A DNA stretch of 64,000 nt from Rhizophagus irregularis (lineage: Eukaryota), in the NCBI RefSeq assembly GCF_026210795.1, contig NC_089429.1, positions 930,001 through 994,000 of the forward strand, written 5' to 3'. This document shows, in pieces, positions 1 to 64,000 of this stretch. Each line of letters begins with the position of its first letter. Position 1 is the stretch's first letter. The notes under the pieces are model-generated. The model searched no databases. It was not told the origin of the DNA and saw only the letters and a list, made by a program, of their open reading frames with translations. Position numbers and translations under genes: made by a program.

Positions 1-404
1 TTTTGGACGAAAATTTTTTCCGTTAATTTTTATACAGTATACGCGCGGAAAAAAATTTAAGTATGTAATATATATTTTGCGTTAAAAAAAAAATAATATA
101 TTAATTATATATATATTGAGTTTATTTGATTTAACATTGCATTACCAGTAATGTGACTAATATTTATTTTTAACCACAGAGAAACCAATAAGTATGTAGT
201 TTTATAAAGTTAACCCAAAGATAAGATTTTCTGGTAATTTTTATCTTTAAGGGGAAAAAATTTTAGTCGATCATCCCATTTTGACCAGATTTTCGCCAAA
301 ATTTTCCCATTCCATTTTTAAAAATCACCACATGCACAGTTGCCGTGGATACAAAAAAAATTGCCTTTTTGGTAAAAAAGTCTCCAGTTAATCTTTATAT
401 TATT

Positions 405-470
405 ATGTACTTGTACATGTACATGAACATGAACATGAACATGAACATGTACAGTACATGTACATGTACA
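405..470. repeat. Microsatellite (CATGAA/CATGTA)n
   Basis: gtacatgtacatgaacatgaacatgaacatgaacatgtacagtacatgtacatgtac. Confidence 0.85.
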
Positions 471-604
471 GAGAAAGTGAACATTCACTATGGAAACTTT
501 TTGCGCTGAGTTTAACTGTGCTGCTCAAAAAGAATGTTAACTTGACAGATCATGAAATAGTATGTTGATCATTTTTTATTAAAATGTGAAAAAAAAAAAA
601 AAAT

Positions 605-2630
605 TTGACGTTTTTGTGATTGAAAAATCAAAAAAAAATTAATTTTTTTTAATCAAAACGTCAGACTTGACGTTTTTGTGATTGAAAAATCAAAAATAAT
701 TGATTTTTTTAATCAACTTGACGTTTCTGTGATTAAAAAATCAAAAAAAATGATTTTTTTAATCAAAAACGTCAGACTTGACGTTTTTGTGATTAAAAAA
801 TAAAAAAAATGATTTTTTTAATCAAAAATGTCAGACTTGACGTTTTTGTGATTAAAAAATAAAAAAAAATGATTTTTTTAATCAAAAACGTCAGACTTGA
901 CGTTTTTGTGATTAAAAAATCAAAAAAAAAATGATTTTTTTAATCAAAAACGTCAGACTTGACGTTTTTGTGATTAAAAAATCAAAAAAAATGATTTTTT
1001 TAATCAAAAACGTCAGACTTGACGCTTTTGTGATTAAAAAATCAAAAAAAATGATTTTTTTAATCAAAAACGTCAGACTTGACGTTTTTGTGATTAAAAA
1101 ATCAAAAAAAATGATTTTTTTAATCAAAAACGTCAGACTTGACGTTTTTGTGATTAAAAAATCATTTTTTTTGATTTTTATTAGCTAAGAACGTCAGACT
1201 TGACGTTTTTGTTATTAAAAATCAAGAAAATTTGATTTTTATTAGCTAAGAACGTCAGACTTGACGTTTTTGTTATTAAAAATCAAGGAAATTTGATTTT
1301 TATTAGCTAAGAATGTCAGACTTGACGTTTTTGTGATTAAAAAATCATTTTTTTTGATTTTTATTAGCTAAGAACGTCAGACTTGACGTTTTTGTTATTA
1401 AAAATCAAGAAAATTTGATTTTTATTAGCTAAGAACGTCAGACTTGACGTTTTTGTTATTAAAAAATCATTTTTTTTGATTTTTATTAGCTAAGAACGTC
1501 AGACTTGACGTTTTTGTTATTAAAAATCAAGAAAATTTGATTTTTATTAGCTAAGAACGTCAGACTTGACGTTTTTGTTATTAAAAATCAAGGAAAAATG
1601 ATTTTTATTAGCTAAAAACGTCAGACTTGACGTTTTTGTTATTAAAAATCAAGGAAAAATGATTTTTATTAGCTAAAAACGTCAGACTTGACGTTTTTGT
1701 TATTAAAAATCAAGGAAATTTGATTTTTATTAGCTAAGAATGTCAGACTTGACGTTTTTGTGATTAAAAAATCATTTTTTTTGATTTTTATTAGCTAAGA
1801 ACGTCAGACTTGACGTTTTTGTTATTAAAAATCAAGAAAATTTGATTTTTATTAGCTAAGAACGTCAGACTTGACGTTTTTGTTATTAAAAAATCATTTT
1901 TTTTGATTTTTATTAGCTAAGAACGTCAGACTTGACGTTTTTGTTATTAAAAATCAAGAAAATTTGATTTTTATTAGCTAAGAACGTCAGACTTGACGTT
2001 TTTGTTATTAAAAATCAAGGAAAAATGATTTTTATTAGCTAAAAACGTCAGACTTGACGTTTTTGTTATTAAAAATCAAGGAAAAATGATTTTTATTAGC
2101 TAAAAACGTCAGACTTGACGTTTTTGTTATTAAAAATCAAGGAAATTTGATTTTTATTAGCTAAGAATGTCAGACTTGACGTTTTTGTGATTAAAAAATC
2201 ATTTTTTTTGATTTTTATTAGCTAAGAACGTCAGACTTGACGTTTTTGTTATTAAAAATCAAGAAAATTTGATTTTTATTAGCTAAGAACGTCAGACTTG
2301 ACGTTTTTGTTATTAAAAAATCATTTTTTTTGATTTTTATTAGCTAAGAACGTCAGACTTGACGTTTTTGTTATTAAAAATCAAGAAAATTTGATTTTTA
2401 TTAGCTAAGAATGTCAGACTTGACGTTTTTGTTATTAAAAATCAAGGAAAAATGATTTTTATTAGCTAAAAACGTCAGACTTGACGTTTTTGTTATTAAA
2501 AATCAAGGAAAAATGATTTTTATTAGCTAAAAACGTCAGACTTGACGTTTTTGTTATTAAAAATCAAGGAAAAATGATTTTTATTAGCTAAAAACGTCAT
2601 ACTTGACGTTTTTGTTAGCTAAAAATCAAA
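605..2630. repeat. Tandem satellite array, ~60-61 bp monomer with palindromic core AAAACGTCA-GACT-TGACGTTTT
   Basis: About 33 head-to-tail copies are directly visible. The 'gaatgtcaga' variant recurs at 1311, 1738 and 2165 (427-bp higher-order period). Confidence 0.95.
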
Positions 2631-2636
2631 AAAAAA

Positions 2637-4110
2637 TAGTGTACTTTTGTAAAAGTATACTAATAAATTAATAAAAGATTTTTTTATAAACAATAGATAG
2701 TGTTTAGTGAGATTTATAAAAAAATTTAATTTTAATAATAGTTTGGTATAAAAAAATTTTCTAGGATTTTTTTTTTAATAATATAATGGTATAGTACAAT
2801 AGATAGATATAATAAAATTTTCTGGGATTTATTTTAATAACAATAGGTATGATAACATTTTTGGTGATTTTTTTTTAACATTAAACAATAGATTGGTATC
2901 ATAGTACAATAGATTTATTTAATAAGATTTTTGTGATTTTTTTAATAACAATAAATTGGTAATAACAATCATTAACTTATTAAGTTAATAATTGTTTTTT
3001 AGTAAAATTTTTTCCAGTAATACTAATACTACTAATAGGTAATAGATAACTTAATAAACTTTTATAAAATAGATTAAGATATATAAAAAAAATTTGAGAT
3101 TTTTTTAAACAATAGATTGGTATAGTACAATGAATAGATATAAAAAAATTTTCTGAATTTTTTTTTTTAATAATAGATTGATATAAATATATTTTCTGAA
3201 CCTTTTTTTTAACAATAGAGTCATTAGATGAATATAAAAAATTTTTTGATAACAACAGATTGGTATGTTATAACTTATAATGGATAGATATAAAGAATTT
3301 TCTAAGATTTTTTATTAATACAATAGATCAGTTTCTGGAATTTTTTATGGCAAATTAATTGGTATAGTACAAAAGATACTAGGTATAAAATTTCTTGGGA
3401 TTTATTTTAACAACAATAGGTATGATAAAATTTTTGGTGACTTTTTTTTAATAACAATAGATTGGTAATAGACAATTATTACTGCGACTAGTAATTATTG
3501 AAAACCAATATGATTTGCCAATTCATTATCAGTTCAGTTTTTAATGTTTTTGCAACATTTTTTATTGTCTATTACCAATCTATTGTTATTAAAAAAAAAC
3601 ACAAAAAATTTTATTAAATCAATCCATTGTACTGTACCATCCATTATACTATGATACCAATCTATTATTGTTATTAAAAAAAAATAATCACCAAAAATTT
3701 AGCATACCTATTGTTATTAATATAAATCTCAGAAAATTTTATTATATCTATCTATTGTACTATACCATTAAAAAAATCTTGGAAAATTTTTTTATTAACC
3801 TTATTAAATGTAATCTATTGTTTTATTTATATTACTTATCAGTAATATTAGTGTTACTGTGAACTATAAAAAAAATCTTACTAAAAACAATTATTAACTT
3901 CAGTTAATAAGTTAATTGTTTATTACCAATATATTGTTATTAAAAAAAATCATAGAAAATTTTTTTATATCAAACTATTATTAAAAAAAAATCTCATTAA
4001 ATTTTTTTATAAATCTCACTAACACAATCTATTGTTATAAAAAAATCTTTTATTAATTTATTAGTATACTTTCAAAAATAAACTCACTCACTATATCCAA
4101 AAGTACACTA
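2637..4110. mobile_element. Foldback-like long imperfect inverted-repeat element (~1.5 kb)
   Basis: Termini TAGTGTACTTTTG ... CAAAAGTACACTA. The arms are reverse-complementary over long blocks (aagtatactaataaattaataaaagattttt vs aaaaatcttttattaatttattagtatactt; repeated aacaatagattggta vs taccaatctattgtt). Confidence 0.7.
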
Positions 4111-4962
4111 GTTATTTAATAAAATAAAATCTGTTCTCCGTTTATTCATATAAAAAATCAAGAGAATTTAATCTTCGATATAAGATTTGAAAAAAATAAA
4201 CCAATCATTAATAAAACGTTGGTTTATGTCTAAGAAATGTTAAAAACAGTCAGATTAAACAATAATTATTTAAGAATTTAGTAAAAAGAAAATTATTATA
4301 AATAAGCTAAATTAATTGCATATGAAAAACATTGTTAATGAGGTTGTATAGTACAACATCAATATATTTAAATATCCGAAATTTAACAAATTTAGCAAAA
4401 AGATCGAAAAAGGGAAAATTGCACCCATTTATCTCAAGTTACTTTGAAACAATTCCAATTTCCAAATTCTTCTCTTGACTAAATATTTAACTTCTAGAAT
4501 GGATCGAATACTATGATAGATTTGAAATAATTTCTGGTTGAAAATGTTTCACATTATACTGTATGATTCCCATATAAATCATATTATAATAACATTTTTA
4601 GTTCTTTCGTTATAATTAATAATTTTGATTTTTGAGTTAAATTTTTGATGGTCGCAGAGTTTAAAAATTTATATATCGCGTAAAAGTTTAGCCTAGTAAT
4701 TTTGCCGATAACTTTTTAACTTACTATACTTAGTTATTTTAACATTTAATCTTACCTATTATGGAGATTTAAATAAAATTGCCAGAATTGAATAAATTTA
4801 ATTGCCGATCAGGAATGTTCTGTGTATTTTAACTAGTCTTTTTTTAAAATCAATTGCAACATAAAATAACGTTTCTCCTCATTATTTTTGTATTATTTTT
4901 TTTATGTAATTTTTACATACGAATTAATAACATATTTTTTATTTAATAAATTGTTTATTAAA

Positions 4963-6586
4963 ATGGATGAAATTAAATTAAGCGATGATGTATTTGAACA
5001 AATAAAAGACTTCAGATATTGGTATTTGACTAAAGAACAAGAATCGTTAATTGATAAATTAATAACAGACGAAGAATTAAAGGAACGTTATAAAAAAAAT
5101 GGTTTATGTAATAAGTGTAAACAACCTAATACTAATTATCCTTATTGTCAGCCATGTAATTCTAAAAGTTTTCAACAAAATTTCAAAAATTGGACAAGTG
5201 GAAATCATAGCGTTGATGAATTTATTCAAAAAGCACAGTTAGAAGCTAATGATGTGCATCAAATCTTAGAGTGGATTGAATATGATGAATTTGAAGGTGT
5301 TGAATATTTAGCAAAAGGGGGATTTGGAACTACTTTTAAAGCAGTTTGGGAATATGGTCCCATTAATTGGGATTTTGAAAAAAATCAATTGGTAAGAAGT
5401 GGTGAAACAGAAGTTGCTTTAAAATGTTTGTATAACTCACAAGACATCACAAAAGATTTTTTAAATGAAGTAAGATATTTTCTTATAATCTTTATTAACT
5501 TTTTAATATAAATGTTAAGCTAACTACAATTTTTCTTTTAAGGTTGAATCAAATATTTTAGTATGTGATTCTGATTCTGTAGTTCGTTGTTTTGGTATTA
5601 CCAAAGATCCAAAAACAAATAATTTTATGATGGTGATGGATTTAAAAGTTGGTAGTTTAAGACAACATTTAAATAAGAATTTCATTTCACTGAGTTGGAG
5701 TCAAAAGATGACGAGTTTATTAGGTATTGCAAATGGCCTTCTTGATATTCATAATAAAGGATTAATTCATCATGATTTTCATTCTGGAAATATATTAAGC
5801 GATTTTGATGCAACTACTTATATTACTGATTTGGGATTATGTCAACCGGCAAATGTCGAATTCTCTCAAAATAGTAATAAAAAAATATATGGTGTATTAC
5901 CTTATGTAGCTCCAGAAGTTTTAAAAGGAAAAGAATATACTCAAAAAAGTGATATTTATGGATTTGGAATCATTGCATATGAAATTTGTACAGGTTTCCC
6001 TCCTTATTATGATATAGCTCATGATGAATTCTTAGCAATGAAAATTTGTGAGGGGTTAAGACCAAAGTGTAATTACAAAATTCCTCAAATAATTTTTGAT
6101 ATTATTAATCAATGTTGGGATGCAGACCCTTTAAAACGACCTAGTGCAATTGAATTACGAGAGTTAACAAGGGAATTTTTTTATGATACTATTGAAACTT
6201 CTGAGATTTTTAAACAAATTAGAGAAGCAGATATAATTAATGAAAAGTTATCTTTTTCATCACCTTTAATATCTACTGGTACTACATTATATATGACACA
6301 TCCTCAAGCAGTTTACACAAGTAGACTTTTAGATTTTAAAAATCTTCCAGTACCAAAAAATGCTAATTATAATGATGATTTACTTGGAATAGAATATTCA
6401 GGTAAGCATAGGTAGTTTTTATAGTAAGATAGTTTTATAATGCTAACAACTAATATCTTTAGATTCCTTAAGAATGGATTTTACTGAACTTGATATTAAT
6501 TCTAAACGTAATTAATTTTACATGTGATTTTTTGATCTTATATTTTTTTAATTAACCTATTTTTTATTATAGATGAAAGAAATTAA
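4963..6586 (+). CDS. Tyrosine-kinase-like (TKL) protein kinase with N-terminal CxxC..CxxC module; 4 exons (4963-5469, 5543-6401, 6463-6507, 6573-6586)
   Basis: AKGGFG loop, VALK, HHDFHSGN, DLG, YVAPE, SDIYGFG and CWDADPLKRP motifs. GT-AG introns join the two ORFs in frame. Confidence 0.9.
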
Positions 6587-6824
6587 ACACACTTAAATGA
6601 AAACATTTAGTATCACATTAAAAATCATAATAGATATAATTTATTTTTATTTTATTTTGAACTTTAATGTTTTTTCTGGGACATTTGATGGAAATATAGT
6701 ATTATATTTATCAATTATTTATTTGAAGATTGATATTGTAATGAAGTTAACAATAATTTTTTTATTAATAAATTTATCACATTATATTATCTAAAATTGA
6801 TAGTAAATAAATCACTAAGTATTA

Positions 6825-6911
6825 GTTATTTACTAATCTAGTAGTATATAAATGGGTTATCATCCGAAGGATGATGGCCCATTTATATACTAAACTAGAT
6901 CAGTAAATAAC
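6825..6911. repeat. Imperfect hairpin/palindrome with c(GAA)g triloop
   Basis: gttatttactaatctagtagtatataaatgggttatcatcc-gaa-ggatgatggcccatttatatactaaactagatcagtaaataac. Confidence 0.8.
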
Positions 6912-9531
6912 TTTTTTATCATCCTAGATATACTAATTGGTCCGCCAGTTTATAACTGGCGGAAAAAATCCTAAATACCAATTAGTAGCCAGGTGATAAT
7001 ATTACAGTTATATACTGTAAGTAATGAGTATTATGTCGGTTATCAGTCAGTCAGGCGGTTAGTCAAACCAGTCGGTCAAATAGTCAGTCAGAAGTTTTTG
7101 ACTGACCAATATCAGTCGCGGTTTATGGCTGGTTATAACTGGTTATAACTAATTTCTGCCATATTCATTTTAATTTTACAAATTTTACAAATTTAAAAAT
7201 TGTAAATACTGAATCGTTAAAGGCCAGTCGTTATACAAGTCATTTCAACGCATCCATTTAGTTGGCAACGGTCGTAGCTTTACAGTCCCCGAAATGTTTG
7301 GCTCAATATTCTTTTTTTTTTTATTTATTTTAGCCACTATGAACTTTACCTTACGGAAATTCGTTAGTAGATTTTTTTCTAGAACGAAAAGTAATATTTA
7401 TATTTTATATGAGATAAAATGAAAAAAAAAAAATTTTTTTTTCATATGGTCCCGCAAAACAGCTACTTAAAAAGATCTGATAAACATCGGAACGTTACGC
7501 AAATACGTAAAAGAGATGTCATTTTATATTATATTAAAAAATTCCCACTTTTTTAAATTCTTGCAAATTTCTATACTAACAATTCTGTTCTTGGCTATCA
7601 CTATGCTAGCTATTTCCATACCCTTCTACAAGCTTCTACAAGCACGAAATAAACTATACAATATTTCCACCAATTTAAATCACTCCCACTTACATAAATT
7701 ACATCGATTTCAGCAAAGAATTTCTCATAGGTTAAGTAATTTCACAGCGTAAATTTGGGAGATTAGTGATGGGATAAAAAAATAAGCAATATTTCCAATT
7801 CTATACTTTAATCTTTATAATATTCCAGTCCGCCTCATACTGTATCCTTTGTGTTCAAGAAATTTTTTTTTTCGTAAGTACAATTTTGCGCCAAACATTA
7901 AAGAATTTGGCACGTGCCATCACGGGAATTTATTTGTGATACTGCGTAGTGGTCAGATTTTCTTGGCGAAACAAGAGTAATATGTCCGTTTCATTTTAGA
8001 ACATCTATAAAGGCGGGAAATTTGATTAATATTGTGATGACATGTTTCAAGAGGCTAGACGAATAATAAACAAACCTACCTTATTATTACTTTGTGAAAG
8101 GTACGAGTTCATTTAATTGTAATATCGATGATGCAAATAATGGTATGTTTGAATTTTATTAGAATTTTTGTTTGATTTTTCGCATGATTCTTGCTTATAT
8201 TCGCACAAGATTGACTAACCGGAGTGGCGGAGTGGCACTTTTCATATGATTCGTAGCAAAAATAGAAATTAATTTTATCAGCAAATCCTAACAAATTAGT
8301 TATATAATTAATATAATTATAAAAATGAAGAGACAAATGAAAATTTAAAAAATATGATAAAAATTTCGTAAAGAAATAAGATTTTAATACTGAATGATTG
8401 AATTAATTTGATTTAATAATGTATTAGATGCAATATTATTATGCCTATAATGAGTAATTTGGAAGTTATCTAGATTAAAAATTGGAATAATTTTTTTTTT
8501 AAGTTTGTGAATCATCAGGATATTCTTCAGAATTTTATATAAATGGCGGTTATAATTGTCTCACCGTTTAATACTTACTATTAGGAATTACTATTGACTG
8601 ATATCCCTTTTCGCCCTACTTTCCTTTTTTTTTTGCAATAAAAGTGAATATAAAGTGATAAACAAAAAGTCCTCATAAAATAGATACTGTCATCTATCAT
8701 ATCATTGTATTCAAAAAGGGATATATCTTATCATCTCCGTAATACTTTGATTTTAAATTTATAAACTCATTATACAATAAATTAACTTTGAATAGTATTT
8801 TATTGTGCTATATTTATATCGAAATATTATGCGACTAAAATTTAATCATTAAAATTGAATTTTGATTACTATTTTTTGAAACTTTAAATTTCGACTCATT
8901 AAACATAATAACTAAAAGTAAAATTTAAGCACAATTAAATATAAGTAATATTAATTTTATTAAAATTATTAATTTAGTTAACTTAAGAGAGAAAAAAAGA
9001 CAATTGATGATATTAGTTTAAAAAAATTGATCGACATGTGATTTTTTTTACTGGAATTTATTGATATCATATTCAATCATCATCATCAATACGGATCCAA
9101 TTGAGATAGATTTTGAAAATTTTATTTTATGAATTTATAGTGTGATTGATATATTGAATTCTATGAGGATTTGATTAATAAATTCTTATTTCCAAAGCAT
9201 CATTTTTTAGAAATACATTTCATTAATTTCGTAGAAAATAATTTTAAAACTTTTTTTTTTGTACAATCTTTAATGTTATTTAGTGCCTCTGTATTTTTAC
9301 ATCATATTTTTACAAGAAATAAATAAATAAATAAAAATGATCTTACAAGTTAAATGAAAAGTTAAGAACCTTTATTTAATTTGCTTATGATCAGATGACA
9401 ATGTAGCACAATGACAGGTAGATCAGTAGACAATACTAAATTTTGTTGGTCGCACCAGTTTTACCGTCAATGGAAACTTTATTTTTTTTAACAACTATTA
9501 TTAAAAAAAAAAAAATTTTTTTTTTACAAAA

Positions 9532-11814
9532 ATGTCTAATATTCGAATGAATTTAATAGAAGCAGCACTTACGAGAGCACATTTATTAATTGATTATAAT
9601 ATTTGTGTTGGCTTTCATAAACAATACGAATTTTGTGAACAAAAAATTCTTGATGATGATTCTCTTACAGAAGAAGAAAAAACTGAAGCAATAAGATTAA
9701 ATAATAAAGGTTATGACCGAGATAAAATTACTTATAATTTAGGGACAAGAAGAATTTGTGAAAATTGTAACCAAAAATGTTTGGCTACATTATATTGTGA
9801 ATATTGTATTCGAAATTATTTAAAAGCAAACTTCTCAAATTGGACATCTGGAAATAATGATATTGATGATTTAATAAAAAAATGTCAAATGGAGACAAAT
9901 AACCCAGCAATAGTAATTGAATGGATCCCATATAATAATTTAGAAAATATTAAATATCTGACAAAAGGTGGATTCTCAGAGATTTATACAGCAAAATGGA
10001 TTGGTGGACAATATGAAGAATGGGATTCTAAAGTGCAACAATTAGTAAGAGTTGGAACTTGTAATGTAATACTTAAAGAATTAAAAAATGTTGAAAATGC
10101 AAGTCAAAGTTGGTTTGAAGAGGTTTGTAACTTAAAATATTTAAAGAACTTAAACTTAAAATTTAATAATTAATAATAAATTTTATTATTTTTTTAAAGG
10201 CTAAATCACATTTAACTTTAAGTAACAAACGTTCAGAGATTGTTCAATGTTATGGTATAACACAAAATCCATCACATGGAAATTATATTCTTGTAATGAA
10301 TAAATGTGATATTAATTTAAGAGAATATTTACAACAAAATCATAATCAACTTACATGGAATGAAAGAATTAGAATTGCTTTTGAAATAATTGATGCATTT
10401 GATTCTATTCATAAAGAGAATTCAATTCATAGAGATTTGCATTCTGGAAATATATTATATTCCCAGTTTTATGATCTTTGGCGAATTAGTGATCTTGGAT
10501 TTTGTGGTCCTGCAGACAAACCATCAACTAGTATATATGGAATTCTTCCTTACATAGCACCTGAAGTTATTATTGGAAGAGGATATACTTTTAAATCTGA
10601 TATTTATAGTATTGCAATGCTTATGTGGGAAATTTCATCTGGACAACCACCATTTATGAATTATGAACATGATTGTAATCTTGCAATTAATATTATTAAT
10701 GGTATGAGACCAAAAATTATATCAGAAATTCCTTTAAAATATAAAAGTTTAATGGAACAATGTTGGGATGCTAATCCATTAAAAAGACCTGATGCTAATA
10801 CACTATTGGAGAAGATAAGAGAAATTAAAACATATTATCAAAATAATCCAAATGAATTACCTCAATTAATAGCAAAAGTAGATAAAGAAAAAATTAACAT
10901 GAATAGTAAATTATTTACAAGTAAAATTTATAATTTTGAAAATCTATCTGAACCAAAAAATGCAACAGAAGGTATAATTTTTTCATATATTATTAATTTA
11001 ATCTTCTTTTTAATATAAGTATTATTAATAATATCTTCTTTTTATAAATAATAATAGAACAAAAAGGTAATATAAAGATAAAATGTTTTAGTTTAAGTTC
11101 CTTTATTAATTAATAAATAAATTGATTTTTTTTTAAAAAATAGCATTTTATATCACTAGATCATATGATTTTGGTATTTCTAGCAATAGTAAGTATTTAT
11201 TAAAATTATGTTGAATTTTATATAATAAATATTAAATGATCCATTTTATTATAGCTAGTAATCTTAGTAAATCGAGTAATCAATATATATCAATTAGTTC
11301 CAATGGTAATTTATTCTTATTAGTGTTTTATAATAAATAAATACTAATTTACTGTATATCTTAATTTTAGATAATGATAGTAAAGAATCACCAAGATTAT
11401 CCAAAAAATTAAAAATAGAGAACGGTAAAGCCTTAAAATATTTATTTATTATATATCGATTCTAATTTTCTTATAATATTTTCGTTGATGAGTATATTAA
11501 TAAAATTTGATTTATTGATAATAGTAGACGTTCAAAATGACTATGAGAGAGAATTCATGCAACGACGATCAAATATTGGTACTAATGGTAAGCTATATTT
11601 ATTAAATTATTTATAAGATAAATTAGGTCATTATTCTAATTTATTTTACTTTTACAGATGAAGTACAAAATAATCCAAGCCTTCATTCAGAACAAAATAC
11701 TAAATCAGAAATTCTCGATGGTTTGTTTTATTATTTAGTATTTTTAACAATATGATATTAAAATAATAAATTACATTTATTTACTAATCTATCCATTTTA
11801 TAGATGAATCTTAA
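9532..11814 (+). CDS. TKL protein kinase, multi-exon (9532-10122, 10200-10971, then short phase-1 exons including a 9-nt micro-exon 11058-11066; stop at 11812-11814)
   Basis: CENC..CEYC module, TKGGFS, HRDLHSGN, DLG, YIAPE and CWDANPLKRP motifs. A chain of GT-AG-flanked small exons gives an open C-terminal tail. The 3' exon structure is inferred. Confidence 0.88.
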
Positions 11815-13556
11815 ATTAATTTACAATTTGACAATATGAATTCAAATTCATTTTTATTATTTATTTTACGTTGAATTATTTAAACACTAAGATTATAGAG
11901 TAATAGGAAGATTCTTAGTTTGTAATTTAAATAATTTAGTCATTCTTATTTTTTTTATAGGATTATTCAATTATTAAATAAAGAAATTATTTATTATTAT
12001 AAATTTATAAGTATTTATTACATCATTATAAAATATCATACACGAGTGATATAATTTTGCAAAAAAATGTGTAAAATTTAAGTGAATAATAAGAAATATT
12101 TTAATTGACCGATTATAATCTTTTATTCGATGTTAAATCATATAATCATTTATGGATTACATAATAAATGTATTTATTAAAAATTCTTACTCATTAGCCA
12201 TTTTCAAAATGGTTTAGTATTATTCATATGAAAGCTGGGAATAATAGGTTTTTTACCCTTTTGGAAAAAAACCCTAGTGTTTCCTGAAATAAATACTAGG
12301 TAATCCCCTGGAGCGCGTCACTCATTAAATACTGTATGTAACATGTGATTGACTATTTTAAACTATTTAACTATTTTAAACTATAATTAGAGATTTCTCG
12401 GCTATCTATATTAGACCGGGAAATAAATATCCCGGTCACTTGTAAATTCAGCGCAATTATCAAAAATTGGTATGAAGGTAATCATTAGTGACACTTAATG
12501 CAACAGGTTAATTTATATAACCACATTTAAATTCAATATTTGATTAAATATATATCCAGTTTCATTCTGTAATCTGGCAACCAATTTCAACCAAAATATT
12601 CATTTTGAGTATGTTATTTAAATTTTAATGTTGACAATATGAAAAATATTCAAACGCTGTAAGTATTACATATAAAAGAATTTTATTTAGTATTTCCTTA
12701 TAAATTAACTAATAAACATACTATACATATTATTCCAACAGTAAAAATTTTCAAGAGAAATTTATTGTTATCATCCGTAAAAAATTCTTTTTTCAGTAGA
12801 TAAAAAACTTTATACAATATAAAGAGATCAAAAACTTTATTAAGAGTAATAATATGCATAATATTCATTGTATATAGATATCAAGAATTGCATCCCCATT
12901 ATAACTTATCAGGCTAGAAATAAGACTATTCCCAACTTAGTGTAAGGAGAAGTGGAATTTCCTTTCTGATACAATAAAATAATCTGATTATCTAAGTGAT
13001 TTCAATAGCAATTTAAACTCCAATCTTCTACTTGTTTGCTTTTAACGAAGTGTTAGTAATATTTCCTAAAATAGCAAAAGGAAAAGAATTAAATCATGAA
13101 AACATTATATCAAAATGATAAATATTGACCATATGAATTAAATGAAAGTAAAGGTAAAAGTAGAATTAATTTAAATAATTGGACTAAAGGAATATTAATT
13201 AATATTAATATACGGCTCTATAGGACCATCATGTACACGTTGTACCAATATTCTGCACGTCATGCTTAATATAGCGATTATAACGTGCTCAATATTATTA
13301 AATGCAAATTTATATAATTATGAAGTTTATAAAATACAGTATATGATTATAGATATTATTAAAAATGCATAAAATAAAAAAGATAATGTTTTAATATTAG
13401 CATAACAATCAAATATTCATAAAAATATATTACTCTTTCTTTTGACATTATTTATGTACTAAAAGATTCAATAAAGGTGATTTAGAAAGAGAAGAAGAAA
13501 TAAACTAATAAAGTATAAAAAAAGTTTAATGATGGTCATTCTGATCCGTATATTAA

Positions 13557-13653
13557 TTGTATGTTATTGTACGGGCGTGCTTAATAATGATCTGATGTGG
13601 CACTCCGTGCCACATCATACCATTATCAAGCACGCCCGTACAATAACATACAA
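13557..13653. repeat. Near-perfect 97-nt GC-enriched hairpin
   Basis: ttgtatgttattgtacgggcgtgctt..tgatgtggcac-TCC-gtgccacatca..aagcacgcccgtacaataacatacaa. Confidence 0.9.
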
Positions 13654-14796
13654 ATATTAAACAGTTAATTTTTAAGGATGAGATTGCTTATAAATCAACA
13701 ATCACGTCATTAACTCATTATATTTAGAAAGGGATATATATTGTATTATTTTTCAATATTTAGTCTTCAAATGTGATAATTTGTTTATATATAGTAAAAT
13801 TTTACGCAAGGATTATTATTATCTTCTGATTATTTTTTAAAGAAAGTGTTTTTTTTATATATTTCATTGCAGAAGAAAAAAAATGGCCTAACCGCCTAAA
13901 TCATGTTAATTTTCAATTTTTTATATACTCATTATATCACGAAAAAAAAGCAATAAATTTTGTTAGTGTCTGCTATTTTATGTTATTGGATTATTATACA
14001 ACCATCAAAATCGAATTTTAATTCACTTTTTTTTGATACTTTAAATTCGTCTCATTAAACATCAATAATTTATTACTAAAGTAATAAACCATTAATAAAG
14101 AAAAAAATTATTTTTTTTTACACTTCAGAAAATCGACAAATATTGTAATTTTACGTAACACATCTTCAACATTTAATATATATATTTTAATATCATTGGA
14201 ATTTATCGATACAGTATTTGACTTATATTCTAAAATGTTTTAATGTTGCTTTCTTATTCTCTTTTAGACATTGCAGCTTCTTGAACTTTATGGAACAAAA
14301 AAAAACCGGCAATTTAGAAAAGGGTGTCACATGTGTTTTTTTGATTTAACTTTGGAAACATTCTAACTATCTTTCTTTTAGTTTCTTAAATTTATTATAT
14401 AATAGAAAACATTAATAAAAATTTTAATAATTCGCTTAATTGATGAGAAAAATTGGCGTTTAATTTCATTTACCTCCAATAATATTTTATAATAATTAAT
14501 TAAAGAACTTCTTGGTATAAGACTATATAGACCAGTTCTTTATCAATGTCAGTATTGCTCAATGTGTATATGATAATTAAAAAGAAAATTTTGAATGTAT
14601 TCAAATGATGATTTGACAGGAAAATATTAGCAGATTTGATTTAAATGACATTAGACAACTTTTTCAATCCGTAATTTGATCATGCTTTAAGTTACAAAAT
14701 AGTTTATCACACTGCACAGAATACATTAATTGTATTGTATTAATACGTCTTATATTTTTAAGATACATATTCGAGTTTATTAAATTGTATAACACA

Positions 14797-16400
14797 TTAC
14801 ACATTTAAATCATAAATAATACCATGTATAGAAATACATAAATCATCATATCTTTGAACTATAACATTATGCAATCTAAATTCATTTACTTCATCTTCTA
14901 AAGAAAACAATTCTCTAGCCGTATCATCATATGGAAAACATTCTGAAAAAGCTAAATATTTAACCCTTTCCTTCCTCATAATATATTCCTTTATGTAAAA
15001 CAAAATACTTTCTCCTTCATCTTGCATCACATTATTAATTATTAATTTTCTAATAAAAGTGTTTTGAGAATTTTTTAAAAATATTTCAAAATCACTTGAA
15101 TTAAATGAAAGTGATAAATGTAAATATTCTAATTTAGAAGGGAGAACTTGTCCTAAATTTTGTAATACATTTGAATCTAAGTCATCATAATAAATATCAA
15201 TAGTAAGACAATTAATAGTTTGTCCAATATTTTCAATTAATAGATAAATATTAATGTCATCAGGATTTTCAGTAGTAAAACGTTTAATTTTTGTACAATA
15301 TTTCATAATTAATTCAAGAAATTGTTGTCTTGATCCTTCATACTCTTCACACTCAGATCCAAATTCAAAATTTTCTAAATAATCACCACATTTTTGTAAT
15401 AGAAGTTGTAATGATTCAATATATAATATATCCTTAATACATAAAGATCTCAATTTAAAAGGTTTGATAACTTTAATGATTTGTTGAACAAAATCGGAAT
15501 TCAAAGAATCACAATAAAGAATATGAATTGATTCTAAAACATTCAATTGATCAAATACTTCTTGTAAAACTGTAATTACATTTCTAAAATCAATACTATC
15601 AAATATAATCGTATTTAAAGTATTTGAACAATTAGAATTTTTTAATGATAAAAATAGGTGATATAAAATATCAATACTAGTTCCAAATGAAACTATTTTG
15701 AGATTATGTTGTGAAATAATCATTTGTGATAAATATTTTCTAATTGCTGAAAAATCATTAATACTAGATAAAGAAAAATGAAGTGATGTGATTAAATTGC
15801 AATTAGAACATAAAAATTTTAAAAAGGAAATGATATTCGTGACATTTGGAGCATGAAAAATACGTAATGTAAAATTTTTAATATTGTAAGTAAAATGTGG
15901 ATTTTGTAAAACCAATTCCATAGTATTATCAAAACAAGTAAAATGAATATTCCTAGACATTATAAATCTAAAAGAATGTAAGCTCCCTTCATGTTTAAGG
16001 AACACTTCAAATAATGATTTATAAACTAATTTTTCTAGATTCTTATGATTATTATCCACTAAAGTATCAACCCATTTTTCAACAGAAAAGTGAATACCAG
16101 TTATAGTTAAGTATTTAATAAAATTAGGATAATTGAATAATGTATTTTTAGGTACTAAATTATTATTAATTCCATATTCATTAAATTTTGCTTTACTATC
16201 TTCATTTAAAAAGTGTAAATAAATTTCAATACAACGATAATTTCGGTTAGAAATTGTAAATGGATCTTCCCATAATATTGGAATCGCTAAACGACACCAA
16301 AATCTATTAACTAAAATACACGAATGTAATGTTGAAAATGTTGTATAATTTCATTTGTTAATTCGGGTAAATCTCCTGAAAATATTTTTGAACATGCCAT
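14797..16400 (-). pseudogene. F-box-like/LRR-like protein paralog (MACSKIFSGDLPEL family), frameshifted near the N-terminus
   Basis: Starts MACSKIFSGDLPELTNEIIQHF like its paralogs. It lacks 13 nt at ~16335 relative to the 23147-24778 copy, giving an early TAG. The downstream frame (STLHSCILVNRFWCRLAIPILWEDPF...) is open to 14797. Confidence 0.8.
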
Positions 16401-17224
16401 GTTTGAGAAAGAAAAAAGTGGCTTTCATCCCACAATGGGAACAAAATTTATTTATTTTTTTTTGTAACCGTATGTTGTACTACTTACTCCATGTAAATCG
16501 TTCCTTTGTTCGGATAATCTCTTGTTATCTATTCTCGGTCGTCGATAATATTTTTATTTTTTCATATTATAATATTTTGTAACTGGGTAAATTATAAAAT
16601 GATTTCTTATTATTAAATTAGTCTATAATTCTTATGATTGATTTTGAAAATAATTATAGAATAATTTAATAATATAAATTAACTTACTAATTTCGGAAAT
16701 CTGAAATCTTGACGTAAAACATTAAAAAAATCATTTTAATCTGAATTAGATAATTCACAATAAAACAGTAATAAAACGATGGAAATATAGAACAATGCCA
16801 AGCTGTATTATATGGTCTTGTTATAAGATGAATCATTGTTTCATAAACCATTGGGTGGTGACTACTCAATCTTACTCATGATTGTATATACAGTATGTCA
16901 CGTGATCTACACAATCGTCATTCGTCTAAAATATTAGTAAGCACACCATAACATTTTCATAGTACAAAGAAAATATATTCACATTCTTCTCGCATTATAT
17001 TACTCATTAATATAACCTTTTAATAAAATATTTGTTACATTTTTTGAAATAATTTCAAATCGCTTGAGTTAATTTTAAATATTCAAATATTTTTACTTAA
17101 TAAATTCCGTTTTTTTTATCTTATAATTTAAACTAGAGTAACTTGGTAATTATTAGTGAGTTATAATCATTATACTGTCAGATTGACTCAAAAATTTTGG
17201 GTCGGGTCATCAAACGTTTTTATA

Positions 17225-20200
17225 ATTAAATATAAAAAAAATTGATTTTTTTATTAAAAACGTCAGACTTGACGTTTTTGTAATTAAAAAAACAAAAAAA
17301 TGACTTTTTTAGTTAAAAAACGTCAGGCTTGACGTTTTTGTAATTAAAAAATCAAAAAAATGACTTTTTTAGTTAAAAAACGTCAGGCTTGACGTTTTTG
17401 TAATTAAAAAATCAAAAAAATGACTTTTTCAGTTAAAAAACGTCAGACTTGACGTTTTTGTAATTAAAAAATCAAAAAAAAATGACTTTTTTAGTTAAAA
17501 AACGTCAGACATGACATTTTTGTGATTAAAAATAAAAAAAATGATTTTTTTAATTAAAAACGTCAGATTTGACGTTTTTGTAATTAAAAAATCAAAAAAT
17601 GACTTTTTTAGTTAAAAAACGTCAGACTTGACATTTTTGTAATTAAAAAATCAAAAAAAATGACTTTTTTAGTTAAAAAACGTCAGACTTGACGTTTTTG
17701 TAATTAAAAAAATCAAAAAAAATGACTTTTTTAGTTAAAAAACGTCAGACTTGACGTTTTTGTAATTAAAAAAATCAAAAAAAATGACTTTTTTAGTTAA
17801 AAAACGTCAGACTTGACGTTTTTGTAATTAAAAAAATCAAAAAAATGACTTTTTTAGTTAAAAAACGTCAGACTTGACGTTTTTGTAATTAAAAAAATCA
17901 AAAAAATGACTTTTTTAGTTAAAAAACGTCAGACTTGACGTTTTTGTAATTAAAAAAATCAAAAAAATGACTTTTTTAGTTAAAAAACGTCAGACTTGAC
18001 GTTTTTGTAATTAAAAAATCAAAAAAATGACTTTTTTAGTTAAAAAATGTCAGACTCGACGTTTTTGTAATTAAAAAATAAAAAAAATGTTTTTTTTAGT
18101 TAAAAACGTCAGACATGACATTTTTGTGATTAAAAATAAAAAAAAATGATTTTTTTAGTTAAAAAATGTCAGACTTGACGCTTTTGTAATTAAAAAATCA
18201 AAAAAATGACTTTTTTAGTTGAAAAACGTCAGGCTTGACGTTTTTGTAATTAAAAAAATCAAAAAAATGACTTTTTTAGTTGAAAAACGTCAGGCTTGAC
18301 GTTTTTGTAATTAAAAAATCAAAAAAATGACTTTTTTAGTTGAAAAACGTCAGGCTTGACGTTTTTGTAATTAAAAAATCAAAAAAATGACTTTTTTAGT
18401 TAAAAAATGTCAGGCTTGACGTTTTTGTAATTAAAAAATCAAAAAAATGACTTTTTTAGTTAAAAAATGTCAGGCTTGACGTTATTGTAATTAAAAAATC
18501 AAAAAAATGACTTTTTCAGTTAAAAAACGTCAGACTTGACGTTTTTGTAATTAAAAAGTCAAAAAAATGACTTTTTCAGTTAAAAAATGTCAGACTTGAC
18601 ATTTTTGTAATTAAAAAATCAAAAAAAAATGACTTTTTTAGTTAAAAAACGTCAGACATGACATTTTTGTGATTAAAAATAAAAAAAATGATTTTTTTTA
18701 ATTAAAAACGTGAGATTTGACATTTTTGTAATTAAAAAATCAAAAAAATGACTTTTTTAGTTAAAAAACGTCAGACTTGACGTTTTTTAATTAAAAAATC
18801 AAAAAAAAAAATGATTTTTTTAGTTAAAAAACGTCAGACTTGACGTTTTTTAATTAAAAAAATCAAAAAAAAAATGATTTTTTTAGTTAAAAACGTCAGA
18901 CATGACATTTTTGTGATTAAAAATAAAAAAAAATGATTTTTTAATTAAAAACGTCAGATTTGACATTTTTATGATTCAAAAAATTATTTTTTATGTTAGA
19001 TTTGACAATTTTGTAATTAAAAATCAAAAAAATTGATTTTTTTAGTTAAAAACGTCAGACTTGACGTTTTTGTAATTAAAAAATCAAAAAAAAATGATTT
19101 TTTAATTAAAAATGTCAGACTCGACGTTTTTGTAATTAAAAAATCAAAAAAATGATTTTTTTAATTAAAAACGTCAGACTTGACGTTTTTGTGATTAAAA
19201 ATCAAAAAAAATATTGGTTTTTTTTAATTAAAAATGTCAGACTTGATGTTTTTGTGATTAAAAATCAAAAAAAATATTGATTTTTTAATTAAAAACGTCA
19301 GACTTGGCATTTTGTAATTAAAAATCAAAAAAATATTGTTTTTTTTAATTAAAAATGTCAGACTTGACGTTTTTGTAATTAAAAAATCAAAAAAAATGAT
19401 TTTTTTGATTAAAAATGTCAGACTTGATGTTTTTGTAATTAAAAAATCAAAAAAAATGATTTTTTTGATTAAAAACGTTAGACTTGACATTATTGTAATT
19501 AAAAAATCAAAAAAAAATGATTTTTTTGATAAAAACGTCAGACTTGACATTTTTGTTATTAAAAAATCAAAAAAAATGATTTTTTTAATTAAAAAACGTC
19601 AGACTTGACATTTTTGTGATTAAAAAATAAAAATCAAAAAAATATTGGTTTTTTTTAATTAAAAACGTCAGACTTGGCGTTTTTGTTATTAAAAAATCAA
19701 AAAAAATGATTTTTTTAATTAAAAACGTCAGACTTTGACATTTTTGTGATTAAAAATCAAAAAAATATTGGTTTTTTTAATTAAAAACGTCAGACTTGGC
19801 ATTTTGTAATTAAAAATCAAAAAAATATTGTTTTTTTTAATTAAAAATGTCAGACTTGACGTTTTTGTAATTAAAAAATCAAAAAAAATGATTTTTTTGA
19901 TTAAAAATGTCAGACTTGATGTTTTTGTAATTAAAAAATCAAAAAAAATGATTTTTTTGATTAAAAATGTCAGACTTGATGTTTTTGTAATTAAAAAATC
20001 AAAAAAAATGATTTTTTTGATTAAAAACGTTAGACTTGACATTATTGTAATTAAAAAATCAAAAAAAAATGTTTTTTTTGATTAAAAACGTCAGACTTGA
20101 CATTTTTGTTATTAAAAAATCAAAAAAATGATTTTTTCAATTAAAAAACGTCAGACTTGACATTTTTGTGATTAAAAATAAAAATCAAAAAAATATTGGT

Positions 20201-20375
20201 TTTTTTTAATTAAAAATGTCAGACTTGACGTTTTTGTTATTAAAAAATCAAAAAAAAATGATTTTTTTAATTAAAAACGTCAGACTTTGACATTTTTGTG
20301 ATTAAAAATCAAAAAAATATTGGTTTTTTTAATTAAAAACGTCAGTCTTGACATTTTTTGTTAAAAAAATCAAAA
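17225..20375. repeat. Second tandem satellite array of the same ~60-62 bp palindromic monomer
   Basis: About 50 copies of aaaacgtcagacttgacgtttttgtaattaaaaaatcaaaaaaatga(c/t)tttttt. An internal block duplication of ~492 bp is visible (19336 vs 19828). Confidence 0.95.
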
Positions 20376-20677
20376 ATGAAGAAAAAACGTTTTTGTGTTA
20401 TTTTTTTTATAATTTTATATGGAAAAATGCCAAAACGTTTTTTTCTTAATAGTAATGCAAAAAAAAAAGTTTTTGGCATTTTTTTTAATAATATTATATG
20501 AAAAAACACTGAAACATTTTTTTTACAATTTTTTTATTTTTTTGCAATATTTTATGAAATTTTAATGATCAACAAAAAAATGAAATTATGTAAATATTGA
20601 ATGATGCAACAATTTAACAGGGACTTTTAGTGGCACAGGAAGAGTTTTTGCGAAAAGTTGGCATTAGAAGTTTTTTT

Positions 20678-20776
20678 CATTGTCATTGTCATTGACATTG
20701 ACATTGACATTGACATTGACATTGACATTGTCACTGACATTGACATTGTCACTGACATTGACATTGTCATTGACAT
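20678..20776. repeat. Microsatellite (CATTGA/CATTGT)n
   Basis: cattgtcattgtcattgacattgacattgacattgac... Confidence 0.9.
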
Positions 20777-21360
20777 TTACATAAAGTTATATAAGATTAA
20801 TCTGAGAGTTTTTTACCAAAAAGGAAATTTTTTTATAAAAAGGGAAATGATTTTCAATTTCGAGGCAATTCAGCAGGTGTTTTAATAACAAATTGAGAAA
20901 TGATTTCCATAGAAAATCTCGTGACAAAATTTATAATAAATTTAAAATAAATGATCAACAAAAATGATCAACAAAATCGTTACTAGTTTTATAAAAAACG
21001 CCCAATAATATCTTTTTATTGTTTTAAATATATTACATATTGCATACTACTTACTGAATTATTAGACACGCCACTATAGTACTATACTCATTATATTAAT
21101 ATATTTATAATTATCATGAATTTCTTCTGAAATTATTGGTAATAACGATATAAAATATATGATATTTTTAAAAAATCTATATCAAGAAATAAATTCTATA
21201 TATTTTTCATTATATGAATAAAATATAATTGAAGATTATATTTATATTATTCACGCACATGTTCAAGAACAGATCCGAATTTGAATATAATTACTAATAT
21301 TTTTAATTAATTCTTTGTCATCAAATATCAGTCCCATATTTTTAAGGATTTCAATAACAA

Positions 21361-21684
21361 TAGCCCTGTTAATTTCCGGTTGGTCGCATTTTTTGGTCAG
21401 ATTTAAGTTAATTTTGATTGGGCTGATCAGTTTGTACAATGCAACCATTTTCTGAACTTTTTAGCCCAATTTTTTTGGGGTTTTTTGGTCGAACTCCAAA
21501 AAAATAACAAACCAAAATTAGATAATTTCTGTTTACGTGACATTTAAGAAAAAAATATATCAATATAAGGAGTTCGAACTAAATTTCAATCTAAAGCAGT
21601 TCAATTTGCGATCGAAAATAAAAAATTTTTATTGAATAATTTTGTACAACAAAATCCGACCGAAAAATGCAATGAACAGGGCTA
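21361..21684. mobile_element. Putative MITE
   Basis: TIR TAGCCCTGTT ... AACAGGGCTA, plus subterminal inverted similarity (gcatttttggtcagattt / aaatccgaccgaaaaatgc). No clear TSD. Confidence 0.55.
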
Positions 21685-21949
21685 ATATGTTCTATAGAAA
21701 GATCTGTAAACAGAGTAATTGTTCATAAAAGACAGAAATAGGAATTCGATAAAAGCTTTGGTATGAAAAACAACATTTATTTCATGATGATGTAAATAAT
21801 GTATATCTTTCTGCTTCTGAAGTAAATATTTTTTTTTAAAAAAAAAAAGTTAGCAATGCATCTTTATTTAAGTATTTTACAGAACGTAAATACAAAAAAG
21901 AAACCAAAATACATAGAGGAAATTAACAATAACCCTATAGCTAACAAAT

Positions 21950-22556
21950 CTAAACTAAATTAAATAAACTACGTGCACCAGACTCCAAAAAAACTAAAAC
22001 TAATACAATATGTAAAAGAGCGGCAAAAATAAAACAGAAAAAAAAATAAAACTAAATTGAATTCAAGGGAGAATTCCTTCCCTAATGGCCTCTAATGACG
22101 TTTAAGACGCCGGTAGAGCAAACGCAGGTGTAAGATACTGATATTACGCCGAAGGTTGATTCCAGAAGACTCGTCAGAGTGGTACAAAAAGTTGCGTAAT
22201 CCACGTAATCGATGGTGCCATCTCCATATGGTTAGTTCTACGGGTAAAAAACCTTTCCTTTTTGGTTGTCCCAAGCACATGTTAAAGTTGTTTCTGCGCC
22301 ACGGAATGAAAAAAATTGTCAGGAAGCCAAGTCCAAGTCGGTTCGAGTCTAAGTTCGCAAAAAGCCAAAGCGAAAAATAGGTAGTCAAACCCCGTTCTTA
22401 CACCGTTTGCCGCAAACTTTTTGTGATATAATGAGCCCCATTAACTTGCTAGGCTCGAAACACCTATCTAGCCGAAGATGAAAGAAAAACTTGAAAAAGC
22501 CCACAGACCTTCTTCATATCAACTTTCCACGAAAGTGGTCTCAAACGAAAGCTATA
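21950..22556 (-). other. GC-richer degenerate coding-like fragment, probably repeat/retroelement-derived
   Basis: GC content is above background. The minus-strand frame (KKVCGLFQVFLSSSAR*...FANLDSNRLG) is interrupted by stops. The family was not identified. Confidence 0.35.
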
Positions 22557-23146
22557 TGAATATACAGTTGTCAGTTGGTAATGTTTGTCTGGTACTGTAA
22601 TAAAATTTTCTTATAGTAAACTTTTGCACTCTTCCACCTTTTTTTGCATCCTAAAAATTATGGACATGATGATCGGTGGAAAGAGCCCCAAATCTTTGTG
22701 TGCTTTATAATCCTTCATTATATGACACCGTTCTATATCAATGAACTAACCCTAAAAAAAAATCTTTATTTATAATTTTTTTTGTGATGTGAGAATTCAC
22801 TGAGAAACATCAATGATCTTACATTGTTTTTCACTTATTTGATATATATAAATTAAATAAATTAATAAGAAATTATTTGATTTTGTTAAATTCTATGAAA
22901 AGAAGTGTAAAAAATAATTAATCTTATCAAATAATTAAATATTTTATATTTGCAATCGTTTAATTTAAATAAATTTCCTTTATTATGTATGGTCAAAATA
23001 TTAAATTCGTAAATAAATTATAAAAAACATTAAACAAATAACCTGATTTGAACTATTGATATTTTAATTAATAATGATAAATTATTTTGCTTTATTTCCA
23101 ATCTTATATAGTGATGTAGTACACATACAAATTGCGTAAATAGTAG

Positions 23147-24778
23147 TTATATATAAAAATCGTAAATAAAACTATACATAGAAGTATATAAATCAGAACA
23201 TTTTTGAACTATAATATTATGTAATTTAAATTCATTTACTTCATCTTCTAAAGAAAACAATTCTCTATCCGTATCATCATTAGGATAATATTCTGAAAAA
23301 GCCAAATATTTAACCCTTTCCTTCCTCATAATATATTCCTTTATATAAAATAAAATACCTTCACCTTCATTTTGCATCATATTACTAATTAATAATTTCT
23401 TAATAAAAGTATGTTGAGAATTTCTTAAAAATATTTCAAGATCACTTGAATTAAATGAAAGTGATAATCGTAAATAATCTAATTTAGAAGGAAGAACTTG
23501 TCCTAAATTTTGTAATACAATTGAGCTATATTCATCATGATAATTATTAATTGTAAGATAATTAATAGTTTTTCCAATATTTTTAATTAATAGATAAATA
23601 TTATTATCATCAGGCTTGGGTGAAATAAGACGTTTAATTTTTGTACAATATTTTATAACTAGTTTAAGTAATTGTCGTCTTGATTCTTCATATTCTTCGC
23701 TTGTATATCCAAATTCGAAATTTTCTAAATAATCACCACATTTTTGTAATAGAAATTGTAATGATTCAATATGCAAGATTTCCTTCATAAATAAAGTTCT
23801 CAATTTAAAAGGTTTAGTAACCTTAATAATTTGTTGAACAAATTCAGAATTTAAAGAATTACAATTGACAATATGAATAGATTCTATAACATTCAATTGA
23901 TCAAATACTTCTTGTAAAGTAATAATTATATTTTTAAAGTCAATATTATCAAATATAATTGTATTTAAAGTATTTGGACAATTAGAATTTCTTAATGATA
24001 AAAATGGTTTATATAAAATAACACTACAAGAACTAAATGAAATTATTTTAAGATTAAGTTGTGAAATAATTATTTGTGATAAACAATTTTCAATTAATGA
24101 AAAATCATTAATATTAGATAAAGCAAAATAAAAATAAAAATTAAGTGATGTGATTGAATTACAATTAGAATTTAAAAAATTTAAGATAGGAATAATGTTC
24201 ATAATATTTTGAAATGAAATATTACAGGTTTGAAATTTTAAATTTCTAATCTTGTATATAAACCCTGGATTTTGTAAAATCAATTCCATAGTATCATTAA
24301 AATTTCCAATATCTGAAAACATTGCAATTTCAAAAGAATGTAAAATTCCTCCATTTTCAATAAACACCTCAAATAATGATCTATAAACTAATTTTTCTAG
24401 ATCCTCATGATTATTATCCACTAAAATATCAACCCACTCTTTAATAGAAAAATAAATGCTACTTATATTTAAAAATTTAATAAAACTAGGATAATTGAAT
24501 AATGTATTTGAAGGTAATAGGTTATTAATAATAATACCATGTTCATTAAATTTTTCTTTACTACTTTCACTTAAATAGGATAAATAAATTTCAACATAAC
24601 GATAATTTCGGTTAGGATTGAAAAAAGGATTTTCCCATAATAATGGAATCGCTAAACGACACCAAAATCTATTAACTAAAAGACACGAATATAATGTTGA
24701 AAAATCTTTTCTAAAATGTTGTATAATTTCATTTGTTAATTCGGGTAAATCTCCTGAAAATATTTTTGAACATGCCAT
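23147..24778 (-). CDS. F-box-like domain protein with LRR/RNI-like C-terminus (543 aa)
   Basis: Intact single-exon ORF. The N-terminal LPELTNEIIQHF..STLYSCLLVNRFWCRLAIPLLW is an F-box-like signature. Confidence 0.88.
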   Translation of the reverse strand: MACSKIFSGDLPELTNEIIQHFRKDFSTLYSCLLVNRFWCRLAIPLLWENPFFNPNRNYRYVEIYLSYLSESSKEKFNEHGIIINNLLPSNTLFNYPSFIKFLNISSIYFSIKEWVDILVDNNHEDLEKLVYRSLFEVFIENGGILHSFEIAMFSDIGNFNDTMELILQNPGFIYKIRNLKFQTCNISFQNIMNIIPILNFLNSNCNSITSLNFYFYFALSNINDFSLIENCLSQIIISQLNLKIISFSSCSVILYKPFLSLRNSNCPNTLNTIIFDNIDFKNIIITLQEVFDQLNVIESIHIVNCNSLNSEFVQQIIKVTKPFKLRTLFMKEILHIESLQFLLQKCGDYLENFEFGYTSEEYEESRRQLLKLVIKYCTKIKRLISPKPDDNNIYLLIKNIGKTINYLTINNYHDEYSSIVLQNLGQVLPSKLDYLRLSLSFNSSDLEIFLRNSQHTFIKKLLISNMMQNEGEGILFYIKEYIMRKERVKYLAFSEYYPNDDTDRELFSLEDEVNEFKLHNIIVQKCSDLYTSMYSFIYDFYI

Positions 24779-25431
24779 GTTAAGAAAGAAAGAGAAGTGG
24801 TTTTCATTTTCAAAATGAAATAATTTTATTAACTTTATTAAACGTACGTTGCACTACTCCATAAAAAGGCAACAATATGAACTAAAAATACTATATGTAA
24901 ATCGTTCCTTTTTTAGTTAATTTAGTAATTTCGTGTATCAAATCACGTGACTTTGACAAAAATTTTGATTTTTAATGATTCGATAAAACGATCACGTGAT
25001 CATAGACGTAATAATTTTTTGTTGTGATATAGCACAAATTTTATTATGCATATTGCATCATTGTCTAAATTTTAAAAACAAAAATAAAAATAAAATGCAT
25101 ATAATGATGGAAAATGACTAGTCAGATGTCACTTACATCATGTATTTTATAATTCTGACCAAAATTATACATGATCCTTGGATGTAAGGATTTAAATTAT
25201 TATTACTTTGCTATTATTTAGGTAATTAAAAATCAAATAATCAATTATAAACAGTGACGTTCCGAGTGTCAATTGCGGACTTTTCTTCCATTCAAACTGT
25301 TGTATGCGTTTAACTCAATGGTATGTGTCTGACGTAAGAAAAATAATATCAAAGCTTTATAATTCCGAAAGGTTATCATTAGACATATTAAAAAATTTCA
25401 TATTTTATTTATCTTCGAGGCTATACATTTT

Positions 25432-25956
25432 GGTATCGGACTTTTCGCCGAAGTCCATTTCACCGAAACTATTTAGTCGAATCCATTTCGCCGAATGGAC
25501 ATTTCGCCGAAAAATTATTTATTCCATTTGGTTATTTTATTGTAAATACATAAAAGAAATGTTTATTTTTGAATTAGCTGATTTTATTAAATCTATCTCG
25601 TTGTTTATAATATATTAATAGTCTTTTTTTTTTACTTACTTTTTCGTGAATAAATAAATGTTTTCAGAAAAATAAGTTATTTATTTATTTCTTAACAATT
25701 AATATCAGTTATACTTGAATAATATCCTGGAAAAAAAAATTCTCTAAAAATAATTTAATTTTTATTTTCATTGTGCGATGAACATTTTTTTTATTAAAAT
25801 GTTAATCGCTACCATTTTTAACGAAATGGAATGGGCGATTCGGTGAAATGGATTCGAAAAATGCACTTTCGGCGAAACGTCCTTTCGGTAAACGTGAAAT
25901 ATCCCTTTGGTGAAATGGTTTCGGTGAGATGGATTTCGGCGAAATGTATCGTAACC
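25432..25956. mobile_element. MITE-like element with subterminal TTTCGCCGAA repeats
   Basis: The left end has repeated catttcgccgaa and the right end has inverted ttcggcgaaatg copies. The interior is AT-rich. Confidence 0.7.
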
Positions 25957-28352
25957 ATAAATTTTAGTCAAAGTTGAAGTATCGGCGCAAAAAAAAGTAC
26001 TTTTTTTTTTAAGTTCCAGAAAGAAAATTCATAGTCAAAATTTTTCCCATAATAACAGTATTATTACAAAGATGTATAGTACATTTGAGCGTAAAGTAAA
26101 CCATACCTTCTATAGTGTTTTGCGAAATTAAATTAAGATCCAAGCTACTCACAAGAAGTCCGTAACCGTACTGTAAAGCTTCTGGAAAATAAGAAGATTA
26201 ATGTTCTATGAGTGCTCCAAATGTTCCATGCAGCCTTTGAAGCGTTTGTTTGGATTAGTGTTTCTACAATGGTTATTTTTTATCAGATTCTTGTACCCCT
26301 TGAAGTGTTCACAAAAAAGGAATTCGTTTCAGGGTTTTGTAATGACTTCAAATAATGACTAAATTATATTATTTAATTCTAATAATGACCATTTCTCACT
26401 ATTGTAATATTTAAGAATATACTTACATCTTTTCTTTAAATATATACTGTAATTCACTTATTTTTATTTAATTGCAAGTATGGAACACGTACTTCAAAAC
26501 AATTCTGAAATTATACACAAGGAGAGATCATATGACAAATACTGTATCAATATTGTCAAAAGCAATATTTGTGCTTATAAAAGAAGTATTGTCAGATTAT
26601 AATTTGTCAGAAATAAATAAATTAAATTTTTTTTTTAAAAATAAATATTATTTTTTTCGGTCTCTTTTTGGTCTCTTTTTTTAAGCTGTTTTTTTTTATA
26701 TTTGTTTATTTTTTTTTTTGGTCACTCTTTGTGTCGAAATTTTTTTTTTTTCAATTTTTTCAGTTTTTTAAAACTTATATTTTAATAATCTTTTCTTTCT
26801 ATTTTTCTTAAAACTGAATTTTTAATATTTTTCGCTCCGGTTTTTTTAAAACTGAATTTTATAACTTATGCTAATATTCTTTTTACGTAATTTTTTTTAT
26901 TTACTATTTTTATTAACTTATATACTGTATGAGTAAATATAGTATTATTTATTTCATCCTTAGAGTTTCGGGAAATTCGGGAAATTCGCAGTCTGGAAAT
27001 GGCCAATCGGAAAATTGACTTCAGGATAATGACACGATCAGATCAATCGGCGATTTGCCTTTATTCCGATTTTCATTTTTAATTAATTCTTTCTGGATCG
27101 GCAATGAAATAATCAAAATAATTTGAACAAATATATCGTGTGTGATTTTTTATCTAGAATAAGTAAACATGCCCGACAAAAAAAAATAAAATTAAGAAAA
27201 TTTATTTGTTTTACTTTTCTCCTTCATAACTTTAGGATTAATAGTATCCATCCGTTTATTACCTTATTTAAACTCCTTTCCGGCTCTTCTACCTTCGTCT
27301 TTTTAGTAGGCGTAATGAGGATATTATCCCAATAAACTGTCATCATACACGCCATTAGAAAGATATGTATGACTGGATTTTTAACTAATAAGGATATCTA
27401 TGATGACCATCGATCATCTGATTAATAAAATTACGTCACTATAGAATATCGTGAAAATCAATGATATCCACGGAATAAACTATTATTGTTTTATTTTTAA
27501 TTTTTTTAACCATTATATTTTTGAAATTTTCTATGTTTTGAAAAAAATATTTAAATATACAAATTATTAAAAAAAATAAGAAAAAAAAATATATAAAATT
27601 TTGATCCAATTTTACCTGGATTTTCCTATCAAATATGGTGGCTTCTTTTTCCATTGGGTGATATATAAACTGGTATTACAAAAGAAGGAAAACGAAAAAC
27701 CATTACCTATGTAAGCATGTGTTAGTTGTGCTACCTTAAATTAATTGAGATTACTTTATCAAATTTTTTCAAGTAATATTATATTAGTGGAAATATTTTG
27801 TGGAAATATTTTTTAGATTTTCATTATTTTCAAGTTATTTAGGATAAGAAATTCAGTGGAATTCTAATCTAATCAAAATTTTGGTCGAAGTTACTCTATT
27901 AGTTTTACATTATCACTACATGTAATATAAGATCGGCATTTTTATCCACAATCAATTTTTTTCGAGGGGTAAAATTAAATTAATTCCCAATATAATTATA
28001 CACTTTTTTATTAAAGGGGAAGGAAAGGTGCATACTTGATTTACCAATTTTCCTTTCAGATAGTTTATTTTAATTAGTATTACTTCCGATATATTCCTAT
28101 TAAATAGAACATTGCTTGTGTATGTAGATGCATCTCATAATTCTCATATTCATTCTGCAAATATTTCAGTTCTTTCTAAACAGAGCTCTTTGAAGGATTA
28201 ACAAATATAATAATACACGTTATTAAATTATATCAAAATGAAATCAAAATATTCCCAAATTTATTTAGTACAAAATTAAAATCTGAATTCTGCTGATATA
28301 TAAATATAAACATAGTTCCCTCTAATTCCATTATACAAACAATTCATCAATC

Positions 28353-28999
28353 ATGAAATATATCGTGTTTATTATTGTATTTCTTAATACGTTCTCCAAT
28401 ATCTTTGCTTGGAGATTTGATCATGATTGCACAGGTAAGCTATCTAAGAACCATTTTTATTCTGCACAAGATAGCGTGATGTTAATAAATCATCTATTTT
28501 TTTTTTACTTTATGCTATTTTATCGTAATAAAAAGATATTAGCATTGTAGACATTAAATTTATACAAAATAATCAGGTCGAAGTAACCGTACATGGTCCA
28601 CAAAGAGTTTCACATCCTGGTTATTACCCTTGTTGTTTGCAACAGGGGCCAATGATCATTGGTAATTATAAAATTTACACAAATAACCCAAATGACCCGA
28701 TTGCTACTATTTGGGTAGACCGTCAATGGGTAAATGGTTACTCTGAGGATAATCTCGTAGATTCAAATAATTGCGTATATGGGCCACAACCGGATTGTGA
28801 CAAAGTTTATCAAGGAGCAATTGATTACACGCATACTTACGATTTTGATGCTTCAAGGTTCCCCCCTCCAGGAGGGAAAGTCACACTGTCAATGGATATA
28901 TATGCTCATTGTACTTTTGACTCTAATTATCAAGGGAGTACGTCTTGCTATCAGGGATGCTCATTAAATTATATCGCAGATTATAATCCACAAAAATAA
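28353..28999 (+). CDS. Small secreted cysteine-rich protein, 181 aa, 2 exons (28353-28434, 28536-28999)
   Basis: Signal-peptide-like MKYIVFIIVFLNTFSNIFA. A GTAAGC..AG intron joins in frame to DISIVDIKF...PCCLQQGPM...CYQGCSLNYIADYNPQK*. 8 Cys. Confidence 0.85.
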
Positions 29000-29589
29000 A
29001 TGGATTCTTTTATCTTTGTAATTTGTAATTTGGTAACTCATAATATTATATGCAAATATTATAAAATTCTTTTTCATTATTTTATTTATTTATTAATAAT
29101 TTTTATTATAATAATATTTTTTTTTTTCAACAAATCTTGCTTATATCAAATGATAATATTAATTGAAAGAAAAACATGGTAATTTTGCTTTTATTAGCTG
29201 TTAGTATTTTATTATATTTTCATATTACATTATATGTATCTACGACATAAAAATACGTAAAAAGTACTTATTTAAAGATTCAAGTAAAAAATTTTCAAAA
29301 TTAATTATCGCATCTTTCTATGTTCTATTAATAAATTAGGTTCGATAAAAAAACATTTTTTTTTTCTTTAACATTAAAAATATGTAATTTTTAGGAAATG
29401 TTAATTATCGAATACTGCCCTGTGATAAATTACGTTTGATTTGTGATGGGCAAAATATATGGACCCCATACACGGGTTCTGCTAAAAATCACGACGAACA
29501 TATCACGTGACAAATATATGTAATTAGTCACATTCTTGTACTGCGTAACATTGGGATCTTACCAGATCCTTTGCACATGATTTGGATAA

Positions 29590-29757
29590 TCTTTTTTGTT
29601 CCCTTTCCCTTATTTGCTTACTTTCCCCTTCCCTTCCATTATTCCCCTACTTTTTTCCTTTTCCCTTCTCACTTTCCCTCTTTCCCTTCCCTTATTCCCT
29701 CGCTCTTTCTCCTTTCCCTCCTTTCTCTTTCTCTTTCCTTTCCTTTCTCCCCTCCCT
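29590..29757. repeat. Polypyrimidine low-complexity tract
   Basis: Almost purely C/T on the + strand. Confidence 0.8.
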
Positions 29758-32700
29758 GATCGATGTTGCTGCACCTCAACGTTGGTGATCAGGTGACAAC
29801 AAGTTTTTTAAAGACTTGGCTAAGTCAACAACAAATACTAACGTTTTGTTTACTTTTATTAAATATATTTATATATAACTATAAGTTAAATATAAAGTTT
29901 TTATTTAATTTCTCATCTATAATTATTTTTTTGATTATTTGATTTATAATTTTCACAAATGTGTCTTATAACACGTTCCAAAGATTATTAATTAGTAGAT
30001 TTAAAATTTATCGAGAAAGTCATCAATTTTAATTATATCTGATTTCATAAAAAAAGAAAAATAAATTTGAGACCATGAGAATTTTCTTTTTATTTCTGTA
30101 AAGCTTTACGAAATCGGCCAGAGTTTTGGCGTTGCTTATTTATATTTTTGCCGCAGCATTTTTTTATTTTATTTAGATCAACCAAGTTGAACGAGAATTT
30201 GTACTGGATTACTTGTTCTTACAAATACTTGTCCAAATTCGTTCATTCGTTATATTTTCCCCGTTATTATGAAGTTAAGCATCTCTGGCTCACATTATGC
30301 CCTTTTCACCAGCACTATGTTGTAGGGATTGGAATTAATCGAAAATCGAATCGTATCTAATAGAATCGATTAATTGAATCTAAAAATCGAATCCCAATAA
30401 ATCAAATTTTTTATATTTTGGCGCAGCAAATATAATCTTGCCGTTTCTATAACCACGCCACAATGAAAAAAAATCTCAGAATTAATAAAAAAAAATTGGA
30501 CATTGGACAATTAGATAATTGAGAATTTAATCAAACATTATCCAATCAAGTTAATTGTGGCTAATGTTTAATTAATTAAAAAAAAAAATTTTTTTATTAA
30601 TTGATAAATTTCGAGTTCAGGGGCCTGCCGGCCTGGATCATCTTTTGGCCAGAATTAAATATAATTCTATAATGCGGGCCAAAAATGTCTACTGCATATT
30701 TATTTATTTTAATGATAACAACTAGGCTATTTCATATGCATCAGGATGTTGTTAATCTTATATGATAAATATCAATTGTCAAATTTAAAAATTTTAAGTT
30801 ACTCCTTATATGAAGAAACATAAAATTGATGGATTTACTAAGATATTAATATAACTCAAAAAATCAAACAATAATCTTAATTGAGCTCTCATTTGGAAGA
30901 TAGGTACCTTTATTGAAAAAAGACAATAATCAGATTAAGTTATGCAGAAACTTTATGAGAATTCTGAGCAAACTATATATTGCAAAGTATAACTAAAGAC
31001 ATTGCAAGAGTTTATTTGATACAATCTGTCAGTAAATATTTTAATTATACATATATTGATTTAATGTTAGGTAATAAAATCCCAATAATTCATGAATGGA
31101 TATCTATTTATAAACAGTTTGATTAAAATCAAGAACTTAGTTTATCTCTTGCTATTAATTTACATCTGATTCTTCAATTATTTATATGTATTAAAATACC
31201 TGTATCTTTTGATGACTTCAAATAATTCACAAAAACATAGTTGATTTGATTGAATGTTCACTTATAAAATACTAGTATTAACTATTAATAACTGACCATG
31301 TTACTACAATTACTATAAAAATTTTGTGCAATACCCTCCAATTATTTTCCAGATATTTTGAAAATATTCCAATTACATTATAAATGATGCTTTAAGTCAA
31401 AATTTTGAAATTGAATATAAGAAAATTTTCTAGAAATATTCTGAATAAATATGGATATACAATGAATTATTAGTAAAAATTAAGTGAGTCAGATACTGAT
31501 CATAATTATTAATCATAGTACTGCGACAATTACTATACCAAAAAAAACTAATAATAACAGATTACTGATAATACTATTATGGAAGATATACCTATTAAAA
31601 GTTTATTTTGATAAAAAAAAAATAATATTTATTAAAAAATTTATGAAAAGTTAGTTTCTATAAAAAATAATATTTATTAAAAGTTTATTTTTAAAATAAT
31701 TTATTTGCCAACTTTTCATTTATCTCTTTTATTTTTTTCAACATTCTTACTCTTGTTATGTTAATAAGAAAATATCAAATTAATATAAAATAAGTAAGTA
31801 TTATAAATTGATATTAATAAATCTTGCTATTACAAATACAAAATTATTTTCTCTAATTTATTCTGGTTTATTGTAGATTATAGCTGATAATAACATGAAT
31901 AAGAATAACTAATTCCACTGCAAATACAGAACTTGTTCCAAGCGTATCTTCACTATTCCAGCTATTATTAACAAATCAACAAGCAATTTCAACAGTTACT
32001 ACACAAAATCATTAACCTACTCCTAACATTTCCAAACCATCAAGTTCTGCTACAGCTGGCATTATTAATACATTGGTAAATACACAAATATTCAACTAAA
32101 TAATATTATAATAACATTAGTAAATATTTAGTATTTATTAGTCTCCAGATGGTTCAATACAAAACCCTATTATTTAACATTTTTAAATATATTAACTTGT
32201 TTAAATTACTATCAAGTTTAAAAGTGACTTTCCAACTTTCTCTATTTCTGTCGGAGATTTCACCTTGCAAAAAATTACTGAAGATATTATTGGAAATTGG
32301 GGTAATTATGGGCTTGCATTATTTGATATATATATATATCATTTTAATAATAAAATATTTGTAGTTGAAACTGAATGTAAGAAAAAAATCAAAAAAGCAC
32401 ATACACAAGGCATCTATCTCTCTACCTCCAGAATGAAAAAATATTACACCTTTGGAGTTACCAATTTATCATCATGTATTTAATTACAACATGATCTAGT
32501 TTATGGAAAACCATTCAAGAATTTAATAATTTAGACCTTTTGCTAGTTATAATATTTATAATACTTTATAATAAAAATATAGGTAATAAAAAGAGGTCAA
32601 CTAGAACAAGCTTGGAAAGAACAACCAAACCATCTAAGAATCAAAGTACCATTCATAAGATTTACAATACTTGCAAGAATTCTTGAAAATAGGATATTAT

Positions 32701-35024
32701 TCTATTATTCATTAAATTATGATGATATTCTGCTTGTATTTATGAAATTTACTGAATAGTTTCAGAAAATATCATTAATTTTCCATTTGCATTCATAAAA
32801 TTTACTGAATAATTTCAAGATAATATCTTTGTAAATCATCCGATAATACTCCATTTGCATTTATGAAATTTACAGAGTATAATTCAAGTATTTTCAGGTA
32901 AAGTATGCAATTATTATTCTGAAAAATGATCACTTTCTGTGGAAAAATCGATAATAAAAATTGGAAGATTTTTGGAACACAAGAACCAGATAAAAATCAG
33001 AATATATTCATAATAATTTTTTTATAGGGAGTTTGATATATTATTAATAGTTAAAGCAATAAATAAAGTTAGGTTTTGGACTTATAATAGGTTTTGGACA
33101 TAGTTTGGATTTTGGTCAGGATTTCAGTTTTGGAAAGCAGTTTTTGAATACTAAACTGTTCAAAACCCAATACTGAAACTAGGAGGGATTTCAGCTACAA
33201 GTATAATTAAAATATCAAATGTCTTGATCATAGGTCTAAAGCAAAACAACCAAATATTAATGATGATAAAACTGTTGTAACTTCTGGCCAAAAGTTTAAA
33301 GCAAAGAAGGTAAAGACTCCTTTTCAGCAGTAAAACATCCCACTTGCAGATGTAAGACAATATGAATGGTTTTAATAATGTTTGAACACAATACAATAAT
33401 AAATGAATACAGGTACTTTGTTTCCATTTAAATTATATTCTCAATGTATTCTAATAGTGTTTATTTATATATTCTCATTTTTTTTTATTTTAAGGTCTCC
33501 AGAATTTTTTTTTTAGTAATATTTTTAAATTATTTGTTATAGAAAAGATGTCACTATGATAAAATACAAATTTACTTCAAGTATATAACAGATTACCTTT
33601 GAATTTTACATAAAAACATCACAAGTTTATAATGAATTTATCTTAAATACTGTGTGAAGATATTACAAGTTTATTACAAATATTTGTACAAATGGATGCT
33701 CATAATTGTATTAAATTTGTTTAATTTGTTTACATTTTTTTTTTACAAAACCTAATGAAAACTTTTTACTTCGACCATATGTCTCATGTTTTGTAAATTG
33801 TCACGAGTATTTAATTTTGCATCTTTCTTTAAAACTTTCCTTTAAACTAGAATTTTATTAATATATATCTAGATGAATAATACCCAGGATTTCTCCCACG
33901 GCATATATGACGAAATGATAATAAACCCAGTGATATTGACAATGAATCTGAAATGAAAATGTTCAGGAAGAAGAACTCATAGTATCACGATTCACAACAT
34001 TGTTCTGAAAAGAATATAAAGTATTATGATAAAGAAAATACTTAAAGTATATTTACATGGAGGTGCATAATATTATTATTGTATTAAGGTTAGGATCAAG
34101 ATATTTTGCTTATGGATTAGATCAGTAAAAGTATTATAAATGAGGAAATTTGAGAAATGAAAATTTTATTTCATATTTATGTATTATTGGAAAAAATTAA
34201 GTTTACATATGCTAACATATCGAATTTACATTGTGACAGGTAGGAATATCCCTCGTATCAAATTTTTTCTTTTTAAAGTTGTCTAATCATGCCAATAATA
34301 ATTTTGTGGCTTAGTGATATATTAATTTATAGTAGTTAATAAACTTCATAAATCAATCTAAAACGAAATTAAATATTTTTAGACTAAAATTTCACCTATT
34401 GGATCTCGGTAAATGATAATTTTGTTATCTAAATTTGATACGTTGAAAATATTTATTAAAGATTAATAATCCATCCAGGCACTCAACTCTGTCATATCAC
34501 AAGAGAATGCCTATCCGATTTATCAGTTTCACAAAACATTTATCACAAGTTTTTCACAATGAAATCGTCAAAAAAAAGATATAATTCATTACCTTGATAT
34601 TTTATTGAAAATACTTTTAGTCAGGCTGTCAAGGTTTATTTTAACACGTTCTTTATTGTTATTTTATTAAATTTATTGACTTTATTCAAGAATTGTTAAT
34701 TTATCCAATTGAAATCCGGTGATTATTTACTATTAAATATTTGAAAATATTAGCAGCTTGAATGATGACAAAAATTCAACGTTTAGTTTCCTTTACCATC
34801 TAATTATATTTTATATTAATTGGTTAAAAAATGTTCACCATTAGAATATATAGGCCAAATCTTTATCAAACATCCGAATTACTCAAATGGATGTATTTAC
34901 GAGATTATTACAACAGAAAAAAACTTGGTAGATTTTACGTTAATAAATTGTAATACAATTTTCATTTAAAGAATACATATGCAAGTTCATTAAATTGTGT
35001 AAACAGTTATTATTTATTAAAATT

Positions 35025-36662
35025 TTAAATAATGTCATTTATATCAGAAATACATAAAACAGAACTTTTTTGTACTATAACATTATGTAATTTAAATTCA
35101 CTTACTTCATCATCTGAAAAAAACAATTCTCTATTCGTATAATCATTAGAACAATATTCTGAAAACGCCAAATATTTAACCCTTTTCTTTTTCATAATAT
35201 ATTCCTTAATGTAAGATAAAATAATTTTATCATCATCTTTTGCCATATTTCTAATTAATAATTTCTTGATAAAAGTATTTTGAAAATTTCTTAAAAATAT
35301 TTCAAAATCGCTTATATTAAATGAAAGTGTTAAACTTAAATATTCTAATTTAGTAGGAAGAACTTGTCCTAAATTTCGTAATACAATTGAACTTAATAAT
35401 TCATCACAATCATTCCTAATACCCAAAATAACAGTAATATAAGTAATAGTTTGTCCAATATTTTCAATTAATTGATAAATATTAATATCATCAAATTTAT
35501 CTGAAAAAAAGTATCTAATTTTTGTACAATATTTCATAATTAACTTAAGTAATTGTCGTCTTTGTTCTTTATATATTTCGCCTATATATCCAAAATCCAA
35601 GATTTCAAAATTTTCTAAATAATCACCACATTTTTGTAATAGAAATTGTAATGATTCAATGTGTAATATTTCACCCATAAACAAAGATCTCAATTTAAAA
35701 GGCTTAGTAACTTTAATAATTTGTTGAACAAAATCAGAATTTAAAGAATCACAATAAAGAATATGAATAGATTCTAAAACATTCAACTGATCAAATACTT
35801 CTTGTAAAATTGTAATTATATTTTTAAAGTTAATACCATTAAATATAATTGTATTTAAAGTATTAGAACAATTAGAATTTTTTAGTGATAAAAATGGATT
35901 ATATAAATTTTTAGTATGATACCCAAATGAAATTCTTTTGAGATTATGTTGTGAAATAATTATTTGTAATAAACATTTTTCAATTAAAGAACGATTGTTG
36001 TCATTAGTTATATGAAAATCGAACACAATTGATGAAATTGAACTACAATTAGAATATAAAAATTTTAATAAAGGAATGATAATCATGGCATTATTTCGAA
36101 TATTAATTTGGAGTGTTAAATGTTTAATATTGTAAGTAAAAATTGAATTTTGTAAAATTAATTCTATAGTATCATTAAAATATGCAAAATGATTATCTGT
36201 AAGCATTATAAATTCAAAAGAATGTAAATTTCCTTCATTCTCAAGGAAAATTTCAAATAATGATCTACAAACTAATTTTTTTAGTTTCTCAGGATTATCA
36301 TTCATTAAAGTACCAACCCACGTTTCAACGGAAAAACAAATTCTAGTTGTTTTTAAATATTTAATAAGACTAGGATAATTGAATAATAATGTATTTGAGG
36401 GTAATAAGTTATTAATAATTCCATATTCATTAAATTTTTCTTTATCATCTTCTTTTAAATAGGATAAATAAATTTCAATATAACTATAATTTTGAGTAGG
36501 AATACAAAAAGGGTCTTCCCATAATAATGGAATCGCTAAACGACACCATAACCTATTAACTAAAATACACGAATACAATGTTGAAAAATCTTTTCTAAGA
36601 TGTTGTATAATTTCATTTGTTAATTCGGGTAAATCTCCTGAAAATATTTTTGAACATGCCAT
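35025..36662 (-). CDS. F-box-like domain protein with LRR/RNI-like C-terminus (545 aa from the MACSK start)
   Basis: Paralog of 23147-24778. The start was assigned at 36662 by homology, not at the upstream ATG 36830. Confidence 0.88.
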   Translation of the reverse strand: MACSKIFSGDLPELTNEIIQHLRKDFSTLYSCILVNRLWCRLAIPLLWEDPFCIPTQNYSYIEIYLSYLKEDDKEKFNEYGIINNLLPSNTLLFNYPSLIKYLKTTRICFSVETWVGTLMNDNPEKLKKLVCRSLFEIFLENEGNLHSFEFIMLTDNHFAYFNDTIELILQNSIFTYNIKHLTLQINIRNNAMIIIPLLKFLYSNCSSISSIVFDFHITNDNNRSLIEKCLLQIIISQHNLKRISFGYHTKNLYNPFLSLKNSNCSNTLNTIIFNGINFKNIITILQEVFDQLNVLESIHILYCDSLNSDFVQQIIKVTKPFKLRSLFMGEILHIESLQFLLQKCGDYLENFEILDFGYIGEIYKEQRRQLLKLIMKYCTKIRYFFSDKFDDINIYQLIENIGQTITYITVILGIRNDCDELLSSIVLRNLGQVLPTKLEYLSLTLSFNISDFEIFLRNFQNTFIKKLLIRNMAKDDDKIILSYIKEYIMKKKRVKYLAFSEYCSNDYTNRELFFSDDEVSEFKLHNVIVQKSSVLCISDINDII

Positions 36663-39600
36663 GTTGTTGAAGAAAATTGAAAAGGAGTGACTTTTTTTTA
36701 AAAAATGGAATAAATTTATTAATTTTAGTAGCGTTTGTTGTGCTACATAAATGACCAAAAATATTATGTAAATCGTTCCTTTTTTAACTAATTCAAATAA
36801 AATTCCCACCCCCAGCCAAATGATCGACATAGTCTCTAAGCTAAGTGGGCGTGCAGATTAGCCCACGAGATCATTGGTCCAATCTGTCCAAACAACTAAC
36901 CAATATCACATTAGTTTGGCCAGAATTAATCCCAGCAAAATTTAGCCGGAATTATAAAACGGACTTAAATGTCGGTTTTCAAATTTGACCGGGATTATAA
37001 AAACGGTTTGTAAACTTGACCAGAATTAATATAATTTCGCCCAATAAAATTTGGGCCGGAATTATAAAAATGGACATTTATGTCCGTTTTTGTAAATTTG
37101 GCCAGCGTTATGAATCTAAATATTTTAACCAATCATCCAGTAATCATAGAAAAAAATGTTAGCTTTGTCTCATCAAGACATGTTAGATTGTTTCTATCAT
37201 CAATAGAAGGGGAGTTATTAGCAATTCAGCATTTAGAAATATTTAAATTATTTTCAAAGAAATGTTAATACCTTATTATTTATTAATCCTAAAGATATAA
37301 AACTCCCACCATTTAATACATTTCAATACAATCCAACAAGCTGTGTATTATCTTTTTATAATTTACACTTGATGGATGGTAAGTTAATGCAATTTAACTT
37401 TTAGCAATTTGGTATATTTAACCAAAAAAAAAAAAAATTTTTTTCATTGTATTTAGATATCCAATAAAAATCGGACATATATAAAGATATTTATATTGTT
37501 TTTATTATTTATTTGATATATGAAAGTATATAAACATCTTGTTTTATAAATATTATATGAAAATTTTGTAAAGAAAATTATATGAAAATTTATCATTGAT
37601 ATGATAATTTACCAATTAATACAATTTATTATTTTAATACATCACATATTTATAGAAGTTTACTTTAACATGATATATATATATTACATTATAAATTTAT
37701 AAAGAAAATATATAAATAAACTTACAAATTTTCTCCAATAATAATATTTACCAATTATTATAATTTTTTATTTTAATTGCTATAAAGTTTATTAATGTAA
37801 GTCAGTATATATTTAATTATTTAAATTATATCTATAAACATATTTTTTATTAGATATAAATTATTTTAAATATTGTTAGAAATTGTAGAAATTGGATCTA
37901 TAAAATCATAATGGTCGAAAAATGGAGCCGAATTCCAAAGGTCTATCGGTTTTATGAATGTCTAACAAATATCTTCAATAATTCGAGAATGATCAATTTT
38001 TAAATGTAACACCAAGCCATCAAGAGAACTACTAATTAATATTCTATTAACTCTGATTGCCAATCATCCAGACCCGGTTTAATCGCAGAAAATTCACTGG
38101 GATTCCACAACGATCTGCGCCTGAGCCGGGTCCGGATCACGTCACGGCTAGTTATTTTTCGGCTAACTATTATAACAAAAACATTTATTAAAAACAAGAT
38201 TTTAGTATACATCTCTCTTAAATAATTTGTAATTTCTGGAGTGCAACGAAATTCTAATTTGGTATAACAAACTTCAGGAGATTGTAACATCCATTTTTAA
38301 ATATTAATATATATAATTTGATGATTTATCAAAAATAATATGGATAAATTTAAGTAAAACGGATCATTCCCCATTTTCTTTTTAAAAAATTTTATTGCAA
38401 GGATAGCACATAAAGATAGCTTAACTTATCCTGCATTAGTAGCTTCAATGACATATTCTAAAAAAATCAAAATATGCATGTAGCTCCAGACGGAATTAAC
38501 ACAAATCGCATGCGTCTCTTTTGATTATTATAAGAAAAATACTGTAGTTCAAACAATGTTAAAATTATATTTATATATAACAAGAAAAAAATTAAGGATA
38601 AGGACGTGTTCAAAAGAAAAATCCTACTTTTATTATGGGTTAATTGATGATCTTCAGTTGAAAGTAAAAAAGTTTAATAATATAGGGTTTTTTGTCTGTA
38701 ATAATGTAGTAAAATAATAATGGTTATTATACACATTGTTTAATACGTAAAAGCGTAAAATTCACGTCATCACCATAGTAAATGTGCTATATATGATTTA
38801 TAACTTATTAATATTATTGATAACATGCCAATAAGGTTTCAATTCCTATAAAATATAATTATAATAAAATATACTTGGTAAATGGAAACTGTTAAAAAAA
38901 GTCCATCGCAAATTGAAGGCCGCAGTAGGCACATGACTACATTCAACCAAACAAATATTAATTGTAAAATCATATTGTTATAATAAACTGTAAAAGAGTA
39001 AAGACCGAATAGCAGAATAAAAAAGACTAATTGGAATGGAAACTGTTAAAATTTTTTATCTCTTTAATCATTCAAAGTAATGTATTTTAACTACTAAAAA
39101 AGTATACTATTATCAATACAATTTAATAAAGAATTCGCTTTACACGTGATCTATTTATAATAATATGATCTTTTAACCATGAGCGTTAGTAATGTTAGTA
39201 ATATTAGTTATTTACCACAATCGGAAATATCAACAGATTCTGGTCACGGCTTTACAGTAGTTGTTGCATATAAACTCATTTTTACGAATATTTTAAATAA
39301 TTTTGTTTGATTTTGTCCTTATAAACATCGAAAACACTTTTTTTCAATTTCCATAATAATTTTGGTAAAAATAAAATAGTAAATAGTGATATATATTCTA
39401 TCAGTAATCGCTCTCATTACCAATTTAAATAAGTATATTTACAAAAATATCAAGTTTTTCACAGCACTTAGAATAATAACTAGGAGTACATGAAAATTGT
39501 ATTAAAACAAGATTAAATTGCTTGTTTGGAAACACTTACTGTATATAAAAGAACCTTATTCTACTCATGTCAAATATAGGAATCAAAAGAAGAATCTCAC

Positions 39601-40278
39601 AAATTATCATACTATAATGAGAATAAAGGTTTCTAATAAATCTGACTAAAATATATTAACTGTTGTATTTTTCATGTAATTAAAACACCAAACATTTCCT
39701 TAAAATGATAACACAAATTATATATGTAATTATTAGAAACCATATGTTTTATGAATGAGTTTGTGAAATTATTATTATTTATTTTTTTCTTGATAAATTT
39801 TTTTTAATATCAATACATTTATCATAAATTTATTTAATTTACTCACTTTAATTTTAAATTTATTTTAATTTACTAAACTGAAAATTTCATAACAACAGAT
39901 TTATTTAATCGCTCTACCAGTTATTGTTTGACCAAATATTATTTCTTTAATAACAAGTATGGAAAGTACTATAATAAAAACATGAGGAAAAAGAAAGGAA
40001 CAAAATGAAATAGAGATTTTTATCAAAATTTCAAATATAAAAACAATTACATTTATCTACAGTATATCAGATGATCGGTGAAATTAACTTTGACGTCAGT
40101 AGTTATTAACCGGGGCAAATTAACCGGTCCAATTAATTTATCCGATTATTGTGTTACGATCTGCTCATCTGCAATATAAGGTTGAACCATTTTACAAATT
40201 AGGATTGGCAATATTCTTTATTTTCCGCTTCATTTTGATAGAATAAAAATATACTATTGTTGTTTTATAATTTTTATA

Positions 40279-41828
40279 ATGAAGTTCATCAGAATTGTTT
40301 TTATTCTTGTAATTTTGTTCTTGACAAATATAATAGCAGACAATGAATTTTTACCAAAATTATCTCAAAATTTCCTTGAAATTTTAGACGACGAAGAGTA
40401 TTATGATATTACAATTGAAGTTGGTAATAACCCTCACGTAAAAATTTTTCGTGCTCATATGGTTATTTTAAATTATCGTTCTCCTTATTTGAAAAGTATT
40501 TTATCAACTAATAAAAAGAGCAATTACGGAACTTTAACACATATTAAATTACCGAATATTTTACCTGAAATTTTTCAAATAATTTTAAGGTAAGAAAGAA
40601 TAAACTAATTGTTATAAAAAGTCATTATTATTTTTTTTTATCAACGTATTGTTTTTATTTTAGATATATTTATAGTGGAAAAATTTCTTTAATAGAATAT
40701 GATATTTTAGATATTATCAAAATCTTGATTGCCGCTAACGAATTAAATATTCAGGAACTAATTCCCTATTTACAATCATTTTTAATTGAAAACAAGCCGT
40801 ACTGGATGAAACAAAATTTTAACTTGATATATCAAACAAGCTTTGAAAATGATTCTTTCTTGGATCTTCAAAAGTTTTGCACAGAGATAATATCTAAACA
40901 ACCAGAAAAAATTCTCCATTCATTTGATTTTACTTCAATTTCAGAAAAAGCTTTGATCTCTCTTATTCAACATATTAAAGTTAAAATATGTGAAGTTCAA
41001 ATTTGGGAGCATGTACTTAAATGGGGTATTGCAAAAAATCCTGGACTTTCGTCAGATCCTTCAAGTTATTCAAATGATGATTTTAATGTTTTAAAAAAAG
41101 CTTTACAACAATTTATTCCTTTAATTAAATTTACTGAATTTACTCCTAAAGAATTCTTGAATAAGGTATTTCCATACAAAAAGATTATTTCTGAAGAGAT
41201 TTATGAAGATACAATTAAATACTTTTTAGAAAATTCAAATAACAAGTCAGAACCGCAATTAATTAAATGTTCTAAAATTATAGACTCAAAAATCATTACA
41301 ATTCAATATGCTGAATTAATTTCAAAATGGATTGATAGATTAGAGATTACAGATGAATTAACAAATTCATATGAATTCAAATTAATTTTTCGTGGATCTC
41401 GTGATGGATTTACAGCTAAACGATTTCATGAAATTTGTGATAATCAATCTCGTACTATAACGATTATTAAAGTGAAAGACAGCAATGAAATTCTTGGAGG
41501 ATATAATCCGACTGAATGGAAATCTGATTATAATTACGGGATTACTAAAGATAGTTTTATATTTTCTTTTAAAGATGATGATAATATCGATGATTACATT
41601 TTAAGTCGTGTAAAGGATGAAGGTCATGCTATATATAACGATGATATATATGGACCATCATTTGGTTATGAGGACCTTATTATTTTTGGATGGTATTATT
41701 GTGAAACTTCTTTTAAAAAAAATGATCTTAGTTATTGTCGAAAGAAATCTTATGAAAAACAGATCAGAGAGACAGAAGATAAATTTTCTATAGAAGAATA
41801 TGAAGTCTTTCAGATTCATGATGAATAA
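40279..41828 (+). CDS. BTB/POZ-BACK-TLDc domain protein; 2 exons (40279-40589, 40664-41828)
   Basis: BTB motif YDITIEVG..FRAHMVILNYRSPY..ILRYIYSG, BACK-like EVQIWEHVLKWG, and TLDc FRGSRDGF..FHEICD..ILGGYNP..GPSFG..EYEVFQ. The GT-AG intron is in frame. Confidence 0.92.
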
Positions 41829-42110
41829 TAGTTCAAATAATTTGTCAGGAAGTTGTGTTTAAATTTTTAAGTTTTGTACGATTGTATAATTCAAAAAATT
41901 ATTATAACTAGTAGAGGTGGTTGTTGTGATTATGAATACGACCAAGTATGAAAATAAAATATTTCTTTTGATTTATTAAGATCTTTCAGTTAAAATTTAA
42001 TATTCCAGAATTTACATGGTTTTTATGATTGTTAAAAAGAGAAGATAATTTTCCCAGATGTTATAAGATTCATTTTTGTTATGTTATTCATATTTTTGAT
42101 GTGAAACACT

Positions 42111-42204
42111 ATCCTATCTCCCTTTCTATATGTTTGACATAAGCATGTAAATGTCGCCTTTTTAAAATGTCCTATTAGGTTCGGCTAACCCATATCTAAT
42201 TACT
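42111..42204 (-). pseudogene. Degenerate LSU (28S) rRNA fragment
   Basis: ttaggttcggctaacccatatctaattact resembles the reverse complement of the conserved LSU segment TTAGGATCGACTAACCCATGTCCAACTGCT (recalled consensus). Confidence 0.55.
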
Positions 42205-42222
42205 ACGATCAACAAAAAACTA

Positions 42223-42440
42223 TGACGAATGAAAGTATCCTTAGCAATAACTTTCGTAGTAGTTTGTCCCAAGAATTTTACTTTGACAATTGAATACTAA
42301 GCCCCAGCTATCCTTATTAATCATTAGGTAAAATCTAGGAATCAAAAAAAAAAAAATAGGAACATCCTACAGTATTTCATTATTTCATGCTAATGGATTT
42401 AATACTTTAAATACATTGATTTTTTCAAAGTAACAGTCCT
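42223..42440 (-). pseudogene. Degenerate SSU (18S) rRNA fragment (V4 and adjoining conserved region)
   Basis: atccttagcaataactttcgtagtagtt..ccaagaattttactttgacaattgaatactaa.cccc..ctatccttattaatcatta..tttcattatttcatgctaat..tttttcaaagtaa matches the reverse complement of fungal 18S (ATCCTTGGCAAATGCTTTCGCAGTAGTT..CCAAGAATTTCACCTCTGACAATTGAATACT..CTATCCCTATTAATCATTA..ATTATTCCATGCTAAT). Confidence 0.8.
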
Positions 42441-43294
42441 AACTCCAAATAATATTTGTCATTCGAAAATTATACACAAAACATCTCTGCTACTACTATT
42501 ATTACTTCAAACTGCATTTATAAATTCATCAAAAGGGAGAAACTACAGTAGATAAAATATAGGATTACATATAAAAAAAAATTTGAACTTTGATTCAAAA
42601 GTCACCAATCGGTAACCAATTACCCAATTTTGCTTTAAACTATGAGAAATTGTGCCTTAAAATTTGCGGTAGTAAAAAAAAGAAATAAATAAAATTTTTT
42701 ATGGATTTCGATAAAAATGTAATCACGTTTTTTTAATTGGCCTAAGGATAATAAACGAACTCAATATAACACACGGTAATTGATTTACTTTTTTGATAGA
42801 CCTTTGTTGAAAAAGCTAATCATGGTAGATTTTCTTTAAGATATAAATCTACACTGGCGCAAAATGCTACTTTTTTTTTGTCACAATCAGAATTTTCTTT
42901 TTATAAATCCAATTTACGAATATATCAATTACCCAGATATAATTAAGATCAAATCATACTTTACTGAATACTTATAATTTGAATCCATACGAATTCTAAT
43001 ATTTTATTTAGGTACAATTTTTCATAATGGTATAACCCAATTTTTATATCATGTCGATTTTCACTTTGCGTCCAATCATTTACATCATTTGTATTAATAA
43101 AGATGTTTTGTCAATTAAACTTTCCCATATATGTCAATTTAAAATCATCTTCTCTAATAAAAATTTCTCATGTAAGATTTTATTAAAATTCTTTTTTTTT
43201 TTATTTAAATTAAGATGTACGGAAATATCGTATGTGTGATTTTCTAAAATTATTTTACCATACTTTTTCTTCAAGAAAATCTTCAGTATAGAGA

Positions 43295-44985
43295 TAAACT
43301 GTACTGTACGAACTGCTAAACTGTACTGTACGAATTTTTTTAAAAAAATTTATCGTACAGTACAGTACAGTACTATATAAAGCGTTATATTGTACTGTAC
43401 GATAAATTAAAAAAATTCGTACAGTACTGTTTATCACTATACTTATAATTTATATTATATTTGCGTATAACGATAAAATTAAAAAATTTACATATACTGT
43501 ATAATTAGTACCATACAAAATTTTGTATCAAATTCGTACAGTACATAATAATACCAATTATTTAATTAGCTCAATTTTATTTTGTAATAAATTTAAATTT
43601 TAATTCAAAATTGTACAATTCACACACTCCTTATTTAAAAAAAAAAATTTATTTACTACTATACTTTATAACTGATTATTTACATTTACTTTTTAATTTA
43701 AAAACAATTTTCTTAAAATTTTTTATTTCTAGGTGAACTTTTTCATAAATTATGATTAATCTAACATTTTTTATATTCAGGAATCGTCTTCTTGAATCTA
43801 GAAAAATAAAAAAAGGAGAAGGTAATGATAAAAGTAAGGATGATAAATAACAATGAAAAGGAACCATAGTAAAAGGAAAGCGTTTCAAATAAAATAACAA
43901 AGAGAGGCATTAAACAACAGAAACCAGGAACGAAGAATGATAAAAATGGAAGCATCAGAACGAAGAATATAGAAATTAAAAATAAAAAAGAGGAGTTAGA
44001 AATGAATAAACAGCAAAAGAGAGATGTCAGGAATGAAAATAAGAAAAAGCAACAGTTAAAGGAGAGTGTCAAAAACGAAAAGGCATTAGGAATGAAAAAA
44101 CAGCAAAAGAAAGGTATCGGGATCAAAGAACAATAAAAGGAATAAAAGGGAAGCATCAGAAATAAGAACAATAAAAAAAAGCATCAGGAATTAAAAACAA
44201 TAAAAAGAGAGCGTCAAAACCGAAAACAATAAAAAGGAGGAGTTAAAAATGAATAAACATCAAAAGAGAGGTATTATAAATGAAAAAGATCAAAGAACAG
44301 TAAAAGGGAGCATTAGAAACAAAAAATAATAAAAAGGAGGCGTCAGGAATGAAAATGAAAAAACAATAAAAAGAGGGCGTCAAAAGCGAAAAACAATAAA
44401 GAAGAGGAGTTAAAATGAATAAACATTAAAAGAGAGGTGTTAGGAATGAAAATAATGGAAAGGAATAAAGCGTCAAGAATGAAAAACAATAAAAAAAATG
44501 AAGAATCACCACACATAAAAAAGAAAAAAAATGATTAATAAGTTTCAAAAAAAGAAGTAATAGTAAACAAATAATAATAAAAAAAGACATACAGTACTTC
44601 GTTTTCTTAGTAGTTAGACCTGTTTTAAAAGAAGAAACTACAGTATCTTGTAACTATCTAAAGAAAAAACGGTCAACAAAACATAAAGAGTAAAATAAAG
44701 AAAAATAGCAAAATAATACCTTAAACTGTATCTAGAACTATCTCGAGAAAAGTTATTACAAGTTGTTCTAATAAAAAGAAAAACATTATGGTAATTACAT
44801 TTCAAAAAGTAAAGAATAGTAACTGATCACGAAAGAAAATAAAAATAGAAAAAAAAGTATGTAACGAAAGGTAGATGATCTGATAAACAAATAATTAAAT
44901 GTACGCGTGATAAATCACGTGATTAAAAATTCTGTACTGTACGAAAAAAAAATCGTACAGTCGTAATTCGTACAGTACAGTTTAT
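43295..44985. mobile_element. Putative non-autonomous element with (TACAG/CTGTA)n inverted ends and a purine-rich degenerate repeat interior
   Basis: Left end aactgtactgtacgaa and right end ttcgtacagtacagtt. The interior 43790-44520 has repeated gcgtcaggaatgaaaa/caataaaaagag units. Confidence 0.55.
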
Positions 44986-46859
44986 ATGTATACTCGAAAA
45001 TCTTGTACGAAAATATTTTGATCTATCAAGTAAAATAATTGAATGTGCATTACATCGCATAAATGATTACGTCATTCTTCTCTAGTATATAACTTTATAA
45101 TAATTTAATGAAAACTTAAATTCATGGTTTTTATTTTAAATATATTTAAGGCCATTTTTCATTTTTCTCTTTTAAAAGTAAAAATTAAATGGTGATCTTA
45201 AATACGATTCGATAAATTGCATCTATTGTAGAATGTAGAGTTTATTTAATAAAATAACAACAAAGATAATCGAGGCTTACTTTACTGACAACACGCGAGG
45301 CCAGAGTTATGTCGTAATGTGGGCCAGGTGATTAATTGTCAAGTACTGTGTTATCGGTGAAATTTTTGTTGGTCAAACGTCTTTTAATGAAGTGAGCTGC
45401 TGCTCAAAATCCCAATGATCAGAATCCCGTTATAACATAAACTTAACGCTCACAAGTCACAATCCTTGACAAATCATAATCTCGAAAGTTCAAAATCCTG
45501 ACACTTATTATACCGACACTTGATATCTTTTTTTTTTTAATTTTTATATTATTTTTTTAGACGTAATAATTTTGTCACGATTTTAATGTTTTTATTTCAA
45601 AAATTATATTTTTATTAATATTTATTAATTTTAATAATTATACTTCGCAAATTTGACACCACTATAACAGATAATGTTTACTGAAATTATGATTAATCTA
45701 TATCTATATTTATAAAAAAATCCCATAACGTTTAGACTACCCCGCATAAAAAGGTGGATTTAAATTGGATCGTCCACATCATGTGCCTGCGCCCTGTGCT
45801 ACAGATTCTTATATAGGATTCAAAGTGGCGCATCATTTGCCATTGATTAGCTTAATTGGGCAGCCCTAATCCTAATACAATTTCGAATTAAATGACAGAT
45901 TTATAGCAACGAAATTAAACTAAACCAATAAAAAATTTGTTAAGGCTATAAAAATTCCTCACATGAGAAATCATCATTGGCTTTTTAGAAATCGTCATTG
46001 TTTTTTTTTAAAAAAAAAATATTTTTCAGTTTTTTTGGATTTTCCCACATGACGAAAAAAAGATCCTTTTCTTTTAAAAAAATTTTACATTTAATTTTAA
46101 TTTCTTCATCACGAATTTGCCGATCATTTATTGACATTGTCACCTAAGAAAAGGTGACTATTTTATATAAATTCTACAGATCAACATTTACCGTTGAATT
46201 GTCCAGATAGGTACCTACAAAATAAAAAAAAAGGCGGAACAATCGGAACATCCCTGTTGCTGAAAAGCGACGTGAGACAATATTTCCTTTTTGGAAATTA
46301 ATGTAACCAAAAATTTTCCTTTAGGAATACTATTCATTTTTGTTTGTGTAACATAACTGACGAGCGGGAGAAAAGCTACACAATTACACAATTCAAAGGA
46401 TTCTTAACGTGACACCACATGATTGCAATGATTTCAAATAATAGATAAAGATAATACAACAATATATAAAAAAAAATATAATGATATAGTATTTTAGGAC
46501 AATACTCATACTGAATTTTAAAAAAATATTGTTAACACACAAATATGGTGAAAATATTGTCTGTATGAAATTCTTTTGTATGTTTGTGATGTTTCAGCTC
46601 CTAAAAAGTGTAACTAAAAATTTGACGTATTGTAGATCAATTACTAATTGTTTTTTCAAACACGGAGACATGCGTAAATGCACACAATATTAAAATCCAA
46701 AAGTATGAAAAAGTATAAATTAGCAAAAAATTTTCCTAAGAAGACAAAAAATTAAAATTCAATCAAAAAAAAAAAGAAAAAGAAAAAAATACTTTGATAG
46801 TTTTTTTCGCATAATTCAAACTCTTAAAATCAATTAAATTCTTTAAATTTCCTAACAAA

Positions 46860-46961
46860 ATGAATCAAACTGAAGTTACCATTAAACTATCCATTCCATC
46901 TATCGCAACTGCTGAAGCCACTGAAAAACCGGGTGAATCTGGTGGCTGTACAATTATGTAA
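46860..46961 (+). CDS. Putative CaaX-box lipopeptide pheromone precursor 1 (33 aa: MNQTEVTIKLSIPSIATAEATEKPGESGGCTIM)
   Basis: ATG in an AAAATG context, C-terminal CTIM followed by stop, GC-richer than the flanks, TATAAA 146 bp upstream, and a paralog at 50734. Confidence 0.75.
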   Translation: MNQTEVTIKLSIPSIATAEATEKPGESGGCTIM

Positions 46962-48349
46962 TAAAATAAAATTCTTTACATTTACGAATTTTATCGTCAG
47001 ATCTGATTGGAAATTAAACATTTATGTATTGTTAAATAATCATTTGTCTATAATTTGTCTATAGTTTACAACTTTTAAATTCTATTTATTCATTGTACTT
47101 TATATATATATATTTCGTTAGTTTATTTGTGTTATTATATTATCAAATTACTTAATATTCGAATCACTATTACATATTTTGTCTTGTATTCTGTATTTAG
47201 GGACATGTTTTAAAACGATTTCGGTGGTTTAAAACATGTGTTAAAGTTAAAAAATGTTTTAAAACACTTCGATATTATAAATTTTAAATCTTAAATTTAG
47301 GTTAAAAAATCAATTTATATATAATAAAACGAAAACTGTTTTAGAACATGTTGTTTTAAATTACGTGCCATACCTATCTGTATTTTATCATTTGTGTATT
47401 CTAAAAATTACAAAAATAAAATCACATCTTTAAATTCATTATTTAAAATGTTCTAAATTCTAATAATTTTGGCAAGTTTGAGGTTGCCTTAAAAGTTGTC
47501 TAAACCATAACTAATTTTCTAATAGTGTACACAGAAAATTTTCTATGCTGATCACGTAATAAGAAAAAAAATCTTTTTGATGCAAATACACAATATTTAT
47601 TAGGACCAGTTGATCATCTTTATAAGTAACGAAAAAAATCAAACTTATTTTATGTCAAGCAGGAAAAAAAAAATTCTAATTTCGCTCTGAAATTATGTAT
47701 CACGTGATTGACGTGACAGATCAGCCACGTTTTTTTAAACTTTAACAAACCTTTTCCTTTCTCACAGTCTCACCCTTTCCCTTCCCCGTCTTTTTCACTT
47801 CCTCTTGTTAATTTATTAATCTTATTAGTTAAAAAAAAAAAATAAACTTCAGTTTTTTTGCTTTATATTAAATAAAAACTAAAGGGGAGTTAGGACTATA
47901 AAATATAAAATATATGAAATGTGAATTATTTTGAACTTGTTCATTTCTAATAAAATCATGACATTCAGTTTGAATTTATAATAAATATTTTTCAACCATA
48001 ATTGAGTTAATTATGCAAATTTTTTAGTATCTTAATTTTATCATACCTTCAGAATTGTTATTTTTTGTACAGCAGTGAAAGGAGATGTTTTTTATATGAA
48101 AAGTTCTATATAAAATTTACATACAAATTTTATATAATTTTAAGGACCCAACATGGATTTTATGTAAATGTGTAAAATATGTCAATGTAGTTTTTAAGAT
48201 ATAAAACATATTTCATATAGTTTTAAATAAGTATTATTTAATATTATAAATTGTGAATTCAGTTTACTTTAGAAAATGTATTTATACAATATAAATTTTA
48301 AATAATATTTTTATATTTAAATAAAAAAATAAATAAGAATGTTTTTATT

Positions 48350-48830
48350 TAATTATCAAAAAAAAAACGTTGCGAAACGTTTTTTTTTTAATTAAACTAT
48401 CTAAAAAAACGTTTTCGCAACGTTTTTTAACAAATTAGCAAAAAAAAAAATGGTGTGAAACGTTTCTTTTTATTAAATTTTCTATTAAAAACGTTTTCGC
48501 AACGTTTTTTAACAAATTAGCAAAAAAAAAATGGTGTGAAACGTTTCTTTTTATTAAATTTTCTATTAAAAACGTTTTCGCAACATTTTTTAATAAATTA
48601 TCAAAAAAAAAAAAGTTGCGAAACGTTTTTTTTATTAAATTTTCTATTAAAAAACATTTTCGCAACGCTTTTTTAACAAATTTTCAAAAAAAAAGTTGTG
48701 AAACGTTTTTTATTAGATCATTTATCAAAAAAACGTTTCGCAACATTTTTATTTAATTATCAAAAAAAAATATTGTGAAACTGTTTTTTAATTAAAACTA
48801 TATAAAAAACGTTTTCACAACGGTTTTATT
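48350..48830. repeat. Short tandem array of palindromic AAACGTT(T)TCGCAACGTTT units (~98-bp period)
   Basis: Repeated aaaacgttttcgcaacgtttttt / gttgcgaaacgttttt. Confidence 0.8.
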
Positions 48831-50733
48831 CAAAACATTTTCGTTAAAATACAATAATTTTGTTATCACCACATATTTTTTGTATATTTGATTGAATAAA
48901 TTACACCTTTACGTTATTTTAAGCGTGATTTTTCAAAATTATATTATATATTAGGCTTGTAACAAATGAAAAAAATGCTAATATTTTAACAAAAATTTTT
49001 TAATTTTTTAAAAAATAAACTGTTTGTAGTTCATAGAATATTATGTAGAGCCACAAAATTTAAATACATTACAATAGGAAAACATATCAATAATAATTTA
49101 TAAATAAAAGAATGTAATGATGCAAAAAGGTTAAAGAAAAAATATTTTTAACTTGTTTTTAAAAAAATTTTTAGGTATGATCATTTTATATGTTGCAGAT
49201 CAAAGATCATGGTTTTTTTTTGTATTAGATGATCGCTAAGAAAAGTTCGCAACTAGTACTACACGTCTTTTTTTTTATTATTTCTTTACAAACATTTTTT
49301 CAATTTGTAAATATTCTATAAAAAACTTTCAAGAATAATAATGTTCTAAATATAAACTAAATATTTATTTATTTATAAATAACTTTACATTCGTATAGAT
49401 TTATCCCTGATATGAGTACTACCCATTTGAGTACTACCTGCTACACAACTTTCTGTAAAAATTAATTTATTTTTAGCTCCATAAAAGAATTATCAAGAAC
49501 GTGCTGTTTTCGATAGAGGTCATTTGATAGGATCAGATTGTGCTCCCGTAAAGTGACACAACCTGGATCTAGAACACACTTTTTTTTTTGTATTTAAAAA
49601 GGTACAAAAACAAATGATTATCAATCACGTGATATTATACTACCTTACGTAAAATGAAACACTAAACACTAAGGGGAATATTTACAAAGAGACAAATAAG
49701 CTATAGATAATAAGAATCATTGCTAAGAATTTATGATAATCAGTAATCGAATAATAATAATGAAAAAAAAAATAAAAATAAAAATAAGCCAATTAACCAT
49801 TTTTAAAAATTGTTCAAAATTAATCAAACAATCATCACTTTTGCTTTTAATATTATTATTTATCTATTATTTACCCATTTTTTTTTTAATAAGATGATTG
49901 TGAAAACTCTTGCTGCTGCCGGAATAAACTCATCTGATGGAAAATTACTTTTCCATTTTTATTGCAAGCTATCCCAAATTTTTATGCTAAGCTGCTCAAC
50001 CAGACATATTATGATTTTCACTTTTACATCTTTTACATACTAGCTAGCACATCAATTAACAAAAAGATTTATTGAATATATTTGAACATATTATTATAAT
50101 ATATGATAATTGCTTTGATTTCATTTTGTAAGGTTTAATTTAAATATATCATAAATAAATTATTATCGTTATCACACGGAAATGTATCGTGACAATGACT
50201 GTAAGCAAAGAATACTTAGTTTCAAATTATGCATGAACGTGTACAAATAAAAAATTTAAAATCAAGAAAATTAATCTGTGCGACGGTCGATTTACTTGTT
50301 GGGAATATGGCCGACGTATCCGTAACGCATGAATATTATTACTATAACAGATAATAGATTTATACCAATCTTTAAATAATTTCTAAAAAAGGATATACCC
50401 GATATGACCTGGACAATTTTGAAACATAAAGGGAGAATATCAATAACAAAACAATACAATGCATGGGGGAGGAAATAATAATGAAAAATAAATTACATAA
50501 TAAGAAAACAATGTAAAGTATGTAAAATTCTAATTTTCTACGATGATAATAGATATTTTAAAAGCCTAAAATTTGTTTGTTTGATTTATTATAAATACGC
50601 TTTGCTTCGCCTTGTAAAATCCCATCAAAAGAAAAAAGTTCAAAGAACAAAAAAAAATAACTAATCAAATTAATCAAAGAAATCAAATAAATATTAAATT
50701 CTCAAAATTCTTTCTCAAGTAAATTAATCAAAA

Positions 50734-50835
50734 ATGAATCCAACAACTATCACCTCTAAACCAATTGTTATTGTTACTTCCGAAATAACCGAAAAACCTG
50801 ATGGTAATCCTACAAACTCATGCTCTATAATGTAA
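50734..50835 (+). CDS. Putative CaaX-box lipopeptide pheromone precursor 2 (33 aa: MNPTTITSKPIVIVTSEITEKPDGNPTNSCSIM)
   Basis: ATG in an AAAATG context, C-terminal CSIM followed by stop, shares MN.T..T.K, T.E.TEKP and C.IM with the 46860 ORF, and TATAAA 144 bp upstream. Confidence 0.75.
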   Translation: MNPTTITSKPIVIVTSEITEKPDGNPTNSCSIM

Positions 50836-52197
50836 ACGGAAAATTCTTCTATGGGGACGGCACAAACGACTTAACGACTTCGGTTATCACATGAAGATCA
50901 ATTTTAACCAAAAAATTATACCTAATGACTATTCGTTACGAAATGGCCTGGAGCTATTATTTCTATTAAATTTCTTTATATCAACTTGTATCATATGTAT
51001 CATAAAAAAAATATCTTGTATAATTTAAAATATTATTTGTAATTTTGAATATTTTTTATATTTGTTTACTTTTTCATTAAAATAAAAATTTTTGATTTTA
51101 CGTATTATAACTGAAATTATCTAAATGTCCTTCTGTTGCGCTTCATTTTCAAAGATGCTTAATATTGTTTAATATTGTTTATTACACAGCAGCTGCCGTG
51201 TGATCAACTCCTTAAAAATGTGACCGTAAATCCAAACTATTTTTAATCACCATTGAGTACCAATTTTGCCGTAGCATGTCAATCCGGCTGATCATTTCAA
51301 ATTCTCGAACCTAAGAGGATTTTATTAACTTGTCCTGTCTTGTCCTGTCTAGCACTATAATAAGTACTATAATACTTCCGGAAAAAAAAAATTGTGCAGA
51401 TCATGCCCATATTTTGAAGCAAATTGAAATTCAAAATGTGTATTTGTTTTTTTATTGTAACATTATAATGATGTCAATGTAATGTTTTGCGTATAAAGAT
51501 ATAATTTTTTTTAATAACCTGCTGATTAGAATTTAATAATCATTTTTTATTCATGAGGAAATTAAGTGTCAGGATAAAAAAGTGTCGGGATAATGAATGT
51601 CTGGATTTTGAAATTTTAAGATTTCCATTTTTTTTTTGTTCGAAAAAGGACAAATAAGATCGTGATTCTAATGTTAAATGTAAAAAAAGGATGAAAATAA
51701 ATTAAGTAAATAAGACAATTTTCACAATTGCGCCAAGAACCTCTCCGTAGTTAAGATAAAATCCCCCTACCAACATATGCAATTTTCAATTGAAAAAAAT
51801 ACATAAACATTACTACCATTTTAATTATTGATTTTAAAAAACATTCGACATATTACAAATAATTGATAATTAACGATATGTTGTTTATGGTCGAAAAAAT
51901 TAATCTATCAATATGCTTTAAAATAAATATTCTATAAAAGACTAGACTAATTATTAATATATTTGTCTTGAAAAATTTAATACGAAACTTATTTGTGAAG
52001 TAAATATAAATTCTAGTTAATAATTCATGTTAAATTAAAAATTTGTTTGATAATATATGATTAATCTTATGATTTTGATTACAACATTGGCTATATTACT
52101 ACGTTGATACTCGGTGGCAAAAGTTTTCCGAAATAATTCATTAGATAATTCGATACCATAAGTATAGGAACATAATTAGAGTATTATGGATTTATGG

Positions 52198-52432
52198 AGG
52201 ACCCAGAAATATATATATAGGGGTCAGGTGATGAAAAATTTTTTTTACTATGAGCTGTACGCATTTTTTCAGGGCCGGAATTATGATAATGTCAGTCGGT
52301 TTCTATATTAGGAAATAAAATTCTAACCGGCATTATCAAAATTACCTAAAAAAGGAAAGATTTTCATGATTTTTTTTTAGTTCAAAATACGCAAACTCAA
52401 ACCTGACCCTTTTATATATATTTCTGGGTCCT
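52198..52432. mobile_element. MITE with 8-bp TSD (hAT-like)
   Basis: ~32-bp TIR AGGACCCAGAAATATATATA..GGGTCAGGT. TSD ATTTATGG at 52190-52197 and 52433-52440. Confidence 0.9.
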
Positions 52433-53339
52433 ATTTATGGTATACATAGTAGAATTTACAGTGCTAAAATTACACGTGTAAATCTACGCTGATCAAAGGT
52501 GGAAAACTGGAAATCTGAAACCAAGTTATTGATAATTACTAAAAGTTTATAATTTATTTGCATTCATTATCATTTGCGCTGAATTATTTAGTTTATTCTT
52601 TTTAATCTTTTTAATTAAAAACTAATCATTTATTAATTAGCTTAAATAAAAAAAAATGGTAATAGAAGAGTATCAAAATTTATCAAATTTTTTGCAAAAA
52701 GAATTAAGTATTGAAAATTTTTTGAATTCCGAAAAATCGAATTAGCTTCATAGAGTTCTGGAATTCTAAAAAGTGTGTTTATTGTCAATAAAAACTATTT
52801 GCAATTTTTCCATTCTTAAGATCTTCAAAAATATTTTTTTTTTTATTGCCTAATAAAAGTAATAAAAATGATCAATTATAATTAGACTTATGAAAGTGGT
52901 GGCGTATTGGTGTATTATAATGATTTGTTGATAAAAAAAAACTTTAACCGAATTATTTTTACTATAATTTGAATAAGCTATTCTTATGGAAGGAATCAAT
53001 AGGAACACGTTAAGTTATAAAAATGAAAGTTGCAGAAATTTTTAGTCAATTAGTTTTTTATTACATAACAAGCAGGATAATATACGGGGATGAAAATAGG
53101 ATTAATCTATATTTTATCTTAATCCTCGGATTAATCCAAATTTTATCTCAGAAAATCCAGGGATTAATTTTCAGACTTTTAACGTGGACGGTGCTTCATA
53201 TTCAAAATTATATAGATTTTTTATTAATAATTTATTATGAAAATAATTAAAATAATCTATTAACCATAATTATTTTTATATATTATTTATTACATTTTAA
53301 TACTAAGAATAAATATAAATATTGTATTAGTATTAATAA

Positions 53340-53656
53340 AACTATAACATACAAACAAAGTTAAATAATAAAATGGTCCTCTATTTTTTGTTTTTTTTTT
53401 GTGCTGCCCTTAGCCTTTGCGTGAAGGTAGTATGGATTAGCTGATATATCTCGAGAATGAAATGTCAAATCTGGATCTCCATATTCGCAATTCATCCATC
53501 CGCCGGTATCCATTACGGTATTACCCGAATTATCTGTAGCCCAAACTTTGAAGATAAAAACACAAATACACCGAAAGTAGCATTGAATGCTTCAATTTGT
53601 TCAAGTGCTATAATACAAATTATGGCAACAATGATTAGAGGAATGGAAAGTTTCAC
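53340..53656 (-). pseudogene. Pseudogene of a small secreted protein
   Basis: GTG at the expected start, then signal-peptide-like KLSIPLIIVAIICIIALEQIEA. A frameshift leads to FKVWATDNSGNTVMDTGGWMNCEYGDPDLTFHSRDISANPYYLHAKAKGST, and a second shift in a poly-A run leads to KNRGPF. Confidence 0.65.
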
Positions 53657-54549
53657 GTTGAGAAAAGTGATTAGTTAATTTGCCTGTGCTATTATCAGAT
53701 TATATATACATTTTTGATATGTAAATATATTATACATTAGATTATCAAAAAGTCTCCCTTTTCATATGATATTTACCATCAATAATAAAGATAAAAGTCT
53801 AATATTTACTTCTAAAATCAATCCCCACATCTCTATAAAAATGAACGTGTTAATTTCATTTTATATTTGTGTTCATCTGTAAAAAAGCCTAAAAAAAACA
53901 CCATTTTGTCTGATTTATGTCGTATTACAAAAAAAAACTGAAAAAGGAAAGTTTGAAAAAAAGAAAAAAAATCTGAAAAAAAAGGTTGAAAAAGGAAAGA
54001 ATTTGAAAGTGAAAATTCTAAACAACTAGATGATCGATCTAAAAAAAAAAAGACCGGAAAAAAAAATTAATAATAAAAAAAGGGGGGGGAAAATTAAAAC
54101 AAGAGGACATTTCCATGGAGAGCTTCTTTCCAGAACATCAGGAATTTTTTTTCACGTAAAATCCACATGGTTAAATATTGTGGAATTATAGAATAGTTCC
54201 AATATTTTCAAATAACCTGTGACGAAACACATGGTATTTTTGACGTAGATCCATGTAGGATATATTGGAATGTACATATTTTCTGAACTAATCCATATGG
54301 AATTACGTGGACCGATCTACCTAAAGATTTCATGATGAAGATCTTGCAAAAAATGACTTATTTACAAATAACTAATTTTTTTTAATGACATGATTTCTCT
54401 TTTTTTTATAAAAATATCTGTTCTAGAGTATATTTTTTATTTGTGTGTTAAATTTTCTTCATTTTAAAGGAATGTGAAGATTACATTTTACGACCTATTT
54501 ATTCTTTAAATAACTTTCGTAAATATTAATTCTCAAGTTTTACATACAT

Positions 54550-54712
54550 ATGTTGTGTCCCAAATCTCAATATGCCCCAAATTGACGATAATCATCGATG
54601 ATTACTATATGTGAAAAGTAATGCCTTGAAAATTCTTAAGGCATTATAAAGATGGGCCGATAATTTAGGCCGATCGTTGATTTGGGGCAATCGTCAACTT
54701 GGGGCACAACAT
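54550..54712. mobile_element. Small MITE-like inverted repeat
   Basis: ATGTTGTGTCCCAA ... TTGGGGCACAACAT, with internal gccccaaa/tttggggc. Confidence 0.6.
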
Positions 54713-54907
54713 TAATTACGTCAACTTGCTTTATTGACATAAATCAAATATAAAAAAAAGATATAGTAATTCGAAATTACACTGCCTAGCAATCATAATA
54801 AAAAGGCTTATTTTATTTATTTCATTTCATTTTCATTATTTTGAAATATGTCGTAATTAATAAATTTTGAAAGAGAAGATTACTAGATTATGAATTATTA
54901 TCAGCAT

Positions 54908-55287
54908 TAGAGTTCCAATCCGTCATCCGACGGATGATCAATCTCTTCTCATTTATTTTTGGAAAGAGACATTTATGTTTCATAATTTATAATTTAGGAA
55001 CTGCATTCGATGTAAGGTGATCAGACTATGCATTATTTAATTAATTGAACATAAAATAAATGGGGTGAAATCTTAGTCGGATTGAAATTTTCATTTTTCG
55101 GATGATATTTTAATCCGTTCCTAATTTCTCCTCACTTTCATTTTTGAAAAAAAAGTTTATTTATTAAATTATATACTGTATTATGCTCTTAGGATATCCT
55201 TAAAAAAAAAATGCTCTTTTATATTAATTAAATGAGCGTACAACTGTCAAAATGTGATTATCCGTCGGATGACGGATTGGAACTCTA
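54908..55287. mobile_element. hAT-like MITE with 8-bp TSD
   Basis: Perfect TIR TAGAGTTCCAATCCGTCATCCGACGGAT. TSD ATCAGCAT at 54900-54907 and 55288-55295. Confidence 0.92.
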
Positions 55288-55879
55288 ATCAGCATTTAAA
55301 AGAAAGCTTCTAATATAAAAATTATAAAATTTATAATGTAATAAAAATTATAAATTCTTAATTGCTTCTTCACTTTCAACATAATCCAATCCCAAAATTC
55401 AAAATTTCTTGTCCAAGATATAAGATTTGCATTAACCAATACAAAAAGGAATTGATTCAAATAAGGATCAGGTAAAAGGATTTTGATTGATTGATAGTGG
55501 TCCAGGATTAATTAGATTGAAATCAAAAAATTTGCAATCTATGGACTTATATTATAAAAATCAAGAAAAAGAAAAGTATAATCAATTACAGAGTTATAAT
55601 AAAATAATTTGTTACCGAAAATTTTTCATGTAATTATTAATAAGGCACTAAACATCATATGTCACATGATGTATAATATATAAAGTAAATTTATTAATCG
55701 GCTGATGGCTGATTTTTTAACAGCTAATTTTTGATCGGTTAAATTAAAATTTTATTGCAAATATATTTATTCAAAATAATCTTATTTAATGAAATTTTAT
55801 TTGCAAATATTAAAATTTAAGTCCCACATTTTCGATTTTAAACAAAAAAATCACTATTTATTTTAATGAAATGATACAT

Positions 55880-56660
55880 ATAAGATGCTAATAAAAAAAG
55901 AAATAACAATGGAGTAATGGAAAGTAATAGAAGAAGAAAGGGAGTAAAAAAGAGTAATAAGAAGTGATAGGAAACAAAAAGGAGAAATAGGACATGATGG
56001 ATGATGAAAAAGAGTGATGAGAGACGAAAAGAAGTGATGGGAGATGAAAAGGAGTGATGGAAGATGAAGAGAAGTGATGGGAAACGAAAAGAAATGATGG
56101 GAAGTAAACAGGAGAGAAAAAGAAATAATGGAAAATGAAAAGATGTAATAGAAAATAATGGGAGACGAATAACGAGAAGTAATATGAGGTGAAAAATGAT
56201 GGGAGACAAAAAATAAAAAATGATCATGATAAGAGGTTGGGTAATGATAGGAAACCAAGTAAAAAATAAAACCATAAAGTAAAAAAAAAATGAAGTTAGT
56301 AAGAAACGAAATATAAGATAAAACGAAATAAAAAAAATAAATAAAAAATAAAAAGCATACCTTTATTAATTGTAGAACCGAAAGAACTAAAATATCTAAA
56401 AAAAATGAAATAAATTAGTGAAAAATGAAATAGTATGAAACAGAAACAAAATAAAAAAAATTAAAAAATGAGTAAGAAACGAGAAAAACAACTGAACCTT
56501 AATTACCTTAATTGCAGAACTGGAAGGACTAAAGGACCTAAAAATGATGATATAGAGTTAGTAAGAAACAAAGTGTAAGCAGAAATAAAAATAAAAGGAA
56601 AGAAAAATACCTTGAGACTGAAAGAACTGAGGAAACGAACCCTATACTGAAAACGAGATT
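55880..56660. repeat. Purine-rich low-complexity degenerate repeat (GTGATGGGAGA/GAAAA units)
   Basis: Repeated aagtgatgggagatgaaaa-like units. The overlapping minus-strand ORFs are low-complexity artefacts. Confidence 0.7.
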
Positions 56661-57340
56661 CGATAAACAAATAAACATGACGCGATCATGTGGCCAATTT
56701 GGCCAATCAAAAATAATAAATCCGTCACGTGATCGAAGACTTATATAAGAGAAGTAACGTAATAGATCATGTGACTTTACGTTACTTACTTAGCCAATTT
56801 CCGTTACTTACTTTCTATATATTCACTCTCAATAATTGCTTTTTTATTGATTACTGAATTTTGAAATCGACTATTAAGACTGATCAAACTAATCAAATAA
56901 TCATATTTCTAAATATTAAGTTCTTGCTTTTTTTGTTACACTGCCAAAAAAATTTTGTGTTTATGATTATGATGATTAATTTAATAGGATTTCTTTTGTG
57001 TCACAATTTTAGGCACAACCATTTACCGTAACATATAATTAAATTCTACCCACGTGACCGGTGACATTTAAGGGGATGTTAAAAAAATAATTTTGGGAGG
57101 TCCCTCAGATAAAATAAATATCAACAGTGAAAAAGCGCGGCGGCGGTGATGAATGTTTTTAGGTCACGTGGGTTATAAATTAATGGGAAAGATGGCACAA
57201 CCATGGAAGTTATGTGGACAAATTTACACTGCATGGAATTTGGTGTAATTGTTATTACGCCAACTTCTTTTTTCCAACGCGTCGATCACAATATTTTTTT
57301 TTAAAAAAAAAAAGTTTCAAACAAAAAAAAAAATTCAAAC

Positions 57341-60300
57341 ATGTCATCCCGAAATGATATTAAGTGTAAAAATTGTAATGATTTTTATACAGATATAAAA
57401 CATAAATGGTGTAAACCATGTCAAATAAATAAAGTTATAAAAAGTGTTACAAATTGGACTAGTGGAAATGAAAAAATTGAACATTTTATTCAAGAAGCAC
57501 AATTAATGTTTGAAGGATATTATGATGCAATAGTTGAATGGATACCATACAATCAATTTAACGATATCAAAGAAATAAATAAAAGTAAATTTTCTGCAGT
57601 ATATTCAGCAATATGGAAAGATGGTCCATTGCAACATGATGAACATTATGAAGAGTTGAGGAGAGTATCTAACAAAGAAGTTATCTTAAAATATTTCTAT
57701 AACTTACAAAATATTGTCAATGATTTATTATATGAGGTATGAAATTTTCAATTTCTTTATAATATTATTTAAGTACTGTTTATTATAACAATCACTTTTT
57801 ATATTCAACAGGCTAAATTATATTCTATTGAAAGGGTAAATATGATCTTTTTAATATCTTATAATCTCATTCAATCACTCTTTATTTAATACCTTTCTAT
57901 ATTTAACAGATTATACCAAATTATACAAAAAGAGACGGAGATTATCTTAAAATATATGGAATATCTCAAAATCCAGATACAAAATATTATATCTTAGTTT
58001 TTAATGATAGTTATTGTCTAAAATGTGGTGAAATTTATACAGAAGATAGGAAATTAAATAATAAATGGTGCAAGCCATGTCAAATGAATAATTTAAAAAA
58101 TCGGTTTGAAGACTGGACCAGTGGAAACGAAAAAATTAATAAATTTATTCAAAAACTTCAATTAAAAATCAATCATCATAGTGATATTATAATTGAATGG
58201 ATACCATATTACCAGTTTAGTGATATTAAAAAAATAAGCAAAAGTGATCTTACTGAAGTATATTCAGCAAAGTGGAAAGATGGACCATTTCAATATGATA
58301 AGAATTTGGGAGAGTACTTAAGATTACCTTACAAAGAAATTGCTTTGAAGTATTTTTATAATTTACAAAATATCAATGATTTTTTATTTGAGGTATGGAA
58401 TTTCTGGTTCTTTTATAATTAAATACTTTTATTATAACGATAATAACTTTTCTATATTATATTTTAACAGATTAAATCTTATTCTATAGAAATAGATTCT
58501 TATTTTATAGAAATGGATAAGAACTATAACAGTTTTAATATATATGGGATATCTCAAAATCCAAATACAAAAGATTATATCGTAGTCCTTAATAATGGTT
58601 ATTGTGAAAACTGTAGTAAAGTATATACAAATATAAAGGAAAAATGGTGCAAAACATGCCAATTAAATAATTCCGAAAAAAAATTTTCATTTGGAATCAG
58701 TGAAAATGAAAACATTGATAATTTCATCCAAGAAATGCAACTTAAAATTAGTTGTTCAAGTGATATAATAGTTGAATGGATACCATACAACCAATTTGGC
58801 ATTATTAAAGAAATAAGTAAAGGTGATTCTACTGCGGTATATTCAGCAATCTGGAAAGATGGTCCATTACAACATGATAAACATAACGGAGAGTTGAGAA
58901 GAATGCCTAATAAAGAAGTTGCTTTAAAATATTTGTGTAATTCTCAAGATCTTAATAATGAATTTATAAATGTGGTATGAATTTTAATTAATTGTTGTTA
59001 TCTAATTTAAATATTTTATTTGTTATAATAATTTTTACATCTTAACAGGTTAAATCATATTCTATTGAAGTCGATCCATATAATTATATTCTTAATATAC
59101 ATGGAATATCTCAAAATCTAAATACAAAAGATTATGTTATAGTTCTTGATAATGGTTATTGTGAAAACTGTAGTGAAGTATATACAAATATAAAGGAAAA
59201 ATGGTGTAAAACATGTCAATTAAATAGTTTTGAAAAAAAATTTTCATATGGAATTAGTGAAAATGAAATCATTGATAATTTCATCCAAGAAATGCAACTT
59301 AAAATTAGCCATCCAAGTGATATAATAGTTGAATGGATACCATACAACCAGCAATTCGATTGTATTGAAGAAATAGGCAAAATTGGTTCTACTATATTAT
59401 ATTCAGCAATATGGAAAGATGGTCCATTACAAATTGATGAACATTATGGTATATTAAAAAGGATATCCGATAAAAAAGTTACTCTAAAATATTTACATAA
59501 TTCATATAATTCATCAAATATTGCTAATAAATTATTAAATGAGGTAAATGTTTTTCTTAAAATTAAGTAATTATTTGTTTTAATAATATAATAATGACAT
59601 TTCTATATAAATAGTTTGGTCAACAACATTTTATTCGTAGAACAGGTTTAATTCTTAATTTATTTGGTTTAACCCAAAATTCAAATACAAATAATTATAT
59701 TTTAGTTTTTAATAATAATTATTGTGAAAATTGTAATAATAAATCATATACACATATAAATTATAAGTGGTGTAAACAGTGTCAATTAAATAATTTAAAG
59801 AAATCTTTTGTAAATTGGGCCAGTGGAAATGAAAAAATTGATAATTTTATTCAAGAAATGCAATTAAAAATTAATGATGATTATGATATTATAGTTGAAT
59901 GGATACCATATAACCAGTTTAGTGATATTAAAGAAATAAGTAAGAATGATTCTTTTGCAGTATATTCAGCAGTATGGAAAAGTGGCCCATTAAGATATGA
60001 TACATTTTATAATAAGTTACAAAGATATTCACTTGTTGATAATAAAGTTTTTTTAAAATATTTTTATAGTTTACAAAATATTACTAATGAGGTATGAACT
60101 TAATCTTTTTAATTTTTTTTTAAATTTAATTAATCATTTTTATATTTCATTTTATATTTTCATAGATTGAATCATATTCCAATAATACATTCAATGGTAA
60201 TCAGAAAATATATGGAGTATCTCAGAATTCAAATACAAAAGATTATCTTATAATATTTCAAGATTATTGTTGTAAAAACTGTGGTGAAATAAATGTGGTG

Positions 60301-62179
60301 GGTAATTTTGGATGGTGTAAACCATGTCAAATAAATAATTTAAAACAAAATTTTGAAAATTGGACTAGTAAAAATAAGGAAATTGATGAATTAATTCAGA
60401 AAATGCAATTAAAAATTGGTAAAGATGATGATATAATTATTGAATGGATATCATACAATCAATTTATTAATATTAAAGAGATAAGTAAAGATGATTTTGC
60501 TATGATATATTCAGCAATATGGATGGAAGGTCCACTACAATATGATTGGTATAATGGTAGAGAGCAAAAAAGAATGTTTACTAATAAAAAAGTTGCTTTA
60601 AAATATTTATGTAATTCACAAGATATTAATGAAATTTTAAATGAGGTATAAATTTGTCTTTTTTCTAAATTTAATCAAATACTTGATTAAAATTAATTCG
60701 TTTAATTTATTAGATTAGAGAGCATTCTATCAGTAATGATGATGAAATTCTTAATATATATGGAATATCTCAATATCCAAGTACAAAAAATTACATTATA
60801 GTACTTCAAGATGGTTATTGTAAAGACTGTGGTAGAATATATACAAATGTAAATAAAAAATGGTGTAAACCATGTCAATTAAATAATTTAGAAAAAAATC
60901 TTTCATATGGAATTAGTGAAAATGAAAGCATTGATAATTTCATCCAAGAAATGCAACTTAAAATTAGTTGTCCAAGTGATATAATAGTTGAATGGATACC
61001 ATATAATCAATTTAGCAATATTGAAGAAATAGGTAAAGGCGGTTTTGCTATAGTATATTCAGCAATATGGAAAGATGGTCCGTTAAAAATTGATTATAGA
61101 TATGACGGAAAGTTGAAAAGAATACCTAATAAGAAAGTTGCTTTGAAGTGTTTAAATAATTCACAAAATATCAATAATAAATTTTTAAATGAGGTATGAA
61201 TTCATTTTTTTTTTTGAATTTAATAAACATTTTTTCAATGCATAGTATTTATTATATTTTGAATTTGACAAACCTTGTCTTTAATGGATATTATTTATTT
61301 TTATAGGTTAAAGAGTATTCTATTAGCAATAATGATAATATTCTTAATTTATATGGAATATCTCAAAATCCTGATACAAAAGATTATATTATGATTTTAA
61401 ATTATGCAAATAATGGGAATATTAATAATTATAGTTATATTAATATTGAATGGTATTGGTTTGAAAGATTATGGATGTTAAGAGATATTATTGAAGGTCT
61501 TAAAAAAATTCATGGAAATAATATGATCCATCGTGATTTTCACACGGGGAATATATTATTATCACTTGATTTTAATAGTTATGGCAAATCTGGAAATCCG
61601 TCTAGTGATTTATATATTTCAGATATGGGATTATGTGGAGAAGTTGGTAATGTAGATGAAACAAAGATTTATGGAGTTATGCCTTATGTAGCCCCAGAAG
61701 TATTAAAAAGCAAACCTTACACCCAAGCAGCAGATATATACAGTTTTGGTATGATTATGTATTTTGTAGCAACTAAAAAACAACCCTTTGCAAATTGTGC
61801 TCATGATAATATATTAGCATTAAATATATGTAATGGAAATAGACCTAAAATCAATGAAAACGAGGTTCCAAAATGTTATGTTGATTTAATGGAAAGGTGT
61901 TGGGATTTAAATCCAAATAATAGGCCAAGTGCTATTGAAGTAAGTGAATTGATTGAATTATTTTGTAATTCCAGTTATATGGGTGCTAATAAGGATAAGG
62001 AAATTGAAAAGCAATTTAAAGAAGCAGAAGAATATAGAAAAGCAAATTATACATCTATAGGAAATAGTCAATTAACTAGTCACCATCCACAAGCTTATTA
62101 CACTTCTCGATTACTCAATCCATTTACCAGAGATCTTTCAAATAATGATACTGATTGTTTAGACTGTATGATTGATTGA
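57341..62179 (+). CDS. Large multi-exon TKL kinase with seven tandem CxxC..CxxC + kinase-N-lobe-like modules and one C-terminal catalytic lobe
   Basis: Repeats of C..C..WCKPCQ..WTSGNEKID..EWIPYNQF..YSAIWKDGP..V(A)LK, each ending at a phase-0 GT donor. The final exon has HRDFHTGN, DMG, YVAPE and CWDLNPNNRP. Confidence 0.88.
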
Positions 62180-62801
62180 ACTAAAGTTAGTATAATTATT
62201 ATTATTATTTTATTGTTTCAGTCAAATAGTTTTAAAAAAGTAATTAGTGTATTTTATTGAATGTTGATATATATGATAACAAATGATAATATCTAATATA
62301 TTTATTATTTATTTTATTATTACATCATTATTTGTAAGAATTCTTGGTCATCCGGTAAATCATTCACACATGAAATTCCATCAGCAAAGTTTTAGAAATG
62401 GTAGATTTGCCAATATTAAGTTGTCCACCTATTATTTTACATGAGGATTTTAAAATTCTATTAATTATATTATAGCATGAAATATAAAAGGTGTAACACA
62501 TTATCGAAACTTATATATTCTAATTACAGTCTCCTTTATTTTATATAAGACGCAACAAATTTAATCCTACTATTAAATATTAACCAATTTTATAATTAGG
62601 ATTTAAGAAATTATTAATATTTTTTTTTATTGATTGATGCCATTGTATGTTGTTCAACACTAATTATAGAGTATATGTGATTGTTTTTACATAAGTAAAA
62701 TTAGTTTGTAATTGAACAAATAAAATATAAGATTTGAAAATATCAACTTATGATGGTTATAATTTGCTTATTAATATTATATTTATATTTATTATTAACT
62801 A

Positions 62802-63307
62802 CACAGTGAAATTCGATAAGCCGGTTCCACTAAAAATATCCAGTTTATCGGGATATTCGGTATAGCGAAAAAATTTCGATATACTAAAAATCTATTATAC
62901 TGAATTTTCATGCTAATAAAACTAATATACGCTATAATTTAATTTTTTAATCTTAGTTTTAAGTCATAGAGTTCATGAAAATGAATATAAAAACTTTTAA
63001 TTGAAGATATAAGTAATACATAACTTCAGCCGGAATTAAGATTTTTGTAATTCTGGCCAAAATTAAGATTTACCACATCACGTAAATTAAATTTATTGGT
63101 TAATGATCACGTGATCCGGTTTATCGAATCATTTTTACTATAGCTGGTTAGAAAATTGATCCGTTATAGCAAATATCGAGCTTTTACTAGTAAACTCCGG
63201 TATATCAAAGCTATTTTAATATAGTACGTGATTTGGTTCCAGCAAAAAAGTCTGGTTTAGGCCCAAATCCGGTTTATCAAAGATCTGGTTTATCGAATTT
63301 CACTGTG
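62802..63307. mobile_element. Tc1/mariner-pogo-type MITE
   Basis: TA|CACAGTGAAATTCGATAA ... TTATCGAATTTCACTGTG|TA. Internal ccggtttatcg repeats. Confidence 0.8.
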
Positions 63308-63330
63308 TATAACATTTTTTTTAATCTATT

Positions 63331-63360
63331 ACTAGCAGTTGCCCGTTGCTTCGCATCGGG
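63331..63360 (-). mobile_element. Helitron-like 3' terminus
   Basis: The minus strand reads CCCGATGC-GAA-GCAACGGG hairpin, a 7-nt spacer, then CTAG|T. Confidence 0.65.
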
Positions 63361-64000
63361 AGTAGTAGTATTACTATATAATATTAAATTTTTAGTCACA
63401 ATTAGAAGCTCACTTTGATTATTAATTAGATTATGAGAGTAATAAAATATAAATTAATTTAAATAAAATAATATGCAGGTAAATATTGTTATGTATCTAT
63501 ATAATTAAAAACAAATTAACTAAAAAAAATTTGTTGATACAAAAAAAAAAATTTTTACACGAATTTATTAGTCAGAAACAATATCATTGACTAAAAAAAA
63601 TTCTCATCAAAACATCAAAAAATTTGTAGGACATAGTTCTAATTTGATTATAGTTTTGATCCGATCTAAACTAAAAAAGAATAATAATATTCTTTTGGGT
63701 TAAAAAAAAATTAAAAAAATTTTGATAAATTCCGATTAAAAAAAAATCCAATAAAAATATAATAAAAAAAGAATAAGAAAAAATTTTGGTTAAAGTTAAC
63801 CGAAGGGATAAAAAAATTAATGAAAAAGATTAAAAAGGTAGTTTCAGTCTTTACGGTAAAATACTGGTAAAATCCGAAATAAAAAAAAATTATTATTGTC
63901 TATCCAATAGAAATGGTTAGTTGTGGTAACTAAGAGAGTGGTAATAACCGCAATTAATATACTTTTCTTTGTTAGTATTAATTTATTAGAATAAAAAAAT

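What the first reader, a model, noticed from the sequence alone, without database searches (positions are those of the whole stretch)
46860..50835. Pair of unannotated 33-aa CaaX peptides: candidate lipopeptide mating-pheromone cluster in an arbuscular mycorrhizal fungus
Seen: two same-strand micro-ORFs 3.9 kb apart in an otherwise gene-empty region, both below the ORF-track cutoff and both exactly 33 aa: MNQTEVTIKLSIPSIATAEATEKPGESGG-CTIM* and MNPTTITSKPIVIVTSEITEKPDGNPTNS-CSIM*. The DNA has diverged, but MN.T..T.K, T.E.TEKP and terminal C.IM are kept, which suggests protein-level selection. Established: short precursors without a signal peptide and with a terminal CaaX (X=M favours farnesyltransferase) are the architecture of yeast a-factor, S. 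pombe M-factor and basidiomycete pheromones. These are processed by FTase/Ste24/Rce1/Ste14, exported by Ste6-type ABC transporters and sensed by Ste3 GPCRs. Inference: these are pheromone-like precursors in a Glomeromycotina genome, a lineage with no observed sexual cycle whose Mucorales relatives use trisporoids. They could signal in mating, anastomosis/self-recognition or to the host.
Basis: partly seen in the sequence, partly recalled or inferred. Interest (0 to 1): 0.95.

Follow-up and report, generated by a model that had tools for sequence, protein, structure and literature searches.

The report
Candidate pheromones of arbuscular mycorrhizal fungi
Two tiny genes in a root-symbiotic (arbuscular mycorrhizal) fungus belong to a heavily transcribed family found across these fungi, and each peptide ends in a lipid-attachment signal, so they are likely the missing pheromone-type signals for a receptor that these supposedly asexual fungi are reported to carry.

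Summary
Observation confirmed. Both 33-codon CaaX ORFs are real genes of a Rhizophagus irregularis-like fungus. PolyA reads from a strain with the same species label pile up on both as short unspliced transcripts (0.29-0.37% of reads, paralogues included), with near-zero depth between them. dN/dS is below 1 in 21 of 21 pairs. They belong to a multi-copy family with named members in 11 Glomeromycotina species. The shared unit is T-E-x-P, 5-11 residues, then C-S/T-I-M; 27 of 86 records hold two units with an internal CaaX, as in rhodotorucine A and hpp1 precursors. Public gene models splice away the stop codon, and reads do not support that. Rhizophagus is reported to have STE3 and STE6 but no known peptide ligand (PMC3834313). 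Best reading: a-factor-like farnesylated peptides, exported and read by Ste3 (about 0.65 in any role; 0.5 as a signal not restricted by mating type). Farnesylation, export, receptor binding and any role in mating are untested. No STE3 was found nearby, and both subtypes are expressed together.

The parts
46860..46961 (+). Gene 1: single-exon 33-aa CaaX precursor, glycine-rich subtype
   Evidence: ORF; summed read depth about 16,800-20,900 in the bin 46813-46983; one listed variant in the CDS, synonymous (46868); identical protein in JGI/IMG
46714..46719 (+). TATAAA box of gene 1 (inferred promoter)
   Evidence: 146 nt before the ATG; aligns with TATAAAT upstream of gene 2, L004, L025 and L035
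46750..47447 (+). Approximate transcript of gene 1 (start estimated; strand inferred from the ORF, library unstranded)
   Evidence: Depth rises in bin 46642-46812; molecule ends at 47201, 47438 and 47447; depth about 10 or less beyond 47500
46920..46931 (+). T-E-K-P motif of gene 1, predicted start region of the mature peptide
   Evidence: Invariant in alignment A3; E is 12 residues from the C-terminus, within the 10-15 given for basidiomycete ER/EH pairs
46947..46958 (+). CaaX box C-T-I-M of gene 1, followed by TAA
   Evidence: Sequence; farnesylation inferred from the established CaaX rule, not shown
50734..50835 (+). Gene 2: single-exon 33-aa CaaX precursor, P-T-N subtype
   Evidence: ORF; summed depth about 1,800-2,400 at 90% likeness, mostly from variant copies; 31 of 33 residues match R. 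irregularis DAOM 197198 records
50590..50595 (+). TATAAA box of gene 2 (inferred promoter)
   Evidence: 144 nt before the ATG; read ends pile up at 50632-50650
50632..51047 (+). Approximate transcript of gene 2 (strand inferred from the ORF)
   Evidence: Molecule ends at 50632-50650 and 51047
50788..50799 (+). T-E-K-P motif of gene 2
   Evidence: Invariant in alignment A3; E is 14 residues from the C-terminus
50821..50832 (+). CaaX box C-S-I-M of gene 2, followed by TAA; the GT spanning the last codon and the stop is where gene predictors appear to open an intron
   Evidence: Sequence; the common variant at 50823 keeps Cys; model P0012 continues in another frame at 50897-50947; no such joint listed in reads

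Best explanation
The two ORFs are transcribed, conserved members of a Glomeromycotina multigene family whose peptides are likely farnesylated, trimmed and exported like yeast a-factor, and likely act on the fungus's own Ste3-type receptor as a fungus-to-fungus signal that is probably not restricted by mating type. Shown: ORFs, transcription of the family, purifying selection, family range, one- and two-unit architectures in protein records. Inferred from the established CaaX pathway: farnesyltransferase modifies the Cys (X = Met), a CaaX protease removes the last three residues, and Ste14 methylates the end. Inferred from motif position: the T/I/V-rich pro-region is cut at or near T-E-x-P, giving a 9-11 residue lipopeptide (EKPGESGGC and EKPDGNPTNSC as candidates); the x-Pro bond may stop aminopeptidase trimming. 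Inferred from literature: export by the STE6 orthologue and sensing by the single STE3 orthologue upstream of a Gpa1/Ste4/Ste18-MAPK-Ste12 pathway. Role inferred: sensing of hyphal density or neighbours, with homing, fusion and sexual or parasexual competence as possible outputs. Odds: exported Ste3 ligand in any role about 0.65; in this non-mating-type-restricted form 0.5.
For: Terminal CaaX in 47 of the first 73 records, 45 of them ending in Met. T precedes E-x-P in 86 of 91 units, and E-to-Cys length is 9-15 residues, the size of basidiomycete lipopeptide pheromones and the position of their ER/EH pair (passages). 27 of 86 records carry a second unit behind an internal CaaX, with linkers kept across genera; this points to proteolytic release of several peptides, as described for rhodotorucine A and hpp1 (passages of PMC3068285). 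Multi-copy: at least 5 distinct promoter-region haplotypes in one DNA run, some shared between runs of different samples; multi-copy is typical of a-factor genes. dN/dS 0.08-0.61 in 21 of 21 pairs. Halary et al. report one STE3, an STE6 and the downstream pathway in Rhizophagus but found no peptide gene. A genome survey lists the Ste3 family in 0.286 of its 14 Mucoromycota and in no earlier clade. Both subtypes are expressed in each of 3 samples laid, which fits a signal not tied to mating type.
Against: No biochemical or functional evidence. I could not check STE3, STE6, RAM1, STE14 or STE24 in this genome (no genome held). No STE3 among 35 of 72 long frames scanned, whereas mushroom pheromone genes flank their receptors. 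One reported receptor faces several different peptides per genome. An acid-base pair is present in only 66 of 91 units. Gene 1 has no Asn within 5-20 residues of the Cys, so it fails the yeast Axl1-site filter. Abundance of about 0.3% of polyA reads is more usual for a structural protein than for a signal (own knowledge). In Neurospora, pheromone receptors are dispensable for somatic fusion. Motif conservation among hits is partly circular, since the profile contained the motifs. I did not see the DNA of the two-unit records. RNA evidence is one study, two samples, unstranded, from another strain, plus one contig set only guessed to be RNA.
Confidence: 0.5

Rival explanations
1. Intracellular prenylated micro-proteins: the farnesyl group would anchor the intact peptide to membranes or lipid droplets, or act as an isoprenoid sink, with no export and no receptor.
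For: Very high transcript share (0.29-0.37% of reads); many near-identical copies; the P-T-N type end is kept in 78 of 91 units across orders, more conserved than species-specific pheromones usually are (own knowledge); no receptor found nearby.
Against: An internal CaaX kept in two-unit records has no use unless the chain is cut; the conserved E-x-P sits at pheromone distance from the Cys; no binding or catalytic domain is seen (0 Pfam families for 8 of 8 members); an orphan Ste3/Ste6 pair is reported.
Confidence: 0.2
2. Classical mating pheromones: exported Ste3 ligands whose alleles or expression would sort by mating type and trigger a cryptic sexual cycle.
For: Same architecture and pathway evidence as the best explanation; two strongly different subtypes exist (13 versus 78 of 91 units); putative mating genes respond when isolates coexist (passages of PMC7490403).
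Against: Both subtypes lie side by side in one genome and are expressed in the same samples; identical-looking variant copies recur in DNA runs of different samples; no receptor or homeodomain gene found in the frames scanned; only one STE3 reported. Mating types and ploidy of the runs are unknown to me, so this is not decisive.
Confidence: 0.15
3. Exported lipopeptides aimed at the plant host or at hyphosphere bacteria and not at the fungus's own receptor.
For: Named members come only from obligate root symbionts (16 of 16 species-named rows, 25 of 25); high expression.
Against: The anatomy follows fungal pheromones, and a fungal receptor without a ligand is reported; no plant or bacterial receptor evidence; tissue of the RNA samples unknown; absence outside Glomeromycotina is not shown, because the searches need shared words and short genes are under-annotated.
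Confidence: 0.12
4. Not independent coding genes: chance ORFs in abundant non-coding RNA, exons of the longer spliced models in public annotations, or transposon fragments.
For: Several public models extend these ORFs by splicing and lack the terminal CaaX (P0010, P0011, P0012, P0027); no ribosome or peptide evidence; reads are unstranded; 10 of 86 records lack an intact unit.
Against: No GT..AG joint is listed from either ORF; the one joint near model P0027 has 6 reads against a depth of 17,000-21,000 and carries other letters; dN/dS below 1; listed CDS indels are 3 nt while flanking ones are mostly not (12 of 51 rows shown); all 39 profile hits are 29-110 aa.
Confidence: 0.03

Closest known systems
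Basidiomycete lipopeptide pheromone precursors (Coprinopsis, Flammulina, Pleurotus, Lentinula PHB genes)
   Same: Short precursor, terminal CaaX, acidic (often acid-base) motif 10-15 residues from the end, predicted mature peptide of 9-15 residues, several different peptides per genome.
   Different: Precursors are shorter (27-35 versus 46-72 aa); the fixed motif is T-E-x-P; no receptor gene found beside them; no sign of mating-type alleles; no Pfam match; host lineage is outside Dikarya.
Tandem-unit CaaX precursors: rhodotorucine A (Rhodosporidium toruloides) and h-type HPP1 (Trichoderma reesei)
   Same: Repeated units separated by internal CaaX boxes; HPP1 ends its units in C-T/S-V-M, close to C-S/T-I-M here. 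27 of 86 family records have two units.
   Different: The two window genes are single-unit; no dibasic Kex2 site is evident in the linkers listed; no sequence homology was shown.
Saccharomyces cerevisiae a-factor (MFA1/MFA2) with Ste24, Rce1, Ste14, Axl1/Ste23, Ste6 and Ste3
   Same: Similar precursor size, no clear signal peptide, terminal CaaX, multiple gene copies; STE3 and STE6 orthologues reported in Rhizophagus.
   Different: The Asn-X Axl1 site is missing in gene 1 and marginal in gene 2 (one search rule); the predicted mature peptide is polar and lacks aromatic residues; expression is not shown to depend on mating type.
Putative a-factor of Leotiomycetes (PMC10569646)
   Same: Short CaaX gene found only by targeted search and expressed without mating-type restriction (passages).
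   Different: Ascomycete, with a partner alpha-factor system; reported RPKM up to about 200, far below the share of reads seen here.

Membership tests
a-factor-class (CaaX lipopeptide) fungal pheromone precursors | Short ORF (under 100 aa) ending in a CaaX box directly before the stop | tested here: met
   33 aa, C-T-I-M and C-S-I-M before TAA; no splice joint removes the stop
a-factor-class (CaaX lipopeptide) fungal pheromone precursors | Real, transcribed gene under protein-level selection | tested here: met
   family-level transcription in another strain; dN/dS below 1 in 21 of 21 non-independent pairs
a-factor-class (CaaX lipopeptide) fungal pheromone precursors | No N-terminal signal peptide | tested here: inconclusive
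   Only a hydropathy scan: best 9-residue means 1.39 and 1.80, from short stretches; no signal-peptide predictor was run
a-factor-class (CaaX lipopeptide) fungal pheromone precursors | Multiple gene copies or repeated units | tested here: met
   Two copies in the window; at least 5 haplotypes in one DNA run; two-unit records
a-factor-class (CaaX lipopeptide) fungal pheromone precursors | Farnesylation, AAX removal and carboxymethylation of the product | not testable with these tools
   Needs mass spectrometry or labelling
a-factor-class (CaaX lipopeptide) fungal pheromone precursors | Export by a Ste6-type ABC transporter and activation of a Ste3 receptor | not testable with these tools
   No genome held; STE3 and STE6 orthologues are reported for Rhizophagus in PMC3834313
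a-factor-class (CaaX lipopeptide) fungal pheromone precursors | Role in mating; mating-type-specific alleles or expression | tested here: inconclusive
   Both subtypes expressed together and variant copies shared between samples, but mating types of the runs are unknown
Basidiomycete-type pheromone precursors | Acid-base pair 10-15 residues from the C-terminus | tested here: met
   E-K at 12 and 14 residues from the end in the two genes; across the family E-K or E-R in 66 of 91 units only
Basidiomycete-type pheromone precursors | Location beside STE3 in a P/R locus | tested here: not met
   No STE3 match among 35 of 72 stop-to-stop frames of 70 aa or more; short exons were not scanned and DNA outside the window was not available
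Basidiomycete-type pheromone precursors | Sequence match to known pheromone profiles | tested here: not met
   0 Pfam families at E up to 10 for 8 of 8 members
Saccharomycotina a-factor | Asn cleavage site 5-20 residues before the Cys (Axl1/Ste23) | tested here: not met
   Absent in gene 1; in gene 2 Asn25 leaves 5 residues starting with Pro (rule)
Tandem-unit precursors (rhodotorucine A, h-type HPP1) | Repeated units with internal CaaX in one ORF | tested here: inconclusive
   Not met by the two window genes; seen in 27 of 86 family protein records, whose DNA I could not fetch

The most novel reading that the evidence does not exclude
This family is the ligand of the arbuscular mycorrhizal Ste3 receptor and governs partner finding, hyphal fusion and the unseen sexual cycle of these fungi. 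It would be the first peptide pheromone outside Dikarya, would date the lipopeptide-Ste3 system to the common ancestor of Mucoromycota and Dikarya, and would give a synthetic compound with which to trigger or block mating in fungi that cannot be transformed.
Probability: 0.3. Interest if true: 0.95.

Novelty: new variant of a known kind. Interest (0 to 1): 0.82.

Why it matters
Whether and how arbuscular mycorrhizal fungi mate is a long-standing open question. A 2013 survey found the receptor (STE3) and exporter (STE6) of an a-factor system in Rhizophagus but no peptide, and asked for new methods to find it (PMC3834313, passages). This family supplies concrete 9-15 residue candidates that can be synthesised and tested on a yeast-expressed receptor and on germlings. 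It is also among the most abundant polyA transcripts in the runs laid, yet is missing or mis-spliced in public gene models, so transcriptome studies of these fungi probably overlooked it. Ten full-text searches of the held library listed no report of it; most subscription journals and bioRxiv supplements are not covered.

Tried and rejected
No whole genome is held, so genome-wide copy number, linkage and pathway genes were not checked. The look-up of sequencing runs listed no indexed holder on record as RNA; expression rests on the raw reads laid afterwards. The metagenome pattern scan gave 52 loci, of which 5 are family members (L004, L012, L025, L035, L047); the other 47 were out of frame or unrelated proteins and were dropped. 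A stricter pattern found 0 matches in prokaryotic genomes. The ESM Atlas gave no usable hit for gene 1 or P0060. PDB sequence search gave 3 chance-level rows, E 0.74-1.8. Pfam: 0 of 8 members. A check of viral contigs could not be run for so short a query. No structure or complex prediction was run: the peptides are too short and no receptor sequence was in hand. Earlier notes of this scan held nothing for this sequence or genome; two searches returned other genomes. Rejected: terminal or first exon of a larger gene; transposon fragment (no long relatives among 39 hits); a Ras/Rho or G-gamma tail (no upstream coverage or frame). P0007 and P0017 look like gene models joining two neighbouring copies and are not counted as evidence for true two-unit genes. 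The ':CDS:1/2' tags in record names differ between sources for one protein, so I did not use them as exon counts. A TTTGT repeat before the TATA box of gene 2 resembles an HMG-box site (recalled), but such words are common in AT-rich DNA and gene 1 lacks it nearby. PMC8778642, PMC10013875 and PMC7539958 (passages) added nothing on a ligand.
Full report
Observation. Both ORFs are as described: 46860-46961 and 50734-50835, + strand, 33 aa, ending C-T-I-M and C-S-I-M before TAA. Each has an AAAA-ATG start and TATAAA 146 or 144 nt upstream. The peptides share 15 of 35 aligned positions. Small ORFs ending C-x-I-M occur 2 times against 0.017 expected from 60 simulated windows; a looser CaaX pattern gives 3 against 0.5 (max 3), so the CaaX alone proves little. 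A profile finds no third copy in the window.

Organism and surroundings. GC is 19-29% in 2-kb bins. Pfam on 35 of the 72 stop-to-stop frames of 70 aa or more found protein kinases, F-box-like and BTB-BACK-TLD genes, and no STE3. These expanded families are typical of Glomeromycotina (own knowledge). Gene 2 matches R. irregularis DAOM 197198 records at 31 of 33 residues, so the window is from R. irregularis or a close relative.

Transcription. Three polyA runs (two samples, one study, same species label) laid 31,913, 37,752 and 41,125 of 11,053,536 reads each on 46300-51400, or 0.29-0.37%. Summed depth is about 16,800-20,900 over gene 1, 1,800-2,400 over gene 2, and about 10 or less between 47500 and 50400. 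A fourth data set, contigs only guessed to be RNA, shows the same two peaks. Read ends pile up at 50632-50650, about 40-60 nt after the TATA box. Limits: the library is unstranded, and the strain differs from the window. At gene 2 only 271 of 8,715 reads are 99% alike or better, so most of that signal comes from alleles or paralogues. At gene 1 the only listed CDS variant is synonymous, while the 3' UTR has many variants and indels (66 variant rows not shown).

Not exons of larger genes. Public models often extend these ORFs. P0012 continues in another frame at 50897-50947 and P0027 at about 47200-47430, which implies predicted introns; for gene 2 the donor is the GT formed by the last Met codon and TAA (inference). 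The reads list no such joint for gene 2; the joint nearest to model P0027 has 6 reads and carries other letters. These models lose the CaaX, which probably explains why the family was overlooked.

Selection. A pattern scan of metagenome contigs gave 52 loci, 5 of them family members in contigs of 23-27% GC; one lies beside a kinase gene like those in the window. Nei-Gojobori dN/dS on the 7 coding sequences is 0.08-0.61 in 21 of 21 pairs, and 0.08-0.35 among the 10 pairs of the gene-2 subtype. The pairs are not independent and hold only about 24-31 codons. The TATA box aligns in the 5 upstream regions compared.

Family. A profile search gave 39 hits at E up to 0.001, all 29-110 aa; further searches gave 61, 3 and 34 rows. 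Every species-named row is Glomeromycotina (16 of 16, 25 of 25): Rhizophagus irregularis, R. clarus, Funneliformis geosporum, Acaulospora colombiana, Diversispora eburnea, D. epigaea, Gigaspora rosea, G. margarita, Cetraspora pellucida, Dentiscutata erythropus and Racocetra persica. That spans Glomerales and Diversisporales (classification recalled). Absence elsewhere is not shown. Of 86 records, 76 have at least one unit. Among 91 units T precedes E/D-x-P in 86, the E-to-Cys span is 9-15 residues (46 at 10), and x is K or R in 66. These counts are partly circular because the profiles contained the motifs. 78 units are of the P-T-N type like gene 2 and 13 of other, mostly glycine-rich types like gene 1. 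Ten records lack an intact unit, some through mis-modelling and some apparently through loss of the Cys. DNA contigs of three samples show many variant copies of gene 2, at least 5 haplotypes over its promoter in one run, with matching pieces in another run (24 of 269 pieces shown; heterokaryosis could inflate the count). L047 holds part of a second copy 1.47 kb away.

Two-unit precursors. 27 of 86 records have a second T/G-E-x-P behind an internal CaaX. One (P0007) looks like a model joining two genes. In 7 named Diversisporales species the linkers begin H-S, Q-S or Y-T and resemble each other across genera, which random splice junctions would not do (inference). I could not fetch their DNA. 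An internal CaaX is useful only if the chain is cut behind it. This is the arrangement described for rhodotorucine A and HPP1 (PMC3068285, passages) and is the best argument for processed peptides over a membrane-tethered micro-protein.

Literature. Halary et al. 2013 (PMC3834313; passages and a supplement search) report one STE3, an STE6 and the downstream cascade in Rhizophagus, and state that no peptide pheromone gene was found. A supplement row of PMC10406608 gives the Ste3 family in 0.286 of 14 Mucoromycota, that is 4 species, not named in the row, and in no earlier clade. Mushroom pheromones carry an ER/EH pair 10-15 residues from the end and mature to 9-15 residues (PMC3140503, PMC4136793, PMC7288658; passages); here E-K lies 12 and 14 residues from the end. 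Gene 1 fails the Asn-site filter used for yeasts (10.1101/2021.09.28.462209; passages). Mateus et al. saw no induction of pheromone genes in co-inoculation (PMC7490403; passages), but these genes were probably not modelled correctly. A putative Leotiomycete a-factor is expressed without mating-type restriction (PMC10569646; passages). In Neurospora, pheromone receptors are dispensable for somatic fusion (PMC6455062; passage), which counts against an anastomosis role. Ten searches (listings only) showed no report of this family; subscription journals and bioRxiv supplements were not visible and could hold one.

Mechanism. Shown: genes, transcription, selection, range and unit structure. Inferred: farnesylation, AAX removal and methylation; cleavage near T-E-x-P; export by Ste6; sensing by Ste3. 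I put an exported Ste3 ligand at about 0.65, split into 0.5 for a signal not restricted by mating type and 0.15 for classical mating pheromones. The split rests on both subtypes sitting in one genome and being expressed together, shared copies between samples, one reported receptor and no receptor found nearby; mating types of the runs are unknown. An intracellular prenylated micro-protein gets 0.2, a host- or bacteria-directed peptide 0.12, and an artefact 0.03.

Verdict. The thing works like an a-factor-class precursor by anatomy. Membership is not established: modification, export, receptor and role are untested, and linkage to STE3, the yeast Asn site and a Pfam match were not met. It is a real, abundant, apparently undescribed peptide family and a strong candidate for the ligand of an orphan receptor in a group whose sexual cycle has not been seen. 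Interest 0.82.

Noticed in passing
window 48351-48827: An 81-bp tandem repeat, 5.9 copies, 82% matches, lies between the two genes; almost no RNA reads.
   Followed up: partly
window 53330-53560, - strand: Last exon of what looks like a small cysteine-containing secreted protein, with an apparent frameshift in an A-run near its end; no Pfam match. It recalls small secreted families of Rhizophagus (recalled, not tested).
   Followed up: no
window 28326-28999, + strand: Probable two-exon gene for a secreted, cysteine-rich protein with a signal-like start and no Pfam match.
   Followed up: no
window 50570-50590; L004 and L035 upstream regions: A TTTGT-containing stretch just before the TATA box is shared by gene 2, L004 and L035; possibly a transcription-factor site. 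Not tested.
   Followed up: partly
window 46931-47197 (reads): A few reads carry a different glycine-rich end after the T-E-K-P motif, pointing to a further gene-1-like paralogue in the RNA strain (table 5c).
   Followed up: no
P0029: This record joins a forward copy and the reverse complement of another copy, suggesting an inverted pair of family genes in some genome.
   Followed up: no
window 57305-62179, + strand: A long multi-exon kinase gene with many repeated cysteine-motif modules before the kinase domain.
   Followed up: no
window 14797-15960, 23147-24778, 35025-36830, - strand: Three related long ORFs, two with weak F-box-like matches, apparently a local gene family.
   Followed up: no
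window 43971-44529 and 55995-56156: Purine-rich low-complexity repeats that give spurious long ORFs on the - strand.
   Followed up: partly
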